Assembly (NCBI GenBank): GCA_964394185.1
Contig: CAYMWM010000001.1
Span: forward strand, 2,233 to 66,232
Direction: 5' to 3'
DNA from: an uncultured Smithella sp.
Lineage (GTDB): Bacteria; Desulfobacterota; Syntrophia; Syntrophales; Smithellaceae
DNA: 64,000 bases
Position 1 is the first letter of the stretch; each line of letters starts with the position of its first letter. The notes beneath the pieces are model-generated. The model saw only the letters and a list, made by a program, of their open reading frames with translations. It had not been told where the DNA came from and made no database searches. Both the position numbers and the translations under genes were made by a program. Shown one piece after another: positions 1 to 64,000 of the stretch.

Positions 1-2984
1 CTGACGGAAAGCAACAGGGGGTTGCGGCGATCACCAAGTTTGCATCCCGTGATTTTTTCCAGCCTTTTTATCTCTTTGTTTACACGGACGGCTAGATCAT
101 TGAAAATATATTTGTAACCATAGACAGCTTCATATCCCCTGAATACTTCCGTTGTGATAATAAATCCCGGCGGCACATTAAAACCAAAGGACACCAGTTC
201 CTTGAGGAAATAACCCTTGTTGCCCAGCAGGATCTGATTATCCAGTTTTTTGTTCTTTTTATTGAAGGATGAAACCGTCAAATCAGGATTATAGGCCATT
301 ACAACCTTAAGGATTTGTTTGTTCTCTTTAAATTTTTCCAGTTCCGCATTCAGGGTCTTGATAACGACGTTGATGAAATTGTCCAGTACCTGAATACCGA
401 AAGCCGAAGCTATTATTCCCCTGATAAAATTTTCCGAGTGCTGAAAAATTAATTTTTCCTGTTTTTTATGACCGGACTTTGTCTCCGCTTCGGTATCCTG
501 CCGGTAAATCTGACCGATGATGGTCGGCAGGCTGGGGGAGTGAGTATCGATGTAGTTATTGCGGATAATATTCTGAATATCCTTGGAAATAAAACGGAAA
601 ATATCGATATACTGTTCTAGGGAAAACCCTCTGATGGAAAGGGCGTTCGTCACGTATTTGAATTTAGCCGCCAGTCCTTCGGTGGCAATACCTTCAATTT
701 CAAGAGCGCTGATATACAGCCAGAGATGCGTATGTATTTTTCTTATCGTTTGTTTGGTAATGAATTTCAGGTTAAATGAACGGCCCAATTCTTCAAAAAG
801 CATCGTAGCCAGACTCTCCAGCCTTAAAGAAAGACCAACAGCCTCAAATTTCTTCTCATAGTAGGTTCCATACATTGAGGGAATGCCTGCCGCAATATGC
901 CTTTTGTAATATATATTTTCATAAAATTGCGTTTTCCTGGAAGAAATAATTCTTTCTTTCAATACAGATAAAAACTTAAGGATAATCGTAATACTGCGAT
1001 AATAGTTCTTTGCATTTAAAGACCGCTTGAGTGCTGCAATATCGGCCTGGGGAAAAGCGTTTGTCGCTTCCAAATCCTTCAGAAGGTCAATAAACTGCGG
1101 ATAATATTTCTTGTAAATCAACTGGTAGATACGGATCATGATTTTGACCCGTTCCTGATCCCTTTCATGGATGCCCTTTACATGATTCAGTTCCCTGCAC
1201 ACCTTTTCAGTATCCCATTCAAGAAATTTAATGGGATTGTTATTGATTTTTGTAAAGAAATGTTTAAACGCTTTGTGCATTCCGTCGAAATTTTCTCCGG
1301 AATTTACGACCTGTTCATAAACTTCGTCGGGCAGGTGTGTGCGAATAAATCTTTTATCTCCGGAATTCCAGTATTGAAAAATATCTTCGGTGAATTTAAC
1401 GAGCAGGCTGTTGCTTTCCACGTGTGATTGTTTCCGGAAGAAATATACCAGTTTGTCATTGCGCAGGGAAAGTTCGTCAACTTTTGTCGTGATGTCCCTG
1501 AGTTCCCCTTCAGCGCCGATTTCGCTGAAATACACCGGGAAAATTCGCAGGAGCTGTTTAATCAATCCATACACCGGTGCAATATCCGTATTAAGCAGGG
1601 CGGAAATATTTTTTTGAATGAGGTCTGTGTCGCGGATGAAAACCCCCCCCATTTTTAAATTGATGATCAATGCGGAAATCAGTTTTTTTGTCCATCTCGG
1701 TTTCATACCGATAATTTCAAGCCAGGAACGGATATTAATGATATGAGCCGGATTGACCTTGACCTGCCATTCTTCATTCGAGCCTTTGATTTCAGGGTAC
1801 TGGAAGCCATAGGCAATCAGTTCATCAATGAAGGTGTCCGCCAGTGAATGGTTGTTTTGCGCGAAAACTTCTCTAGCTGTTGTCGTGATACAATCAAAAA
1901 TCGCTATGCTGAATTCACTTTGTGATTTGCTCTTTTTCAAAAAACTAAAAATTTTGCGTACAAAGTCATTAAGATTTTCCTTTTTTTCCTCCTGAAAAAC
2001 CATCTTCAGGGAATGGTTAATTTCCCTGAGCGCGCCGGCGTGAATATCGGCAAGGCTGGGAACATCCATGATATTAAGAAGAAAGCGTAGTTTCACCACG
2101 TGCTGGAATCCTCTGTAAGCTTCGGACTTTTCCAATTGATCGGCGGTAAGCAGATATCCGTTAACAATCTGAAAATAATCCGGCATATCAAGATAGCTCT
2201 TGATCGTATAGCGGTTTTTCTTTGCCTTGTCCGGATGAAACACGTCCAGATTTTGTATCAATGTTCTGAGATGTTCATGGCTCAGGGGCAAAATGAGTTG
2301 TTTATAAGTGTCGACCGCCATGTGGTTTTCTGAATCCGGCGCGATAAACCACTTCGACGGATCCGGTTGAGCAAGCCAGAACTGATACGTGATTTTAAAT
2401 ATCCTGTGGACCAAAAGTTCAAACAACGGACTCTGAAAGTTCGAGTTATTTTCTACCAGGCTTTTGATGATTCTTTTCACATATGAGGAACACTTTTTAA
2501 AACTTGCTTCATCTTCATTGATAACATCCAGGAGAGATTCTACAACCTCCTGAAATAATGATAAATTCCTTTGAAGTAATTCGTTGCTCTGAGTCAGTAT
2601 CGTATCAAAATAATCGAACAAATAATGTATCGCGCTGTCCTTTACATTCCGATCCGATGATGACTTAATAACATCAAAATAAATGCAGAGCAGCGTGGCT
2701 AGTGCAGACAGTCCGTCCTGATGATTATTATAAACATAGAAGTCTCCGATGGAAACCGATTTCAATTCCTTCAGAACATATTCCCAATTGACGAAAGGAT
2801 GATTTAATTCCAGGAGTAGCTCACGGGTCTTTTTTTGCAGGCCATAATGATTCTGCACAACATTAAGCAAAGGAGAATACTGCTCGGGAATTTCTATGGT
2901 CGCGGCTGTTCTTTCCAGATTGACTTTAAGGGCAGTTGAATCCAGTTCTTCGCTTTTTTTGTTTGGGTTATCTTTGGTCGCCAT
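1..2984 (-). CDS. Large PPDK/PEP-synthase-like protein, first ~994 codons (3' end beyond window). About 900 aa of unassigned N-terminal region precede a PEP/pyruvate-binding ATP-grasp domain
   Basis: Absent from the ORF track because it has no stop in the window. ATG at 2984 (MATKDNPNKK...). No minus-strand ORF fragments are listed in 1-3126 and spot translations stay in frame. The last ~80 codons read LLGNKGYFLKELVSFGFNVPPGFIITTEVF...KLGDRRNPLLLSV, like the N-terminal nucleotide-binding domain of pyruvate phosphate dikinase. Confidence 0.75.
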   Translation of the reverse strand, partial: MATKDNPNKKSEELDSTALKVNLERTAATIEIPEQYSPLLNVVQNHYGLQKKTRELLLELNHPFVNWEYVLKELKSVSIGDFYVYNNHQDGLSALATLLCIYFDVIKSSSDRNVKDSAIHYLFDYFDTILTQSNELLQRNLSLFQEVVESLLDVINEDEASFKKCSSYVKRIIKSLVENNSNFQSPLFELLVHRIFKITYQFWLAQPDPSKWFIAPDSENHMAVDTYKQLILPLSHEHLRTLIQNLDVFHPDKAKKNRYTIKSYLDMPDYFQIVNGYLLTADQLEKSEAYRGFQHVVKLRFLLNIMDVPSLADIHAGALREINHSLKMVFQEEKKENLNDFVRKIFSFLKKSKSQSEFSIAIFDCITTTAREVFAQNNHSLADTFIDELIAYGFQYPEIKGSNEEWQVKVNPAHIINIRSWLEIIGMKPRWTKKLISALIINLKMGGVFIRDTDLIQKNISALLNTDIAPVYGLIKQLLRIFPVYFSEIGAEGELRDITTKVDELSLRNDKLVYFFRKQSHVESNSLLVKFTEDIFQYWNSGDKRFIRTHLPDEVYEQVVNSGENFDGMHKAFKHFFTKINNNPIKFLEWDTEKVCRELNHVKGIHERDQERVKIMIRIYQLIYKKYYPQFIDLLKDLEATNAFPQADIAALKRSLNAKNYYRSITIILKFLSVLKERIISSRKTQFYENIYYKRHIAAGIPSMYGTYYEKKFEAVGLSLRLESLATMLFEELGRSFNLKFITKQTIRKIHTHLWLYISALEIEGIATEGLAAKFKYVTNALSIRGFSLEQYIDIFRFISKDIQNIIRNNYIDTHSPSLPTIIGQIYRQDTEAETKSGHKKQEKLIFQHSENFIRGIIASAFGIQVLDNFINVVIKTLNAELEKFKENKQILKVVMAYNPDLTVSSFNKKNKKLDNQILLGNKGYFLKELVSFGFNVPPGFIITTEVFRGYEAVYGYKYIFNDLAVRVNKEIKRLEKITGCKLGDRRNPLLLSV

Positions 2985-3126
2985 ATTATAAACCTTTTGG
3001 TTGTAGATTAATCAGAATATAAACAATTTTTCAAGCCCGGAACAGATGCTTTTACAAACAAACTCCGGCAAAATCCGCCTTAAACGGAAACTTGCCGGAG
3101 TCATAATTTATTGTTCAGAGAAATAC

Positions 3127-3426
3127 TTATTTCTTTTTTGCAGGTTTTTTTGCTGCTTTCTTAACGGGTTTTTTCGCAGCTTTTTTAACAGCCTTCTTTT
3201 TTACTGCAGGTTTTTTCTTTGCTGCCGCTTTAACTTTTTTTACCGCTGCTTTCTTTTTTGGTGGTGCTATTGCCTGTACTTTCTTTGGTTTTGCCGGGCC
3301 AATATTTACCATGGGTTCTTCACAGCAAATAAGGTCTATGGTAGCACAGCCACATTCTTCGTCTACAATTACGCGAAGACCACATACTTCACAACTCAGA
3401 ACATCTCCAGCCTTTGCTCTTGACAT
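3127..3426 (-). CDS. Desulforedoxin-like Cys4 domain fused to a Lys/Ala-rich histone-H1-like tail
   Basis: Start moved to ATG 3426 (MSRAKAGD), with GGAGG 6-10 nt upstream. GDVLSCEVCG...LICCEEPM matches the desulforedoxin CxxC...CC pattern. The C-terminal 60 aa are KKAAKKPVKK-type repeats. Confidence 0.7.
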   Translation of the reverse strand: MSRAKAGDVLSCEVCGLRVIVDEECGCATIDLICCEEPMVNIGPAKPKKVQAIAPPKKKAAVKKVKAAAKKKPAVKKKAVKKAAKKPVKKAAKKPAKKK

Positions 3427-3543
3427 TTTTTCCCTCCTCGTTGTGAGGGGCCAGAACATCATCCCTCTGATTTTGCTTCATTCTAATCAAAAATAAAAAA
3501 TTTTCAAGCACAAATTGTTAATTTTTCTAAAAACATAGACAGC

Positions 3544-3571
3544 TTGACAAGCATTTACGATTTGATATTAT
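3544..3571 (+). promoter_or_regulatory. Sigma70-like promoter upstream of alr
   Basis: TTGACA, 16 nt spacer, TATTAT, about 120 nt upstream of the alr ATG. Confidence 0.35.
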
Positions 3572-3691
3572 CCTCTCCAAAGGCTGATGTTGCTCCGGAG
3601 TGAAATTTTATCCCAAAAATCTCTTTTAATTGTCGCAAAAAATCAGTCCGAAGGTGCGGCTACACATATAGCAAAATAATTGGAATCATTT

Positions 3692-5644
3692 ATGTCACTT
3701 AAAAAGGATCAAAAATATCGCAGTTGGGTTGAAGTTGATCTTGATAATTTTATCAGCAATCTCAAGGAGATTAAAAAACTCATCGGCCCCCGGGTGGATT
3801 TCATGCCGGCTGTTAAGGCAGACGCCTATGGACATGGTTCCATCGAAATATCCAATGCCGCTTTGAAAAACGGCGCGCGAATGCTTGGCGTTGCGAATGC
3901 CGATGAGGGCGTTCAGTTAAGAGTAAGCGGCATTGAAGCGCCTATTGTAATTTTGGGCCCTTCCACTGTCGCGGAAATCGAACAAATCATCAAATACAAC
4001 CTTACGCCGTCGGTTTCGGACATGTCTTTTGCGAAAAAGCTCAATAATGCTCTGCCCAAATCCGGCCGTAAACTGCCCATACATATCGAAGTGGATACGG
4101 GCATGGGACGCGGCGGAACCATGCATACCGAAGCCATGAGACTTATTGAGGAAATATCCAAAATAAAAAACATCAAGCTGGAAGGGATTTTCAGCCATCT
4201 GGCTTCCAGTGAAAAAATAATTTCTTATAATGATAAGCAATGGGAATGTTTTTCAGAATTACTTAACGAAATCCAGCGCCTGGGAATAGACATTCCCATA
4301 CGGCATATAGACAACAGCGGAGCTGTTTTAAACTATCCGGATTTTAAACTGAATATGGTACGTCCGGGACTTATGACTTACGGCATTTATCCATCACAGG
4401 GTATTGAATCCAAAGCTAGACTTGCACCGGTCATGTCTTTTAAAACCAGCGTGGTTTTACTTAAAAGTTTTCCTCCCGGTCATGGAATTGGTTACAACAG
4501 CACATTCGTTACTTCCCGGCAGACGAGCATAGCAACCATTCCGGTCGGTTACGGAGACGGCTACGCTTTTATTCTTTCCAATCAGGCAGATGCCTTAATC
4601 CGCGGAAGAAGAGCGCCCATCGTCGGGCGGATTTCAATGGACATGTGCACCGTTGATGTAACCCATATTCCCGGCTGTAAAGTGGGTGATGAAGTCGTTC
4701 TGCTGGGAAAACAGGGCAGAGAATACATTAGCGCCAATGAGATTGCCGAAAAGGCAAAAACCATCAGTTATGAAGTCCTTTGTGCTCTGGGGAAAAGAGC
4801 CCCCCGTGTTTTTCTGCAAAAAGGGAAAAAGGAAGCTATCGAACCGAGGCTGCGGCGGATATTTGTTCCGGATGAGGAAAAATCCATCTCTCGAATCGAT
4901 AATATTATCCGCCACTGCATGCAGACCCGGGCACGCGACGAGGAACTGGGCAACGCCATTTATTACGAAATGTTTGAAACGCTCTTCGGCAAAGAAGACC
5001 GTCGGCTAGAACTGCGCTCCGGTTTCCGTTACAATATTCGTATAGCGAAATTACCCAAAACAAAGAATTCCGCATCTTCCAAAGATTATCTGCACGTCAC
5101 CACTCACATTGAATACAAAAAAATAATCCGCGATAGTATCTTTATGATCGGCTGTGCTTCCAATAATGCACAATTAGCCTCATTATTTGAAGACCCGCGC
5201 TGCGAATACCGCTGGCTGATGAGCAGCGGGAAAGATTTGGTCATGGATCGGGATTTCACCGTCGAAAGAGTGAGCATTGATGACGAAAATATTCCCATTA
5301 TCGAAACGAAAAACACAAAACGCGGTTACGAAATATGGTGCGGTGCGGAATCACTCAAAAAGAAAATAAACACTGAAGTGAAACTGGAAATAGAAATTTC
5401 GACCAAGAAGGCCAAAGAAAATAAAATTTTTCCCGTTTATCTGGTCTACCCGGTAAGAGGTTTGGAGATTAATTTCAATTACGAAAAAGCAGGCATAAAA
5501 AACGTAAGGGAAGAGAGCTTTTTTGCCGGAAGGTATCCCCAACCTTCCATATCGATTAAAAAAGGCAAGTCCATCGGCATCAGGATATCAGACAAAGAAT
5601 GGATTTTCCCGACGAGTGGTGTAATTTTCTTCTGGGACATCTGA
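3692..5644 (+). CDS. alr: Alanine racemase with a ~280-aa C-terminal extension of unknown function
   Basis: PAVKADAYGHG PLP-lysine motif and Alr-like sequence through about residue 370 (..CALGKRAPRVF). The remaining ~280 aa have no motif I recognise. ATG 3692 preferred over the track's TTG 3680. Confidence 0.85.
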   Translation: MSLKKDQKYRSWVEVDLDNFISNLKEIKKLIGPRVDFMPAVKADAYGHGSIEISNAALKNGARMLGVANADEGVQLRVSGIEAPIVILGPSTVAEIEQIIKYNLTPSVSDMSFAKKLNNALPKSGRKLPIHIEVDTGMGRGGTMHTEAMRLIEEISKIKNIKLEGIFSHLASSEKIISYNDKQWECFSELLNEIQRLGIDIPIRHIDNSGAVLNYPDFKLNMVRPGLMTYGIYPSQGIESKARLAPVMSFKTSVVLLKSFPPGHGIGYNSTFVTSRQTSIATIPVGYGDGYAFILSNQADALIRGRRAPIVGRISMDMCTVDVTHIPGCKVGDEVVLLGKQGREYISANEIAEKAKTISYEVLCALGKRAPRVFLQKGKKEAIEPRLRRIFVPDEEKSISRIDNIIRHCMQTRARDEELGNAIYYEMFETLFGKEDRRLELRSGFRYNIRIAKLPKTKNSASSKDYLHVTTHIEYKKIIRDSIFMIGCASNNAQLASLFEDPRCEYRWLMSSGKDLVMDRDFTVERVSIDDENIPIIETKNTKRGYEIWCGAESLKKKINTEVKLEIEISTKKAKENKIFPVYLVYPVRGLEINFNYEKAGIKNVREESFFAGRYPQPSISIKKGKSIGIRISDKEWIFPTSGVIFFWDI

Positions 5645-5789
5645 CATGCCAATCGCTTTTAAAGGCTAACTTTGTTGGTACAGCCTGCCCCGACAAAGGC
5701 CGGGGTCGTCGGCTTCCTCGACGTATCATTAATACGACTGCGGAGCCTCCTCCTTGCCGCCTCGTTACCCTTTAAATCGAAATGGCATG
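5645..5789. repeat. Structured intergenic element bounded by ~21-nt imperfect inverted repeats
   Basis: CATGCCAATCGCTTTTAAAGG (5645-5665) versus the reverse complement of 5769-5789 (CATGCCATTTCGATTTAAAGG). Internal GC hairpin CCCCG-N8-CGGGG. Begins 1 nt after the alr stop. Confidence 0.4.
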
Positions 5790-5797
5790 GATGTTTT

Positions 5798-5986
5798 TTA
5801 CCCATTTCTTTCTTTTAAAAGCCAGATGCCTAGTGCGGCCAGAACGATGGAGGCAATGGCGCTCGGCCAGACGGGAATTTCCATTCCCGCGGCAACTACA
5901 TTGATTCCCAAAACTAAACGGCACAATTGGGCGCAAGCCATCAAAAGAAGTAAAATACCGACTACTAACGACGCGGGACGTTTCAC
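5798..5986 (-). CDS. Small hydrophobic membrane protein (2 TM), unknown function
   Basis: 62-aa ORF with two hydrophobic spans (LVVGILLLLMACAQL, AIASIVLAALGIWLL). No homology recognised. Confidence 0.4.
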   Translation of the reverse strand: MKRPASLVVGILLLLMACAQLCRLVLGINVVAAGMEIPVWPSAIASIVLAALGIWLLKERNG

Positions 5987-6020
5987 AATTTTACCTCCTG
6001 AAGAAGGTTTACCTTATATA

Positions 6021-6935
6021 TTATTCTTCACCAAAATAATCGCTGTCTATACGTTTTATTTCATATTTAGTAACAGAAGATACTCCTAAATCATGGTCAA
6101 TCATAAGTTGAGCCAATTTTTCTCCATCAATTAAAACAATTTTTGTTTCGTTTTTTGGGGTATACTCAATAGCTTCTTTTGAGAAAGAGGAAGTGGTTAT
6201 AAAGATTCCTTTCTTCGCACCTTGCCCTGCAAGAGCACCCACAAATTTTTGAATTTCTGGACGGCCTACGACATTTCCGGTTTGCCATCTTTTTGCCTGT
6301 ACATATATAATATCAAGGCCAAGTTTATCTTCTTTAATTGTCCCATCTATTCCTTCATCATTGGTTTTACCAATTGCCTTTCCTGCATCTTTTATAGAAC
6401 CACCGTATCCCATTTTGACTAAGAGATCGACAACAAGTTTTTCAAAAAAAGCAGGTGGCAAGTTGATGGTTTTATTTAAAAGATCTTGAGCTAGCGATTT
6501 TCTAATTTTCTGATATGAATATTCCAGCACTTCTTCCGGTGTTTGATCATTGTTTGTTTCAGTTTTATCTTCAATATCTGAAATTTCCTTCTTTGCAGAT
6601 TTGAATTCAATAAATTCTTGAAATTGCTCTAAATACTTAACGTCAATTCTATTAGGCTTTTGTGCCAAGACATCTAAGCCTCTTTGCGTAATTTGATTTA
6701 CACCACGTCTTGGAGATTCAATAAGCATTGCCTTTTTCAAATAGGTTCTTGCCCAGCCGACTCTATTATCAAATAATGCCTGTTGCCCACTGGGTAAAAG
6801 TTCTTTTCTCTCTTCATCATTTAGATTAAATTATTTTGACATATTTTCGACTATTTCTCTGAATAAATGTTCTTTAGAATCTGAAAGTAATTCTAATAAT
6901 GGAAGCATTATTGATTGATAATCGGGTATTGCCAT
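6021..6935 (-). pseudogene. mrr: Mrr-type restriction endonuclease interrupted by one in-frame TAA (codon 35)
   Basis: ATG 6935 gives MAIPDYQSIMLPLLELLSDSKEHLFREIVENMSK, then TAA (6833-6831), then FNLNDEERKELLPSGQQALFDNRVGWARTYLKK, in frame with track ORF 6021-6740. Mrr_N-like N-terminus plus catalytic GIDG...VQAKRW motif. Confidence 0.7.
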
Positions 6936-6980
6936 TTTTTTATCTCCTCATTAATATAATATTATTTGGAAATTACTAAA

Positions 6981-8120
6981 TTAAATACCTTCCGTCTTAA
7001 TCTCCAACTTCCTTTTATGGCGGTCTATAGCCAGAGCAATCAGCTTATCCAGAAGATCGTTGTATTTGAGGCCGGTGGCTTCCCAGAGCTTGGGATACAT
7101 GCTGATGCTGGTGAAACCGGGGAGCGTATTTATTTCGTTGAGATAAAATTTATTTGTTTTTTTATCGAGGAAGAAATCCACCCGCGCCATAGAAGAACAT
7201 CCCAGCGCCATATATCCTTCAACGGCAAACTTTCTGATTTTTGCGGCAAGGGGTTTATCAACTTTTGCGGGAATATTCAGCGATGCGCCATTGGGATCAA
7301 TGTATTTGGCTTCGTAGGAATAAAATTCATGGTTGGGAATGATTTCACCCAGCACTGACGCGGCGGGATTTTCGTTTCCCAGAACGGCGCATTCAATCTC
7401 ACGGCAGTCAACGGCTTTTTCAATCATGACTCTTGTATCAAACTGAAAGGCAAAATTCATTGCCTTCGCCAGCAATTCTTTTTTCTTCACTTTTTTTACA
7501 CCCACAGAAGAACCCGCGCAAACCGGCTTGACGAAAACAGGCAGGCCAAGTTTATCCAGGGCATTTTTGCTGATAACTGTTGCGTTTTTGCGCCACTGCT
7601 GTTTGCTTACCGTTAACGACGGAACAACAGGGATTCCCGCCTCGTTTAACAATTTTTTAGCGATGTCTTTGTCCATGCCGATGGCCGAGCCGATAACGTC
7701 CGCTCCTACGTAAGGCACCATCGCCAGTTCCAGCAGACCCTGCAGAGTTCCGTCCTCGCCGAATGTCCCGTGAAGCACGGGAATGATAACATCCACAATT
7801 ACTTCTTTATTTTTGTTTTTGAGATTGTACAGATGCAGTTTATTGTTTTGTTCGAAATGATTGACCAGCCACATGCCGCTTTTTTTCAGAGCCATTTTTC
7901 TGCCGAAATCCCTGTCAGAAATGATTTGAGGATTTTCCTGAACGTACCAGCGCCCGTCTCTGGCAATTCCGATGGCTGTTACATCGTATTTCTTACGGTC
8001 AAGTGCGGAAAAAGCCGAGGCGGCGGAACATAGTGAAACATCGTGCTCGCCCGACCTGCCACCATATAAAAGACCTATTCTTATTTTTGCCGCTTTTTTT
8101 AAACCCGTTTTACTAGCCAT
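6981..8120 (-). CDS. ddl: D-alanine--D-alanine ligase
   Basis: GLLYGGRSGEHDVSL N-terminus and ATP-grasp body with ...EINTLPGFT. Confidence 0.9.
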   Translation of the reverse strand: MASKTGLKKAAKIRIGLLYGGRSGEHDVSLCSAASAFSALDRKKYDVTAIGIARDGRWYVQENPQIISDRDFGRKMALKKSGMWLVNHFEQNNKLHLYNLKNKNKEVIVDVIIPVLHGTFGEDGTLQGLLELAMVPYVGADVIGSAIGMDKDIAKKLLNEAGIPVVPSLTVSKQQWRKNATVISKNALDKLGLPVFVKPVCAGSSVGVKKVKKKELLAKAMNFAFQFDTRVMIEKAVDCREIECAVLGNENPAASVLGEIIPNHEFYSYEAKYIDPNGASLNIPAKVDKPLAAKIRKFAVEGYMALGCSSMARVDFFLDKKTNKFYLNEINTLPGFTSISMYPKLWEATGLKYNDLLDKLIALAIDRHKRKLEIKTEGI

Positions 8121-8350
8121 ATCAATCCTTTTTAATAAATTAAAAAATTTATTTGTCCTGTTATTTTGAAGAGATATACGCCCTGAGCGTCAACATTGTC
8201 AATTTAAATTTGGCTCTTGAATGGAAATTGACCCAAGTTATTATCTTTACAAAGATCAAAAAAAAATTTATATAAATACAAATACTCAGATTCTAAAAAG
8301 AACAGGCTTTATCTTGTGTTACAAACAACAACTGTCAAGGAGATTTTTAT

Positions 8351-9121
8351 ATGAAAAAAAATTTATTTGCCGGTTTCGGAACATTAATTTTATTGACCGT
8401 ATTTTATGTCCCGTCAGCTTTCGCTCTGGGAGTCGGTGCACAGGCCAGATATTGGATTCCCACACTGGAAGGGGATTTGCGCATGGATGACGGCAGTATT
8501 GCCGGAACAAAGGTTGATATTAAGGATGATTTGGGAATCAACAACGAGAATGTTCCGGGAGTGGAAGCTTATTTTGGTATAGGCGATCATGAAATAACAG
8601 CTTCGTACTCATTGATAGATCTTTCCGGAGACAAAAAAATAAATAAGACCATCGTATTTAACGGTGATGAATATGCTGTCAATTCCGATGTGAAAACGGA
8701 TTTTACAACAAGCATGATAGATGTTGAATACCAGTACAAGTTTTTGAACCTGGAAAATGTTCTTGCGGGATTATCTTTTGGAATAATAGTCAAGGGAAAG
8801 TATCTGGACGGTGAAGTAAGGATGCGGTCGTCGGCAAACGATAATCAGGAAGATATACAGGTTCCCATTCCCATGCTGGGACTTGGCGCGAAAATCGGTT
8901 TGCTGGCCGATATTCTGGAGGCAAGGGCAAAGATTTCGGGCATGGGCTATGATGGAAGTTTCTGCTATGACGCCATGGCGGATATCTCCGTGAACCCATT
9001 TCCTTTTTTGAATATTCATGGGGGCTATCGGATAATGTCATTAAAAATTGAGGACATAGGCGATGTATACGCCAAAATGGATTTTTACGGTCCCTATGCG
9101 GGATTAGCCCTCGAATTTTAA
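8351..9121 (+). CDS. Outer-membrane beta-barrel protein
   Basis: Signal peptide MKKNLFAGFGTLILLTVFYVPSAFA, alternating beta-strand pattern, C-terminal ...GLALEF. Confidence 0.65.
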   Translation: MKKNLFAGFGTLILLTVFYVPSAFALGVGAQARYWIPTLEGDLRMDDGSIAGTKVDIKDDLGINNENVPGVEAYFGIGDHEITASYSLIDLSGDKKINKTIVFNGDEYAVNSDVKTDFTTSMIDVEYQYKFLNLENVLAGLSFGIIVKGKYLDGEVRMRSSANDNQEDIQVPIPMLGLGAKIGLLADILEARAKISGMGYDGSFCYDAMADISVNPFPFLNIHGGYRIMSLKIEDIGDVYAKMDFYGPYAGLALEF

Positions 9122-9204
9122 CGGCAGGAAGAAAACCCTGTCTTGACAATAATTATTAGAATAAATATATTATCGCCGGGTTGAAGATAACTTTTGGGTG
9201 ATTT

Positions 9205-9738
9205 ATGCCTCTTTATTTTAACGCACGTCAGGTGCCGATGGCAACAAGCGCCTTCAATGATGCCGAAAAGTTGGTATCTAGCCAGTTCAGGTTAAACGAA
9301 AAAGAATTAAAAAATACAAAATATGAAGTAAAAACATTGGCTTATTTGAATGAACAGGAGATAAAAGACGGAACCTTCGCCCATCTTTGTAAATATTCTT
9401 ATACAAGGACGGAAGAAGCGGATCAAAATGGAAAGAGATTTGATTTTTACAGAATATGTTTGCAGGACAATACTATTCTGGATGCGGTGCAAAGGGCCAA
9501 TCCTTTCGTAAAACTGAACCCGTTGATGCTTTACATTGCTGTGCACGAACTGATTCATGTTTTGCGTTTCACGAGAGGCGAAATTGATTTTGAAGCGAGT
9601 ATAGAGGAAAAAGAAAAAGAGGAATTCATTGTTCATAACCTGACAAGGTCGGCGCTGCAACCGGTCAAGGGAAATGATTTGGAAATAATATTGGATTGCT
9701 TTAGCAGCAATATTAAAAATTTTGATGTATTTAATTAA
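9205..9738 (+). CDS. Hypothetical protein with HExxH-like motif
   Basis: 177-aa ORF containing AVHELIHVL. No other motif recognised. 14 nt upstream of the zinc-ribbon gene. Confidence 0.5.
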   Translation: MPLYFNARQVPMATSAFNDAEKLVSSQFRLNEKELKNTKYEVKTLAYLNEQEIKDGTFAHLCKYSYTRTEEADQNGKRFDFYRICLQDNTILDAVQRANPFVKLNPLMLYIAVHELIHVLRFTRGEIDFEASIEEKEKEEFIVHNLTRSALQPVKGNDLEIILDCFSSNIKNFDVFN

Positions 9739-9752
9739 GGAGGGGTGTTCTC

Positions 9753-10040
9753 ATGCCTATCTATGAGTATAAATGCCAGAAATGCGGTAAACAATTTGAA
9801 GCGTTCCAGGGAATTACCGACGCGGAATTGAAAAGCTGTAAGTTTTGCAAGGGCAAGGTGCAAAAAATGGTATCTCTTTCTTCTTTCAGCCTGAAAGGTT
9901 CGGGATGGTATGCGACAGATTATAAGGGAAAGAAACCCGGGTTACCGGCAAAGAAAGAAAAGAAAGAAACAAGCGAAAGTTCCACAGCTATAGAGACTGC
10001 AAAAACCGAATCTGCCAAAACCGGCAGCGACGATAAATAA
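9753..10040 (+). CDS. FmdB-family CxxC-CxxC zinc-ribbon protein
   Basis: MPIYEYKCQKCGKQFE...CKFCKG, typical of the family. GGAGG upstream. Confidence 0.75.
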   Translation: MPIYEYKCQKCGKQFEAFQGITDAELKSCKFCKGKVQKMVSLSSFSLKGSGWYATDYKGKKPGLPAKKEKKETSESSTAIETAKTESAKTGSDDK

Positions 10041-10114
10041 AGAGCTTCAGGCCTTAAACGCAAAGCGCACAGAAGTTTTCCGGTCGAATTATTCAAGAAA
10101 AAAATTGTCGTGAT

Positions 10115-10151
10115 AAAAACAAACCACCGTCATCACAGGTGGTTTGTTTTT
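10115..10151. terminator. Bidirectional intrinsic terminator between convergent genes
   Basis: AAAAACAAACCACC - 9-nt loop - GGTGGTTTGTTTTT, with A-run and T-run flanks. Confidence 0.6.
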
Positions 10152-11250
10152 ATTTAATATCAGGTGCCGACGATGGTTCATACTCCACTCTATCCCTGCC
10201 GTTTGCCTTGGCCCGGTATAGCGCTGTGTCAGCTCTGTTGATCGCCTGTTGAATAATTTCGCTTTGCTTAAATTCCGTCACACCGACGGATATTGTCATT
10301 CTGAAATCATCCGGCATGTTTTGATACTCGATTTTCCTGATCAATTTTCTCATTCTTTCAGCGCAAAGAACCGCCTGATCTTTTTCGACGTTGGTCAGGA
10401 TAAGAATAAATTCCTCGCCGCCATATCTCGCAATGTGATCGATGTTGCGGAGGTTTTTCTGGGTTTCCTGAGCTATTGTTTTGAGTACAATGTCGCCTGC
10501 GGAATGACCGTACGTATCATTGACCTGTTTGAAATGATCCAGGTCAAATATGCAAATGGAAAAGGGATGAACCCCTCTGTCCACGAGAGCTTTCTGATGT
10601 TCCAGAATTTTATACATCTGGCGCCGATTGAATACCTGTGTCAGGTCATCAATGATGGCAAGCTTTTCAATGGTTGCCAGAGCGTAGGATATCTGCGCTC
10701 TGAGCCTGGTAATGTATCCTCCTACCAGAGAGAACCAGGGAAGCACCATCGCCAGGATGACGATGTTCAGTATGTCCACCTTACTTACTAAATTCGGATC
10801 AATTTTATAAAGCAGAAGAATAACAAGGGAGTAATTGACAATCGCAAACGCCGACAGAAAAAGAAACTGCCAGACATTTAATCGGAAAAGTCCGAAAATA
10901 AAAACAACCAGATAGGTTAACAGGACAAGGCTTCTCATGGCGTCGGCGTAAAACGCTATAACCATAACCCAGAATGTGGCCATAATCATTTGTAGCAGAG
11001 TCATACTGGGATCTTTAAGCTTCTTGTTAAAACCGCTTCTGATTAGAGCATATATAAGACCATTGCATAAGATAATGCCGATAGAACTCACAACAAGCGT
11101 ATTGACGGTTCCTCTTGACATTTGTCCCTGGGAATAAAACAGGATGCAGATAGATAACCACATCATATAAGAACCCAATGCCATAAAAAAGCGTTTAAGC
11201 CTTAATGCTTGATTGGGATCATCTTTAGGAAATATACTGAACATGGGCAT
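10150..11250 (-). CDS. Membrane-anchored diguanylate cyclase (GGDEF)
   Basis: Five to six N-terminal TM helices, then a GGDEF domain with RYGGEEF. Confidence 0.85.
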   Translation of the reverse strand: MPMFSIFPKDDPNQALRLKRFFMALGSYMMWLSICILFYSQGQMSRGTVNTLVVSSIGIILCNGLIYALIRSGFNKKLKDPSMTLLQMIMATFWVMVIAFYADAMRSLVLLTYLVVFIFGLFRLNVWQFLFLSAFAIVNYSLVILLLYKIDPNLVSKVDILNIVILAMVLPWFSLVGGYITRLRAQISYALATIEKLAIIDDLTQVFNRRQMYKILEHQKALVDRGVHPFSICIFDLDHFKQVNDTYGHSAGDIVLKTIAQETQKNLRNIDHIARYGGEEFILILTNVEKDQAVLCAERMRKLIRKIEYQNMPDDFRMTISVGVTEFKQSEIIQQAINRADTALYRAKANGRDRVEYEPSSAPDIK

Positions 11251-11381
11251 GTCACCCTCCGATTATTCTATCTGAAAATGACTTTGTTTAAAAATATAAT
11301 ATGTAAAACTTCTTGATGTCAAGTATTGAAAACGCTGCTGAGATATTAACCTTTTGAAGTCATGTAAATATTTTCAATCGT

Positions 11382-12425
11382 TTATGAAACATTTTTAAAA
11401 TAAGGTTGCAGGTCAACGCATAATTCTTCCGGAACAGTCGGGCAAATTATTTCATTATGCAGTTTTTCAAAATAATTTAAATCGCTGGTTCCCAGAGGAT
11501 AACTCACAAAGCGGGGAACGATTTTCCCCTGCACCCAGAAATAATTATTGTTGGTCATAGCGGCGTAAAACGACATATTAAAACTGATAAAGTTACTGGT
11601 ATAAAGATAGCTGAATACGCGGGAAAGTCCTGTTAGAAAATCGTTGAAATTGGATTCAGTCAAATCAAAAAATGAAGTCTTTTCCCGGAAAATAAAATCA
11701 ATTTCGCCGGCCATGCCCTTCGGCGCAAAACTGGTAAGCCAGCAGACGGGACCGGTAGAGGCGATAAACCTTTTATCCGCCTTCTTTTCCAGTGCGATTA
11801 AATTATTCCACAGGTTATCGCCGTTGGAAAGTGAAGCGTAATTCTGCGCACCGGACAATAGTTTTTGCATGAAACTGGTCGGTCTGTGGCCTGCAATCGT
11901 CTGCAAATGCGGATGAATCATTCCGCCGCCCGCCGGCGGCATATAGTTCCAGTTAATCGAACAATATTTATAACCGAGATTCATTTCGACCATGCGATGA
12001 AAATAGTCACGGCAGATGGCAAAACCGTCACGCATGAATTCTGGAGTCAATTCATTGATCGGAACAAAATGGCGGAATGAAAAAATCGCCACGTTGTTAC
12101 TCTGATCATAGGGAAACGCGTTGGGAAAAAGACGGGCTTCTCCTCTTTTGAAATATCCTTCTTCAATAATATTGGGTGTAAACCGGGGCGTTGTTTTCTC
12201 GAAAAGATCTTCACAAAACGAGCATAATGATTCAGGAAAGTTTTCCAGATATTGATTTACATCCGGTTTCTGGGCAATGCGCATACGATAAGGCAGGATA
12301 CGGCACGCCACTCCGGTGATTTCATCAAAACGAGATTCAATGGTAATTTTCTTTTCCTGAAAACCGTTGAAGGGATCAAGATAATATCCGGTGGTGATTT
12401 CTTTTTTAAATCCCAAGTCTCTCAT
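11382..12425 (-). CDS. GalT-like HIT-superfamily nucleotidyltransferase (galactose-1-phosphate uridylyltransferase family)
   Basis: CSFCE zinc motif and the PPAGGGMIHPHLQ HxHxQ motif. Confidence 0.6.
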   Translation of the reverse strand: MRDLGFKKEITTGYYLDPFNGFQEKKITIESRFDEITGVACRILPYRMRIAQKPDVNQYLENFPESLCSFCEDLFEKTTPRFTPNIIEEGYFKRGEARLFPNAFPYDQSNNVAIFSFRHFVPINELTPEFMRDGFAICRDYFHRMVEMNLGYKYCSINWNYMPPAGGGMIHPHLQTIAGHRPTSFMQKLLSGAQNYASLSNGDNLWNNLIALEKKADKRFIASTGPVCWLTSFAPKGMAGEIDFIFREKTSFFDLTESNFNDFLTGLSRVFSYLYTSNFISFNMSFYAAMTNNNYFWVQGKIVPRFVSYPLGTSDLNYFEKLHNEIICPTVPEELCVDLQPYFKNVS

Positions 12426-12452
12426 AATATTCCTTTCCCGTAGGATAACTTA

Positions 12453-13496
12453 TTAAACAACTTCGGCAGCATGTCTCGGTGCTCTTCTCAAACTTCTGAT
12501 AAGAAACTGTTCCATGTTTTTTTGAGTTAATTCTCCTTCCAGATTTTTTTTCAATACATCCAGAGGAATTTCCATGCGCGCGGCGCTTCTGTGTCCCCCG
12601 CCCTTGCCGATTGCTCCAAACGCTCTTTGCGCAATCTCGCCGCAGTTCTGCCGGTAGCCATCGCCGCGAAATATAATGATAAGCTTATTTCCGGCAATTC
12701 CCGCCACAACAACATAATAAGTGCCGATTAAATGCAGATAAAAATCGGCAATCTGTACACAGACATCAGCACTCTCCACGCTTCCCAGAAAGCAAACTCG
12801 TCTGCCGCGAAAATTTTTCATGTTATGAAAACAGGAGTTAAAGTATTTCAAAAAACGGCCGGGAGTCTGATTAAGTTCGATACGGCGGATCAGCTGCATA
12901 TTGGCGTATTTGGTGTGATAGGAATAGGCTTTGATATCATCGTCAAGTGTGGCGCGGTCAAAATTATCAGTATCCGTCTTAATTCCATAAAGAAGAGCCG
13001 TGTGCAGGTTACGGGGAATTTTGATGCGGGAACATAGCAAATATTCCGTCAGGACGGTGGACAACGCGCCGTAATGGGGACGGACGTCTTCCAGAGGCGC
13101 CGACCATTTGCCCTGGCGCGGATGATGATCCAAAACAATCTGCGGCTTTAAATAACTTAAGGCTTTGCCGAAGAAGGAAGGCTGGGCGTCTAGAAGCGCA
13201 ATCAAACGGTATGCATGAATATCGACCTGACTGATTAAAGGAATATAAAGATGGAGGGATGAAACAAATTCAATGTTTTGCTGACGGATTAAAGGTTCTG
13301 TGGAAACAAAAACGCTTTTTGAGAGACCTTTTCTTTTTCGGATAATCTCGCGCAGAGCCAGAGCCGAAGCAATGGCATCGGGATCGGGGCTTCCATACAT
13401 CAGCAGCAGTAAAGAATCATCAGGCCGGGCGATGTCCATCAGCCTTTGAAAATTCTGATAGGTCTCTTTTCTGATTGCAATAGATTCTGAATTCAT
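12453..13496 (-). CDS. DHH/DHHA1 phosphoesterase (NrnA-like)
   Basis: GSPDPDAIASA, VLDHHP and GKGGGHRSAA motifs. Confidence 0.75.
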   Translation of the reverse strand: MNSESIAIRKETYQNFQRLMDIARPDDSLLLLMYGSPDPDAIASALALREIIRKRKGLSKSVFVSTEPLIRQQNIEFVSSLHLYIPLISQVDIHAYRLIALLDAQPSFFGKALSYLKPQIVLDHHPRQGKWSAPLEDVRPHYGALSTVLTEYLLCSRIKIPRNLHTALLYGIKTDTDNFDRATLDDDIKAYSYHTKYANMQLIRRIELNQTPGRFLKYFNSCFHNMKNFRGRRVCFLGSVESADVCVQIADFYLHLIGTYYVVVAGIAGNKLIIIFRGDGYRQNCGEIAQRAFGAIGKGGGHRSAARMEIPLDVLKKNLEGELTQKNMEQFLIRSLRRAPRHAAEVV

Positions 13497-13532
13497 GGTT
13501 TCGGCGTTAACGAAACCGCCCGCGATATCTCC

Positions 13533-14585
13533 TTAGTAAACTATAATTTTACCGGCATGATCCCCAACGACTTCTCCGATAATCGTGGCGGCAGCAATTT
13601 CGGAGGTACGCATCTTTTCGACGAGATTTTGCGCCTTATCGCCGGGCAAACTGAAAAACAAACCTCCGGCTGTTTGCGGATCGAAGAGAACATCAAAAAG
13701 CCATTCCGGGCAAGTTTCTTCCCTGGTGACTTTTTTGATGCGGAAATTCCTGTTGCGGTAAAGTCCGCCGGGAACAAAACCGGTTTCCATCAATTCCCGC
13801 ACCCCTTCAAAAACGGGCACAGCTCTTGAATTGATCCGCAGGCCGACATTACTGTTCTCTACCATTTCAAAGGCGTGTCCTATCAGACCAAAACCCGTTA
13901 TATCGGTGCAGGCGTGAATATCACCTGCCTCAATCATGATCTCTGATGCTTTCTTATTCAAAGCGGTCATTGCGTCAATGGCCTGCTTCATTTGTCCGGG
14001 AGATGATTCGCCGGCTTTAATGGCGGTACTGATAATACCTGTACCCAGAGGTTTTGTTAATATGATTTTATCTCCCGCTCTTGCGCCGCGGTTAAACAAT
14101 ACTTTATCGGGATGAATTATACCCGTCACGGAAAGCCCGTATTTTATTTCGTTATCCTCAACGCTGTGTCCGCCGATGAGTAAAGCGCTGGCTTCGCGCA
14201 TTTTATTCAGGCCGCCCTGCAAAACTTCCCGCAAAACCGAAATATCCATAGTTTTGATGGGAAAGCAGACGATATTCATTGCGGTCAGAGGTTTCGCGCC
14301 CATGGCGTAAATATCATTGAGCGCGTTGACGGCGGCAATCTGACCGAAGGTAAAGGGATCATCGACTGTGGGCGTAAAAAAATCGACCGTTTGAACCAGG
14401 GCGAGATCATCGGAAAGTTTATACACTCCCGCGTCTTCCGCGTGTTCGAATCCGGTTAGCAAATTCGGATCCTGAATCAGCGGCAAATCACGCATAATTT
14501 CAGAAAGGTCACCCGGACCTATCTTGCAGGCTCAACCCGCACTTTGCACTGTTTGCGTTAAGCGAACGACTTTTCTTTCTTCCAT
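13533..14585 (-). CDS. selD: Selenide, water dikinase containing selenocysteine (UGA codon 18)
   Basis: The track ORF (13533-14495) lacks the catalytic N-terminus. Extending in frame gives MEERKVVRLTQTVQSAG-U-ACKIGPGDLSEI, with TGA at 14534-14532 aligned to Cys17 of E. coli SelD (GAGCGCKISP). Confidence 0.9.
14502..14524 (-). promoter_or_regulatory. SECIS-like hairpin downstream of the selD UGA
   Basis: mRNA AGAUAGGUC-CGGGU-GACCUUUCU (core AGGUC/GACCU at 14506-14520), starting about 8-11 nt 3' of the UGA. Confidence 0.55.
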
Positions 14586-14798
14586 TTATTCCTCTGTTAA
14601 TCTTTGAAAATGAGGCCCTCTAAACAAGGAGATATATTAATAAGTATAGGAAGAACAGGGCTATAAGTCAATAACGAATACAAATCTTAAAGCAAGTAAG
14701 GGGATTTGATTCAATCATTTTTTCATAATGTGGTATTGAAGAAAAAACGAATTTGATTTAGTATCTACCATTATATTTTAACGTGATAAGTTTCAGGA

Positions 14799-15008
14799 TT
14801 GGATACCGATAAAAAATTATTTTTAGGAGTGGTATCGAAAATGGGTATAAAAAAGAAAATAAACAAGGCAATGTTTAAGATAATTACCAAAACGCTTCCC
14901 TTGATTCAATACTGGCCATTTAAGTACTTTGCTCCTGTTATCAGTAAACTGGCAAACTGGTATATAGAAAAGAAATTCCCGACACCCAAAGGGCAAACAC
15001 CGTCATAA
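14799..15008 (+). CDS. Small hypothetical protein (weak call)
   Basis: 69-aa AT-rich ORF in an otherwise empty intergenic region. No motif recognised. Confidence 0.2.
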   Translation: MDTDKKLFLGVVSKMGIKKKINKAMFKIITKTLPLIQYWPFKYFAPVISKLANWYIEKKFPTPKGQTPS

Positions 15009-15013
15009 GCCCG

Positions 15014-16240
15014 CTACGAGCTTGATTGATCATACCGCTTGAGTTCAAAAAGCTTTTTGTCCTGCGTGGAGACAATGTGATAAAAGCGGTCCTGCGGAAC
15101 GTAGATATAGGGAACGTCATCTTCCCGTCGGTACAGGAAATGAGAGAGGATCATCCGGTTGACGGCCTGATGCCCGACGATCATAATATTATTCGCGCGC
15201 CTGTTTAAAAAAAACGCTTTTTTGATTCCCTGTGTTATCCGGTGTTTCATCGTTTCATAACTATCGCCTTCCGGATAAACATAATGGTACTTGTCCGCGC
15301 CTCTTTTTGTAAAAACGTGAGGCAGTTTTTTTTCGATGTCCTCATACGTCATGTTTTCACAGATGCCCGCGTTGATTTCATCAAATTCCTTGAGCGGAAT
15401 GATCCGGCAATCTTTCTGCATTTTACTGATAGCGCTGGCCGTCGCTATCGTTCTTATTTTGTTGCTGGTAAAAATATAGGATATTTTCTTATGCTTAAAG
15501 AAGTTTCCCAATGCAGCCGCCTGCTTGCGGCCTTTGGGGGTAAGAGACGAGTCGCCGCCTATCCGGTTGGCGACGTTGTATTCCGTTTGAGTGTGCCGGA
15601 TGAGAAAAAGGTTTTTGACTTCATCGGTTACCAGATAGTCCCGTAACCGGTCATAATAAGTAATCGCATCACTGTGCTTTTCCCCGATAATCATGTTCTG
15701 CAAAGAATCGATGCGGATGTAATTTCTTTCTACCTTTAATGGCGAGTAGATCATCCTGTAGTAATCGATTCTTTTCAAAAACTCGCCGGTTGCCTTATTT
15801 TTTAAATGAGCGAATTCCGGCAGCCGTATCTTCTCCTGAATGCTCATTTGCAGGATATCTTCATCATCATTGACGCACTCAATGAAAATAAGCGGATGGT
15901 CATTGAAGGTTTTTTCGATGATTGACCGCCGCTCCCTCTCCGCGTTGGTCGCGTCCAGAATGGCGATCTCCCCGCTGTTATGTAAATAGTTTCTGGCCCT
16001 TTCCATATTCAGAAGGGCGATTCTTTTTCTTAAAGCCACGGCAGCCGTATTTTCCGGAGAATAAAATTCAGAACGGGATGATTCTTCCAGTGATAAATAA
16101 CGCCTGCGCAAATTTCCATTGTTGAATATCCGGGTTGAAAAGCCGTCCTTCCGGAATGAATCTCTGAGACGTTCAGCCAGCGTTGACTTTCCCCGCGCCG
16201 GAAGTCCCACCAAAACGATATATAATTTCTGATCGCTCAT
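15014..16240 (-). CDS. Bifunctional 6-phosphofructo-2-kinase / fructose-2,6-bisphosphatase-like protein
   Basis: N-terminal VLVGLPARGKST P-loop as in PFK-2. C-terminal LIRHTQTEYN...IGGDSSLTPKGRKQA histidine-phosphatase motif as in FBPase-2. Confidence 0.8.
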   Translation of the reverse strand: MSDQKLYIVLVGLPARGKSTLAERLRDSFRKDGFSTRIFNNGNLRRRYLSLEESSRSEFYSPENTAAVALRKRIALLNMERARNYLHNSGEIAILDATNAERERRSIIEKTFNDHPLIFIECVNDDEDILQMSIQEKIRLPEFAHLKNKATGEFLKRIDYYRMIYSPLKVERNYIRIDSLQNMIIGEKHSDAITYYDRLRDYLVTDEVKNLFLIRHTQTEYNVANRIGGDSSLTPKGRKQAAALGNFFKHKKISYIFTSNKIRTIATASAISKMQKDCRIIPLKEFDEINAGICENMTYEDIEKKLPHVFTKRGADKYHYVYPEGDSYETMKHRITQGIKKAFFLNRRANNIMIVGHQAVNRMILSHFLYRREDDVPYIYVPQDRFYHIVSTQDKKLFELKRYDQSSS

Positions 16241-16263
16241 ATCTCATCGCTCCGTCACTTTAT

Positions 16264-17307
16264 TTAGTTGGAGATAGGAACGCCAAAGCTCATAAATTTG
16301 ATTTTAAATCCATGCTTGGCGGCCAATGCTTTAATCTGGTTTACCTTGTTCAAATCCGGTTTAAAACCGGTGGAGAAATCCTCCTGTGTCTTTCCTTCAA
16401 ATGCCAGAATCATGGTTTCCGCCATGCAGGCAAAAATAAAACCGTCTTTGATGGGCAGTTTTAATCCGATTCTGGCTGTCGGGGGAGGCTCGATGACGGC
16501 GCCGTCGATTACAAGAATATCCTTACGGCTTTTGCAGAGGTCTTCACTGATATTGCGCGGAGAAGGAATATCGCAGATGATAGCCCCTTTTTTGAGGTTG
16601 CTGGCTGTCAAGGCGGAAGGCACTTCAATGGCTGAGGTTGTAAAAATTATAATGTCCGCGTCCTTGACGATAGTTTCCAGATCCAATCCCTTGTCTATGA
16701 CTTTCGTTGCCGATTTTTGAGAATCAAGGAATTCCTTTAGTTCGCTGAGTCTTTGCGCATTTTTTCCAAGCAGATAAATGGTATCCGCCCTGTATAAAAA
16801 TCCTAAAGCGCAGTTCTGACCAATGGCGTTCGTCGCTCCCACAATTGCGATTTTTGCTTTGCTGAGGTCGACTTTGCGCATATTTACAGCGTGCTCCAAT
16901 GTTTCCAAAATCGCCGCAGCCGCAAGGCTGGAACCGGTTGTGACGGAGACAGAAGACCTTTCGGCAATCCACTGCCCTCCTCCTCCGGTGATTCCCATTA
17001 ATGCTCCCAGGCCGATAATTTTTGCCCCGGAGCGTTCGCCGATTCGTACCGCCTGCAATATCTTATTTAAAACAACTTCTTCTTTCATCGCCAGCACCTG
17101 TTTGGAAAGCAGCGGACATGCAATGAAGCATCCGTCAATAGTAACGCCTTGAGCGGATTGCAGGTTTTTTTGACGATAAATTTTAAAAGGCGGCAGCCAT
17201 CGCGTAAACATTTTAATAACAACCGGCAGCGATAATCTTGATATAAAAAGATAATCGTGAATATTCCTGATGCTGAAGGGATTAAGCACAAATGCGAATT
17301 TACTCAT
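16264..17307 (-). CDS. Acyl-ACP reductase (cyanobacterial AAR)-like NAD(P)-dependent dehydrogenase
   Basis: Start moved to ATG 17307 (MSKFAFVLNP). IAIVGATNAIG Rossmann motif and IFACMAETMILAFEG, which resembles the Cys-containing AAR motif FACFAEAMLLEFEG. Confidence 0.6.
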   Translation of the reverse strand: MSKFAFVLNPFSIRNIHDYLFISRLSLPVVIKMFTRWLPPFKIYRQKNLQSAQGVTIDGCFIACPLLSKQVLAMKEEVVLNKILQAVRIGERSGAKIIGLGALMGITGGGGQWIAERSSVSVTTGSSLAAAAILETLEHAVNMRKVDLSKAKIAIVGATNAIGQNCALGFLYRADTIYLLGKNAQRLSELKEFLDSQKSATKVIDKGLDLETIVKDADIIIFTTSAIEVPSALTASNLKKGAIICDIPSPRNISEDLCKSRKDILVIDGAVIEPPPTARIGLKLPIKDGFIFACMAETMILAFEGKTQEDFSTGFKPDLNKVNQIKALAAKHGFKIKFMSFGVPISN

Positions 17308-17414
17308 AAAACACAGCTCCGTTATTACCCTCATTCGGTAAGAAATCATTTTAGCAAAGAATGTATAAGAGGAACTGTATTTTATGTCAATACGTATATA
17401 CTGCGTCTTCAAAG

Positions 17415-17446
17415 AATAAAAAAACGGGCAGTAAGCCCGTTTTTTA
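17415..17446 (-). terminator. Intrinsic terminator after the MFS transporter gene
   Basis: A-run, CGGGC-agtaa-GCCCG, T-run. 20 nt beyond the stop at 17466. Confidence 0.6.
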
Positions 17447-17465
17447 TTCTCTTTTATATGAGTAT

Positions 17466-18701
17466 CTAGCTCTTTACAGGCGGTTTCAGCAACACAGCCG
17501 CCATAACCAGTCCGACGGCAGCCAGCACCGCAGTCGGGTAGAACGCGAAGGTATAGGTTCCAAAAACATCCTTGGCCTGACCGGAAATAATGCCGCCGAT
17601 AATCGCGCCCAGTCCATAGGCAAAAAATACGACACCGTAATTACGCGCGTAATTCGCTATGCCGAAGAATGTAGCGGTTGATGTAGGCGCTATGGCCAGC
17701 CAGCCGCCAAGGCACATCCAGAATCCGACAAAGCTTATCACGTAAAGATTGGTGTCACCTTCTTTGGCAAAGATCATGATAATAGAAACAGTTAGAATGA
17801 TCGCCAGATTCAACATGGCTGCGTAGCGGGGTGTGATTTTATCAGTCAGATAACCGAAAATCGGGCGTCCTAAAGCGTTGAAGCAGGCAAAAACCCCCAC
17901 CAGTGTAGCCGCGGTTTCGCCTGTTATTTTGATGATTTCGTTGCCCACCGGTTTGGATATGCCAATGGCCATTAATCCGGCTATGGATCCGATAAGGAAA
18001 CAAAAAAACAGTCCCCAGTACGTTCCAGTCTTAACCATTTCACCCGGTGTAAGATTGGCAGCAGCACCGGTACCGGCAGCCGGTTTCCAGCCTTTGGGAG
18101 TCCAGCCGGCAGCAGGAAATTTTAAAGGCAAACTCAGGATAAAAAGGATAATCCCGAACGCTATTCCGAAATACATGAAGGTTGTGGACAATCCAACAGA
18201 TGGTATCATGGCATTGGCGATTTTTCCCGTAATCAGCGCGGAGCCGCCGAAACCGGCGACGATCAAACCGACAGCCAAACCTTTTTTATCCGGGAACCAT
18301 TTCGCGCCTACGGCAATCGGACAACCATAGGCAAGGCCGACACCGGAGCCGGCAATAACGCCGTAAGTAAGAACCAGCATCCAGATATTGGTGGCGAAGC
18401 TGGAAAGAAGCCATCCCAATCCCACAATAATACCGCCAACGATCGCGATATTACGGGGACCCAGCTTTTCCATCAAGCGTCCGCCAAAAAACATGAGGAT
18501 GGAAAAGAAAGCCAGAAAAACCATAAAGGGGAGAATCGATAAGAACGCGGAAGAATTAAAAGCTTGCTTTACCGGCCCCAGAAAAATGCTGTAGGCATAC
18601 ACCGCACCAAGGCAAACGTTCATAACCAATCCCAGCACAACGTACAACCATCTGCCGCTTTCCAACGGCATACCAAACAATTTTGCGTTGTCAGTCATCA
18701 A
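17466..18701 (-). CDS. MFS transporter (oxalate/formate antiporter-like family)
   Basis: 411 aa, 12 predicted TM helices, typical OFA-like N-terminus. Confidence 0.8.
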   Translation of the reverse strand: MMTDNAKLFGMPLESGRWLYVVLGLVMNVCLGAVYAYSIFLGPVKQAFNSSAFLSILPFMVFLAFFSILMFFGGRLMEKLGPRNIAIVGGIIVGLGWLLSSFATNIWMLVLTYGVIAGSGVGLAYGCPIAVGAKWFPDKKGLAVGLIVAGFGGSALITGKIANAMIPSVGLSTTFMYFGIAFGIILFILSLPLKFPAAGWTPKGWKPAAGTGAAANLTPGEMVKTGTYWGLFFCFLIGSIAGLMAIGISKPVGNEIIKITGETAATLVGVFACFNALGRPIFGYLTDKITPRYAAMLNLAIILTVSIIMIFAKEGDTNLYVISFVGFWMCLGGWLAIAPTSTATFFGIANYARNYGVVFFAYGLGAIIGGIISGQAKDVFGTYTFAFYPTAVLAAVGLVMAAVLLKPPVKS

Positions 18702-18926
18702 AAACCTCCTCGGAAAATTAATATTAAATTTAAACTGAAATTTTAAAGCGCTGGGGTCAAGTCTATAAAGATAAAAGCTTTATCTGTCAAGGGAATATTG
18801 TCGCAGCCTGGGGGGTGACCAACGGCCTATCATTGCAGGCAATTTTCTTTTAAATTGATTTTTTTGCGTAAATAAGTTTATTGTAAAAAAAATTTAAAGG
18901 GGTTTTGAAAAACCCCGACATTATAA

Positions 18927-19049
18927 GGGCTGTTCAAAAATGTTCAGATGCAAGGCGCGCAAAAACCGAATCGCGAGGCGTATATAGATATACATTGAGC
19001 GGCGCGGTTTGCAGCGCAACACAGCAGATGAGCGTTTTTCAACAGCCCC
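18927..19049 (+). repeat. Structured repeat, copy A (second copy at 42393-42525, opposite orientation)
   Basis: Terminal inverted arms GGGCTGTTCAAAAA / TTTTTCAACAGCCCC. Shared cores CAGATGCAAGGCGCGCAA (18945-18962) and GCGCAACACAGCAGA (19014-19028) flank a central hairpin. Confidence 0.5.
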
Positions 19050-19065
19050 TTTAAGGATTTTGATT

Positions 19066-20451
19066 ATGCCTATTCTGTACTACAGCACCAATCGCAATTT
19101 AAATAACGTTGAGGGAATCACTCCTTTTACCGGTAAGGTCTCTTTTAAAGAAGCCCTGCTTAAGGGTCAGGCGTCTGATGAAGGCTTGTTTATGCCGGAT
19201 ACCATTCCTCAACTCTCTTTAAAAGATATTCAAAATCTCAAAGGCAAGCCATATCACGAGACAGCTTTGCTGGTTGCCCGCGCGTTTCTTACTGACGAGT
19301 TTCCTGCGGACGTTCTGGAGAAGGTGGTTAAAGAGGCATACAACTATCCGGTTCCCCTGGAAGAGGTCAAACCCGGGGCTTTTGTGATGCGTCTGGATCA
19401 GGGGCCTACCGCTTCTTTTAAAGATTTTGCCGCGCGCATGATGGCGAGGCTCATGAGCCATTGTCGCTCCCGCGGTGAAAAACTCAATATTCTTGTTGCC
19501 ACATCCGGTGATACGGGCAGCGCCGTGGGCGAAGCCTTCAAGGGAGTGGCGGGCATTGACGTAACGATTCTTTATCCGGAAACTGAAGTCAGCAACCGGC
19601 AGAAAAAACAGCTCGACACCATCGGCGGTAACGTGCAGGCGCTCAGTGTTAATGGCAAATTCGACGACTGCCAGAATTTGGTCAAGCAGGCTTTTTCGGA
19701 GCCGGATCTGGTCAAATTCAATCTGACCTCGGCCAATTCCATTAACTTTGGCCGGATTCTGCCGCAGATCATTTATTATATCTACGCTTACGCCCATCTG
19801 GCCGAAAAGGGTGAGGAGGCAATCTTTTCCGTTCCTTCGGGAAACTTCGGCGACGCGCTGGGCTGTGAATACGCGCGCCGCATGGGCCTGCCGGTCGCCA
19901 AACTGGTAATGCCGACTAATGAAAATGATGAATTCCCCATTTTCATGGTAACGGGAAAATATAAAAAGGTTTCACCATCACGGGCGTGCATTTCCAACGC
20001 CATGAATGTCGGGCATCCCAGCAATCTGGCACGTTTCTTTGATTTATACGGGGGCACTGTTGACCGCGTGGGAGTGGTTCACAAATACCCGAATCTGGAA
20101 GAAATGCGGCGGTATATTTTTTCAGTCAGCGTAGCCGATGAGCAAACCAGGGAAACCATAAAGCAGGTCTATCAAAGCTATAAAGTTGTTCTGGAGCAGC
20201 ATGGTGCCGTCGGCTGGGCGGGTGTCGAAGAATATTTCAAAACAGCGCCGGAGCCCAAACTGGCCATCAGCCTCGAGACAGCGCATCCTGCAAAATTCCC
20301 GGAAGAAATTCAAAAACTTCTGGGCATAACCCCGTCTTTGCCGGAGAGCATGAAAAACATCGACCAGCGACAAGGCAGCGCCATATCCATCAACGGCGAC
20401 TATGGTGATTTTAAAAATTACCTGCAAAAGAATTTAAAGATAAAAGAATAG
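19066..20451 (+). CDS. thrC: Threonine synthase
   Basis: MPILYYSTN start (the track's TTG 19009 lies inside the repeat). PTASFKDFA PLP-lysine motif. Confidence 0.9.
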   Translation: MPILYYSTNRNLNNVEGITPFTGKVSFKEALLKGQASDEGLFMPDTIPQLSLKDIQNLKGKPYHETALLVARAFLTDEFPADVLEKVVKEAYNYPVPLEEVKPGAFVMRLDQGPTASFKDFAARMMARLMSHCRSRGEKLNILVATSGDTGSAVGEAFKGVAGIDVTILYPETEVSNRQKKQLDTIGGNVQALSVNGKFDDCQNLVKQAFSEPDLVKFNLTSANSINFGRILPQIIYYIYAYAHLAEKGEEAIFSVPSGNFGDALGCEYARRMGLPVAKLVMPTNENDEFPIFMVTGKYKKVSPSRACISNAMNVGHPSNLARFFDLYGGTVDRVGVVHKYPNLEEMRRYIFSVSVADEQTRETIKQVYQSYKVVLEQHGAVGWAGVEEYFKTAPEPKLAISLETAHPAKFPEEIQKLLGITPSLPESMKNIDQRQGSAISINGDYGDFKNYLQKNLKIKE

Positions 20452-20503
20452 CTGCCTTCAATACGATTTCCGTCTTGGTTCAAACATCTCACCGGAAAAA
20501 CCG

Positions 20504-21670
20504 TCACAGGCACTTATATGCCGCATCTATCAGGCGCTTCGCCCGGGGATCGGTCAGAATAAAAGTATCCATTTTATTCATGACGTAGCCGAATCCCAGA
20601 TTAGCGTCCGGATCGGCAAAGGCAAGGGAACCGCCCGCGCCGGGATGGCCGAATAACCTTTTGCCCGGGCCCATGCTGCCGGACGGGTTATCCTGATTCA
20701 GCATGAATCCCAGGCTGAATCGCGTCTTAAGATGCAAAATGCCATCCTCGCCGGTGGATGTCTCCTCCCAGCACCGTCGAATGGAATCCGGTGAGAGTAC
20801 CTGAATACTTCCTGCTTTGCCGCCATTGGCAAGAATGCCGTAAAGCTTTGCGAGGTCCCTGGCGGTGGCCTGCCCGTTGGCGGAGGGAATCTCGGCGTTT
20901 CGCCAGGCACGGCTGTTGACGCCCGTGACGATACTGAAAGGATTGCCAAAAGCGCATGATGTAGCGCCAAATGGGTGCATGGTAATTTCTCTGGTTAAGC
21001 GTAAGCAGTCCCGGTGTATTGTGGGGACCCGCACCATAATCATAGTCGCTGACCGGTGATGCTCGGCCTCATCCAGACCGATATGAATGTCGAGATTCAG
21101 CGGACCGGTAATCTCCCTTTTTAAAAATTGCCCGACGGACATGCCGGTAATCTTTCGGATGACCTGCCCCACCAGCCAGCCAAAGGTAACGGCATGATAG
21201 CCGATCCTGCCGGCCTCCCACCAGGGAGACTGGTTCTCCAGGGCGTTTATCATTGTATCCCAGTCGTATATGGCTTTTCCCGGCAGGTGTCTTTTTACGG
21301 CAACTAGGCCTGCGGTATGGTTTAGAAGCATGCGGACGGTAATAGCTTCTTTTCCTTTTTTTTCAAACCCCGGCCAGTACGCGGCTACCGGTTTGTCCGG
21401 ATCCAGCCGTCCCTGCTCGATAAGCCGGTGGACGCACATGGCGGTAAGGCCCTTGGTCGTCGAATAGATGTTCGCCAGCGTGTCTTGCCTCCATGGCCGC
21501 TTCTTCCAGAAATCCGCATAACCGGCCCAGATGTCGACAACCGTTTTGCCCCCGACAACAATTGACGCGGCCGCCCCCCGCTCCTTGCCCTTTTTGAAAT
21601 TGTTAATAAATGCCTGCTTTACTTTGTCAAAAGCAGGATCACAATAACCATTGACGTTGATTTCAGTCAT
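20504..21670 (-). CDS. Serine hydrolase of the class C beta-lactamase/esterase family
   Basis: SxxK motif IYSTTKGLTA. Length and overall pattern fit EstB/AmpC-like proteins. Confidence 0.8.
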   Translation of the reverse strand: MTEINVNGYCDPAFDKVKQAFINNFKKGKERGAAASIVVGGKTVVDIWAGYADFWKKRPWRQDTLANIYSTTKGLTAMCVHRLIEQGRLDPDKPVAAYWPGFEKKGKEAITVRMLLNHTAGLVAVKRHLPGKAIYDWDTMINALENQSPWWEAGRIGYHAVTFGWLVGQVIRKITGMSVGQFLKREITGPLNLDIHIGLDEAEHHRSATMIMVRVPTIHRDCLRLTREITMHPFGATSCAFGNPFSIVTGVNSRAWRNAEIPSANGQATARDLAKLYGILANGGKAGSIQVLSPDSIRRCWEETSTGEDGILHLKTRFSLGFMLNQDNPSGSMGPGKRLFGHPGAGGSLAFADPDANLGFGYVMNKMDTFILTDPRAKRLIDAAYKCL

Positions 21671-22165
21671 ATTATCCTCTTACATCGAGCCCGTTCATTG
21701 CCCGTCTGATTCGTTTTTTGCGGAAAAAATCAAACTTCCCGGCGCAGTTCCTTGTCCCGAAATGACGCGAGGGGTTTTTTATTTCCACTCCCCTTGCAAG
21801 CTACATTAAGGCCTGACCGCCTGTCAATGATTATGATGGCCTATGATTGTAAGTTCGGCCAGCTCAGCCAAGTCTTTTCGACTTGGCTGAAAATAATAAA
21901 ATTATGGTGAATTGCTGAAAAGTCGAGGCCAAAAGACTCGACCAAATTTGGGTTCAAGTTTGAACAAAAATATTTCGGGGCAAGTAGCAAACCTGCTCCA
22001 TCACCGACGGCAACTTCCTGTAAGTCTTATTTTTCAAATATCTGATTTTATGCTAGGTTACAACCTGCAATCGTTAAACAATTATTTTTCATTAAAAATA
22101 CAATAAATTAATTTGCGGTGTTTGTTATATTAACATATCTGTATAAATAATGTTCGGTAAAAAAA

Positions 22166-22753
22166 ATGACCAAACGTATATCGAAGTTAATTATTGATGT
22201 AGAATCCGGGAACGCTGGCGATGCTATTGAGGCGGCAAAAAAAATATCTTTCAATACTATTTCTAAAGACGAAATTGAAAAATTAGCAAGTGTTGCTAAT
22301 AATGGAAAAGAATTGCATAGCAGAGAAGCGGCGACTTATGCACTTTCCAATATTAATAACATTGATGAATCGCTATTAGTGTTGATTGATCTCTTGGATT
22401 CGTCAATAAACCATGAGTCTGTCCGCGGTCGCGCTGCTGAAGGTATTGCTAACATAAAATTTTCTCGAAAAAAGAATATAAAAAAGAAAGCTGAATATAT
22501 TCTAATTAAATGTCTACAAGACCCTTCTCCAACGGTAAGGTTCTGGTCATGTTTTGCGGTTGGCGTATTGAGATTTAAAAAAGCTCTCCCCATATTGAAG
22601 GAAATAAAAAGTAATGATCATGAAATATGTCCTGGTTGGTGGTATGTTTCAGAAGAAGCTGAGGATGCAATTAAATCAATAAATGGCAGGCATGGAAAGA
22701 ATCGGATTTCAGTAAATCAAAGAAGTAGTAGTATTCCATATTTATTAGAATAA
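22166..22753 (+). CDS. HEAT-repeat protein
   Basis: Repeated ...R..AA.AL/GI... helical-pair pattern (HSREAATYAL, SVRGRAAEGI, TVRFWSCFAV). AT-rich gene. Confidence 0.55.
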   Translation: MTKRISKLIIDVESGNAGDAIEAAKKISFNTISKDEIEKLASVANNGKELHSREAATYALSNINNIDESLLVLIDLLDSSINHESVRGRAAEGIANIKFSRKKNIKKKAEYILIKCLQDPSPTVRFWSCFAVGVLRFKKALPILKEIKSNDHEICPGWWYVSEEAEDAIKSINGRHGKNRISVNQRSSSIPYLLE

Positions 22754-22944
22754 GGACAATAAAGCGGACGGTTGTATTTAAAGATGAAGAAAGGAAGAAA
22801 AACGAAATTAAATAGAACCATCCCCTTTTCTCTTATTTGATTTTTAAGCAATTTATTCTTTCCATTTTTATTTAGATAAAGTAACATTACGTAGAAAATC
22901 GGGAAAAATCAACCAAGTATATTAATTGTTCGTTGGTGAATATT

Positions 22945-23388
22945 ATGTGTTTCGTACTTTATGTAGGAACTGAAAAATCATTAATACGCAAAAAGTGGGA
23001 TAAAGATGCTCCAGATTTGTGCATCGAAAGCCTTACTGAAAATGAAAGTATTATCAAAACCCACTTTACAAAGCAGGAAATTCAATATGTGGGTTCCACT
23101 TCGGGTTGTGGATGTGATTTTCCTCACGTAATACTACAAAATGGTGAAAGGCCAGTTTTTGAAGACCTAGAAGAAGATCAAGAACGAAAGACTAACAATC
23201 GTTATAACCGAGAAAAGCTCATGGTTCTGTTAAAAAGTACTGGAGAAGAGTTTGTTGAGATTTATGGAATTTGGGATGGCGACTACGACAAAGAACCAAA
23301 AGCAAAAGAATCAATCCAACTCACTGAGATTCTTGACAACAATTTCTTTTTCAAAGAACAAGGTTTTTATGTAATGAAAATATTGTAA
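22945..23388 (+). CDS. Hypothetical protein
   Basis: ATG 22945 (MCFVLYVG...). GSTSGCGCDFPH motif, no family recognised. AT-rich. Confidence 0.45.
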   Translation: MCFVLYVGTEKSLIRKKWDKDAPDLCIESLTENESIIKTHFTKQEIQYVGSTSGCGCDFPHVILQNGERPVFEDLEEDQERKTNNRYNREKLMVLLKSTGEEFVEIYGIWDGDYDKEPKAKESIQLTEILDNNFFFKEQGFYVMKIL

Positions 23389-23458
23389 AAGCGAACAAAA
23401 ACATCTAGCCGATCGCTACGCTCCGGCTGATTTTTACTTTCGCCAAATGTAGGAAAGT

Positions 23459-23860
23459 ATGAAGTGCAGGATATCCATCACTATGGAAACAGACTTAGCT
23501 GCCTGGGTGTCTCGGGAAGAATTCATGGCCACTGTTGATAAGGCCGACCTATTATGTCGCAAAGCTCAAGTTGTCTGCGACTGGTATCATCCCGATTGGT
23601 TCTGGAGCGACGATAAAGGTGAGCTATTCTTCATTCCACCGGCATTCGGGTTTTGGGGCGGACGTTTACGCGGCATTAATGGTCGTCATAGAGCAATACT
23701 TCTATTTAGACATTTGGAAGCCATACCAATGCTTTTGGTACAACCGGGCATGTGGCCGAAGCAAATTCTTGCTAAAATCGTACTGCGAGAAATCAGAGAA
23801 AATGAAATTGTGGAGCTTCCGAATATCCCTGTAAATACGGATATAAAAAGGGCCGAGTGA
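23459..23860 (+). CDS. Hypothetical protein, possibly ParB/Srx-like fold
   Basis: INGRHRAILL resembles the GxxRxxA box of ParB/sulfiredoxin-like domains. Weak. Confidence 0.4.
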   Translation: MKCRISITMETDLAAWVSREEFMATVDKADLLCRKAQVVCDWYHPDWFWSDDKGELFFIPPAFGFWGGRLRGINGRHRAILLFRHLEAIPMLLVQPGMWPKQILAKIVLREIRENEIVELPNIPVNTDIKRAE

Positions 23861-23962
23861 GCAAGACGTTCCACCTTTCAAATGGTAATCCTCCAATTCT
23901 TTCAACTGACAAGACAGAGCCTTTGTAGATTATCAATAAAGGACACAATCCACGGCAAGGAT

Positions 23963-24457
23963 CTATTTCAGAAACTTATTTTCAATCAAATCGGCGATGC
24001 CGGATATGTCATTGATATCGAAGCAGGGAACGCCGGCATCCAGTTTTACATCGGCGGCCAGCGCCAGCAGGTTATCCTCCTTGCCGCATAATAATTCCCT
24101 TTTCAATTCAGAACGGTAAACTTCAATTTTGGGGAACGGATTTCCCTTATAACCTTCGGCAAGAATGACATCCGCGTTCTTGATATATTTGTCTCTTATC
24201 TCCCCCAAGGAATGATCATAGTCAAGGTCTTCAATCAGTGCGACGCGTGTAGGGCAGGCAATGACTGTCGCGACAGCGCCCGCTTGCTTATGCCGCCAGC
24301 TGTCCTTCCCTTCGTGGTCTATATCGAAGCCGTGCTTATTGTGCTTGATGGTGGCAACTCGGTATCCCCTTTTCATCAGTTCGGGAATCAGTTTTTCCAC
24401 CAGCGTTGTCTTGCCGGAATTGGATTTGCCGACTATGGATATGATTGGAATAGTCAT
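23963..24457 (-). CDS. mobB: Molybdopterin-guanine dinucleotide biosynthesis adapter protein MobB
   Basis: IVGKSNSGKTTLVEKLI P-loop, ...VATIKH, 164 aa. Confidence 0.85.
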   Translation of the reverse strand: MTIPIISIVGKSNSGKTTLVEKLIPELMKRGYRVATIKHNKHGFDIDHEGKDSWRHKQAGAVATVIACPTRVALIEDLDYDHSLGEIRDKYIKNADVILAEGYKGNPFPKIEVYRSELKRELLCGKEDNLLALAADVKLDAGVPCFDINDISGIADLIENKFLK

Positions 24458-24469
24458 ATTTTATAAGAA

Positions 24470-25261
24470 TTAACGCATTGCCCGGTTGACCACGTCCTGA
24501 TCGAAATAATTGCAGGACATTCCCGCATCCACCACGATTCCCGTGGCATTGATGCCGCTGGAAACGGGCGAAAGCAGGAATACCACCGTGTTGGCAACCT
24601 CTTCGGTTTTAAGCGCCGCCTTCCGCAGCGTCAATTGTTCGGCAAAAAGATAATTGTTAACGTAGCCCGGAATGCCCGCCGAAGCCGATGTTTTCAAGGG
24701 GCCGGCGCAAACGGCATTGACCCTGACTTTGGATATTTCCGATAAAGATTTTGCCAGAAATGCCACGGTCGCATCCAGTGCGGCCTTGATGGGTCCCATG
24801 TACCCGTAAGCCGTCGCGCGGGTGCTGCTGATGGATATGGTGACGATGGATGCGTTTTCTTCAAAAGAATTTTTCAGGGCGTTTGCGAGGGTGACCAGCG
24901 ACAAGCAGGATATGTTTGTCGCCTGAAGAAAATCCTTTACATTGGTTTCAAGAAAGGGTTTGAGGCCTTCGCTGTAATTGGCAAAAGCAATGGAATGGAC
25001 AAAGCCCGCAAGCTTGATGTTGTTATTCAGGAAGTACTCTCCGAGTTGGCGGATGCTTTCGGGATTTTCCACATCACACATCAAAACGGTGCTCTCGGGA
25101 AAAAGCTTTTGCGCTCTGTCCCGATTATCCTCGTTTTGCACGGAAAATACAACGCGCGCCCCGTTATCCATCAGTCCTCTGGCGACAAAGTACGCGACGC
25201 TCTTTTTGTTGGCAACACCGGTGACGAAAAATGTTTTACCCGAAACCTGCAGAAAGTCCAT
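24470..25261 (-). CDS. fabI: Enoyl-ACP reductase (FabI type)
   Basis: Aligns by eye to E. coli FabI: FVTGVANKKSVAY, GFVHSIAFA, YGYMGPIKAALD (Tyr/Lys), NAVCAGPLKT. Confidence 0.85.
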   Translation of the reverse strand: MDFLQVSGKTFFVTGVANKKSVAYFVARGLMDNGARVVFSVQNEDNRDRAQKLFPESTVLMCDVENPESIRQLGEYFLNNNIKLAGFVHSIAFANYSEGLKPFLETNVKDFLQATNISCLSLVTLANALKNSFEENASIVTISISSTRATAYGYMGPIKAALDATVAFLAKSLSEISKVRVNAVCAGPLKTSASAGIPGYVNNYLFAEQLTLRKAALKTEEVANTVVFLLSPVSSGINATGIVVDAGMSCNYFDQDVVNRAMR

Positions 25262-25273
25262 ATCAGCCTCTCA

Positions 25274-25687
25274 CTATTGGTGCGGGAGCAGCGCCCCCTG
25301 AAATATAATTTTTAAAATCAGTTTGTCGCCAATCCTGATGGTTCCGCTCATATAAAAAGCGTTATCAAGCTTGTCATCGAGCGTTACCGTAATGGTCAGC
25401 GTATCACCGGGTCTGGCGAAATTTTTAAACTTGGCATCTTTTATCCGGGCCACGACCCCCAATCCCGGCTGTTTTTCGCCTCCCATTAAAATCGCGCCCG
25501 TCTGGAAGCAGGCCTCGCACAATAAAACACCGGGCATAATGGGATTGCCGGGGAAATGTCCCTGAAAAAAATATTCGTCATCCCGGAGGGTTCTTTGCGT
25601 CGTAATTGTATTGCCTTCACGGCTGATAATCTTATCAACAAAAAGAAACGGCGGGCGCTGAGGGATAGCGGCAAGAACTTCGTCCAT
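25274..25687 (-). CDS. fabZ: 3-hydroxyacyl-ACP dehydratase (FabZ/FabA hotdog)
   Basis: PPFLFVDKI...FFQGHFPGNPIMPGVLLCEA. Confidence 0.8.
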   Translation of the reverse strand: MDEVLAAIPQRPPFLFVDKIISREGNTITTQRTLRDDEYFFQGHFPGNPIMPGVLLCEACFQTGAILMGGEKQPGLGVVARIKDAKFKNFARPGDTLTITVTLDDKLDNAFYMSGTIRIGDKLILKIIFQGALLPHQ

Positions 25688-26427
25688 TATAGCCCTCCCG
25701 CCACCGTGATGGTTGTTCCGTTGATATAGGAAGCCTCGCGGGTCGCCAGAAAGAGAACCGCATGGGCTATTTCTTCCACCTTGCCGAAACGCTTCTGCGG
25801 AATCATCCTGAGATATTCTTTTTTTTGTTCATCGGGAAGGTCGCTGATTAATTCGGTATCGATAAAACCGGGAGAGACGCAGTTGACGGTAATGCCTTTT
25901 TTAGCCACTTCTTTCGATAGTGATTTGGTCAAAGCCACCTGACCGGCCTTGGATGCCGCGTAATTTGCCTGTCCCTGAAAGCCCATATCGCCTCCCAGCG
26001 AGCTGATGTTGATAATCCGCCCGAAACGATTGGACATAAAACGGGTAATGATTTCCCGCGACATGTAAAAAGTTCCCGAAAGATTGACATCCAGAACCTT
26101 TTGCCATTGCTCATCGGACATCATCGCCGTAAGCCCGTCCTGCCTGATGCCGGAATTGTTAACCAGCACTTCCAGCGAGGGGTATTTTTCGTCCAGATAT
26201 TTAAATAAATCCTTCACCGCCTGCGAAGAAGAGACATCATATTTCTGAATATCCAGCCTTGGCGCGTATTGTTCATTTTTATTTTTAAAATCATTGGCGG
26301 CGGCATCATTGGATGAATAGGTGGCAATGACCGTCGCGCCCGCCTTGAGAAAGGCCGTGACAATTCCCGCTCCAATGCCCCTCGTGCCGCCGGTGACAAT
26401 AACCCTCTGTCCGCTGAAATCAAACAT
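25687..26427 (-). CDS. fabG: 3-oxoacyl-ACP reductase
   Basis: TGGTRGIGAGI, NISS, YAASKAG SDR motifs. Its stop overlaps the fabZ start. Confidence 0.85.
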   Translation of the reverse strand: MFDFSGQRVIVTGGTRGIGAGIVTAFLKAGATVIATYSSNDAAANDFKNKNEQYAPRLDIQKYDVSSSQAVKDLFKYLDEKYPSLEVLVNNSGIRQDGLTAMMSDEQWQKVLDVNLSGTFYMSREIITRFMSNRFGRIINISSLGGDMGFQGQANYAASKAGQVALTKSLSKEVAKKGITVNCVSPGFIDTELISDLPDEQKKEYLRMIPQKRFGKVEEIAHAVLFLATREASYINGTTITVAGGL

Positions 26428-26436
26428 ATAAACTCC

Positions 26437-27858
26437 TCAGTTTAATTTATCCAAATAGCTATCCACTTCATACGACTGAATCACGCCGTAATTGGCGGCG
26501 CCCAGCCATCCCGACATAATAATGCCGACCGAACCCGTATGAAACAGGCCTTTGATTTCCTTATCCAGTCCCATGGAAATTGCCAGTCCCTCGTGCTTGG
26601 TCCCGAAGGACGAACCCTTCTCGTGATGCGTATATCGTTTGATGGTCACCGGTGTTGCCGCTTCAATATAATCAATTTTTTTGCCGATGCCGGGAATCAC
26701 TTTTTCCAGACTGACCAGCGTTGCCTCAATGAGTTCCTTTTTCTTTGCCTTGTAGTCTTCCTTGCTCAGATTAACCCAGTCTTCGTAACGCGCGTTGGTG
26801 GAAGCGACGATGGTGTACCCGGCATCTGCCAGTTGGGGACGAAGCCTGGGGTAGTAGAGGGAAAACGTCCGGCTGGTCGTTTTCATGGAAAGAAGCTCAT
26901 CTGTCCTGAATTCATCTGCTTCCGAATAAAAAATGAGATCGCCGATGTCTTCGACAACTTCCCCCTGCCTGATGCCCATATAAACCTGACAGGAACTGGT
27001 GTTGAGTCGTACCTTCCTGACCTTTTCCATAAACTGAGGCGTGAATTTGTCTTCGCCGACCAGATTGAAAATAGTGCCGATGAGATTGCCGTTGGAAAGA
27101 ACCGATTTGGAAGAAATAAAATCTCCGCCTACCTCAACCCCCTTGCAGACGTTATTCTCGACGACAATTTTATCCACTTTGGACTTGAGACGGATATCAA
27201 CATTATTGCGCAGAAGCTCTTCCTCCATCATCTGAATCACCAGATCCGTGCCGCCTTGAAAAGTAAAAACCCCTTTGCTCATAAAATTGGAAAAAACGAT
27301 GCCGTAGGTAATGGCCGGGTCTTCAAGCGTCGAACCATTGGCGTAGACAATCGGTTCAATCAGGAAACGATGGACATCTTTTCTGCCGGGGAAAAAACTC
27401 TCCAAAAGTTCCCCGTTGGTCATCTCCTTGTTGTCGTAGTAATTCATGTTCATGATGAGCTTGAAAAAATTATCAACCTGCTCGGGTGCAACTTTAAAAT
27501 CATTGATGAGCTTGCTGGTGAAATTCTCCACGGTGAAATCGCTTTCTATCGAATACATGGGATTGATAAAACGAACCCTTTTGAGTTGAACGATTTTATT
27601 GGCGATTTCCCTGCTCCAGTATTTTTTACAGGTTTTGACCATGCCCACGGGAAATCCATGCAGCGATACATCGAAAATGTGTTTTCCTTTCCGGTGAAAC
27701 CAGGTCGCGAATCCGCCCAGTTTGTCATGGGCTTCGAGCAATAAAATCTTGCGTCCGCCTTTTGCCATCTTATTGGCGGCGGTCAATCCTCCCAGTCCTC
27801 CGCCGATAATAATGACGTCATAATTTTGTGTAATTTTATCTTTATTGTTCAAAAGCAT
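26437..27858 (-). CDS. Phytoene-desaturase-family FAD-dependent oxidoreductase (copy 2)
   Basis: YDVIIIGGGLGGLTAANKMAKGGRKILLLEAHDKLGG dinucleotide fold. CrtI/amine-oxidase-like length (473 aa). Confidence 0.8.
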   Translation of the reverse strand: MLLNNKDKITQNYDVIIIGGGLGGLTAANKMAKGGRKILLLEAHDKLGGFATWFHRKGKHIFDVSLHGFPVGMVKTCKKYWSREIANKIVQLKRVRFINPMYSIESDFTVENFTSKLINDFKVAPEQVDNFFKLIMNMNYYDNKEMTNGELLESFFPGRKDVHRFLIEPIVYANGSTLEDPAITYGIVFSNFMSKGVFTFQGGTDLVIQMMEEELLRNNVDIRLKSKVDKIVVENNVCKGVEVGGDFISSKSVLSNGNLIGTIFNLVGEDKFTPQFMEKVRKVRLNTSSCQVYMGIRQGEVVEDIGDLIFYSEADEFRTDELLSMKTTSRTFSLYYPRLRPQLADAGYTIVASTNARYEDWVNLSKEDYKAKKKELIEATLVSLEKVIPGIGKKIDYIEAATPVTIKRYTHHEKGSSFGTKHEGLAISMGLDKEIKGLFHTGSVGIIMSGWLGAANYGVIQSYEVDSYLDKLN

Positions 27859-27920
27859 TGATTACCTCGCTGAAAGATTACGCACCTTTTCTGTATATTT
27901 TAGCCTTTTGTTGAAAAAAT

Positions 27921-27972
27921 AACAGGAATGTGAAAATGGCGGTGCCTAAATATGGCACCGGCGTTTCCTGTT
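27921..27972 (-). terminator. Intra-operon hairpin followed by a T-run (possible terminator/attenuator)
   Basis: On the minus strand: AACAGGAA...GGTGCC-N7-GGCACC...TTCCTGTT, then ATTTTTT. Nested in a longer inverted repeat (27908-28005). This is the only large gap in the 8-gene operon. Confidence 0.35.
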
Positions 27973-28116
27973 GGATAATTTTAACATATAGCAACTTTTC
28001 AACAATAATCCAATACTAAAAGTAATGGCTCAAATTTTTTAAAGGTTGTTTGAGGTAGATTGGGGCGGGTAAGAATGGTTAATAAAATCGCAAAGAACTT
28101 ATTGGCAGTGCCGAGC

Positions 28117-29148
28117 CTACCATTCGACTCCCAGCATGATTGAATTGAGGCCGGAACCGATGCCCAGTAAACCTACCTTGCTCCCTTTGGGAATCTTCTT
28201 TTGCTCATCAAAAATATTTAACGTAATCGGCAGGGCGGATGCTCCGGTATTGCCCAGATATTGATACGTGATAAAGGTTGGACAATTGTCGAGCTTCAAT
28301 ATTTGTCTTAAAAGCGCTTCGTGCGCCACTCCGACCTGATGGCCGACAAAATAATCAACATCATCATTGGTCCACTTCAGCACCCGTTTTGTTTCTTCCC
28401 ATGTTTTCTCGGCCAGAGCAATGCCGGATTTCATCAGCTCTTCGGAATCGGTTTCCATCATTAATGATGATGTATCACCGCCGCCGCGGCAAAGAACATT
28501 GGCCGATGAATCAACCATTGAGGCTCCTCCCAGCAGCAAATGACCTTCCGGAACACAGTTTTTGTGCGATATCGTATAAGCAACCGCAGCAGCGCCAATC
28601 GTTAAATTCGCGATATATTTTTTAATGCTTTTTCTGGTGATGCTATGATCATTTAACAGATGTTCCATGGTTTGCAGCAGGAGCGGCCCGCCGTTTTCAC
28701 CGGAAACAATAAGAGCGTGTTTGATTAAACCCTGCTCAATCATATTGGCGGCAACCACAAAGGAACTCATCATGCCCAGACAGGCGTTGGACAAATCAAA
28801 GAACATGGTATGTTCCCGCAGTCCCAGATTATAATGAACAATCGAGGAAGTTGATGGTTCCAGATAATCGCGGCACACAGATGCGTGGATGATCAAGTCA
28901 ATATCCTCCGGTTTCACGACATTTTTTGCAAAAAGATTTTTAGCGGCTTGAGTGGACAGATCGCTGGGCATTGTTCCGGGAGGCCAGTAACGCCTTTCTT
29001 TAATTCCCGTCATCATTTCAATCCTGCCGGCGGGAAGTTTAAGGCGTTCATAAACCGGCGCGAGCCTTTCTTCGATTTCAGTCGAAGTCATTATGGTTTC
29101 AGGAATATGATAGGCAAATGACGAAATAACAACATTTTTGAATTTCAT
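28117..29148 (-). CDS. fabH: 3-oxoacyl-ACP synthase III (FabH-like)
   Basis: Start moved to ATG 29148 (MKFKNVV), in an ATGA overlap with the upstream stop. Cys-His-Asn triad contexts SNACLG, VGHQVG, LGNTGASA. Confidence 0.8.
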   Translation of the reverse strand: MKFKNVVISSFAYHIPETIMTSTEIEERLAPVYERLKLPAGRIEMMTGIKERRYWPPGTMPSDLSTQAAKNLFAKNVVKPEDIDLIIHASVCRDYLEPSTSSIVHYNLGLREHTMFFDLSNACLGMMSSFVVAANMIEQGLIKHALIVSGENGGPLLLQTMEHLLNDHSITRKSIKKYIANLTIGAAAVAYTISHKNCVPEGHLLLGGASMVDSSANVLCRGGGDTSSLMMETDSEELMKSGIALAEKTWEETKRVLKWTNDDVDYFVGHQVGVAHEALLRQILKLDNCPTFITYQYLGNTGASALPITLNIFDEQKKIPKGSKVGLLGIGSGLNSIMLGVEW

Positions 29149-30530
29149 GATTTTTCTCCATCCATCAGGCAATGCAGATTGGCCATTGAAATACCGCTGA
29201 GCATGGCGCCGACTATTCCCAGGAATCCCTGATCGGTACCGCAGATAAAAAGATTTTTTATGCCGGTTCTGCCGTCCCGGGACTTTTGCGTGGTTCCATA
29301 AACCGCTCCCTGAAAATGACCGGTATAGCGGGTGATGGTCTTGGGAGTAAAAACATCATGATAAAGAAGGTTGGCCTGAAAGTTTGGGAACATTTTGGCT
29401 ATTAACTTCATCGCTTCATCACAGACCTCTTTTTTTCTCGAGAGATATGTTTTTCTGTCCAGTTCATTCCATTTTTCAAAATTGGCAATAAACGTGACGC
29501 GAATTAATCCTTCCTCATAGTCGTCATAACCGAAATTGTTCGGGAAGCAAATCACGGCGCTTTGGTAATCACACAGCGTCTGCGGTTTTTGATAATGATA
29601 TTTTTCATTTTCATTGGAAAATACAATGGTTTCTTGAATGCCGAATTCGCAGGGCTTCTTGTCAAAGAATAAAATGGTTTCCGTAAAGCTCATATTGCCG
29701 ATGGCGGGAGATTCCTGCCCCTCGGTAACAATGTTCATCGTTTCCGGCAGACCGATGGAGGACATGACTTTGTTGGCCACAAGTTTTTCACCAGAATCCA
29801 ATGTGACGCCTTTCACAACACCATTTTCCACATCTATTTTTTTGATACCGGTTCCCAGGCGCAGTTCGCCGCCCAGTTGGGTATATCTTTCGAGAAGTAA
29901 ATCGATGACCAGACGAACCCCGTTTTTGGGGCGGCTGAAACCTTCCAGATAAATGCTTTTAAACATGATGACAAACTGGGAAAAATCCATGTCGTTTTCC
30001 CAGGCGCTTCCGTAAATCAGCAGGGGGCAGAAAAGCATTTCCAGCAATTTTTCGTCGGTAATAATTTCGCGGACCCTTTCTTTCGCGCTCTGAGGCTTAT
30101 TGTTCAGATTAACCTCATCGAAGTTTTTGACGAGTTCAAGAAGTCTTGCAAAATTATCCTGCTGGCCCGGAAAGGCTCTGGCTATCTCTCCGGTGAGTAA
30201 TTGCGGATTATTGGAAAAAGAAAGATTGCATCCGGGAAATGCTACACATGAGAAATTCTGCTGGGACAAATCCAGTTTTTCGTACGGTATTCTTAATTGC
30301 TTGAGCAGTTTTGTTAAGGGGCGGCCTCTTTCACCCTTTTGGGCAAAATTGGTCATGGCATGCAAACCTACATCCAGCCTTCTGCCCTGCCGTTCATAAT
30401 AGGAATTAAGACCGCCGGGTACTTTATGCCGCTCCAGAATACACACCTTGTGATCGTACATGGCCAGTCTGATGCCTGCCGCCAGACCGGACATGCCCGC
30501 GCCTATGATCAGCGTATCATAATTCGTCAT
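29145..30530 (-). CDS. Phytoene-desaturase-family FAD-dependent oxidoreductase (copy 1)
   Basis: YDTLIIGAGMSGLAAGIRLAMYDHKVCILERHKVPGG, 461 aa. Confidence 0.8.
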   Translation of the reverse strand: MTNYDTLIIGAGMSGLAAGIRLAMYDHKVCILERHKVPGGLNSYYERQGRRLDVGLHAMTNFAQKGERGRPLTKLLKQLRIPYEKLDLSQQNFSCVAFPGCNLSFSNNPQLLTGEIARAFPGQQDNFARLLELVKNFDEVNLNNKPQSAKERVREIITDEKLLEMLFCPLLIYGSAWENDMDFSQFVIMFKSIYLEGFSRPKNGVRLVIDLLLERYTQLGGELRLGTGIKKIDVENGVVKGVTLDSGEKLVANKVMSSIGLPETMNIVTEGQESPAIGNMSFTETILFFDKKPCEFGIQETIVFSNENEKYHYQKPQTLCDYQSAVICFPNNFGYDDYEEGLIRVTFIANFEKWNELDRKTYLSRKKEVCDEAMKLIAKMFPNFQANLLYHDVFTPKTITRYTGHFQGAVYGTTQKSRDGRTGIKNLFICGTDQGFLGIVGAMLSGISMANLHCLMDGEKS

Positions 30531-30793
30531 TATGCGGCTAATGCGAACTTGGGTCCCAGATACTCAATGCAACTTTTCAATGTCGCGAGTTTTATGTAAT
30601 CTTCTGTGGGCACTTCGATTTTATAACGCTTCTTGAGTTCCATCACCACATCCAGAAAATCCATGGAATCCAAATCAAGCTGTTCTCTTAATCTTACATT
30701 GTCATCAAGATTGGTAAGATTCTCGGGATCTTCATCAACGGCTATGTCGGCGATGATTTCAATGATTTTCTTTCTTAAGGTCTGGTAGTCCAT
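30530..30793 (-). CDS. Acyl carrier protein (divergent, not AcpP-like)
   Basis: 87 aa, LDLDSMDFLDVVMEL phosphopantetheine-Ser context. Its stop overlaps the next start. Confidence 0.8.
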   Translation of the reverse strand: MDYQTLRKKIIEIIADIAVDEDPENLTNLDDNVRLREQLDLDSMDFLDVVMELKKRYKIEVPTEDYIKLATLKSCIEYLGPKFALAA

Positions 30794-30814
30794 AATGCCT
30801 CCTGATAAAAAATT

Positions 30815-32056
30815 TTATTTGTTATATTTTTTTATAATTAAAACCGAATTGATTCCCAGCATCCCGAAGGAGTTGCTTAAAATATATTTAACGTCCTTCT
30901 CGACGGGATTACCATTTACGAGATTCTTTAAACTGCACCGGGGATCGACATTTTCAATAAGCTTGCACGAATGAATTTTGTTATCGGTAAAACTGGGTAT
31001 ATTTCCTGCCAGTTCCAGTGCACCGGCGGCGCCCATCGCGTGTCCGATAAATCCCTTGGTGCAATTGATGTAGGTGTTTTCGGATTGTCCGAAGACAGCC
31101 CGAACCGCTTCACATTCATTGATGTCTCCGGATACTGTTCCGGTGGCATGAAGGTTAACGATGTCAATATCATCGGCCTTAAGGTCCGCCTTGGCCATTG
31201 CCGTTTGCATGCATTCAATCTGTCTTTGCGTATCGGGAAGAACAAAATCAACAGCATCGGAATTAACATGATAACCGGCTATTTCGCTGTAAATTTTTGC
31301 TCCTCTTTTCTGGGCATCTTCCAGCCTTTCCAGAACAAAAATCGCTCCACCCTCCGATACAACAATACCATTGCGGTTCACATCCAGCGGGCGGCTGGCA
31401 AGTGTGGGATCTTCATGAGTACCCAGGGCACCCTGACTCTTGAAGCCTGCAAAGATTCCGAAAGTGCCTGTGCTTTCGGAAACGCCTCCCGCCAGAGCCA
31501 GATCAACTTCATCCAGTTGCAGCATTTGCATTCCATGAATAATACCGATATTGCCAGCAGCGCAGGCGGCGCCGATCGTATAGGCAGGACCTGTGATTCC
31601 CAAATTAAGACTGACTTCGCCGGCAGGAGCATTGGCAACCGTTCTGGGATTATGATGATGAGACCATAAGCCGGCATCAAGGTTGTTCGCATGAAGTTCA
31701 TATATTTCGTTTTCCGTTTCCACATTACCGTGCTCGGTGATTCCGAGATAGATGCCCGTTCTGTTTTTAACCAAAGACTCTATGGAGAGGTCGCTGTCGA
31801 GCAGCGCTTCACTTGCGCAATAAATAGAAATTGAACCCGCCCGGGTTCCACGTTTGCGCATTTTTTTCTTTTGATGAAGTGTTTCATCAAAATTACAGTT
31901 TCCTGCTGCCACTTTGCCCATATAGCGTACTTCCATTTCGGTAATTCCGGATTTTTGCGTAAGCAGGGCGCCGCGAAAATCTGTTAGATTATTTCCGTTA
32001 GGAGCCGTAAGCCCGACACCGGTGATAACAATTCTGACATTTTGTTTAAGACCCAT
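30815..32056 (-). CDS. fabF: 3-oxoacyl-ACP synthase II (FabF-like)
   Basis: Active-site contexts GAACAAG, NLHATGT, GHAMGAAG. 413 aa. Confidence 0.85.
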   Translation of the reverse strand: MGLKQNVRIVITGVGLTAPNGNNLTDFRGALLTQKSGITEMEVRYMGKVAAGNCNFDETLHQKKKMRKRGTRAGSISIYCASEALLDSDLSIESLVKNRTGIYLGITEHGNVETENEIYELHANNLDAGLWSHHHNPRTVANAPAGEVSLNLGITGPAYTIGAACAAGNIGIIHGMQMLQLDEVDLALAGGVSESTGTFGIFAGFKSQGALGTHEDPTLASRPLDVNRNGIVVSEGGAIFVLERLEDAQKRGAKIYSEIAGYHVNSDAVDFVLPDTQRQIECMQTAMAKADLKADDIDIVNLHATGTVSGDINECEAVRAVFGQSENTYINCTKGFIGHAMGAAGALELAGNIPSFTDNKIHSCKLIENVDPRCSLKNLVNGNPVEKDVKYILSNSFGMLGINSVLIIKKYNK

Positions 32057-32331
32057 TAATATTTCCTAAATATTTTTAAAAATAATAATTACATACTGGT
32101 ATCTGCCGCGGCAGTTTCAGTATTATACATCACAAGACAAAATGATGAGGGATTTCTCGTGTCACATACAGAGATAAAAATCATTCTTTTCCCCCTTTTC
32201 GCTAAAAGGGGAAAACTATTCTTTTAACTCTCCTCGCCCTCACAACAAAAAACTTGAGACATTTCGTGCTTAGATATTATCCCTATATGTAAACATATGT
32301 CAACAAAAAAATTGAGGGAAAGCTCACTTTT

Positions 32332-32826
32332 TTAAGTTTTTGTTTTCTTTAATATTTCAATCATTATTTTGGCGCAGGCGAGGGTGTCGGAAAGGGCGTC
32401 ATGGTGCCGCAAATCAATGTTAAAGTTCCTGCAAACGGCGGGCAGGTTGGTAGGGTAAAGTCCAAAAACTTTCCGGGACAGTTTCATTGTGCATCGAAAA
32501 TCAACGTCCGGCCTAGCAAGACTGTGTCTTGCACAGCAGGCGCTCAGAACATTTCTATCAAAACCGGCGTTATGAGCAACCGCGAAATCAATATCTTCGA
32601 AAAAAGGTGTTATCGATGACCAGTACTGTTCAAAAGTCGGCTTGTCCTCCACATCCTCAAAGGTGATTCCGTGTATATATGTAAATACAAAATGTTTATA
32701 GGGAGGCCGGATAAGAAATAAAGCTTGTTCGATAATTCTATTGTTCTCAACACGCGCCAGACCGAGGGCGCAGGCGCTGTCCGGGTAATAATTGGCTGTT
32801 TCAAAATCGAGTGCAAGGAAATTCAT
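32332..32826 (-). CDS. DnaQ-like 3'-5' exonuclease
   Basis: LALDFETAN ExoI motif, AHNAGFD, HHDALSD. ATG 32826 preferred over TTG 32838. Confidence 0.75.
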   Translation of the reverse strand: MNFLALDFETANYYPDSACALGLARVENNRIIEQALFLIRPPYKHFVFTYIHGITFEDVEDKPTFEQYWSSITPFFEDIDFAVAHNAGFDRNVLSACCARHSLARPDVDFRCTMKLSRKVFGLYPTNLPAVCRNFNIDLRHHDALSDTLACAKIMIEILKKTKT

Positions 32827-32856
32827 AATAAAATTCAATGATAAAATTCTTGATTA

Positions 32857-32892
32857 TGTAAAAGAGGGGGCAGTTTTTCAACTTACCCCCTC
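32857..32892 (-). terminator. Intrinsic terminator after the FKBP gene
   Basis: Minus strand reads GAGGGGG-N15-CCCCCTC followed by TTTTAC. Confidence 0.5.
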
Positions 32893-32925
32893 CGTACGAT
32901 TTTTGTTTAACAAAATCTGCACAAA

Positions 32926-33639
32926 CTATTTCTTTGGTTTCGTCTTTGTTTGTTTCTTTGTCACTGGAGGTGCAGGTGCCTTCTGAACGTCTAATAGTTC
33001 CACCTCAAAAATCAGTGTTGCCCCGCCGGGAATAATGGGCGCTCTGCCCTGATCGCCGTAAGCGATTTCTGAAGGACAAATCAACTTGGCTTTTCCGCCG
33101 ACTTTCATTTTTGCAACACCTTCTGTCCAACAGGGAATAACCTGTCCCAAAGGGAATTCAATGGGCTGGCCGCGCTTTACGGAACTATCGAATTCCTTGC
33201 CATCAATCAACGTGCCGGTATAGTGGACTTTGACTGTATCCGAGGCTGTTGGTTGAGCACCGTTTCCAATGGTAATGGGCTGATAAATAAGACCTGAAGC
33301 TGTCTGTTCGGCCTCCTTTTCCGTGGCAGCTTTTTCCAGGAACGGTTTGGCTAATTCTTTTTGCTTTTGTGCAGCGGCCTTTGCTCTTTCCTGAGCGAGA
33401 GTATTGATGTTTTTGCCGTAATCTTCAGGTTCGACCGCCAATTTTTTACCGGCTGCAGCGTCGTTGATACCCATCTTGACATAGTCGTATTCGTCCTCAG
33501 TCAGGTCAAAAACGGACAGTTGTTTCGTTATGATAACACCCAGCGCATATAGCGTTTTTTGATCTTCAGTTTTCGGCTTGGCAGCCCATGCCGGAACAGC
33601 CAATAATATAATTACGATACAAATGATAACCTTACGCAT
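32926..33639 (-). CDS. Periplasmic FKBP-type peptidyl-prolyl isomerase (FkpA-like)
   Basis: ATG 33639 with GAAAGGAG upstream. Signal peptide, then VHYTGTLIDGKEFDSS...GGATLIFEVELL FKBP motifs. Lys-rich tail. Confidence 0.8.
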   Translation of the reverse strand: MRKVIICIVIILLAVPAWAAKPKTEDQKTLYALGVIITKQLSVFDLTEDEYDYVKMGINDAAAGKKLAVEPEDYGKNINTLAQERAKAAAQKQKELAKPFLEKAATEKEAEQTASGLIYQPITIGNGAQPTASDTVKVHYTGTLIDGKEFDSSVKRGQPIEFPLGQVIPCWTEGVAKMKVGGKAKLICPSEIAYGDQGRAPIIPGGATLIFEVELLDVQKAPAPPVTKKQTKTKPKK

Positions 33640-33826
33640 AGAACTCCTTTCTGAAAACAAAATATTTTTTATAAAATGTTATTTGAAATGTTGCTAAATA
33701 TAAAAGCTTTAATCTTATATGTCAATGAAATATTGTGACCAAAATCATTTTAATTTTTTGATAAAAAAACCCTTCATAATTATGGCTTCAAAGGGGAGCT
33801 TCCTCCTTAATATTTTTTAAAAACCG

Positions 33827-34351
33827 TCATTTAGCCTTATTAAATTTCGCAAAAATCCAGAATGGCACGGCAACAGGATTAAGACTCTTGTATTGTTGTT
33901 TTAGGGAGATGTAATCTTCAATTTTTTTAATTGCTTCTCTGGGGGTGTCGACGAATTCCACGCCGGCTTCATAAGAATCATCTTCCGTAATGATTTTAAT
34001 CCATTTAACTTTTCCCAGCGCAGTTATTTTTTGATGGAGACTTTCCAATGTCAAGTTTATATTAACCAGGGTATCAACGGGCAAAAGAACATTGCCCTGA
34101 ATTTTAGTTCCCGAAGTGGAAATGTCCCTGCTGTGTTCGCTGATATTTTTCATCTTCGGAATATTTTTTTTATTGGAGACGATTGTTATTGTGACTTCGT
34201 GTTCTTCCTTCAGCCTTTGGGACTTTCTTTTTTCACCGGTTTTGTTTTGCTCGGTATTTTTTTCTTCGCTTCCTTTCGTTTGTTTGACTTTTCCCTTGGT
34301 ATTCATAACGATCCATTCCTCCTTTTTGTTATCAGAATGTCCGTTTTTCAC
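33827..34351 (-). CDS. PilZ-domain (c-di-GMP binding) protein
   Basis: RKSQRLK (RxxxR) and DISTSGTKIQG (D/NxSxxG) motifs. Confidence 0.65.
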   Translation of the reverse strand: MKNGHSDNKKEEWIVMNTKGKVKQTKGSEEKNTEQNKTGEKRKSQRLKEEHEVTITIVSNKKNIPKMKNISEHSRDISTSGTKIQGNVLLPVDTLVNINLTLESLHQKITALGKVKWIKIITEDDSYEAGVEFVDTPREAIKKIEDYISLKQQYKSLNPVAVPFWIFAKFNKAK

Positions 34352-34505
34352 TTGTTAATTTCAAGTACTCCAAACCACACATTAAATTTATAAATATTAT
34401 CTCAACAGATGATGATAAAGACAAGCTGTTTTTATGCAGGATCTTTTTTCAGAAAGAGGAATACAAATATTAAAGACAACAGCAAATCGCTCCCAATCAA
34501 CAGCC

Positions 34506-34691
34506 TCATTTCTTTGCAATCGCAAATGAAATCAAACCGATACCCAAAATGATCAGGGTAATTGGACAGGGCAACGGCAATCCCAGGGGATTGGGCTTAT
34601 TCATAATCATTAGTGTGGAATCCGCTATAAGGAGAAATCCGGATATCGCAAAGCATATTTTTGATATCTTTAACATAAATACCTCTCTCAA
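34506..34691 (-). CDS. Small membrane protein (weak call)
   Basis: 61 aa with two hydrophobic helices. No homology recognised. Confidence 0.3.
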   Translation of the reverse strand: MREVFMLKISKICFAISGFLLIADSTLMIMNKPNPLGLPLPCPITLIILGIGLISFAIAKK

Positions 34692-34799
34692 ATGGATTTT
34701 GCCGCTGAAAATTAATATGTGACAGTATAGAAATATCTGTCCTGTGTGTCAAGGAATACAATTTATTTTGTATCAAGGTGTTTTGCCGACAATATTTAT

Positions 34800-34828
34800 T
34801 TGACTTTTGGCCGGCGCCAATTTAAGTT
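34800..34828 (+). promoter_or_regulatory. Sigma70-like promoter upstream of the KS operon
   Basis: TTGACT, 17 nt spacer, TAAGTT, about 50 nt upstream of the TTG start at 34879. Confidence 0.3.
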
Positions 34829-34878
34829 TCAGTAACTTATAATAAGTGAATGTTGAAATTTAAGTAAGGATTTTTATA

Positions 34879-36120
34879 TTGAAAAAACGTATTGTTATCA
34901 CCGGATTGGGAACTTTGAATTCTATCGCCAACAATGTACCGGATTTTGCGCAAGCACTCAAAAGCGGTACATGCGGCATCGGACCGGTTGACCTTTTTGA
35001 AACTACCGGATTTCGCAGTCAGATTGGAGGACAGATTAAAAACTTTATTGCCCGTGATTATATTCCCCGGAATTTTTCTACCAAAAGAATGTCACGGGCG
35101 GATATGCTTTCCTTTGCCGCAGCGCTGGAAGCGTTGCGTGACACCGGACTTTATCCGCCGCCTGAAGAATTGAAAGAGGATTTTGGTGTGGTCATCGGCG
35201 GCGGCGGCGGTGGACTTCTCGAAGCGGAAGAATTCTACGGGAAATTATTAAAAACAGACCGAAACGCAAAATTTTCCAGACTATCTGCTCTGTTCTGTGC
35301 CTCTTCCGCTGATTGCCTGGCTTCCGCATTCGGTTTTGCAGGACCGAAATCAACTTTTATGACTGCCTGTTCCGGGGGAGCCACCGCATTGGGTTATGCA
35401 AGGGATTTAATTCTTAACGATCAGGCATCCATTGTGCTTACCGGTGGCGTCGAACCCATGTGCCGGACGACGTATGCCGCCTTTAATGCTCTCAAGTCCG
35501 TTGATCCGGAAACCTGCCGTCCCTTTGATAAAAACCGTTCTGGGCTTTCTCTGGGCGAGGCTGCTGCAATCATGGTGTTGGAGGAACTGGAAGTTGCGCA
35601 AAAAAGAGGCGCTAAAATTTATGCTGAAATTCTGGGTTACGGCATTACCTGCGATTCTTATCACATGACCGCTCCCGATGAAAATGCCTCCGGCGCCATC
35701 CGTTCCATGAAGGCGGCGCTCAAAGACAGTGGCCTTTCCATTGGTGACATTGATTATATCAACGCGCACGGTACAGCCACACCGGTCAACGATGCCATGG
35801 AAACCAAAGCCATCAAGGAAGTCTTTGGCAATCGTGCCTACGCAGTTCCAGTCAGTTCTACCAAGTCCATGCATGCGCACACACTGGGCGCCGCAGGGGC
35901 GCTGGAAGGCATAGTCTCTGTACTGGCGCTTCAGCATGGCTTTATACCGCCGACCATTCATTATCAGGAAAGCGACCCGCAATGCGATCTGGATTACGTC
36001 ACTTCCGGTTCCCGAAACGCCTCTCTGCGAGCGGTGCTTTCCAATTCATTTGCCTTTGGGGGCAACAACACCACATTAATATTCGGCAAGTATTCCGGAA
36101 AGGGTGCTGTTAATGTTTGA
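34879..36120 (+). CDS. Beta-ketoacyl synthase (KS-alpha-like, catalytically complete)
   Basis: TTG start with AAGGA upstream. MTACSGGATA (Cys), CDSYHMTAP and NAHGTATP (His/His). Confidence 0.85.
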   Translation: MKKRIVITGLGTLNSIANNVPDFAQALKSGTCGIGPVDLFETTGFRSQIGGQIKNFIARDYIPRNFSTKRMSRADMLSFAAALEALRDTGLYPPPEELKEDFGVVIGGGGGGLLEAEEFYGKLLKTDRNAKFSRLSALFCASSADCLASAFGFAGPKSTFMTACSGGATALGYARDLILNDQASIVLTGGVEPMCRTTYAAFNALKSVDPETCRPFDKNRSGLSLGEAAAIMVLEELEVAQKRGAKIYAEILGYGITCDSYHMTAPDENASGAIRSMKAALKDSGLSIGDIDYINAHGTATPVNDAMETKAIKEVFGNRAYAVPVSSTKSMHAHTLGAAGALEGIVSVLALQHGFIPPTIHYQESDPQCDLDYVTSGSRNASLRAVLSNSFAFGGNNTTLIFGKYSGKGAVNV

Positions 36121-37354
36121 GGTAAAACAGACAGATAACGCCAGGCGTGTAGTTGTAACCGGCATCGGCATGGTAACTCCTATCGGCATCGGGAAAGAGG
36201 ATTTCTGCCGGAACCTTTTTTCCGGTGAAACCGGCATCGAGGAAATCAAATCATTCGATACAGTGTCTTTGCCGTCTCATTGCGGTGGAGAAGCCGGCAA
36301 TTTTAATCCGCGCGATTTTATCTCCGTGAAAAACATGCGGCGGATGGATAAAACATCTCAACTGACAGTGGCTTCTGTGCGCATGGCAATGGATGATGCC
36401 GGCGTAAAAATCACCGGAGAAAACCGCGATCGCGTGGGAATTATTCTGGGCACTGCATTCGGCGCCACGGATGTAACCGCTCAGTTTGCCGGCACACTGC
36501 TTACGCAGGGTCCGGCTCTTGTCAATCCGATACTCGTTCCCAACATTGTTATGAACGCTCCCGCCGGTCATGCTTCTATTGAACTGGGCTTTCGCGGCAT
36601 AAATACAACGATAACGCATTTTGCCGTATCCGCCGAAACCGCAATTACTTATGCGGCGGCGGAAATAAGACGCGGTACCGCCGATTTTATTCTTGCCGGG
36701 GGAGTAGATATTTTATCCAAATTATATTTCGAATCGCTGATTAAATTTCATGCTCTTTCACCTCAAAAAGGCGGGCCGGAAGGCTGCCGTCCTTTTGACA
36801 GGGCACGCAACGGCATCGTGGCGGCGGAGGGTTGCGGAATGATTTGTCTGGAAAATATGGAATCGGCGATGGCAAGAGGAAGAAAACCCTATTGTGAAAT
36901 CATAGGGGTAGGCATGGGTTCCTCACCGGCAAAATCCACCGGCTGGCCGCAGACTACAGACGGGATAAAACATACATTGAATCGTGCGCTGAAAAACGCC
37001 GGTTGCATGGCAAACGACATTCAGGCCATTTCTGCGGCGGGTAACGGAGATGTAATCCTTGATGCCGTTGAAGCTGACGCATACACTGAAATATTTGCCG
37101 CTTCAGAAAAAAAACCTTTCATCACCGCGCTTAAAGGTGCAACAGGAGAAAGCTTCTCGGGTGGCGGCATCAGGGCTTGTGCCTTAGCCCTGTGTATCGA
37201 TAAAAATATTCTGCCGTCGACAGCGGGGCTTACAAATCCCGTAAGGCCGTTGGCGTTTGTCACTGGTGAAAAACAGAAAATAGAAATCAATCATGCGATT
37301 CTTGCCGGTATTTCTTTTGGCGGTACATATGCCTATCTGATTTTCGGCAAATGA
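36113..37354 (+). CDS. Cys-less KS paralogue (chain-length-factor-like partner)
   Basis: ATG 36113 overlaps the KS stop (ATGTTTGA). The active-site position reads THFAVSAET (Cys to Ala). The His motif is degenerate (ISAAGNGD). Confidence 0.8.
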   Translation: MFEVKQTDNARRVVVTGIGMVTPIGIGKEDFCRNLFSGETGIEEIKSFDTVSLPSHCGGEAGNFNPRDFISVKNMRRMDKTSQLTVASVRMAMDDAGVKITGENRDRVGIILGTAFGATDVTAQFAGTLLTQGPALVNPILVPNIVMNAPAGHASIELGFRGINTTITHFAVSAETAITYAAAEIRRGTADFILAGGVDILSKLYFESLIKFHALSPQKGGPEGCRPFDRARNGIVAAEGCGMICLENMESAMARGRKPYCEIIGVGMGSSPAKSTGWPQTTDGIKHTLNRALKNAGCMANDIQAISAAGNGDVILDAVEADAYTEIFAASEKKPFITALKGATGESFSGGGIRACALALCIDKNILPSTAGLTNPVRPLAFVTGEKQKIEINHAILAGISFGGTYAYLIFGK

Positions 37355-37443
37355 CTCTATATGATTTTTATTGGCGGAAAGCATAAAATATTGTAAATAT
37401 CGTGTTGTATTGAAAAAATTATTAACCAATTGAAAGTAAAATC

Positions 37444-38682
37444 ATGAAATTTAAACTTATTTATCCGAAATGGGAAAAACTGGAACGTCAAACCAGTTTT
37501 ATATTGCCACCGCACGGACCTGTTGTTTTTGCCGCCGCACTGCCTGATGATGTGGATGTGGAATTTGTTGATGAAAACATACAGGAAATTGATTTCGAGC
37601 AGGAAGTTGATTTTGTCGGCGTTTCGGTAATGCTGACGGTGCAGATAAAGCGCGGCTGGGAAATAGCCGATAAGTTCAGGGAAAAAGGCATCAAGGTCAT
37701 ATTCGGTGGTATCGCCACCATGCTGCACTCAGAAGAAACCCGAAAACATGCCGACAGTGTCTTTTTGGGAGAAGCAGAAGGTCGCATGGAAAGGGTATTC
37801 GATGATTTTAAAAACGGCAGGCTCCAGCGGGTTTACGATTACATGCAGGATTTGCCGGCCATTGAAACTGTCGGAACCGCACGCAGAAGCATTTTAAACC
37901 GTGACGCATATAATTACAGGGGTGTGCAGATGGTTGATCTGGTGCATGCCTCGAGAGGCTGCCGCTTCAACTGTTATCCTTGCGCCGTGAGATTTCTTGG
38001 TGGACGAAAATTCCGTCCACGCCCCTTTGATAAAGTCGTTGCGGAAATGGCCAGCATTGACAACAACAGACTTTTTATTGTTGATAATTCACTGGCACAG
38101 GACAAACAGTGGGAAATGGATTTATTCCGGGAAATGATTCCGCTAAAGAAAAAATGGTGTTGCCATCCCATTGAAAATGACGATGGCGTGCTGGATCTTG
38201 CCGCTCAGGCAGGTGCGTGGTTTGTTTATCAGGCAATTTTTGATTCTTCCGATTTCATCCGCGACCGCATCAAGCGCTATCATGATTACGGTATTGCCGT
38301 GGAAGGCAGTATCCTGCTGGGGCTTGATTATCACACAGAGGATTATATCAAAAAGCTGGTTGATTTTCTGCTGGATGTTGAGTTGGACATGGCGGAATTT
38401 ACAGTACTGACTCCTTTTCCGCATACAAGGACTTTTGATGATTTGCATAATGAAAAAAGAATTTTATCTTATGACTGGAATGATTATACTTGCGGAAAAG
38501 TTGTGTTTCAGCCCAAAATGCTTACGCTTGGGGAATTGCAGACTCTTTATTATTACGCATGGGATAAATTTTATGAAGAAGAACCGCAAACCTATAAAAT
38601 GTTCAAGTTGCTGAAAAAAGTTACTGATAAAGAAAAGGCGGATGGTACATATAAGCCGCGAGTACGCAAAAGAGAAGTCTAA
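37444..38682 (+). CDS. B12-binding-domain radical SAM enzyme (class B), copy 1
   Basis: N-terminal Rossmann-like cobalamin-binding-type domain, then HASRGCRFNCYPCAV (Cx3Cx2C). Confidence 0.85.
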   Translation: MKFKLIYPKWEKLERQTSFILPPHGPVVFAAALPDDVDVEFVDENIQEIDFEQEVDFVGVSVMLTVQIKRGWEIADKFREKGIKVIFGGIATMLHSEETRKHADSVFLGEAEGRMERVFDDFKNGRLQRVYDYMQDLPAIETVGTARRSILNRDAYNYRGVQMVDLVHASRGCRFNCYPCAVRFLGGRKFRPRPFDKVVAEMASIDNNRLFIVDNSLAQDKQWEMDLFREMIPLKKKWCCHPIENDDGVLDLAAQAGAWFVYQAIFDSSDFIRDRIKRYHDYGIAVEGSILLGLDYHTEDYIKKLVDFLLDVELDMAEFTVLTPFPHTRTFDDLHNEKRILSYDWNDYTCGKVVFQPKMLTLGELQTLYYYAWDKFYEEEPQTYKMFKLLKKVTDKEKADGTYKPRVRKREV

Positions 38683-38701
38683 AGGCGGGGGAGATTTTTT
38701 C

Positions 38702-40258
38702 ATGATGAAAAAAAATAACAACAAGGGTGCCGTTGTCATCGACGGCAGCAATATCCGTTTCAATGATATTATCACTGTATCGCGCTACGGCATGCCCGTG
38801 CAGATAAGTAAATCGGGGAAATTCATAAAAATGATGGGCAGAACCCAGGAAATTCTCATGGATTCCATGCGCAAAGGGGTTCCTGTTTACGGCGTGACAA
38901 CCGGCTATGGCAAGTCATGCGGCAAGCGCATGTCATTTGATATAGCCCTGAAAAACGGCGTCAACATTTTTACTTTTCACGGCTGCGGAACGGGAGAGCC
39001 CATCGGCATTGAAGAAACGAGGGCGGCCATGCTGTGCCGCATTATCTGTCTGGCGCGCGGTTATTCAGGAGTGTCCATTGCCCTGCTGCAGCAAATGGCG
39101 GATTTTCTGAATCACGGCATAACACCGGTAGTTCCCTGCGAAGGTTCTGTCGGTGCCTCCGGTGATTTGACGCCGATGTCGTATGTCGGAGCCTGCCTTG
39201 CCGGAGAACGCAATGTCATTTATCAGGGCAAGACCATGCCCTCATCCAAAGCGCTAAGGGAAGCAGGACTCAAACCTTACAAATATTTACCAAAAGAACC
39301 GCTGGCGATGGTGAACGGCACGACAACCATGACCGGCATAGCCGTTTTAGCTGTCGAGAGAGCCTGGCGGATTTTATCCGCGGCAATTTCTGCGACAGCG
39401 CTTTCCATTCACGCGCTCAAGGGAAACGCCCGGCATTATCATCCGGTGATTTCGGAGGCTAAATCTTTTCCCGGCCAGGCTTTTGTCTCCGCCCAGATTA
39501 TCAATCTCTTAAAATCCAAAGTACCGGCTCACAAACTTGAAGATGACGCTTTGGAAACTTTGCAGGACCCATACTCCCTGCGTTGTGCTCCGCAAGTGGC
39601 GGGCGTTTTATATGACAGCCTCGACTGGATAAAAAAATGGGTGGAGATTGAAGCGAACAGCTCCAACGACAACCCGATTTTTAATCCCAAAACCGGAGAA
39701 GTGCTCATGGGCGGCAATTTTTACGGCGGGCATATAGCTTTTGCGATGGATGGCCTTAAAGCCGCGCTGGCATCTATTGCCGATATGTGTGACCGGCAGA
39801 TCATGCTTTTGGTGAATCCGAATTTAAACAGGGGATTGCCCGGAGATCTCGTGAGAAAATCCGGCAAAGTGAAAGGATTGCGCCATGGTTTCAAGGCCAT
39901 GTCGATCTCCTCTTCCGCCCTCACGGCAGAGGCGCTCAAAGCCACTATGCCTGCGGCTTCCTTTTCGCGTTCAACCGAATCCCATAATCAGGACAAAGTA
40001 AGCATGGGAACGATAGCTGCACGTGATGCTGAAAGGATTTGTACGCTGACGGAACGCGTTGTGGCCATTCATCTTCTGGCGGCTGCTCAGGCCTGCGATA
40101 TCAGAAGCAATATTGTAGCAAGACCGCTACTGGCCGGTCTTTTGAAGAGCATCAGGAAAGTATCGGCTCCTGTCGTGGACGACAGGGCAATGGATAAAGA
40201 CATTGAAAATATCTGCGAAGCAATAAAATACTCCGATTTTTTTAAGATGAAACCATGA
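38702..40258 (+). CDS. MIO-dependent ammonia-lyase/aminomutase family protein (HAL/PAL/TAL family)
   Basis: ATG 38702 after GGGGGAG. GSVGASGDLTPMSY, with the Ala-Ser-Gly MIO triad at 39155-39163. Substrate not assignable by eye. Confidence 0.85.
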   Translation: MMKKNNNKGAVVIDGSNIRFNDIITVSRYGMPVQISKSGKFIKMMGRTQEILMDSMRKGVPVYGVTTGYGKSCGKRMSFDIALKNGVNIFTFHGCGTGEPIGIEETRAAMLCRIICLARGYSGVSIALLQQMADFLNHGITPVVPCEGSVGASGDLTPMSYVGACLAGERNVIYQGKTMPSSKALREAGLKPYKYLPKEPLAMVNGTTTMTGIAVLAVERAWRILSAAISATALSIHALKGNARHYHPVISEAKSFPGQAFVSAQIINLLKSKVPAHKLEDDALETLQDPYSLRCAPQVAGVLYDSLDWIKKWVEIEANSSNDNPIFNPKTGEVLMGGNFYGGHIAFAMDGLKAALASIADMCDRQIMLLVNPNLNRGLPGDLVRKSGKVKGLRHGFKAMSISSSALTAEALKATMPAASFSRSTESHNQDKVSMGTIAARDAERICTLTERVVAIHLLAAAQACDIRSNIVARPLLAGLLKSIRKVSAPVVDDRAMDKDIENICEAIKYSDFFKMKP

Positions 40259-40674
40259 ATGAAAAAAATAAAAGCTTTGAAGTCAGAATCCGCGTGCCTT
40301 TCTTTGATCTCGATCCCATGCAGATCGTCTGGCATGCCAACTATCTGAACTATTTTGAAGTGGCGCGCGCGGCGCTTTTCGAAAATAACGGGATTGATCT
40401 TTACTCCTTTTTTCAAAAGCAACAATTAATCTTCCCCATCATCAAAACATCAACCAAGCATATACTCCCTCTGCGTCACCGTGATGAAATTATCTGCAAA
40501 GCGACGCTTGTCGACGCGTATGTCAAACTGGTTGTTGATTTTGAAATCCGCAGGGTGGATGACGGCAAGGTCTGTGCCCGCGGTCGCACGGAACAGGTCA
40601 CGGTAAAGGCTCCGGAAATGGAAACCCTGTTCAGTGTTCCCGAAGAAATTCGCCGCGCCTTTGGTTTTTCATAA
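40255..40674 (+). CDS. Hotdog-fold acyl-CoA/ACP thioesterase (4HBT/YbgC type)
   Basis: FEVRIRVPFFDLDPMQIVWHANYLNYFE. ATGA overlap with the lyase stop. Confidence 0.75.
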   Translation: MNEKNKSFEVRIRVPFFDLDPMQIVWHANYLNYFEVARAALFENNGIDLYSFFQKQQLIFPIIKTSTKHILPLRHRDEIICKATLVDAYVKLVVDFEIRRVDDGKVCARGRTEQVTVKAPEMETLFSVPEEIRRAFGFS

Positions 40675-42395
40675 TGGAAAATATTTTACAAAAGTCTTTT
40701 ATTGCCGGCCTGGAGAGGCTTGTCGCCCGCGCGGAATTGCTTGATTCCATCAATGTTTTTCCCATTGCCGACGGTGATACGGGAAGAAATCTATCCATAA
40801 GTCTTTTCCCTCTGCGTGAGGTTGGTGAACCTGATGAAAAAATCATTCACCGGCTTCTTATATCGGCGCGCGGAAATTCGGGGAATATCGCCTCGCAGTT
40901 TTTTTCCGCTTTTTGCATGGCGCAAAATGTTTCTCAACTAGCAGACCGCGCCAAAGATGGCGCCAAGAAAGCATGGCAGGCCGTGAGCAATCCCCGTTCG
41001 GGCACCATGCTGAATGTCTTTGACGCTCTTGCCGAAGTTCTGACTCAGGATTTAAATCCGGATAAACCGGCGGTGGATGCGATCATTGCTTCACTGGAAA
41101 ACGCCGTCCACAAAACCTACGAACAACTGCCGCGGCTACAGGAGGCGCAGGTTGTAGACGCCGGCGCTCTGGGTGTATACATTTTTTTTGAAGGATTCTT
41201 TTATGCTCTTGCCGGTATCTCTGAAGATTGCCATCCTGTGACGGAAACCTTTAAAAATCGTCTCAAAATTTCTTCTTCATTTCAGGAAAAAACGGAATCG
41301 GGTTATTGCGTTGATTTTGTCGTCAAGGCTCCCCGTTACTCGCCTGAAGAAATAAAGATAATCACCAGCGTTCAGGAGGAAGTTATTATCATTCCAGAAG
41401 GCGATTTTTACAAAATACATTTACATACTCAGGACAAGGAAAAGGTCCGTGATCAAATAAGCGGGCTGGGCAATGTCATCAACTGGGAAGACGATAATCT
41501 CGCCTCTCAGGTTAACCAGTTCATGCAGTCAAAAGACGGCCGGAATTTTCATATCATGACCGACGCCGCGGGTTCTCTGACCCATCAAGACGCCAAAAAT
41601 TATAACTTCACGCTTTTAAACAGTTATCTGACCGTCGGTGAAAAATGCATGCCGGAAACGTATTACCATCCTGAAGAACTTTACAAAGCCATGCTTAAAG
41701 GCATCAAGGTATCGACGTCGCAGGCTTCCGTGTACGAAAGACATCAGTTCTATCAAAGTGTTCTGGAGAGGTATGAAAAGGTTTTATATCTGTGTGTCGG
41801 CTCCGTGTTTACAGGCAATTATCAGATAGCGCTCCAGTGGAAGAAAGAACACAATAAACAGGATAGTTTTTTGGTATTGGACACCGGAGCGGCATCGGGC
41901 AGACTGGGCACAATCGCTCTGGCGACCGCGCGATATCTGGCGGAAACGAATGATATGAAAAAAACCGTTGTGTTTGCCCGGAAAGCCGTGCAGGAATGCG
42001 AAGAATATGTGTTTTTGGACAAACTGCAATATCTGGCCGAGGGCGGCCGTCTTTCCAAAACCAGCGCCAGGTTCGGCGATATGCTGCATATGAAACCGGT
42101 AGTATCTCCCCTGCCCGAAGGGGTAAAAAAAGCCGGTGTGGTCAGAAATCAGGAAGACCAGCTTAAGTTTGCCTTAAAAAAACTTGACGCATCAATCAAA
42201 GACGATTCCCGCGCATTCATCATGCTGGAATATTCAGATAACAAAAACTGGGTTGAAGGCACTGTCAAGAAGGAACTGGAAGCGTTATATGCGGACGCGG
42301 AAATTATTCTGCAGCCGTTGTCGCTGACATCCGGCGCGCACATGGGGCCGGGGACGTGGGGGGTTGCCTTTCTGCCGGATAGAACAACTTCATAA
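40674..42395 (+). CDS. FakA-like fatty-acid kinase: Dak2 (DhaL) domain plus DegV-type C-terminal domain
   Basis: LLDSINVFPIADGDTGRNL and SARGNSGNIASQFF match the FakA/DhaL N-terminus. The C-terminal half is FHIMTDAAGSL...LLNSYLTVGEK, DegV-like. TAATG overlap with the thioesterase. Confidence 0.7.
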   Translation: MENILQKSFIAGLERLVARAELLDSINVFPIADGDTGRNLSISLFPLREVGEPDEKIIHRLLISARGNSGNIASQFFSAFCMAQNVSQLADRAKDGAKKAWQAVSNPRSGTMLNVFDALAEVLTQDLNPDKPAVDAIIASLENAVHKTYEQLPRLQEAQVVDAGALGVYIFFEGFFYALAGISEDCHPVTETFKNRLKISSSFQEKTESGYCVDFVVKAPRYSPEEIKIITSVQEEVIIIPEGDFYKIHLHTQDKEKVRDQISGLGNVINWEDDNLASQVNQFMQSKDGRNFHIMTDAAGSLTHQDAKNYNFTLLNSYLTVGEKCMPETYYHPEELYKAMLKGIKVSTSQASVYERHQFYQSVLERYEKVLYLCVGSVFTGNYQIALQWKKEHNKQDSFLVLDTGAASGRLGTIALATARYLAETNDMKKTVVFARKAVQECEEYVFLDKLQYLAEGGRLSKTSARFGDMLHMKPVVSPLPEGVKKAGVVRNQEDQLKFALKKLDASIKDDSRAFIMLEYSDNKNWVEGTVKKELEALYADAEIILQPLSLTSGAHMGPGTWGVAFLPDRTTS

Positions 42396-42525
42396 AAAGT
42401 CCATACCCTAAAGTGCACTATAGTCTGCTGTGTTGCGCTTCGCCCTTCGTCATTGCAACGTATCATAAAATACGTCTCATTCATCAGGGCTTGCGTGTCT
42501 TGCATCTGGAGCTTTTTACGAAGCC
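42393..42525 (-). repeat. Structured repeat, copy B (inverted relative to copy A)
   Basis: On the minus strand: CAGATGCAAGACACGCAA (42508-42491) and GCGCAACACAGCAGA (42438-42424) around a hairpin ACGTAT-N6-ATACGT. Begins at the stop codon of the FakA-like gene. Confidence 0.5.
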
Positions 42526-42629
42526 GTTAAATACAATGGTTTAACAATTTTATTTTCTGTGATACTCGTAAGTTATTGGGAAGATGAAGAAACAGTCTTG
42601 TATCGACTGTATAATCTAAGGATATTACC

Positions 42630-43139
42630 ATGAACAGGTATATAATAAGCATAATGTTTTTAATATTTTTCTCTGTATCATCTTTATCTGCAAATGGTTC
42701 TACTGATGATTGTTTTAATAAAGAGACAAAAATCGATAAGTTCATATGCAATGCTTCACTCATTAAGGGGAAATCATTGCGTGAGATAAGAAGTATTGGG
42801 AAATTAAATCATGAATTTACAGAAAATAAACCAAATAGTCATAATGCGAACAAAATAGATACATTCATAACCTTACAATTTGATGGTCTTAAAATCTATG
42901 GATGTTTAAAATCTCAAAATGAAGTATGGCCAATTCGGGTAATTGTAACGAAGCCTCAATGGAAAATATCTGATGGTCTTGAAGTTGGCGTGCCTAATGC
43001 ACGCCTTACTGAGGTGCTCGGCGATCCAAAAGAGCAAGGAAAGAATTTTAAAAAGTATTGTGGTGAGACTGATTGTGTCACTTTCTACATTAAAAACGGA
43101 GCAATCGTAAAAGTTGAATTTGATTATTATGTAGACTAA
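42630..43139 (+). CDS. Secreted hypothetical protein (AT-rich gene)
   Basis: Signal peptide MNRYIISIMFLIFFSVSSLSANG. No family recognised. Visibly AT-richer than its neighbours. Confidence 0.5.
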   Translation: MNRYIISIMFLIFFSVSSLSANGSTDDCFNKETKIDKFICNASLIKGKSLREIRSIGKLNHEFTENKPNSHNANKIDTFITLQFDGLKIYGCLKSQNEVWPIRVIVTKPQWKISDGLEVGVPNARLTEVLGDPKEQGKNFKKYCGETDCVTFYIKNGAIVKVEFDYYVD

Positions 43140-43228
43140 GAAAACTAACCCATTGCATCCACAGTACATTCTATCTCCTCCAGTGAACAGTGCAGTTTAG
43201 ATGCAAAGTAAATCAATAATAGATTAAT

Positions 43229-43945
43229 ATGAGTACCAAAAATAAAAATAATCGAATTGCCTTTATCATTCCCGTTTATAATCATGCCGGGACGGTGGCG
43301 CAGGTGGTGAAGGATACACAGGCGTTGGGCTTTCCCGTCTTTGTTGTTGACGACGGTTCAACCGATAATACATACGATCAGATTAAAGACATAGCCGGTA
43401 TTCAAGTCCTGCGGCACGAGCAGAATCAGGGGAAGGGCGCGGCCATCCTGACCGGCTTTGCCGCGGCTACGGCTGTGGCCGATTGGGCCATCACGATGGA
43501 TGCCGACGGTCAGCACTATCCCCGGGATGCCAAAGGACTTATCAAGGCTATTCCCAAGAAAGACCGGGCGATCATAGTGGGAGCAAGAACCTATCAGGAA
43601 GGCGAACATGTTCCCTGGACGAGCCGTTTTGGCCGGAAATTTTCCAACTTCTGGGTGCGAACATCCGGAGGACCAAGTATTTCGGATTCCCAGAGTGGCT
43701 TTCGCATTTATCCAATGCCCGAGGCCCTTAATCTTCCGACAAAAGCGCGGCGCTTCCAGTTTGAAGTGGAAATTTTGGTGCAAGCCAAAAGAAAAGGTAT
43801 CCCGGTAATGGAAGCGCCGGTGCGCGTCAACTATAATCCCGGCGGTGAAAGAATTTCTCATTTTCGCCCTTTTGTGGATTTTTTACACAATTCCTCAACG
43901 TTTACCCGTCTGATTTTTACCCGCATATTTCCACCGCGAAAATAG
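43229..43945 (+). CDS. Family 2 glycosyltransferase
   Basis: IIPVYNHAGTV...VVDDGSTDNT and MDADGQH (DxD) motifs. Confidence 0.8.
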   Translation: MSTKNKNNRIAFIIPVYNHAGTVAQVVKDTQALGFPVFVVDDGSTDNTYDQIKDIAGIQVLRHEQNQGKGAAILTGFAAATAVADWAITMDADGQHYPRDAKGLIKAIPKKDRAIIVGARTYQEGEHVPWTSRFGRKFSNFWVRTSGGPSISDSQSGFRIYPMPEALNLPTKARRFQFEVEILVQAKRKGIPVMEAPVRVNYNPGGERISHFRPFVDFLHNSSTFTRLIFTRIFPPRK

Positions 43946-44020
43946 TATTTCCATCAGTAAAATAATGAAAAACCCTTTTTTAAGGTTATTGCTACAGAGA
44001 ATTTTTTAAAGATTTTGAAA

Positions 44021-46003
44021 TCAGATATTTACACGCACAGGTAAAATAACCGTAGTAATACCCTCCCACTGCAGGCGCCTCTGAATAGCGAAGGCTGTTT
44101 CATTGTGAAGGATTCTTTGGAAAGCATTCTCCTGACGGAAGACCAGTTTGCCTGTAAAAACTGATGATTTGGGGAATTCCCGGACAATTTCCTGACAGAG
44201 ATGAGTTGCCGTCTCAACAACATCTGTTCCCACATCCATGCGATAATCAGCGGCATAGCCGTAGGAACGGGCTATTTTGACGTATTGGGCGACCTGCTCT
44301 TTAATTGACGATTTTAGAGCTTCAATTTCCGATGCGCCTTTAAAGGCACCGGAGTCAATTTCCGCCACGGATACAAAAATAAAATTGCGGTAGAGTTTCG
44401 GAAATTCCTTGAAAACTGAAAGCCATGAATGCAGACCGAATCCATTGAACCCGCTTACCAGTAGAATAGCTGTCCGTTCATTGGAATTCAGCGGCTCTTC
44501 ATTGGGAACTTTACCGGAAGGAATTGACGAAAGGATTTCTTCCAGCTGACGCACGCCCTTGCGCACTTTCATGTAATGGCCTTTAATAAGATAGCACAGA
44601 CATATCAACGTTGACGTGATGACCAGAGTCACCCATCCTCCTTCACCGAACTTTTCATAAATCGTGACGATCAGGATGGTTGAACAAAGAATTAAACCTA
44701 TAATATGAATAACACTACGGCTTGCCCAGCGTTTATCCTGGTGGCGGTTCTGGAAACAAAATTTCGCCATGCCGAACTGAGAAAGTGTAAAATCCAGAAA
44801 GACGTTGATGGAATACATGACAACGAGAGCTGTTACGGAACCTTGTGTGTATAGGAGCAAAGCCAAAGAAGTAACTCCCATGAGAAGAACGCCATTCTGC
44901 ATCGTCAGGCGTTCCGAAAGAGCCGAGAAACGGCGGGGCAACCAGGAGTCTTTAGCCATATTTGCCATGATGCTGGGACCGCCGGCGAAACCGGACTGGG
45001 CGCCCACCATAAGGAGCGCCCCTTCGGACAAAATCGTGATAAAGGCCAGGGTTCCTCCCATGAACCAGCCGTTGAATGTCAGATCCGCCAGCGTGGCGTT
45101 CAGTGTCCGCCCTGCCACCGGCATAATATTGAAAAGAGCGTAACAAAACAGCAGGCCGGAGGCTGTGACAGCCAGAGAGACAGCCAGATAGAGCATCGTG
45201 CGCTTGCCCGTCTGCACTTTCGGTTCCCGCATGATGTGCATGGCTGTGGAAACGGCCTCAATTCCCGTATAGGTACCGCCGCCCATGGAAAAGGCTCTTA
45301 AAAAAATAGCTAGAATTCCAACAAACCCGATGGTTGAAAGATCCATACTGATATGACCGCTATACCGTTGCACAACGGGCCCTAATTCATTGATATGGGA
45401 ATATAATCCATAGCCGATGAGGAGGACATGGGTGACGACAAAAGTGATAAAGATCGGCGCAAGGAACGTGACGGACTCTTTGACGCCCCGGAGATTCAGA
45501 AAAACGAGAAGAATAATCAAACCCATAACAAATGGTAGTTTGTAATGCAAAAAAGCGGCAGGCAAATAACTGAAAATGGCATCACCGCAAGCGGCCAGGG
45601 AAACCGTAATGGTCAGGATATAATCGACCAGAAGAGCCGATCCGGAAACAACGCCCGCACCGCTACTGATTGTATGGGTGGAAACCATGTATCCACCGCC
45701 GCCATTGGGAAAACGTTCAATGATTCGGGAATAGGCAAATGCAAGAACAAAAACGGTGAAGGCAGTGGCAATGGCGATAAAGATGGCCAGATAGGTATGG
45801 GGTCCCAGAGCCTTGAATGCTTCTTCAGGGCCATAGGAAGACGATGACAGACCATCGGCGCCCAGACCAATCCATGCCAGAATCGGAATCAATGAAATTC
45901 TGTGAAAGAGTGACGGTTCATTGATGTTGCGCGGCGCACCGATAAAACGATGTTTCAGGCGTTCAAAGAACGATTCATGCGGTTTATTATCGGGAATATT
46001 CAT
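44021..46003 (-). CDS. APC-superfamily permease with cytoplasmic C-terminal domain (KimA-like, possible K+ importer)
   Basis: 660 aa. N-terminus RFIGAPRNINEPS...LGADGLSSSSYGPEE resembles the KimA pattern. About 12 TM helices plus a ~200-aa soluble tail. Confidence 0.65.
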   Translation of the reverse strand: MNIPDNKPHESFFERLKHRFIGAPRNINEPSLFHRISLIPILAWIGLGADGLSSSSYGPEEAFKALGPHTYLAIFIAIATAFTVFVLAFAYSRIIERFPNGGGGYMVSTHTISSGAGVVSGSALLVDYILTITVSLAACGDAIFSYLPAAFLHYKLPFVMGLIILLVFLNLRGVKESVTFLAPIFITFVVTHVLLIGYGLYSHINELGPVVQRYSGHISMDLSTIGFVGILAIFLRAFSMGGGTYTGIEAVSTAMHIMREPKVQTGKRTMLYLAVSLAVTASGLLFCYALFNIMPVAGRTLNATLADLTFNGWFMGGTLAFITILSEGALLMVGAQSGFAGGPSIMANMAKDSWLPRRFSALSERLTMQNGVLLMGVTSLALLLYTQGSVTALVVMYSINVFLDFTLSQFGMAKFCFQNRHQDKRWASRSVIHIIGLILCSTILIVTIYEKFGEGGWVTLVITSTLICLCYLIKGHYMKVRKGVRQLEEILSSIPSGKVPNEEPLNSNERTAILLVSGFNGFGLHSWLSVFKEFPKLYRNFIFVSVAEIDSGAFKGASEIEALKSSIKEQVAQYVKIARSYGYAADYRMDVGTDVVETATHLCQEIVREFPKSSVFTGKLVFRQENAFQRILHNETAFAIQRRLQWEGITTVILPVRVNI

Positions 46004-46347
46004 GTTTTTGGATTATTAATATGAACACCATCGGCAATATAACCGCAAATGAAATCATGATTGTCATTTAACTGATTTCCTTTTTCGTCATATATGCCAA
46101 TTGCAAAGTGTGGAGCAACAATCTGCAAGTGGACGGTTTTGCCATCATTTATTGTAATCTGAATGGGTCTGCACATACTTGGCAATCCTTCTTCATTACT
46201 GCCCCGGACATCAAGTTCGTATTTCCCCTTTTCAACATCAATCGAGATATCTTTTAAAGGAAGTACTTTACCTGCTTCCTGACCATTCAGCAAGATTGCA
46301 TAATCGTCGCTGCGGCTGAGATTAGAAAAAATAATCTTTGACGCCAT
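46000..46347 (-). CDS. Hypothetical protein translationally coupled to the permease
   Basis: 115-aa ORF whose TGA overlaps the permease ATG (ATGA at 46003-46000). Confidence 0.5.
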   Translation of the reverse strand: MASKIIFSNLSRSDDYAILLNGQEAGKVLPLKDISIDVEKGKYELDVRGSNEEGLPSMCRPIQITINDGKTVHLQIVAPHFAIGIYDEKGNQLNDNHDFICGYIADGVHINNPKT

Positions 46348-46701
46348 AATCTTATAAGTGTGGTTTGTAAACCGTCTGCCCGTATTTGTTAGGGGATGCT
46401 TTTACTCTGCTTGATAGGCAATTGCAAGCGAATTCATACGCCATAACTACTGAGAAAATCATTCTGCCGGCAGCTGATATTTAATGTTGATACGAATCTC
46501 AAAATGCACAGATGGAAAATCTTTAAAGAAAAAGCTACCTTTCCGCAATTCGACACGACGCAATAAACTGATTTTCCGGGTAGCCTTCTGGTGATAAAAA
46601 AAGCTTGATTTATTAAGGCTTTTGTCTTGCCACGGCAGCTAAAATGTGTTTTTATTAAATTCTTGTAAGAAACGGATAAATAAGCGAATTATTAGGTATA
46701 T

Positions 46702-49700
46702 ATGTCATTGGGTAAATATAAAATCAGATGGTCTATTATTTTTATTGTCACATTGATTGTGGCGGGGCTTTTTTACTGGGAAACAAAAAATCTCAAAATC
46801 GAAACGGATATTCTTGAGTCCATGCCGCATAAGGATCCTGTCCTTGCCGATGCGCACCTGATTATCAAACATCTGCCCGTTCAGGACAAAGTCTTCATTA
46901 ACCTTGAACAGACATCAATGGATCGCGACCAACTGGTCAATGCGGCAGTCATGGTTTCGGATAAACTCAGTAAAAGCGGACTGTTTACCAAAGTCGGTAT
47001 CGGGGATGACGCAAAAAACTTTCCCGAACTCATGGCTCACGTAAACGACAACCTGCCCGCGCTCATGAACGCATCCGATCTGGAGCAGAGAATCAAACCA
47101 CTTCTGTCGCCGGATAAAATCAGAGAAGCAATGGCGCAAAACCGGCAATTTCTGGGACAACTCGAAGGGATCGGCAGAAGTGAGATGATAGCCAAGGACC
47201 CGCTGGGTTTTTCCGGCGTTATTCTCGGGCAAATGTCGGCGATACTTCCTTCCAAAGAGGCGCAATATTATCAGGGACAACTGATTTCCGAAGACGGCAG
47301 GCACGCGCTGATTATTGCCAGCATCAAGGGTTCGGGAACGGATACAACCACTGCAGCCAAAATCGAAAAACTTCTGGAAGGATGCCGAACGGATCTGTCG
47401 GCAAAGACTGATTCCGGCAATCAATATTCATTGATATCCGTCGGCGCTTATCGCGCGGCTCTGGATAATGAAACCACTGCCAAGCGCGACGTACGGATAG
47501 CGATAACTTTAACGACGCTGGGTATAGTTCTTTTACTCATTTTTGCTTTTCCACGTCCGCTCATCGGCCTGTTGGCACTTCTGCCATCAACGGTGGGGGC
47601 GATTGCGGCTCTGTTTGTCTGTTCTTTTCTTTTCAAATCGATGTCCCTCCTGGCTGTAGGTTTTGGCGGTGCCATTATGGCCTTTACCGTTGATCTGGGA
47701 ATTGCATATCTGCTTTTTCTGGATCAGCCCTACACCACTTATGGTAAGCAGGTTGCGCGGGAGGTCTGGTCAGCGGAACTTGTAGCGGTATTAACAACAG
47801 TCGGATCGTTTCTTTTGCTTCTTATCAGTGATTTCAGAATCCTTGCGGAAATCGGCGTTTTTTCCGCTTTGGGCGTCTCTTTTGCCTTTATATTTGTTCA
47901 TTTTGTTTTCCCGAAAATATTTCCGGTCATGCCACCGGCGAAAAGGCAAAGCAACCATTTGCTTATTGATGTGGTTAAAAAAGTTGCCGCTCCCGCGAAC
48001 TGGAAATTGATTGCCGCAGTTGTCTTCGGGTTAATCATGCTGTTTTTCGCCAGGCCGGTTTTCAATGTGGATATGAATGAAATGAATTCCATGAGCAAGG
48101 AAACCATTAACGCCGATAAAAAAATGCAAAGTGTATGGGGCAACCTGTCCGGTAAGAGCTATGTTTTTCTGGAAGCGCAAAGTATTGGGAAATTGCAGGA
48201 AAAAAACGATCAACTGATGAACTGGCTTGCAGGGGATGTCCGACAGGAAAAACTCTCCCCCGTTTTTCTGCCTTCGGTTCTGTTCCCGTCTGCCTCAAAA
48301 GTCCAAAGTAATTTCCAGGCATGGCAGGATTTCTGGACAGAAGACCGCCTGACAGCTTTTAAGCGTGATTTGAACAAATCGGCCCGGGAAAATGGTTTCG
48401 CGCCTGATGCCTTTGAACCTTTCTGGAAAATAATGAATCAGAAAAATGCCGGGGTTTGTGAAATACCGGGAAAATATTTTGAAATGATGGGAATCACCAA
48501 AAAGCAGGGCGGGTTCACGCAATTGAGCCTGCTCGCGGCGGGGAAAAACTATAACGCGGACGAATTTTTTAAACGAATATCCCAAAGCGGCCTGGCCAAA
48601 ATATTCGACGCTGATTTGTTCAACAAGCGGCTGGGGAATTTTCTGAAAAATCTTTTTCTGGAGATAGCCATAATTATCAGTATTGGACTGGTCGTTGTCA
48701 CTTTTTTACATTTTCTGGACTGGCAATTGACGCTGGCGGCTCTGGCTCCGATTGTCTTTGCGCTTTTTGCCACTCTGGGCACGATGAAAATAATAGGCCA
48801 CCCGCTGGATATTCCGGGCATTATGCTCTGGATTGTCATCATGGGTATGGGGGATGATTACGCGGTTTATTATATCTGCCACTATCAGCGTAATTTTGAT
48901 GAAAAACTTCCGGCCATGCATACCATCAAATTGGCAATATTTCTGGCGGCCTGCACCACTTTAATCGGTTTTGGTGTGCTGATGATTGCAGATCACGCTC
49001 TTTTGCGCAGTATTGGGATCGTTTCTTTTTTAGGTATCGGTTATTCTTTAATCGGCGCATTTTTTATTCTACCGGTTCTGATGGAAAAGATTTATGCTCC
49101 GGTTCAGTACCCCACGAATCAAATAACCACTGGTTCGCGGGAACATCTTAAACGGACGGTTTTGCGCTACCGTCACCTGCCCGCTTATCCACGTGTCTTT
49201 GCGCGTATGAAAATGATGATTGATCCGATGTTCAGAGAACTGGATAAATATGTTCAGAATCCCCGCCGGATTATGGATATCGGCTGTGGTTATGGTGTAC
49301 CTGTTACGTGGCTTCTGGAAATTTATCCGCAAGCGGAAGTGTACGGCATTGAACCGGATGAAGAACGCGTGCTTATCGCTTCCCGTGTTATCGGCAGCCG
49401 AGGCCATGTGGAAGTCGGGCGGGCACCGGATTTGCCCCAGGTCGAAGGGCTTGTCGATTATGTCATTATGCTGGATATGTTGCATCTGATATCCGACAGG
49501 GAAGTTCAAATTTGTTTTCAGCGCATATATGAGAAACTGTCCGGTGACGGGACATTGCTTATCAGGGCAACAATTCCTTCGGATAAACGAGGTCCCTGGA
49601 AACGCTGGATAGAAATTACCAGATTAAAAATTGTCGGAGCGTCAAGCCGGTTTCGTGGTGAAAAAGAAATTGTTGATTTTATGGAAGCGGCAGGCTTTGA

Positions 49701-49770
49701 TGTTATTGTTTCTGTTTCGCCGCAAAAGGGCATTGAAGAAAAGTGGTTTACCGGAAAGAAACATATATAA
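46702..49770 (+). CDS. MMPL/RND-type lipid exporter fused to a C-terminal class I SAM-dependent methyltransferase
   Basis: 1022 aa. Two 6-TM bundles with large loops in the first ~790 aa. The C-terminus has RRIMDIGCGYGVPVTWLL...VYGIEPDE (motif I / post-I). Confidence 0.8.
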   Translation: MSLGKYKIRWSIIFIVTLIVAGLFYWETKNLKIETDILESMPHKDPVLADAHLIIKHLPVQDKVFINLEQTSMDRDQLVNAAVMVSDKLSKSGLFTKVGIGDDAKNFPELMAHVNDNLPALMNASDLEQRIKPLLSPDKIREAMAQNRQFLGQLEGIGRSEMIAKDPLGFSGVILGQMSAILPSKEAQYYQGQLISEDGRHALIIASIKGSGTDTTTAAKIEKLLEGCRTDLSAKTDSGNQYSLISVGAYRAALDNETTAKRDVRIAITLTTLGIVLLLIFAFPRPLIGLLALLPSTVGAIAALFVCSFLFKSMSLLAVGFGGAIMAFTVDLGIAYLLFLDQPYTTYGKQVAREVWSAELVAVLTTVGSFLLLLISDFRILAEIGVFSALGVSFAFIFVHFVFPKIFPVMPPAKRQSNHLLIDVVKKVAAPANWKLIAAVVFGLIMLFFARPVFNVDMNEMNSMSKETINADKKMQSVWGNLSGKSYVFLEAQSIGKLQEKNDQLMNWLAGDVRQEKLSPVFLPSVLFPSASKVQSNFQAWQDFWTEDRLTAFKRDLNKSARENGFAPDAFEPFWKIMNQKNAGVCEIPGKYFEMMGITKKQGGFTQLSLLAAGKNYNADEFFKRISQSGLAKIFDADLFNKRLGNFLKNLFLEIAIIISIGLVVVTFLHFLDWQLTLAALAPIVFALFATLGTMKIIGHPLDIPGIMLWIVIMGMGDDYAVYYICHYQRNFDEKLPAMHTIKLAIFLAACTTLIGFGVLMIADHALLRSIGIVSFLGIGYSLIGAFFILPVLMEKIYAPVQYPTNQITTGSREHLKRTVLRYRHLPAYPRVFARMKMMIDPMFRELDKYVQNPRRIMDIGCGYGVPVTWLLEIYPQAEVYGIEPDEERVLIASRVIGSRGHVEVGRAPDLPQVEGLVDYVIMLDMLHLISDREVQICFQRIYEKLSGDGTLLIRATIPSDKRGPWKRWIEITRLKIVGASSRFRGEKEIVDFMEAAGFDVIVSVSPQKGIEEKWFTGKKHI

Positions 49771-49855
49771 AAGCAAGCGGGGTGTTTGCGGAAAATTCGG
49801 GAGATAATATATTAAAAATTCAACATCATAAAAAAATTTGGGAGGAGGGGCAAAT

Positions 49856-51574
49856 ATGTACGAACAAAAACCTTGGTTGAAGTTTTATCAGCATGTTCCG
49901 CATAACATAGATTATCCTCGTGTTACCATGTATGAGGCGTTAAAAAAAACAGCGGATCAAAATCCCGATTCCATCGCCTATGATTTTCTCGGTTACACAT
50001 CCACCTATCGCAAATTCATGTCGGAAATTGATCACTGCGCGGACGCTCTCAACGCGCTGGGCCTCAAAAAAGGCGAGAAAATAACCATCTCCATGCCGAC
50101 CTCACCGCAGGGCATCATCTGTTTTTACGCCGCCAATAAACTCGGCGCAGTCAGCAGTATGATTCATCCCCTTTCCACAGCCAAAGAGATTGAATTTTAT
50201 CTGAATGTGGCCAAAAGCCGCTTTGCGCTGACACTGGACGCTTTCTACGCCAAATTCAAGGAAGCTAAAAATTCCACGCCGCTGGAGACTCTGATTCTTG
50301 CCCGGATTCCCGATTATCTGAATCTTTTCAAAAAAATCGGCTTTAATCTGACCAAAGGCCGCCAAATTCCCAAAGTACCACCCGACCCCATGGTCAAGTG
50401 GTGGGCTGATCTTATGAAAGGCAGCTATGCCAATGCGCCCCATGTCCAAATGGATACCGATGATCTGGCCGTTATTCTTTACAGCGGCGGAACAACCGGA
50501 GTTCCCAAAGGCATTATGCTTTCCAATATGAATTTCATCAGTGAAGGGATGCAGGTTTCCGCTTGGGGCAAACTTTCCAGCGCCGATTCCATCCTGGCCA
50601 TTTTACCGATATTTCACGGTTTCGGACTGGGTGTTTGTGTTAATGCCTGCTTCATGGGAGGAGGCAAAAGTATTCTGGTGCCTCAATTTACTCCGGAAAC
50701 CGTTGCTGACCTGATCAGTACGAAAAAACCTTCCTTTGTCATTGGTGTTCCCACTCTCTTTGATGCTCTGAGCCGCAGTCCCAAAATGCAGAAAGCGGAT
50801 TTGAGCTGCCTGCGGGCGACTTTTTCCGGCGCCGATTCGCTGCCCTGCACGGTCAAAGAGCGGTTTGAAGAAATGGTCAAGAAACAAGGCGGCGGTGTGC
50901 AACTGCTGGAAGGATACGGCCTGACCGAGGCGGTCACGGCAATCATGGCCATGCCGCTGGGTCATTACCGGCAAGGAAGTATCGGTATCCCTTTTCCGGA
51001 TATGCTGGCAAAGATTGTTACGCTGGACACGACCGATGAAGCGCCACTGGGTGAAGAGGGAGAAATTTGTGTTTCCGGTCCGGCGGTGATGATGGGTTAT
51101 CTGGAGCACCCAGAGGAAACAGCTGAAACGCTCAAAAAACATGCCGATGGCCGCATCTGGCTGCATACCGGTGATATCGGGACAATGGATCAGGACGGCT
51201 TTTTCCATTTCAAACTGCGGCAAAAGCGCATGATTAAATCATCCGGCATGAATGTCTATCCCGCGCAGGTGGAGGAGCTTCTCTACAAGCATCCGAAAGT
51301 GCGTGATGCCTGCGTTATCGGTGTGCCCGATGAGGCGCAGGTTCAGGTAGTGAAAGGTTTTGTCGTCCTGAAGAATCCGGCAGACGCCGGCGCTGAAACA
51401 CAGAAGGAATTGATTAATTATTGCCGTGAGCATTTGATCAAATGGAGCTGTCCGCGTTCCATTGAATTCAGGGATGACCTGCCCAAAACACTGGTTGGCA
51501 AAATAGCTTTCAATGTTCTCGAAAAAGAGGAAATTGAAAAACTGAAAAAAGAGGGAAAATATTCGGGAAATTAA
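49856..51574 (+). CDS. AMP-dependent acyl/aryl-CoA (or -ACP) ligase
   Basis: ATG 49856 after GGAGGAGGGG. YSGGTTGVPKG, GYGLTE, TGDIG..DQDGF and a C-terminal VGK. Confidence 0.85.
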   Translation: MYEQKPWLKFYQHVPHNIDYPRVTMYEALKKTADQNPDSIAYDFLGYTSTYRKFMSEIDHCADALNALGLKKGEKITISMPTSPQGIICFYAANKLGAVSSMIHPLSTAKEIEFYLNVAKSRFALTLDAFYAKFKEAKNSTPLETLILARIPDYLNLFKKIGFNLTKGRQIPKVPPDPMVKWWADLMKGSYANAPHVQMDTDDLAVILYSGGTTGVPKGIMLSNMNFISEGMQVSAWGKLSSADSILAILPIFHGFGLGVCVNACFMGGGKSILVPQFTPETVADLISTKKPSFVIGVPTLFDALSRSPKMQKADLSCLRATFSGADSLPCTVKERFEEMVKKQGGGVQLLEGYGLTEAVTAIMAMPLGHYRQGSIGIPFPDMLAKIVTLDTTDEAPLGEEGEICVSGPAVMMGYLEHPEETAETLKKHADGRIWLHTGDIGTMDQDGFFHFKLRQKRMIKSSGMNVYPAQVEELLYKHPKVRDACVIGVPDEAQVQVVKGFVVLKNPADAGAETQKELINYCREHLIKWSCPRSIEFRDDLPKTLVGKIAFNVLEKEEIEKLKKEGKYSGN

Positions 51575-51601
51575 CTATTAAGTGAATATTTTCATTAATT
51601 T

Positions 51602-52480
51602 ATGAACAAGATGCCTTATAATATACTGCTTTATTCAACCCGGTGGTTGGGTCTGTGGTTTTTTCGCATTTTTTCCTGGTTTATCGCCACCGGATACTTT
51701 TTTCTTTTCCCGGTGCGCGTGGCCAACAGCTTTGAATTCTACCGCACCCTGTTTCCCCGGCACGGGTTTTTCTATCATCTCTGGTGCGCGTGGAAGCAGT
51801 ATCATAAATTTACCGATGTCTATATTCATCGTTTCGTTCACCTTGATGACGAAGATATCGAATATGTAAAAGAAGGATGGGAATATCTGGAAGAAGCCGT
51901 GCAGAAAAAGACGGGCGCCATTTTATTGATGTCTCATATCGGCAACTGGGAACTGGCCGCGCAAACGCTGAACAAAAAAGGCCTGCCGATTATGCTTTAT
52001 CTGGGCGCCAAACACAAAGAGCAGATTGAGCATATTCAAAAACAGCTTCTGGCGAAAAGTGGCATCAGGGTTGTGGTGACATCCGAAGATGAAAAATCTC
52101 CTTTCGCTTTAATAGAAAGTATCAATTTCCTGCGTGAAGGCGGTATTGTTTCCATGACCGGCGATCGCCTCTGGGGCGAGCAGAGTTACGTCACGGTGAA
52201 TTTCCTGGGTCATGAAGTCAATCTGCCGGATACGCCGCATTTGTTTGCCCTGATGACCGGTGCGCCTTTGATGACTTTTTTTGTGTATCAGGAAGCCATC
52301 GGGAAATATCATATCAAGGTTTCGAAAGGCCGTAGAGTGTTCGCGGCAACCCGCGCAGACAGAAAAAGGGCTGTGCAGGAATCAGCACAGGCCTATGCAC
52401 AAGACCTGTCACTGTTTGCCCGCGAACATCCTTTCGAGTGGCATCATTTCGAACCGTTTTTAGGGAAGAAAATAAGTTAA
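51602..52480 (+). CDS. LpxL/HtrB-family (lysophospholipid/lipid A type) acyltransferase
   Basis: N-terminal TM helix, then LLMSHIGNWELAAQ (HxxxxE/D acyltransferase motif). Confidence 0.7.
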   Translation: MNKMPYNILLYSTRWLGLWFFRIFSWFIATGYFFLFPVRVANSFEFYRTLFPRHGFFYHLWCAWKQYHKFTDVYIHRFVHLDDEDIEYVKEGWEYLEEAVQKKTGAILLMSHIGNWELAAQTLNKKGLPIMLYLGAKHKEQIEHIQKQLLAKSGIRVVVTSEDEKSPFALIESINFLREGGIVSMTGDRLWGEQSYVTVNFLGHEVNLPDTPHLFALMTGAPLMTFFVYQEAIGKYHIKVSKGRRVFAATRADRKRAVQESAQAYAQDLSLFAREHPFEWHHFEPFLGKKIS

Positions 52481-52662
52481 AGCAGGGTTCATGTTCCGCT
52501 TGGATCCGTTTAGAAGATCCTTCATTCTGAGCGTTTCCGGATAAGGCATCCGGTGCAGCAACCGGTAACGCAGGGTTCATTAAAAAGACCTTTTCGCTTT
52601 ATTAAATTTAGTATAAGAAATGAATCTGAATAGATACTTTATTATGATAGGTAGGGCTGTCC

Positions 52663-53064
52663 ATGAAGGTAGGAGAAGTTCCACAGGATAATACTATTGA
52701 ATATTATGAAGGGATAAAACGCGCCTGTTATGCGGTCAATGATGAAGGGAAGTATGTCATTGTGCCAAGCAACGGCTGGAGCGAGGAGGAATTTATCAAT
52801 CGCATGGCCGTTAATGAGCTGGCTGTTAATCTGGAGAAAACCAGAAAAGCCGTGCTTGCCGGGGAAAAAAGTTCTCTCGCTTATCATATGGAGCGGCGGC
52901 AGATGACCCCGGATATTCTAGGTAAAACAGCCGGTATTGCCGTATTTCGGGTAAAAAGGCATTGCCGGCCGGAAATTTTCGCAACACTCAAAGATTCTGT
53001 TCTGGATCTTTACGCAAAAGCTCTCGCTATGACTATAGACGAATTAAAAAACGTACCTCAATAA
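52663..53064 (+). CDS. Hypothetical protein with a possible C-terminal HTH
   Basis: 133 aa. MTPDILGKTAGIAVFRVKRH resembles an XRE-type helix-turn-helix. Confidence 0.4.
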   Translation: MKVGEVPQDNTIEYYEGIKRACYAVNDEGKYVIVPSNGWSEEEFINRMAVNELAVNLEKTRKAVLAGEKSSLAYHMERRQMTPDILGKTAGIAVFRVKRHCRPEIFATLKDSVLDLYAKALAMTIDELKNVPQ

Positions 53065-53085
53065 TACACAAGAAAGGATTTATTA

Positions 53086-54123
53086 TTGACAACTTCAGAA
53101 ATAACATCAGCCGGTAAACCTTTTGTTCATTATCATGCCGCTCACTGCGAAACCGGCGTTACTGCCGCCTTATTGCGTGACAGGGGACTGGATATCAGCG
53201 AAGCAATGATTTTCGGCATCGGCAGTGGCGTTTTTTTCGGCCATTTTCCTTTTGTAAAAGTGATGGGTCTTCCCATTACAACCTATCGTATTCAGCCGGC
53301 AGCCATTTTTCGTAAAGCGGCCAAAAGACTGGGGTGGAAATTTGTCACACAACGTTTTCGTAATGCGCAGAAGGGTATGGACGAACTGAAGCGCGTGCTC
53401 GGATCCGGTCAGATTGTGGGAGTAACCACAAACATCTACTGGCTTTCCTATATTCCCAATCGTTTCCGTTTTCAATTCAACGGCCACAATATTGTTGTTT
53501 TACGCGAGATCGGAGGCGGCTTTCGCGTAAGCGACCCTGTTCTGGCCGATCCGGTGGATTGTTCAGAGGAAGACCTAATCAGGGCGCGTTTCGCACGTGG
53601 CCCCCTGGAGCCTCATGGATTTATGTATTATCCGTTATCTTTTAATCTTAATCCCGATTTACATAGAGCCTCTCTGGAAGGAATGCTTGATACCTGCAAT
53701 ATGATGCTTAGAATTCCTTTGCCGATTATCGGTATGCGCGCCATTCGATTTCTGGCAAAAAGAGTTATTAAATTCGAACATACATATGGGTTTGAGGAGG
53801 GCTGCAGGCAGTTGGGAACAATTGTTCGCATGCAGGAGGAAGTTGGCACTGGTGGCGCCGGATTCCGCTATATGTATGCTGCTTTTTTACAGGAAGCTGC
53901 GGAACTGTTTGGTTCCGACCAACTTCGCGAGTTATCCCGGGAAATGACAGCCATCGGTGATATCTGGCGCGAATTTGCCGTTACGTCCGCACGTATTATA
54001 AAAAAGAGAGGAAACCATGACGCGACCTTTGCCAAGGCCGGCGGACTCATGTTGATTTGCGCCGGTCGGGAGGAAGAACTTTTTAAAAACCTGCGGGACG
54101 TCGCGGGTCAACTGAAATCATGA
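53086..54123 (+). CDS. BtrH-N-like (papain/C39-like fold) plus DUF4872-like protein
   Basis: TTG start after AAAGGA. FVHYHAAHCETGVTAALL N-terminal Cys motif as I recall for BtrH-like proteins. Family assignment from memory. Confidence 0.55.
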   Translation: MTTSEITSAGKPFVHYHAAHCETGVTAALLRDRGLDISEAMIFGIGSGVFFGHFPFVKVMGLPITTYRIQPAAIFRKAAKRLGWKFVTQRFRNAQKGMDELKRVLGSGQIVGVTTNIYWLSYIPNRFRFQFNGHNIVVLREIGGGFRVSDPVLADPVDCSEEDLIRARFARGPLEPHGFMYYPLSFNLNPDLHRASLEGMLDTCNMMLRIPLPIIGMRAIRFLAKRVIKFEHTYGFEEGCRQLGTIVRMQEEVGTGGAGFRYMYAAFLQEAAELFGSDQLRELSREMTAIGDIWREFAVTSARIIKKRGNHDATFAKAGGLMLICAGREEELFKNLRDVAGQLKS

Positions 54124-54863
54124 AAGCGCTGGAAATTTCGCAAATAACTTTTTCCTATGATCGGGCGGTTGATAAATCGTCAGGTGGAGAAATCGAATAC
54201 GCCCTGCGTGATTTTTCCATGTCGGTGGAGGCAGGCGAGATTCATGCGCTTTTGGGACCTAACGGCGCGGGCAAGACCACTCTGATGCGCCTGATAACCG
54301 GACAGTTACGGAGTTATTCGGGTAGCATATTTATCCATGGCAGCAAAAACGATTCCAAAGAAGCTTTAAATTACATAGGTTATGCTCCTCAGCCGGTATC
54401 AGTGTACACATCATTAACGGCGCAGGAGAACCTGCACGTTTTCGGCGTTATGGCCGGGTTGTTCCAGGAAAATCTGGAAGAAAGGTCAAAAGCTGTTCTG
54501 GAAGAAACGGGACTATTTCCTTACGCGCAAAAAAGGGCATCAAGCTATTCCGGCGGGATGCTGCGCCGCCTGAATCTTGCCGTGGCGCTTTTGCATTCAC
54601 CAAGGCTTTTGCTTCTGGATGAACCGACGGTGGGTGTCGACCCGCAGAGCCGAAACAATATTTATGAAACGCTCAATAAATTGAATGCCGATGGCATAGC
54701 AATTGTCCTGTGCACTCATATTATGGAAGAAGCACAGCGCATGTGCTCTAAAGTGACGTTGCTGGATAGAGGGTCTGTAATTTTTGCCGGCGATATGAGC
54801 GAAATCGATAATCTGGAAAAATTCTTCCTGGAGCATACAGGGCGGGGATTGCGTGACGATTAA
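54120..54863 (+). CDS. ABC transporter ATP-binding protein
   Basis: GPNGAGKTT (Walker A), YSGGMLRRL (signature), LLLLDEP (Walker B). ATGA overlap with the upstream gene. Confidence 0.9.
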
Positions 54864-54919
54864 GATTAACTTAAAACATTACTTGAAATTGATGAGCATT
54901 TTTTTGGGGCAATAAATTA

Positions 54920-56038
54920 ATGTTCAGAAAATTAATGGAACTCATTCGCAAAGAGATGCTGGTTTTGTTGCGCGGACGCCAGACCATCCCAATTTTATTT
55001 ATCATGCCCATGGCGCTTATCTTCTTTCTGTCTCTGGCATTGCAGGGTGTTTATACGGAAAAAGTAACCGGTCAGCAGATCCCCGTTGTCATCGAAGTTA
55101 CCGGTAATTCTCCCAAGTCGATATTGCTGGCAAAGAAATTAAGCGAACACAAATTAATTAAGCGCGTCCAGCGGCCACAGGGTTTGAGCAACGATAAGCT
55201 TTTTGAATCCGGCAGGGCGCATGTGGTAATTTATATACCGGATGGATTTGGCGAAGGGACAAAACCTGTGGAAGTGGAATATGATCCCGTTCTTGACGCT
55301 GGTTACAAAGCCGCCGCCCGTTCGCTCATTACCAGTCTGACTGCCGGCGTGGTTATGGGCATCGATGATATCGAAGCCCTGTCTGCCGGTTTTATTGTTG
55401 AGAAAACAAAACACAATAAAAGTTATCCCAGCCCGCTTCAGCACACGGTGCCCGGCTGGTCAATTTTCGCGATGTTTTTTATCGCCATTCCCATGTCCGG
55501 CGGATTTCTTCGGGAAAAAAACGACGGCACTCTGCAACGGATTTTCACCTATCCGGTTGATACCGGCACCGTTATACTGGGAAAACTTGTTCCTTATTAT
55601 TTGATTAATTTGATTCAGTTTGCTTTAATGCTTATGGTCGGCGTCTATATTATGCCATTATTTATTAAAATTCCCTTCTCCCTGGGAGCGCATCCGTGGC
55701 ATATTATTCCGGTAACGCTTGCCGTCGCGGCTGCTTCCACAGGATTCGGCGTGCTGGTGGCGTCAACAGCGCGCTCTCCGGAACAGTCTTCCGCTCTGGC
55801 GGCAACAGGTTCGGTGTTGATGGCAGTATTCGGCGGAATCATGGTGCCGCATGTGGTTATGCCGCTCATCATGAAAAAACTGGCGATGATATCGCCCATG
55901 TTCTGGGCGCAGCAGGCTTATCTGGATATTTTTGTACGCGATGCTGATTTTAGTTCTATTTTACCGAAGCTGGTCATCTTAACATTTTTTGCGCTTATCT
56001 GTTTTTATATAGCTGGGAGGAAAGTAAAATGGATGTAA
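54920..56038 (+). CDS. ABC-2-type transporter permease
   Basis: 372 aa. N-terminal TM helix, large loop, then five C-terminal TM helices, typical of the ABC-2 family. Confidence 0.8.
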   Translation: MFRKLMELIRKEMLVLLRGRQTIPILFIMPMALIFFLSLALQGVYTEKVTGQQIPVVIEVTGNSPKSILLAKKLSEHKLIKRVQRPQGLSNDKLFESGRAHVVIYIPDGFGEGTKPVEVEYDPVLDAGYKAAARSLITSLTAGVVMGIDDIEALSAGFIVEKTKHNKSYPSPLQHTVPGWSIFAMFFIAIPMSGGFLREKNDGTLQRIFTYPVDTGTVILGKLVPYYLINLIQFALMLMVGVYIMPLFIKIPFSLGAHPWHIIPVTLAVAAASTGFGVLVASTARSPEQSSALAATGSVLMAVFGGIMVPHVVMPLIMKKLAMISPMFWAQQAYLDIFVRDADFSSILPKLVILTFFALICFYIAGRKVKWM

Positions 56039-56340
56039 ATCAAAGTTTAAAAGAGTTGAACGTGTCTTCTCGGGACGAATTAATTTTCAAGCTCAAAGAG
56101 TTGATAATAAGAGCATGTGAAGTGACGGACGTAAAACCGGAAGATGTTCCTACCGATGTTCCCTTTATCGGCGGTTCCGGACCTCTGATGCTTGATAGTC
56201 TCGACGCGATGGAAATTGCCATGGAGATAAGGCATGTATTTGGCGTGGAATTGAAGAACGCCTCGACAGCCGCCAAAGCAATGCAATCATTTGATACGCT
56301 GGCCGATTTTATTATCAGTGCTCCGAAGGTTAAAAAATGA
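56029..56340 (+). CDS. Acyl carrier protein (second, divergent)
   Basis: LMLDSLDAMEIAMEI Ser attachment context. Its start overlaps the permease stop by 10 nt. Confidence 0.75.
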   Translation: MDVNQSLKELNVSSRDELIFKLKELIIRACEVTDVKPEDVPTDVPFIGGSGPLMLDSLDAMEIAMEIRHVFGVELKNASTAAKAMQSFDTLADFIISAPKVKK

Positions 56341-57500
56341 ACAACAAAGAAATTTATGTGCGCGGTTGGGGCGCTGTAAATTCATTGGGATGGGATTCTC
56401 AGAAATCCGCCCGCAATTTGATTGCGGGAAATGTTCTGCCAGCCAAGAAATGTAGCTCCTCTCATTTAACTAATAACGATTTAAAAGCTTTTGAGGTAAC
56501 CTATTCGGGAAACCCTCTGGATAAATCAATGGCAATGCTGGAGCGCGCTCTGGAAGAAGCCTTCCAGCGGGGAAAAATGTCGATTCAAGAAATTACGGAG
56601 TCCAGCATACTGGTGGGAACAACAGGCGGCCTGTTTATCCGTAACGAGCATGAATTTACCAAAGCCGTACACGAAAATCCTGATCAGGAATCACCGGCCA
56701 TCTCCTGCCGCAACCGGGGCCCGGGTGAAGTAGCCGACTTTATTGTCAATAAATACGGCATCAGGGGTATTGCTCTGACTTTTAGCATGGCCTGTGTATC
56801 AAGTTCTCACGCTTTGGTAGTTGCCGCCGATATCCTGAATCAGGGGAAAGCTAAACGGGTGATTATCGTTGGTTTTGAGCCGCTGCTGAATATGACCCTG
56901 CAAGGATTTTCGAGCCTTCTTCTTTTCGATTACGATCAATGCCGGCCGTTTTGTGCGACACGTGCCGGAATGCAAATTGGAGAGGGCGCTGCCGTTATCA
57001 TTCTTGAGGCAGGAACCTTTTCCGAAGCAAAATATAAATTTACGGGCGGCTATCTGTACAACGATATAAAAAGCCTTACATCCGCGGGCATTGACGGATT
57101 AACTGTCAGCGAGGTCGTCGGACAAACCCTGATGTTGGCGCAGGTATCAGCCGATGATGTTGTCGCTATCAAGGCGCACGGCACGGGCACAAGAGATAAT
57201 GACCTGTCGGAGGGCAGGGGGTTAACCAAGGTTTTTGGAGCAAAACTGCCTCCCGTGGTTTCTCTCAAAGGCTCTGTAGGCCATACCCTAGGCGCGGCAG
57301 GAGCGGTGGAAACTGCGCTTTGGCTTTCCTGCTTAGGAGAAGGATTTATTCCGCGAAGCTTTGGTTTTTCACAAATCGATCCGGAAATCGGCTTTACACC
57401 GTCACAGGTAAACATTAAAGCGCGCGAAGGCGCTTATTTATTTACATTCTTCGGTTTTGGCGGAACCTGTACGAGTTATTTAATTATCAAGGAGAGATAA
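56337..57500 (+). CDS. Beta-ketoacyl synthase (second KS)
   Basis: FSMACVSSSHAL (Cys), IKAHGTGTRDND (His). ATGA overlap with the ACP stop. Confidence 0.8.
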   Translation: MNNKEIYVRGWGAVNSLGWDSQKSARNLIAGNVLPAKKCSSSHLTNNDLKAFEVTYSGNPLDKSMAMLERALEEAFQRGKMSIQEITESSILVGTTGGLFIRNEHEFTKAVHENPDQESPAISCRNRGPGEVADFIVNKYGIRGIALTFSMACVSSSHALVVAADILNQGKAKRVIIVGFEPLLNMTLQGFSSLLLFDYDQCRPFCATRAGMQIGEGAAVIILEAGTFSEAKYKFTGGYLYNDIKSLTSAGIDGLTVSEVVGQTLMLAQVSADDVVAIKAHGTGTRDNDLSEGRGLTKVFGAKLPPVVSLKGSVGHTLGAAGAVETALWLSCLGEGFIPRSFGFSQIDPEIGFTPSQVNIKAREGAYLFTFFGFGGTCTSYLIIKER

Positions 57501-57504
57501 TAAA

Positions 57505-58488
57505 TTGTCTTCATTCCTGAATCAATCAAACCCCGATGCATTTATGCCGGTCATCGCCGCAAGTTATATTGGTCCGCATCTTATACCGAATAACGACGCG
57601 CTTTGGGAAGAAAGTGAACTGCCGCTCAATGCCGACGGATTGGTCAATGAAATCATGGGACAGCCGATGCGTAGGGCCGGACGATTTATCAAGATGGTTG
57701 CCTGCGGAGGGCTGGCCTGTCTGCAGCAAGTATCTCTCAATTACTTAAAAGGAAAAAAGACAGGAATATTCCTGGCGACAGGCCTGGGTAATATTGATGA
57801 AATCATGCCCTTTATAACTGAGGTGTTCAAGCATGGTGGCGGATTTCCGAGCCCTAATCAATTCGCCAATTCGGTCAGCAATGCCGCGGCATTTGTTTTG
57901 GCCAAAATTTGCGAAGTCACGGGGAACGTTCTGACCATTTCTCAGGAAGAATTTTCTTTTGAAGCGGCCCTCTGGATGGCGCAGAGCTATCTTCAAAGCG
58001 GTCAAATAGAATTGGCCCTGGTCGGCGGATGCGATATTTTTACACCAACCGTTGAAGAATACCGTGAACGGGTCAATCTGACATGCAGCAACGCCCGCAA
58101 GATGCCGATGGGTGAAGGCAGCTCCTGGCTCCTGCTGGGGAAAGATGAAGTTAAGAATATTGGTAAAATTATGGTGGTGGATTTTGACGATAATGTTATT
58201 GAACCTCCCGACCTTTCAGACAATAAAAATATTGTATCGATTTTGATCGAGCCAAACAGCCCAAACCCGATTTTTCTACCTGGATTTCGCATGAAAAGTA
58301 AAGAAATCAACTTCTGGAAAGAAAAAGGTTGGGAGGTAGAAGATTACTTGCCCTGCTGCGGAATTCATTCGACGGCGGCGGCGTTCGGTATAGCGCGCGC
58401 CCTGCGGGAAAAATCAAATTCTCTTTTCGTTCACTATAATTGTCACGCTTCAGGCAGGCGGGCGTTTGTTCTAGCGTCAAAAAAATAA
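57505..58488 (+). CDS. Cys-less KS-like partner with Gln at the active-site position (KS-Q/CLF-like)
   Basis: TTG start after GGAGAG. NVLTISQEEFSFEAAL aligns with the T-x-A-C-x-S KS motif, placing Gln at the Cys position. Shorter (327 aa). Confidence 0.65.
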   Translation: MSSFLNQSNPDAFMPVIAASYIGPHLIPNNDALWEESELPLNADGLVNEIMGQPMRRAGRFIKMVACGGLACLQQVSLNYLKGKKTGIFLATGLGNIDEIMPFITEVFKHGGGFPSPNQFANSVSNAAAFVLAKICEVTGNVLTISQEEFSFEAALWMAQSYLQSGQIELALVGGCDIFTPTVEEYRERVNLTCSNARKMPMGEGSSWLLLGKDEVKNIGKIMVVDFDDNVIEPPDLSDNKNIVSILIEPNSPNPIFLPGFRMKSKEINFWKEKGWEVEDYLPCCGIHSTAAAFGIARALREKSNSLFVHYNCHASGRRAFVLASKK

Positions 58489-58490
58489 TT

Positions 58491-59939
58491 ATGGTTTCCT
58501 CTCAACAAAAAAAAAGAGTCGTTCTTGTTCATCCGCGAGGATTCAACTGGTTTCCGGGGAAGCGCGATATTACAGATATTGCCAACCGGATGGTGCCGCA
58601 GGGACTGCTTTCGCTTGCCTCATATCTTGCAGCGCAGGGTCATGATGTTTTCGTCTATGATTGTCTTGGACCGGACGCTCCCCTGGATTTACAAAAACAG
58701 GCGCAGGCGATTTTGGCCTATAACCCTCAGATTGTCGGGTTTTCGGCAACAACATCGTCTTTTCCCGATGCCGCCGAGCTTGCCCAAATCATTAAAAATA
58801 GTTCTTCTGACATCAAAACACTATGCGGCGGGGTCCACGTTTCCGCACTGGAAAAAATTCTTTTGCAGGACTATCCCGCATTTGATTTTCTTGCCGCCGG
58901 AGAAGGCGAGGAAACCATAGCCGAGCTTGCCGAAGGATGTGATCCTGCTGCAATCAAAGGTCTTATCTGGCGGAGAAAAGAAGAAATCGTAGCCAACGAG
59001 CCGCGTCTCAAAATACCGGATTTGGATTTTCTGCCGTTTCCTGCCTATGAAAAGCTTAAAGGATTTCCCCGTGATTACCATCTGCCGCTGTTCAGTTATA
59101 TCCAGGCACCCGGCGCGACGATGATAACCTCACGCGGCTGTATGTATCAATGCTCCTATTGCGATCGTTCCGTGTTCAAAAAAGGTTTTCGCTATAATTC
59201 CGCCGCCTACATTTATGAGCATATGAAATATTTGCGGGAAAAATTCGGGGTCAGGCACATCAACATTTACGATGATTTGTTCACCGCCAACCGCGAACGG
59301 ATTGTCGAGCTTGGCGAAAAACTCAGCCGCTATCCCCTGGGGATTCATTTCAACTGCGCGGTCCGTGTCGGTTACACCGATGATGACTTGTTGAAAATGC
59401 TGAAAGATGCCGGCTGCCTGATGGTGTCTCTTGGAATTGAATCCGCCGATCCGGATATGCTCAAGCGGCATAAATCGGGAGTGTCTCTTGATGAGGTACG
59501 CGATACCGTGCGGAGGATTCAAAAAGCGGGATTGCGTGTCAAGGGACTTTTTATGATGGGACTGCCGGGCGAAACGGAAGAATCCGTCAAGCAAACATCC
59601 AATTTTATTATTTCACTCGGACTGGATGATATGAACATGGCCAAATTTACGCCTTTCCCCGGCGCGCCGCTGTGGGGTACGATAAAAGACGACGGGTCAT
59701 TTAATGAAGACTGGCGGCTGATGAATTGTCTGAATTTTGTTTTTGTGCCCAGAGGAATTGCTTCCAAGGAAAGACTCGATCAACTCTATAATGAACATGT
59801 GAAGCGTTTTTATTCCGACAAAGCGTGGCGGGAAAGATTCCGCAAGCGCATCTGGCAGCACCGCAGAAGTCTGATTTATTTACTAAGACACCTGCCTTCC
59901 TTCTGGTCTGCAAAAAATCAGTTCGAACCTGAAAAATAA
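58491..59939 (+). CDS. B12-binding-domain radical SAM enzyme (class B), copy 2
   Basis: ATG 58491 (MVSSQQKK), 3 nt after the upstream stop. Cobalamin-binding-type N-domain, then TSRGCMYQCSYCDRS (Cx3Cx2C). Confidence 0.85.
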   Translation: MVSSQQKKRVVLVHPRGFNWFPGKRDITDIANRMVPQGLLSLASYLAAQGHDVFVYDCLGPDAPLDLQKQAQAILAYNPQIVGFSATTSSFPDAAELAQIIKNSSSDIKTLCGGVHVSALEKILLQDYPAFDFLAAGEGEETIAELAEGCDPAAIKGLIWRRKEEIVANEPRLKIPDLDFLPFPAYEKLKGFPRDYHLPLFSYIQAPGATMITSRGCMYQCSYCDRSVFKKGFRYNSAAYIYEHMKYLREKFGVRHINIYDDLFTANRERIVELGEKLSRYPLGIHFNCAVRVGYTDDDLLKMLKDAGCLMVSLGIESADPDMLKRHKSGVSLDEVRDTVRRIQKAGLRVKGLFMMGLPGETEESVKQTSNFIISLGLDDMNMAKFTPFPGAPLWGTIKDDGSFNEDWRLMNCLNFVFVPRGIASKERLDQLYNEHVKRFYSDKAWRERFRKRIWQHRRSLIYLLRHLPSFWSAKNQFEPEK

Positions 59940-59968
59940 GAGCAATCACTTCGGATAAAGCTTGATGA

Positions 59969-59997
59969 TTGACAGCCCCAAGAAAGCATGTTAAATC
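59969..59997 (+). promoter_or_regulatory. Possible sigma70-like promoter for tRNA-Arg
   Basis: TTGACA, 17 nt spacer, TAAATC, ending about 19 nt before the tRNA 5' end. Confidence 0.3.
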
Positions 59998-60015
59998 GCT
60001 CCAACTTCTATGGAT

Positions 60016-60092
60016 GCCCCTGTAGCTCAGTAGGATAGAGCAACGGATTCCTAATCCGTGTGCCGCGCGTTCGACTCGCGCCAGGGGCACCA
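60016..60092 (+). tRNA. tRNA-Arg (anticodon CCT), CCA encoded
   Basis: Perfect cloverleaf: acceptor GCCCCTG/CAGGGGC, D arm GCTC/GAGC, anticodon arm ACGGA-TTCCTAA-TCCGT, T arm GCGCG-TTCGACT-CGCGC, discriminator A, CCA. Confidence 0.92.
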
Positions 60093-60220
60093 AAGAAAAT
60101 CAACTACTTATGCAACATTAAGTTTCTTCCCAAAATCGTTTTTGCTAACCTATAGCTAACATGACATTTTATAATGTGCTTTATAATAGAGATAGCTGTT
60201 AAAGATCATTGACAGCGAAT

Positions 60221-60817
60221 AGTAGAGCTACATCTACCATCACCCACCACGAGTAGCTAATTCCCCTCCAACCAGTCTAACACCTATACTACGCATCTCC
60301 GCCGGCAGCAACAGTAGCAACTTTTAGCAATTCAGATAGAAAAAATGGAAACAGTATCAGATGTCCGTTGGAGTAGTATCGTCAGCCAGCAGAGTCACCC
60401 TACTCCTGTCAGCAGTAGTACCATTTTTCTACTGTGATCAAACGGGTTTTACAGGTAGTGTCAACAGTAGCCTGAAGTAACTATTCAGTAGCTTCAAATA
60501 AAATTCAGTCAGCTTTAAAAATCCATCCGTATCCCAATTTGAAATTTTCATGTAAAAATGGTATGTTACTCACGGTTCACAGTAGAGAGAAATGCTTTTC
60601 CCTCCATCCATCTAAAATTCTCTCTACGTAAACTTCCTTTCTTATGGTGACTTATCCACCCCTCCCCATTGCTTTAGGACATGAGGCCTCCGATAAGTGG
60701 AGCCTCTTTTGTTATTGTATTGGCGTTACGTCGGGAAGCTATTCTGATAGTAGCAATCAGTAGAAGGGTACAGTAGCTGTGAGTGGCTTACTTGGCGATT
60801 ATCTGGAGCCAGAGTAG
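60221..60817 (+). repeat. Cluster of about 13 same-strand AGTAG(C) motifs in an ORF-free region
   Basis: AGTAG at about 60221, 60252, 60313, 60372, 60414, 60466, 60487, 60581, 60749, 60759, 60772, 60813, plus GGTAG at 60454. Seven extend to AGTAGC. Two inverted copies (CTACT at 60400 and 60429) form hairpins with upstream copies. Confidence 0.6.
60575..60713 (+). ncRNA. Candidate ~140-nt small RNA (promoter- and terminator-bounded, C/U-rich)
   Basis: Promoter TTGAAA (60539-44), 17 nt spacer, TATGTT (60562-67). Terminator GAGGCCTCC-gataagt-GGAGCCTC plus TTTTGTT (60683-60713). Body contains CCCTCC (60600) and CCACCCCTCCCC (60656). No ORF. Confidence 0.3.
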
Positions 60818-61001
60818 CTGTGGTTCAACTATGATCACAGGACTTAAAGCACTATACAGCGTCAACAGTATTATTAAATTTCAGTAATGTTCATGCTGTA
60901 ACAATGGGTATCATATCTTTATCAGGTTAATAATTTCTATTTTAAAGTTATTTTTAAACAATTACATATTGTATAAAAATAATAATTATTTTTATAAATC
61001 A

Positions 61002-61030
61002 TTGACATACAAGATTGTTTTTCTTATACT
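61002..61030 (+). promoter_or_regulatory. Near-consensus sigma70 promoter upstream of the SNF2 helicase gene
   Basis: TTGACA (61002-07), 17 nt spacer, TATACT (61025-30). Preceded by a very AT-rich stretch with the near-palindrome AAAAATAATAATTATTTTT. Confidence 0.45.
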
Positions 61031-61100
61031 CCCTCGCGATACAAGCAATATCTTATCAAAAAACAAGTTGAGAAAATCCGAATAATGTCAGGGGTCTTTT

Positions 61101-64000
61101 ATGTTGATTGATCAACTTAAACCGAACATCATTGTCAAAGGTCCGATATTCCCCGAACCTGTTCAGATTATTGTCTCTATACCCATGGGTGATTCTGTCA
61201 AACTCGTCGGTAAAGGTCTCAAAAGCCAAAAAGTATATGAGCCAATTCTTAATGCTGATCAGCTTGCAAAGCTAGAAGCCACCCCCGAGAAAGAGCCTTT
61301 TGATGGTGACGCTGCAAAATTCCGTCTTGGCGTTGAAGCATTGCGGCTTGGGCTTGCTTACGAATATGACCCATACTTTTCCCTCTCTATTGCTAGGGTT
61401 GATCCTCTTCCTCACCAGCTTGAAGCAGTTTATGATTACTTTTTAAAGCTTCCTCGCATTCGTTTCCTGCTTGCCGATGATCCAGGTGCTGGCAAAACGA
61501 TTATGGCAGGACTTCTTATTAAGGAATTAAAGATACGCGGACTTGTAAAACGTATCTTGATTGTCACACCGGCTAATCTTTCTTTCCAATGGCAACGTGA
61601 AATGAAGGATAAATTCCGTGAGCAGTTTGCCATCATTAAAGGTGACATACTTCGTGCAAATTACGGTTCAAATCCTTGGCAGGAGATGAATCAGGTCATA
61701 ACTTCAATCTCTTGGGTTTCACGTATTGATGATGCAAAAGACAGTCTGCTTCGCAGCCAGTGGGATTTAATTATTGTTGATGAAGCTCATAAGATGAGTG
61801 CTTACAGTTCAGACAAAAAAACCTTAGCATATCAGTTGGGTGAATCTCTTTCTCAAATGACTGACCACTATCTTTTAATGACCGCCACGCCACATAAGGG
61901 TGATCCCGAAAATTTCTGTCTCTTTCTTGAACTTCTGGATAAAGATGTTTATGGCGATATTAAGAGCCTTGAAGAAGCAATGGAACGACATGAAGCACCC
62001 TTTTACCTGCGCCGGATAAAAGAAGCGCTTGTTACCTTTCCAGATCCCGACACTGGTCAGGTTAAAATGCTTTTTACCAAACGCAAAGTACAGACAACAG
62101 AGTTTCAGATTGATGATGAAGAATGGGATTTTTACGACGCTCTTACAAGATACGTTGAAGATCAATCTATTAAAGCGGCTCAGGATGATTCAGCCCGCGG
62201 TCGTGCGGTTGGTTTTACAATGGCGATGCTTCAGCGCCGGTTTGCCTCCAGTATCTATGCTGTTCGCCGCAGTCTTGAGCGAATGAAGGAAAAACGTGAG
62301 CGTATTCTTGCTGACCCAGAATCTTACCGTCAGGAACAGATAAACAAAAAACTGCCGGAAGATTTTGAGGATCTACCTGAAGAAGAACAGCAAGAAATTA
62401 TTTCACAACTTGAGGATGTCGTTGCCTCAGTTGACCCCGCTGCTCTTCGAGAAGAAATTCTTCAACTTGGCAAACTTATTGAACAGGCACAAGAGCTAGA
62501 AAAACGTGAAATTGAATCCAAACTTATTAAACTTAAGGAAGTACTTACCGAGCAGGGTATTTTCAATGATCCCAAAATGAAACTGCTTATCTTCACCGAA
62601 CACAAAGATACGCTTGATTTTCTGGTGACAAAACTACGCGATTGGAAACTCAATGTTACGCAGATTCATGGCGCCATGAAAATTGGCGACAGAGATACGC
62701 CCGGCACAAGAATTTATGCTGAACGTGAGTTCCGGGAAGACAGCCAGTTGCTTGTTGCAACGGAGGCCGCTGGTGAAGGTATCAACCTTCAGTTTTGCTG
62801 GTTTATGATTAACTATGATATTCCCTGGAACCCTGTACGTCTTGAGCAACGAATGGGACGTATCCACCGCTATGGTCAGGAAAAAGACTGTCTCATCTTT
62901 AACTTTGTCACAACCAACACCCGTGAAGGCAGGGTACTTCAAAAACTGTTTGAACGCATGAAAAAGATTGAAGACGACCTTGATCCGCAACGTACAGGAA
63001 AAATATTTAATGTGCTTGGCGATGTATTTCCTGCCAATATGCTTGAGCGTATGCTGCGGGAAATGTATGCCCACAACCTCACGGAAGATGTCATTAAAAA
63101 TCGTATCATAAATGAAATTGACACAAATCGTTTTAAGCAAATTACAAACTCAACCCTTGAGGGCCTTGCCAAGAGAGAACTGAACCTTTCCGCGATTGTC
63201 GGAAAATCAGCAGAGGCTAAAGAACGCCGTCTTGTTCCAGAAGTAATCGAGGATTTTTTTACCAGCGCTGCACCGCATACAGGCGTTCATCCCAAAGAGG
63301 TTGCAAAAGAAAATCATGTTTACCGTATAGGACGTATTCCGCGCAATCTTTGGCAGATTGGCGAGCAACTTGAACCGCGTTTTGGAAAACTCGGCAGGGA
63401 ATATAAGCAAATAGTTTTTGATAAGAATTTGCTGACTGTTGACCCGACATTTGAATGGGTTACTCCGGGACACCCTCTTTTTGAGTGTGTGCGTGAGGAT
63501 ATTTCTGAACGGGTGCAACATGATTTAAAACAAGGTGCAATATTTTATGATCTCCATCAGAAGGAACCGTATAGGTTGGAAGTGTTTTCTGCGTCTATTT
63601 GTGATGGCAGAGGAAACGTGCTGCATGAAAAGCTCTTTGTCGTACAGACAGATATGAACGGAGTAATGAGCATTCGCCAGCCTACGATCTTTCTTGATTT
63701 GTCTTTGGCAACCGGAACAAATAAAATTCCCGATAGTAGCGGACTACCTCAGCGAGATGTTGTTGAACACACACTTATTCAAAAAGCATTAAATCCGCTT
63801 CTTGAGGAAGTACGCATACAGCGTGAAAAAGAAACTGAAATAATATCACTCCACATGGAAATAAGTCTTAATGAACTTATAAATCGTCAGAATCTTCGCA
63901 TGGCTGAACTACTTGAAGCTCAGCAGAATGGTGATACGAGCCAGCCTCTTGCTGCAAATATCAAAATAACCGAAGACCGCATTTTTGAGCTAAACGGACG
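61101..64000 (+). CDS. SNF2-family (DEAH) helicase, first ~966 codons (3' end beyond window)
   Basis: Absent from the ORF track because it has no stop in the window. Motifs: LLADDPGAGKT (I), IIVDEAHK (II), LLMTATPHKG (III), LVATEAAGEGINLQ (V), WNPVRLEQRMGRIHRYGQ (VI). Frame checked against the line positions of antisense ORF 61436-61648. Confidence 0.85.
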   Translation, partial: MLIDQLKPNIIVKGPIFPEPVQIIVSIPMGDSVKLVGKGLKSQKVYEPILNADQLAKLEATPEKEPFDGDAAKFRLGVEALRLGLAYEYDPYFSLSIARVDPLPHQLEAVYDYFLKLPRIRFLLADDPGAGKTIMAGLLIKELKIRGLVKRILIVTPANLSFQWQREMKDKFREQFAIIKGDILRANYGSNPWQEMNQVITSISWVSRIDDAKDSLLRSQWDLIIVDEAHKMSAYSSDKKTLAYQLGESLSQMTDHYLLMTATPHKGDPENFCLFLELLDKDVYGDIKSLEEAMERHEAPFYLRRIKEALVTFPDPDTGQVKMLFTKRKVQTTEFQIDDEEWDFYDALTRYVEDQSIKAAQDDSARGRAVGFTMAMLQRRFASSIYAVRRSLERMKEKRERILADPESYRQEQINKKLPEDFEDLPEEEQQEIISQLEDVVASVDPAALREEILQLGKLIEQAQELEKREIESKLIKLKEVLTEQGIFNDPKMKLLIFTEHKDTLDFLVTKLRDWKLNVTQIHGAMKIGDRDTPGTRIYAEREFREDSQLLVATEAAGEGINLQFCWFMINYDIPWNPVRLEQRMGRIHRYGQEKDCLIFNFVTTNTREGRVLQKLFERMKKIEDDLDPQRTGKIFNVLGDVFPANMLERMLREMYAHNLTEDVIKNRIINEIDTNRFKQITNSTLEGLAKRELNLSAIVGKSAEAKERRLVPEVIEDFFTSAAPHTGVHPKEVAKENHVYRIGRIPRNLWQIGEQLEPRFGKLGREYKQIVFDKNLLTVDPTFEWVTPGHPLFECVREDISERVQHDLKQGAIFYDLHQKEPYRLEVFSASICDGRGNVLHEKLFVVQTDMNGVMSIRQPTIFLDLSLATGTNKIPDSSGLPQRDVVEHTLIQKALNPLLEEVRIQREKETEIISLHMEISLNELINRQNLRMAELLEAQQNGDTSQPLAANIKITEDRIFELNG

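Follow-up and report, generated by a model that had tools for sequence, protein, structure and literature searches.

The non-coding DNA between a tRNA-Arg gene and a helicase gene in the window (the whole 64-kb stretch of DNA that was analysed, which is Smithella-like) carries an array of the pentamer AGTAG. The array is oriented, its core is maintained, and it lies in strain-specific DNA. We favour, tentatively and with rather less than even confidence, the reading that it is a cis-acting, short-iteron-like set of protein-binding sites working at the DNA level in an integrated element. That the array acts as DNA, that a protein binds it and that this binding has an effect is what we infer from the observations below. 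The clearest outcome is negative: the array is neither part of the defence cassette that follows it nor, in all likelihood, an att arm; it matches no known RNA and is non-coding. The features discussed are collected in Table 1.

Table 1. Features around the tRNA-Arg gene, the AGTAG array and the downstream cassette (window coordinates)
Feature	Position	Strand	Remarks
tRNA-Arg (anticodon CCT)	60016-60092	+	ARAGORN; Rfam tRNA, 68 bits
IHF-type site, WATCAANNNNTTR (AATCAACTACTTA)	60098-60110	+	Exact consensus match, directly 3' of the tRNA
Direct repeat pair GCTAAC	60144-60149, 60155-60160	+	11 bp start-to-start; read from the sequence
AGTAG array	60221-60817	+	12 perfect copies in one orientation; consensus (a)(a)C-AGTAG-C
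Weaker variant copies (RGTAD)	60353, 60454, 60476, 60560, 60867, 60883, 60907 (span 60353-60911)	+	
Only two inverted copies, CTACTCC and CTACTG	60400-60406, 60429-60434	-	Pair with plus-strand copies at 60370-60376 and 60413-60418
Small-RNA-like module	60539-60715	+	Promoter-like site, hairpin, C-rich stretch, terminator-like hairpin, T-run
AT-rich stretch with palindromes	60880-61000		82% A+T; perfect 12-nt arms at 60972-60983 and 60985-60996
Left edge of the Hma cassette, promoter and 5'UTR	60985-61100	+	Sigma-70 promoter at 61002-61030 (TTGACA-17-TATACT)
hmaA, SNF2/ResIII helicase	61101-64000	+	PADLOC HmaA 3e-172; Pfam; continues past the window end

Recounting the plus strand gave the 12 AGTAG in about 600 nt that the earlier note had reported, with starts at 60221, 60252, 60313, 60372, 60414, 60466, 60487, 60581, 60749, 60759, 60772 and 60813. 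Seven of them extend to AGTAGC, as also reported, seven are part of CAGTAG and four of CAGTAGC. The consensus can be written aaCAGTAGC, the information being limited to about 9 bp per copy. The total reaches about 17 copies when variants are counted, among them the single GGTAG mentioned in that note, which lies at 60454. Its two inverted copies were found too, each in a hairpin with the adjacent plus-strand copy. AGTAG occurs 12 times on the plus strand against 2 on the minus strand. The cluster of four copies announced at 60749-60776 contains three perfect ones.

The claimed excess over chance stands when 2.3 Mb of related Smithella DNA is taken as background. AGTAG occurs there 0.146 times per 600 nt per strand, about 4-fold less often than expected (O/E 0.24), and the Poisson probability of 12 copies in the array is ~3e-19. 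A frequency check on AGTAGC had been proposed; this hexamer is rare in the same DNA (0.036 per 600 nt per strand). The array is thus enriched ~80-fold for AGTAG and ~190-fold for AGTAGC. No AGTAG or CTACT occurs from 60818 to 63734, and in the rest of the 64-kb window the depletion of AGTAG is no stronger than in relatives. On the plus strand 12 perfect copies stand against 11 with one mismatch (the one-mismatch background is ~5), while the minus strand has 2 perfect and 13 one-mismatch copies. Since perfect copies outnumber one-mismatch copies on the plus strand, the AGTAG core is maintained, not decaying; from these counts it is constrained as well as oriented.

The region lies 3' of tRNA-Arg, as first described, and comparison of this locus between related strains, which had been suggested, was informative: in 22 related Smithella loci the similarity to the window ends exactly at the tRNA-Arg 3' end. 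The DNA that follows differs in each relative, indicating rapid turnover, and one locus (L003) has a 2-kb mini-island flanked by a 46-nt tRNA repeat. To judge from these alignments, tRNA-Arg(CCT) is an integration hotspot; strain-specific DNA joins it at its 3' end, which is also the core of the integration site. The ATCAA..TTA columns of the IHF-type site keep their position and are invariant or nearly so across 11 islands at tRNA-Arg(CCT) that are otherwise unrelated; from the known consensus we take this site to be bound by IHF. The GCTAAC pair next to it probably represents integrase arm-type (P'-like) or RDF sites. Ten sister islands each have a specific repeat pair of their own, equally far from the tRNA (e.g. 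AGCTCCCC twice in L025, CTACCCT twice in L012, TGTCCCCA twice in L024 and GTGATAA twice in L017). Integrases are encoded in sister islands L017 and L007, and L025 has AlpA and a D5 primase-helicase, a satellite-like module. Because similarity breaks at the tRNA end and an IHF-type site and a repeat pair follow, the context of the array is apparently that of an integrated element.

The array is located between this attL-like junction and the boundary of the downstream cassette. Neither tRNA-derived fragments nor an attR copy occur inside the window, and the 3.9 kb of island that it contains have no integrase or RDF gene. A degraded integrase gene at the expected position was looked for and rejected: tblastn of all sister-island proteins against the region and a six-frame Pfam search over it gave no residual similarity and no domain. 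An insertion with target-site duplication was also considered, on account of the two occurrences of ATCATTGACA (60205 and 60998). A repeated 10-nt word inside 1 kb is, however, close to what chance would give, terminal inverted repeats are missing, and the 60998 copy is simply the conserved -35 region.

Being in the arm beside the att core, with an IHF-type site, the array could be thought of as an extended RDF or arm-type array, i.e. sites through which an integrase N-domain or an excisionase gives the attL intasome its shape. Xis, Cox, Apl and similar RDFs recognize phased direct repeats, the copies of the trio at 60749-60772 are spaced by 10 and 13 bp, and at 60252 a copy overlaps with a third occurrence of TAGCTAA, which is also the word of the second GCTAAC repeat. 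The window also shares with lambda-type attP/attL a core in the tRNA 3' end, an IHF-consensus site and direct repeats one turn apart. These shared features are nevertheless accounted for by 60098-60160, where the canonical arm position is held by the two GCTAAC, in the layout of the ten sister islands. AGTAG is another word and more numerous, and its copies lie 129-725 bp from the core, far past known att arms, which are roughly 100-250 bp long. With no integrase or RDF gene in the 3.9 kb of island inside the window, and a comparable array absent from the sister islands, we consider this reading, which the earlier note had listed, highly improbable.

The gene downstream is hmaA, of a helicase-methylase-ATPase (Hma) defence cassette. 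A 1140-aa protein, P0001, encoded on a 75.5-kb NCBI contig, is 100% identical to HmaA; full-length relatives have a C-terminal DUF3883 domain, and in relatives the helicase is followed by HmaB (DUF1156 methylase) and HmaC. Segment 60985-61100 is 92% identical to locus L083 and was also aligned with L283 and L087. The conserved left edge of the cassette is thus near 60990, and of the DNA 5' of hmaA only the last ~110 nt, promoter and 5'UTR, are common to other loci. The AT-rich stretch separates the array from the Hma promoter; since the regions upstream of this promoter are AT-rich in other loci too, it does not have to be an unwinding element.

A regulator of the downstream helicase had been among the initial candidates, and a lack of the array where the helicase locus is conserved had been named in advance as evidence against it. 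The array is found in 0 of 89 other Hma loci (73-96% aa identity), including those that are 94-96% identical. It is therefore not an Hma regulator, being absent from 89 loci in which the cassette is conserved. A related proposal, which we hold to be very improbable, is that the array would be a cluster of recognition sites of the adjacent Hma system and would couple methylation state or translocation to operon expression. On this view the HmaB (DUF1156) adenine methylase would have CAGTAG as its asymmetric target, or the HmaA translocase would read the word as a signal for loading or orientation. The array does lie directly upstream of the hmaA promoter, and the DNA adenine methylase of Hma relatives is weakly similar to PglX. 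Like the targets of BREX PglX, as far as their pattern is known, CAGTAG is asymmetric, 6 bp long and has A at position 5, and translocases such as FtsK are directed by oriented short motifs (KOPS). Yet nothing 5' of ~60990 is common to any of the 89 Hma loci, the DNA preceding hmaA in these loci has no analogous array of a different word, and, compared with relatives, the window outside the array shows no special depletion of AGTAG.

The earlier finding that no ORF of 60 aa or more exists in 60094-61100 was reproduced; each frame has 17-29 stops across the region. The TAGs inside the AGTAG copies are spread over all three frames (4/3/5), again as reported, unlike the AGTAG arrays of viral contigs, which are all frame-locked. 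A six-frame pseudo-protein had no match at E <= 10 among 5.8 billion proteins. A coding repeat or a pseudogene was rejected on the use of three frames, the stops and the lack of protein similarity.

Several features of the plus strand would suit a transcript, and a reading at the RNA level, which we regard as unlikely, deserves a full account. A plus-strand RNA ending at 60683-60715 may be made from internal promoters or by read-through from the tRNA-Arg promoter, there being no terminator 3' of tRNA-Arg. Through AGUAG and three CCCUCC it may sequester an RNA-binding protein, a small RNA or a ribonuclease in the manner of a sponge or decoy, or these motifs may be arms of serial hairpins. The strict strand bias of AGTAG agrees with this, and so does the small-RNA-like module, in which a promoter-like site (60539-60567, TTGAAA-17-TATGTT, TG-extended) and a terminator-like hairpin (60683-60706, followed by a T-run to 60715) are on the same strand. 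Between them are a 10-bp hairpin (60582-60627) with the AGTAG at 60581 in its stem and CCCUCC in its loop, and the C-rich CCACCCCUCCCC 3' of it. The 141 nt of 60574-60714 fold better than shuffled sequences (z = -2.59; 3 of 200 shuffles fold equally well). CCCTCC occurs three times on the plus strand within 400 nt (60264, 60600 and 60660) as against 17 times in the remaining 127 kb on both strands, and the composition of 60200-60620 is G-poor and A/C-rich (C>G skew). Four AGUAG copies are 5' arms of local hairpins closed by GUAG/CUAC. To these points may be added that AAC-AGU-AGC forms three A-R-N triplets and presumably resembles the Hfq distal-face pattern. A literature search for AGUAG-binding factors found nothing relevant.

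The remaining RNA evidence points the other way. Rfam returned only the tRNA over the region and nothing else even at E <= 1, and 60200-60715 folds no better than shuffles (z = -0.38 on the plus and -0.32 on the minus strand); a structured long non-coding RNA, as the earlier note had suggested, is not supported by these two results. No sigma-70-like promoter occurs between the tRNA and 60539. The likeness to sponge sRNAs such as CsrB/RsmZ (GGA) and CrcZ (A-rich, Hfq/Crc) extends to many motifs on one strand, irregularly spaced over several hundred nt, and to a downstream terminator-like hairpin. But the motifs of the known sponges are displayed in loops or single-stranded and are conserved across species, while those of the window are unconserved in relatives and predicted mainly paired (unpaired probability in the predicted ensemble 0.29 for motif bases against 0.51 for the others). 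Because the motifs are mostly paired and because four of the 12 copies come only after the terminator-like hairpin, display on an RNA is disfavoured. A phase of 10.5 nt, to which we come below, would also be meaningless for RNA.

Relatives of the array were searched for at several levels. With blastn at word size 7, segment 60093-61100 found no relative in 80 tRNA-side loci nor in 80 + 9 Hma-side loci, and no homologue exists in 171 related loci. Distant-mode searches with this segment gave no match among the plasmids of PLSDB or the phages of INPHARED. Viral contigs, scanned three times for exact words, gave no related array; a degenerate three-motif scan of these contigs gave frame-locked coding repeats only, which serve as a contrast and were not retained as relatives. 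A k-mer scan of the sister islands and of all Hma loci revealed no comparable array of any other word. Among the loci, L109 has contiguous heptamer repeats and L140 classical 22-bp iterons. As far as sequence comparison goes, the array is a single instance without relatives in any collection searched and, for this reason, evolutionary support for a function is absent.

Such an orphan segment, missing from 80 tRNA-side and 89 Hma-side loci and from the plasmid, phage and viral collections, may also be a functionless relic of an older, decayed element. It could once have been, e.g., an origin or a regulatory region that lost its partner genes on arrival of the Hma cassette, and its motifs would be intact only because this loss is recent. 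No candidate gene for a cognate binding protein exists between the tRNA and the Hma cassette, the hotspot turns over rapidly, as the L003 mini-island illustrates, and the Hma cassette is known in many unrelated contexts. Perfect copies outnumbering degenerate ones imply, however, that decay has hardly begun. A relic of an array would still imply a past function, so that this proposal concerns present activity and not the kind of element; we rate it as unlikely.

The spacing of the copies is irregular, as originally stated, but its claimed range of 3 to about 150 nt has to be corrected: successive perfect copies are 10-168 nt apart, start to start. The array copies are partly helically phased. 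Nine consecutive copies (60372-60813), covering 441 bp, have phases of 0.57-0.81 of a 10.5-bp turn, i.e. all fall within 0.24 turn. A run of at least nine in-phase copies occurred in 0.45% of random placements (Monte Carlo, T scanned 10.2-10.8; p ~0.005), by a statistic devised post hoc, with the spacings already seen. The Rayleigh test on all 12 copies at T = 10.5 gave p = 0.044, and five of seven independent variant copies are in phase with the main group. The first three array copies are ~0.4 turn off phase, and an unrestricted period scan (T 5-20) was not significant (p = 0.43). Gaps between copies amount to 1 to 16 turns over 0.6 kb, and TRF found no tandem unit in the region at score >= 30.

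These data bear on the idea of a replication or partition iteron set. The array may be such a set, but the classical definitions, against which it was compared, do not describe it. Like classical iterons and partition centromeres, the array has direct repeats on one helical face beside an AT-rich region; those systems are nevertheless built of regularly spaced 17-22-bp units or of contiguous heptads, while the window keeps ~9 bp per copy, irregularly spaced and without a tandem unit. The true 22-bp iteron set of L140 looks quite unlike it. DnaA-box clusters and datA are short sites irregularly scattered over 0.5-1 kb of non-coding DNA, as in the window, and the guide motifs KOPS, SRS and TraB-clt are strictly oriented, as is the array, but they are over-represented genome-wide. 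The word of the window is unrelated to DnaA boxes and, unlike guide motifs, under-represented. A DnaA-box cluster or origin was rejected: only one box with an 8/9 match is present, which is at chance level.

A close likeness is to the origins of SaPIs, where a winged-helix domain, that of Rep or Pri-Rep, binds iterons of five or six nucleotides, 6-12 in number (PMC9371898). Like the window, SaPI/PICI origins are found in a chromosomally integrated island and combine very short iterons with an adjoining AT-rich stretch (PMC9371898); in the window, the segment of 82% A+T comes after 12 copies of a 5-7-nt core. Its number of iterons, 12 as AGTAG or 7 as AGTAGC, is within the SaPI/PICI range of 6-12. 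The layouts differ. SaPI iterons lie immediately 3' of rep/pri-rep, while the array lies between tRNA-Arg and hmaA with no rep or primase gene adjacent. SaPI iterons flank a central AT-rich region in opposite directions, whereas the AT-rich stretch of the window is on one side only, and nearly all copies run in one direction over ~600 bp with gaps of 1-16 turns. Opposed iterons around an AT-rich region were not found; the inverted copies (60400 and 60429) are only inside the array.

Our preferred reading is therefore the generic part of the initial proposal, a binding-site array in an integrated element, which survives on the strain-specific hotspot DNA, the orientation, the maintained core and the partial phasing. 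According to it, a mobile element integrated at tRNA-Arg(CCT) would carry 12 or more (~17 with variants) 7-9-bp sites in the same orientation. As most spacings are whole helical turns, the sites would lie on the same face of the helix. They could then be occupied side by side by a sequence-specific DNA-binding protein, whose gene may be in another part of the element or may have disappeared since; the ~9 bp of conserved information fit the footprint of one DNA-binding domain. The resulting platform might be used for replication initiation, for copy control or titration, or for silencing, as in integrated satellites and islands. Several observations count against this preferred reading: the array is a single instance without a homologue, no candidate binding protein is seen in the part of the island inside the window, the phasing is incomplete and its statistic post hoc, the same-strand features (C>G skew, three CCCTCC, terminator-like hairpin and small-RNA-like module) also fit a transcript, and the copies are far more loosely spaced than those of any classical iteron, partition or RDF array.

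A bolder reading, to which we give little credence, is that of an undescribed cis-element nucleating a directional protein assembly, with a mechanism unlike that of iterons, att arms or partition sites. It would consist of single-orientation heptamers on one face over ~50 helical turns, located where an island with defence genes borders on the tRNA. Such an element might, for example, be a track on which a DNA translocase, HmaA for instance, loads or takes its direction, or a titration or silencing platform controlling the island.

At present the array, as a single unconserved instance, has the value of a flagged oddity. If functional, it would extend the very-short-iteron principle of staphylococcal pathogenicity islands to an uncultured syntrophic deltaproteobacterium, with an unusual geometry that combines orientation and integer-turn spacing over 0.6 kb. 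It would then also offer a handle on the replication and control of defence-carrying islands at tRNA hotspots.

The earlier note had described 12 plus-strand copies of AGTAG, seven of them extended to AGTAGC, in the ORF-free DNA 3' of tRNA-Arg; both counts were reproduced. The rest of the 64-kb window holds 18 AGTAG in total, the two strands summed. The word is about 4-fold under-represented in related Smithella DNA (O/E 0.24; 2.3 Mb, both strands), where the background density per 600 nt per strand is 0.146 for AGTAG and 0.036 for AGTAGC. The Poisson probability of 12 AGTAG in 631 nt is ~3e-19, and among 171 related loci (2.2 Mb) no other stretch exceeds five AGTAG per 600 nt. The array is thus a real and statistically extreme feature. 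The aligned copies share the consensus (a)(a)C-AGTAG-C, and the information in the alignment is confined to ~9 bp. There are 12 perfect copies to 11 with one mismatch (for which the background is ~5), hence the AGTAG core is maintained. The spacing is irregular as claimed, but perfect copies lie 10-168 nt apart rather than 3 to ~150, and three of them, not four, make up the tight cluster at 60749-60776. The minus strand carries two copies (60400 and 60429), which form the two expected hairpins with adjacent plus-strand copies.

Features of the window and of related islands
Feature	Location	Strand	Sequence or content
tRNA-Arg(CCT)	60016-60092
IHF consensus match	60098-60110, directly after tRNA		WATCAANNNNTTR
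Direct-repeat pair, window	60144 and 60155		GCTAAC
Direct-repeat pair, L025			AGCTCCCC x2
Direct-repeat pair, L012			CTACCCT x2
Direct-repeat pair, L024			TGTCCCCA x2
Direct-repeat pair, L017			GTGATAA x2
AGTAG array	60221-60817	+	12 AGTAG: 7 AGTAGC, 7 CAGTAG, 4 CAGTAGC
Promoter-like site	module 60539-60715	+	TTGAAA-17-TATGTT with TG
Perfect 10-bp hairpin	60582-60627	+	26-nt loop displaying CCCUCC
CCACCCCUCCCC stretch	3' of 60582-60627 hairpin, before terminator-like hairpin and T-run	+	CCACCCCUCCCC
hmaA promoter, strong	61002-61030		TTGACA-17-TATACT

No ORF of at least 60 aa lies inside 60094-61100, and the TAG triplets fall in all three frames (4/3/5), both as the earlier note had it. With 17-29 stop codons per frame in all six frames and empty protein-similarity and Pfam searches, a coding region or recognisable pseudogene was rejected; every AGTAG-dense stretch found in viral contigs is a coding repeat locked to one frame, which the array is not. 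Tandem repeats, a classical iteron set and CRISPR were also rejected (TRF was empty), as was a DnaA-box cluster in the array region. The plasmid, phage and viral collections searched hold no relative of the array.

The proposal of a structured long non-coding RNA found no support: Rfam returned the tRNA alone, at the gathering threshold and at E <= 1, and the folding z-scores (-0.38 and -0.32) lead us to reject a strongly structured RNA. An RNA element on the plus strand is unlikely, although several observations speak for it. This strand is A/C-rich and G-poor, and carries three CCCTCC within 400 nt (60264, 60600, 60660) that look anti-Shine-Dalgarno-like. It also contains a terminator-like hairpin with a T-run (60683-60715), and a 141-nt small-RNA-like module (60574-60714; folding z = -2.59) with a promoter-like site upstream. 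Yet in the predicted fold most AGUAG bases are paired (unpaired probability 0.29 vs 0.51 elsewhere), four copies sit past the terminator-like hairpin, and only the tRNA promoter was found ahead of the first eight.

At the DNA level, the array spacings cluster on integer helical turns: nine consecutive copies (60372-60813) have phases of 0.57-0.81 at 10.5 bp/turn. A run of at least nine copies within a quarter turn occurs in 0.45% of random placements (period scanned 10.2-10.8); for the whole set of 12 at a period of 10.5 bp, the Rayleigh p is 0.044. Five of the seven independent weaker copies (60454, 60476, 60560, 60867, 60907) share this phase. The first three array copies are out of phase with the remaining nine, and a scan over unrestricted periods gives no significant result (p = 0.43). 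Since the statistic was chosen after the spacings had been seen, the phasing is only suggestive of DNA-level action. The 10-nt word ATCATTGACA occurs at 60205-60214, before the first AGTAG, and 793 bp away at 60998-61007, where it includes the hmaA -35 box. The two copies bracket the array and an AT-rich stretch, and may reflect chance or a recombination/insertion footprint. Within the AT-rich stretch, at 60948-60996, are nested palindromes, one of them with perfect 12-nt arms (TATAAAAATAAT / ATTATTTTTATA) 1 nt apart.

In 22 related loci keeping tRNA-Arg(CCT), similarity to the window stops exactly at the tRNA 3' end and the DNA beyond differs in every genome; the tRNA is thus an integration hotspot. 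Eleven unrelated islands (the window at 60098-60160, the others within L003-L029) open with A(A/T)ATCAA-N4-TTA, the IHF consensus, right after it, and each has its own direct-repeat pair ~30 nt past the IHF-type site, one helical turn (~11 bp) apart. A lambda-type P' arm runs from core to IHF site to arm-type sites. By analogy the junction probably has this layout, which would make 60093-60200 attL-like. The shared layout looks, from these sequences, like the work of an integrase family using different arm specificities. The arm-type position is already held by the GCTAAC pair, a different word, which argues against AGTAG as the arm-type array that had been suggested; an extended RDF/arm array is highly unlikely. 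Tyrosine integrases adjoin tRNA-Arg in L017 and L007. In L003 the 3' half of the tRNA (gene at 3869-3945) recurs over 46 nt at 5928-5973, 2 kb downstream (93% identity), and so bounds a mini-island still flanked by att repeats. The sister island L025, in a Smithella MAG with the same att junction, encodes an AlpA-like excisionase/regulator, a small Zn-finger-like ORF and a D5_N/DUF5906 primase-helicase (11619-14955), which looks like a P4/PICI-like satellite architecture.

The genes upstream of the tRNA encode an acyl-CoA ligase, an ABC transporter, an ACP, two ketosynthases and a B12-radical-SAM enzyme. This last protein is 77-87% identical to Smithella/Smithellaceae MAG counterparts with conserved synteny, which places the host, as Smithella-like, in the Syntrophales. 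This conserved Smithella cluster (49838-59939, ending 77 nt upstream of tRNA-Arg) also holds a lipid-A-type acyltransferase and a BtrH_N/DUF4872 protein, and has the look of a specialised pathway of lipid or polyketide-like type.

Downstream, the gene from 61101 encodes a SNF2/ResIII helicase (Pfam) whose best PADLOC match is HmaA (3e-172), DrmD coming behind; it opens an Hma (helicase-methylase-ATPase) defence cassette. The identical (100%) 1140-aa protein is present on a 75.5-kb NCBI contig. The closest relatives retrieved (nine contigs, 96% identical) comprise HmaA, HmaB (a DUF1156 adenine methylase) and HmaC, and there a spacer of 180 nt separates hmaA from a preceding beta-CASP gene. The same cassette (94-96% aa) is found in five or more distinct genomic settings. 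An additional AAA_15 ATPase that matches PADLOC HEC-04 is embedded between hmaA and hmaB in L083 (94%; 3938-5392), while L284 (4937-4938) and its eight siblings lack it. Alignment of four upstream regions places the conserved left edge of the cassette at ~60985-60990, 10-15 nt before the -35 box; upstream of this edge the sequence differs in every locus compared. Neither an AGTAG array nor blastn similarity to 60093-60985 was found in 80 + 9 Hma loci. The helicase locus is therefore conserved without the array region, the outcome that the earlier note had named as refuting, and this refutes the suggested regulator of the helicase system. Nor does a comparable array of another word precede hmaA in the Hma loci scanned. 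That the copies are clustered recognition sites of the Hma methylase or translocase is very improbable. L140 (whose contig also encodes an Hma helicase) has a classical 22-bp iteron, CTTACTTCTCACGCACATAGTT, in 4 + 3 copies at 246-474. In L109, between glcF-like and peroxiredoxin-like genes, an intergenic region (885-1180) carries ~14 oriented GCCGAG words, then 12 tandem CCTTGAA/CCTCGAA heptamers.

The array matches no described family, is known from one instance without conservation, and has no partner gene visible within the window; that it is a recently orphaned relic is unlikely. Of the protein-binding array proposed earlier, the generic form stands, without its arm-type and helicase-regulator versions: we tentatively favour a putative DNA-level array of sites at which a sequence-specific protein belonging to the integrated element would bind. 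The array would function as a short-iteron platform for replication initiation, titration or control, its cognate protein being either lost or encoded past the window. Among documented geometries the SaPI origin comes nearest, with 6-12 penta-/hexanucleotide iterons read by a winged-helix domain and an AT-rich region (PMC9371898). However, a rep gene is adjacent in SaPI-type origins and none adjoins the array; moreover its AT-rich stretch (60880-61000) is one-sided and nearly all copies point the same way, which departs from the SaPI-defining layout. Because these two defining features fail, the comparison is one of working alike, not of membership. It is improbable, finally, that the array forms a long, one-faced, oriented track directing protein assembly or a translocase at the end of the defence island.
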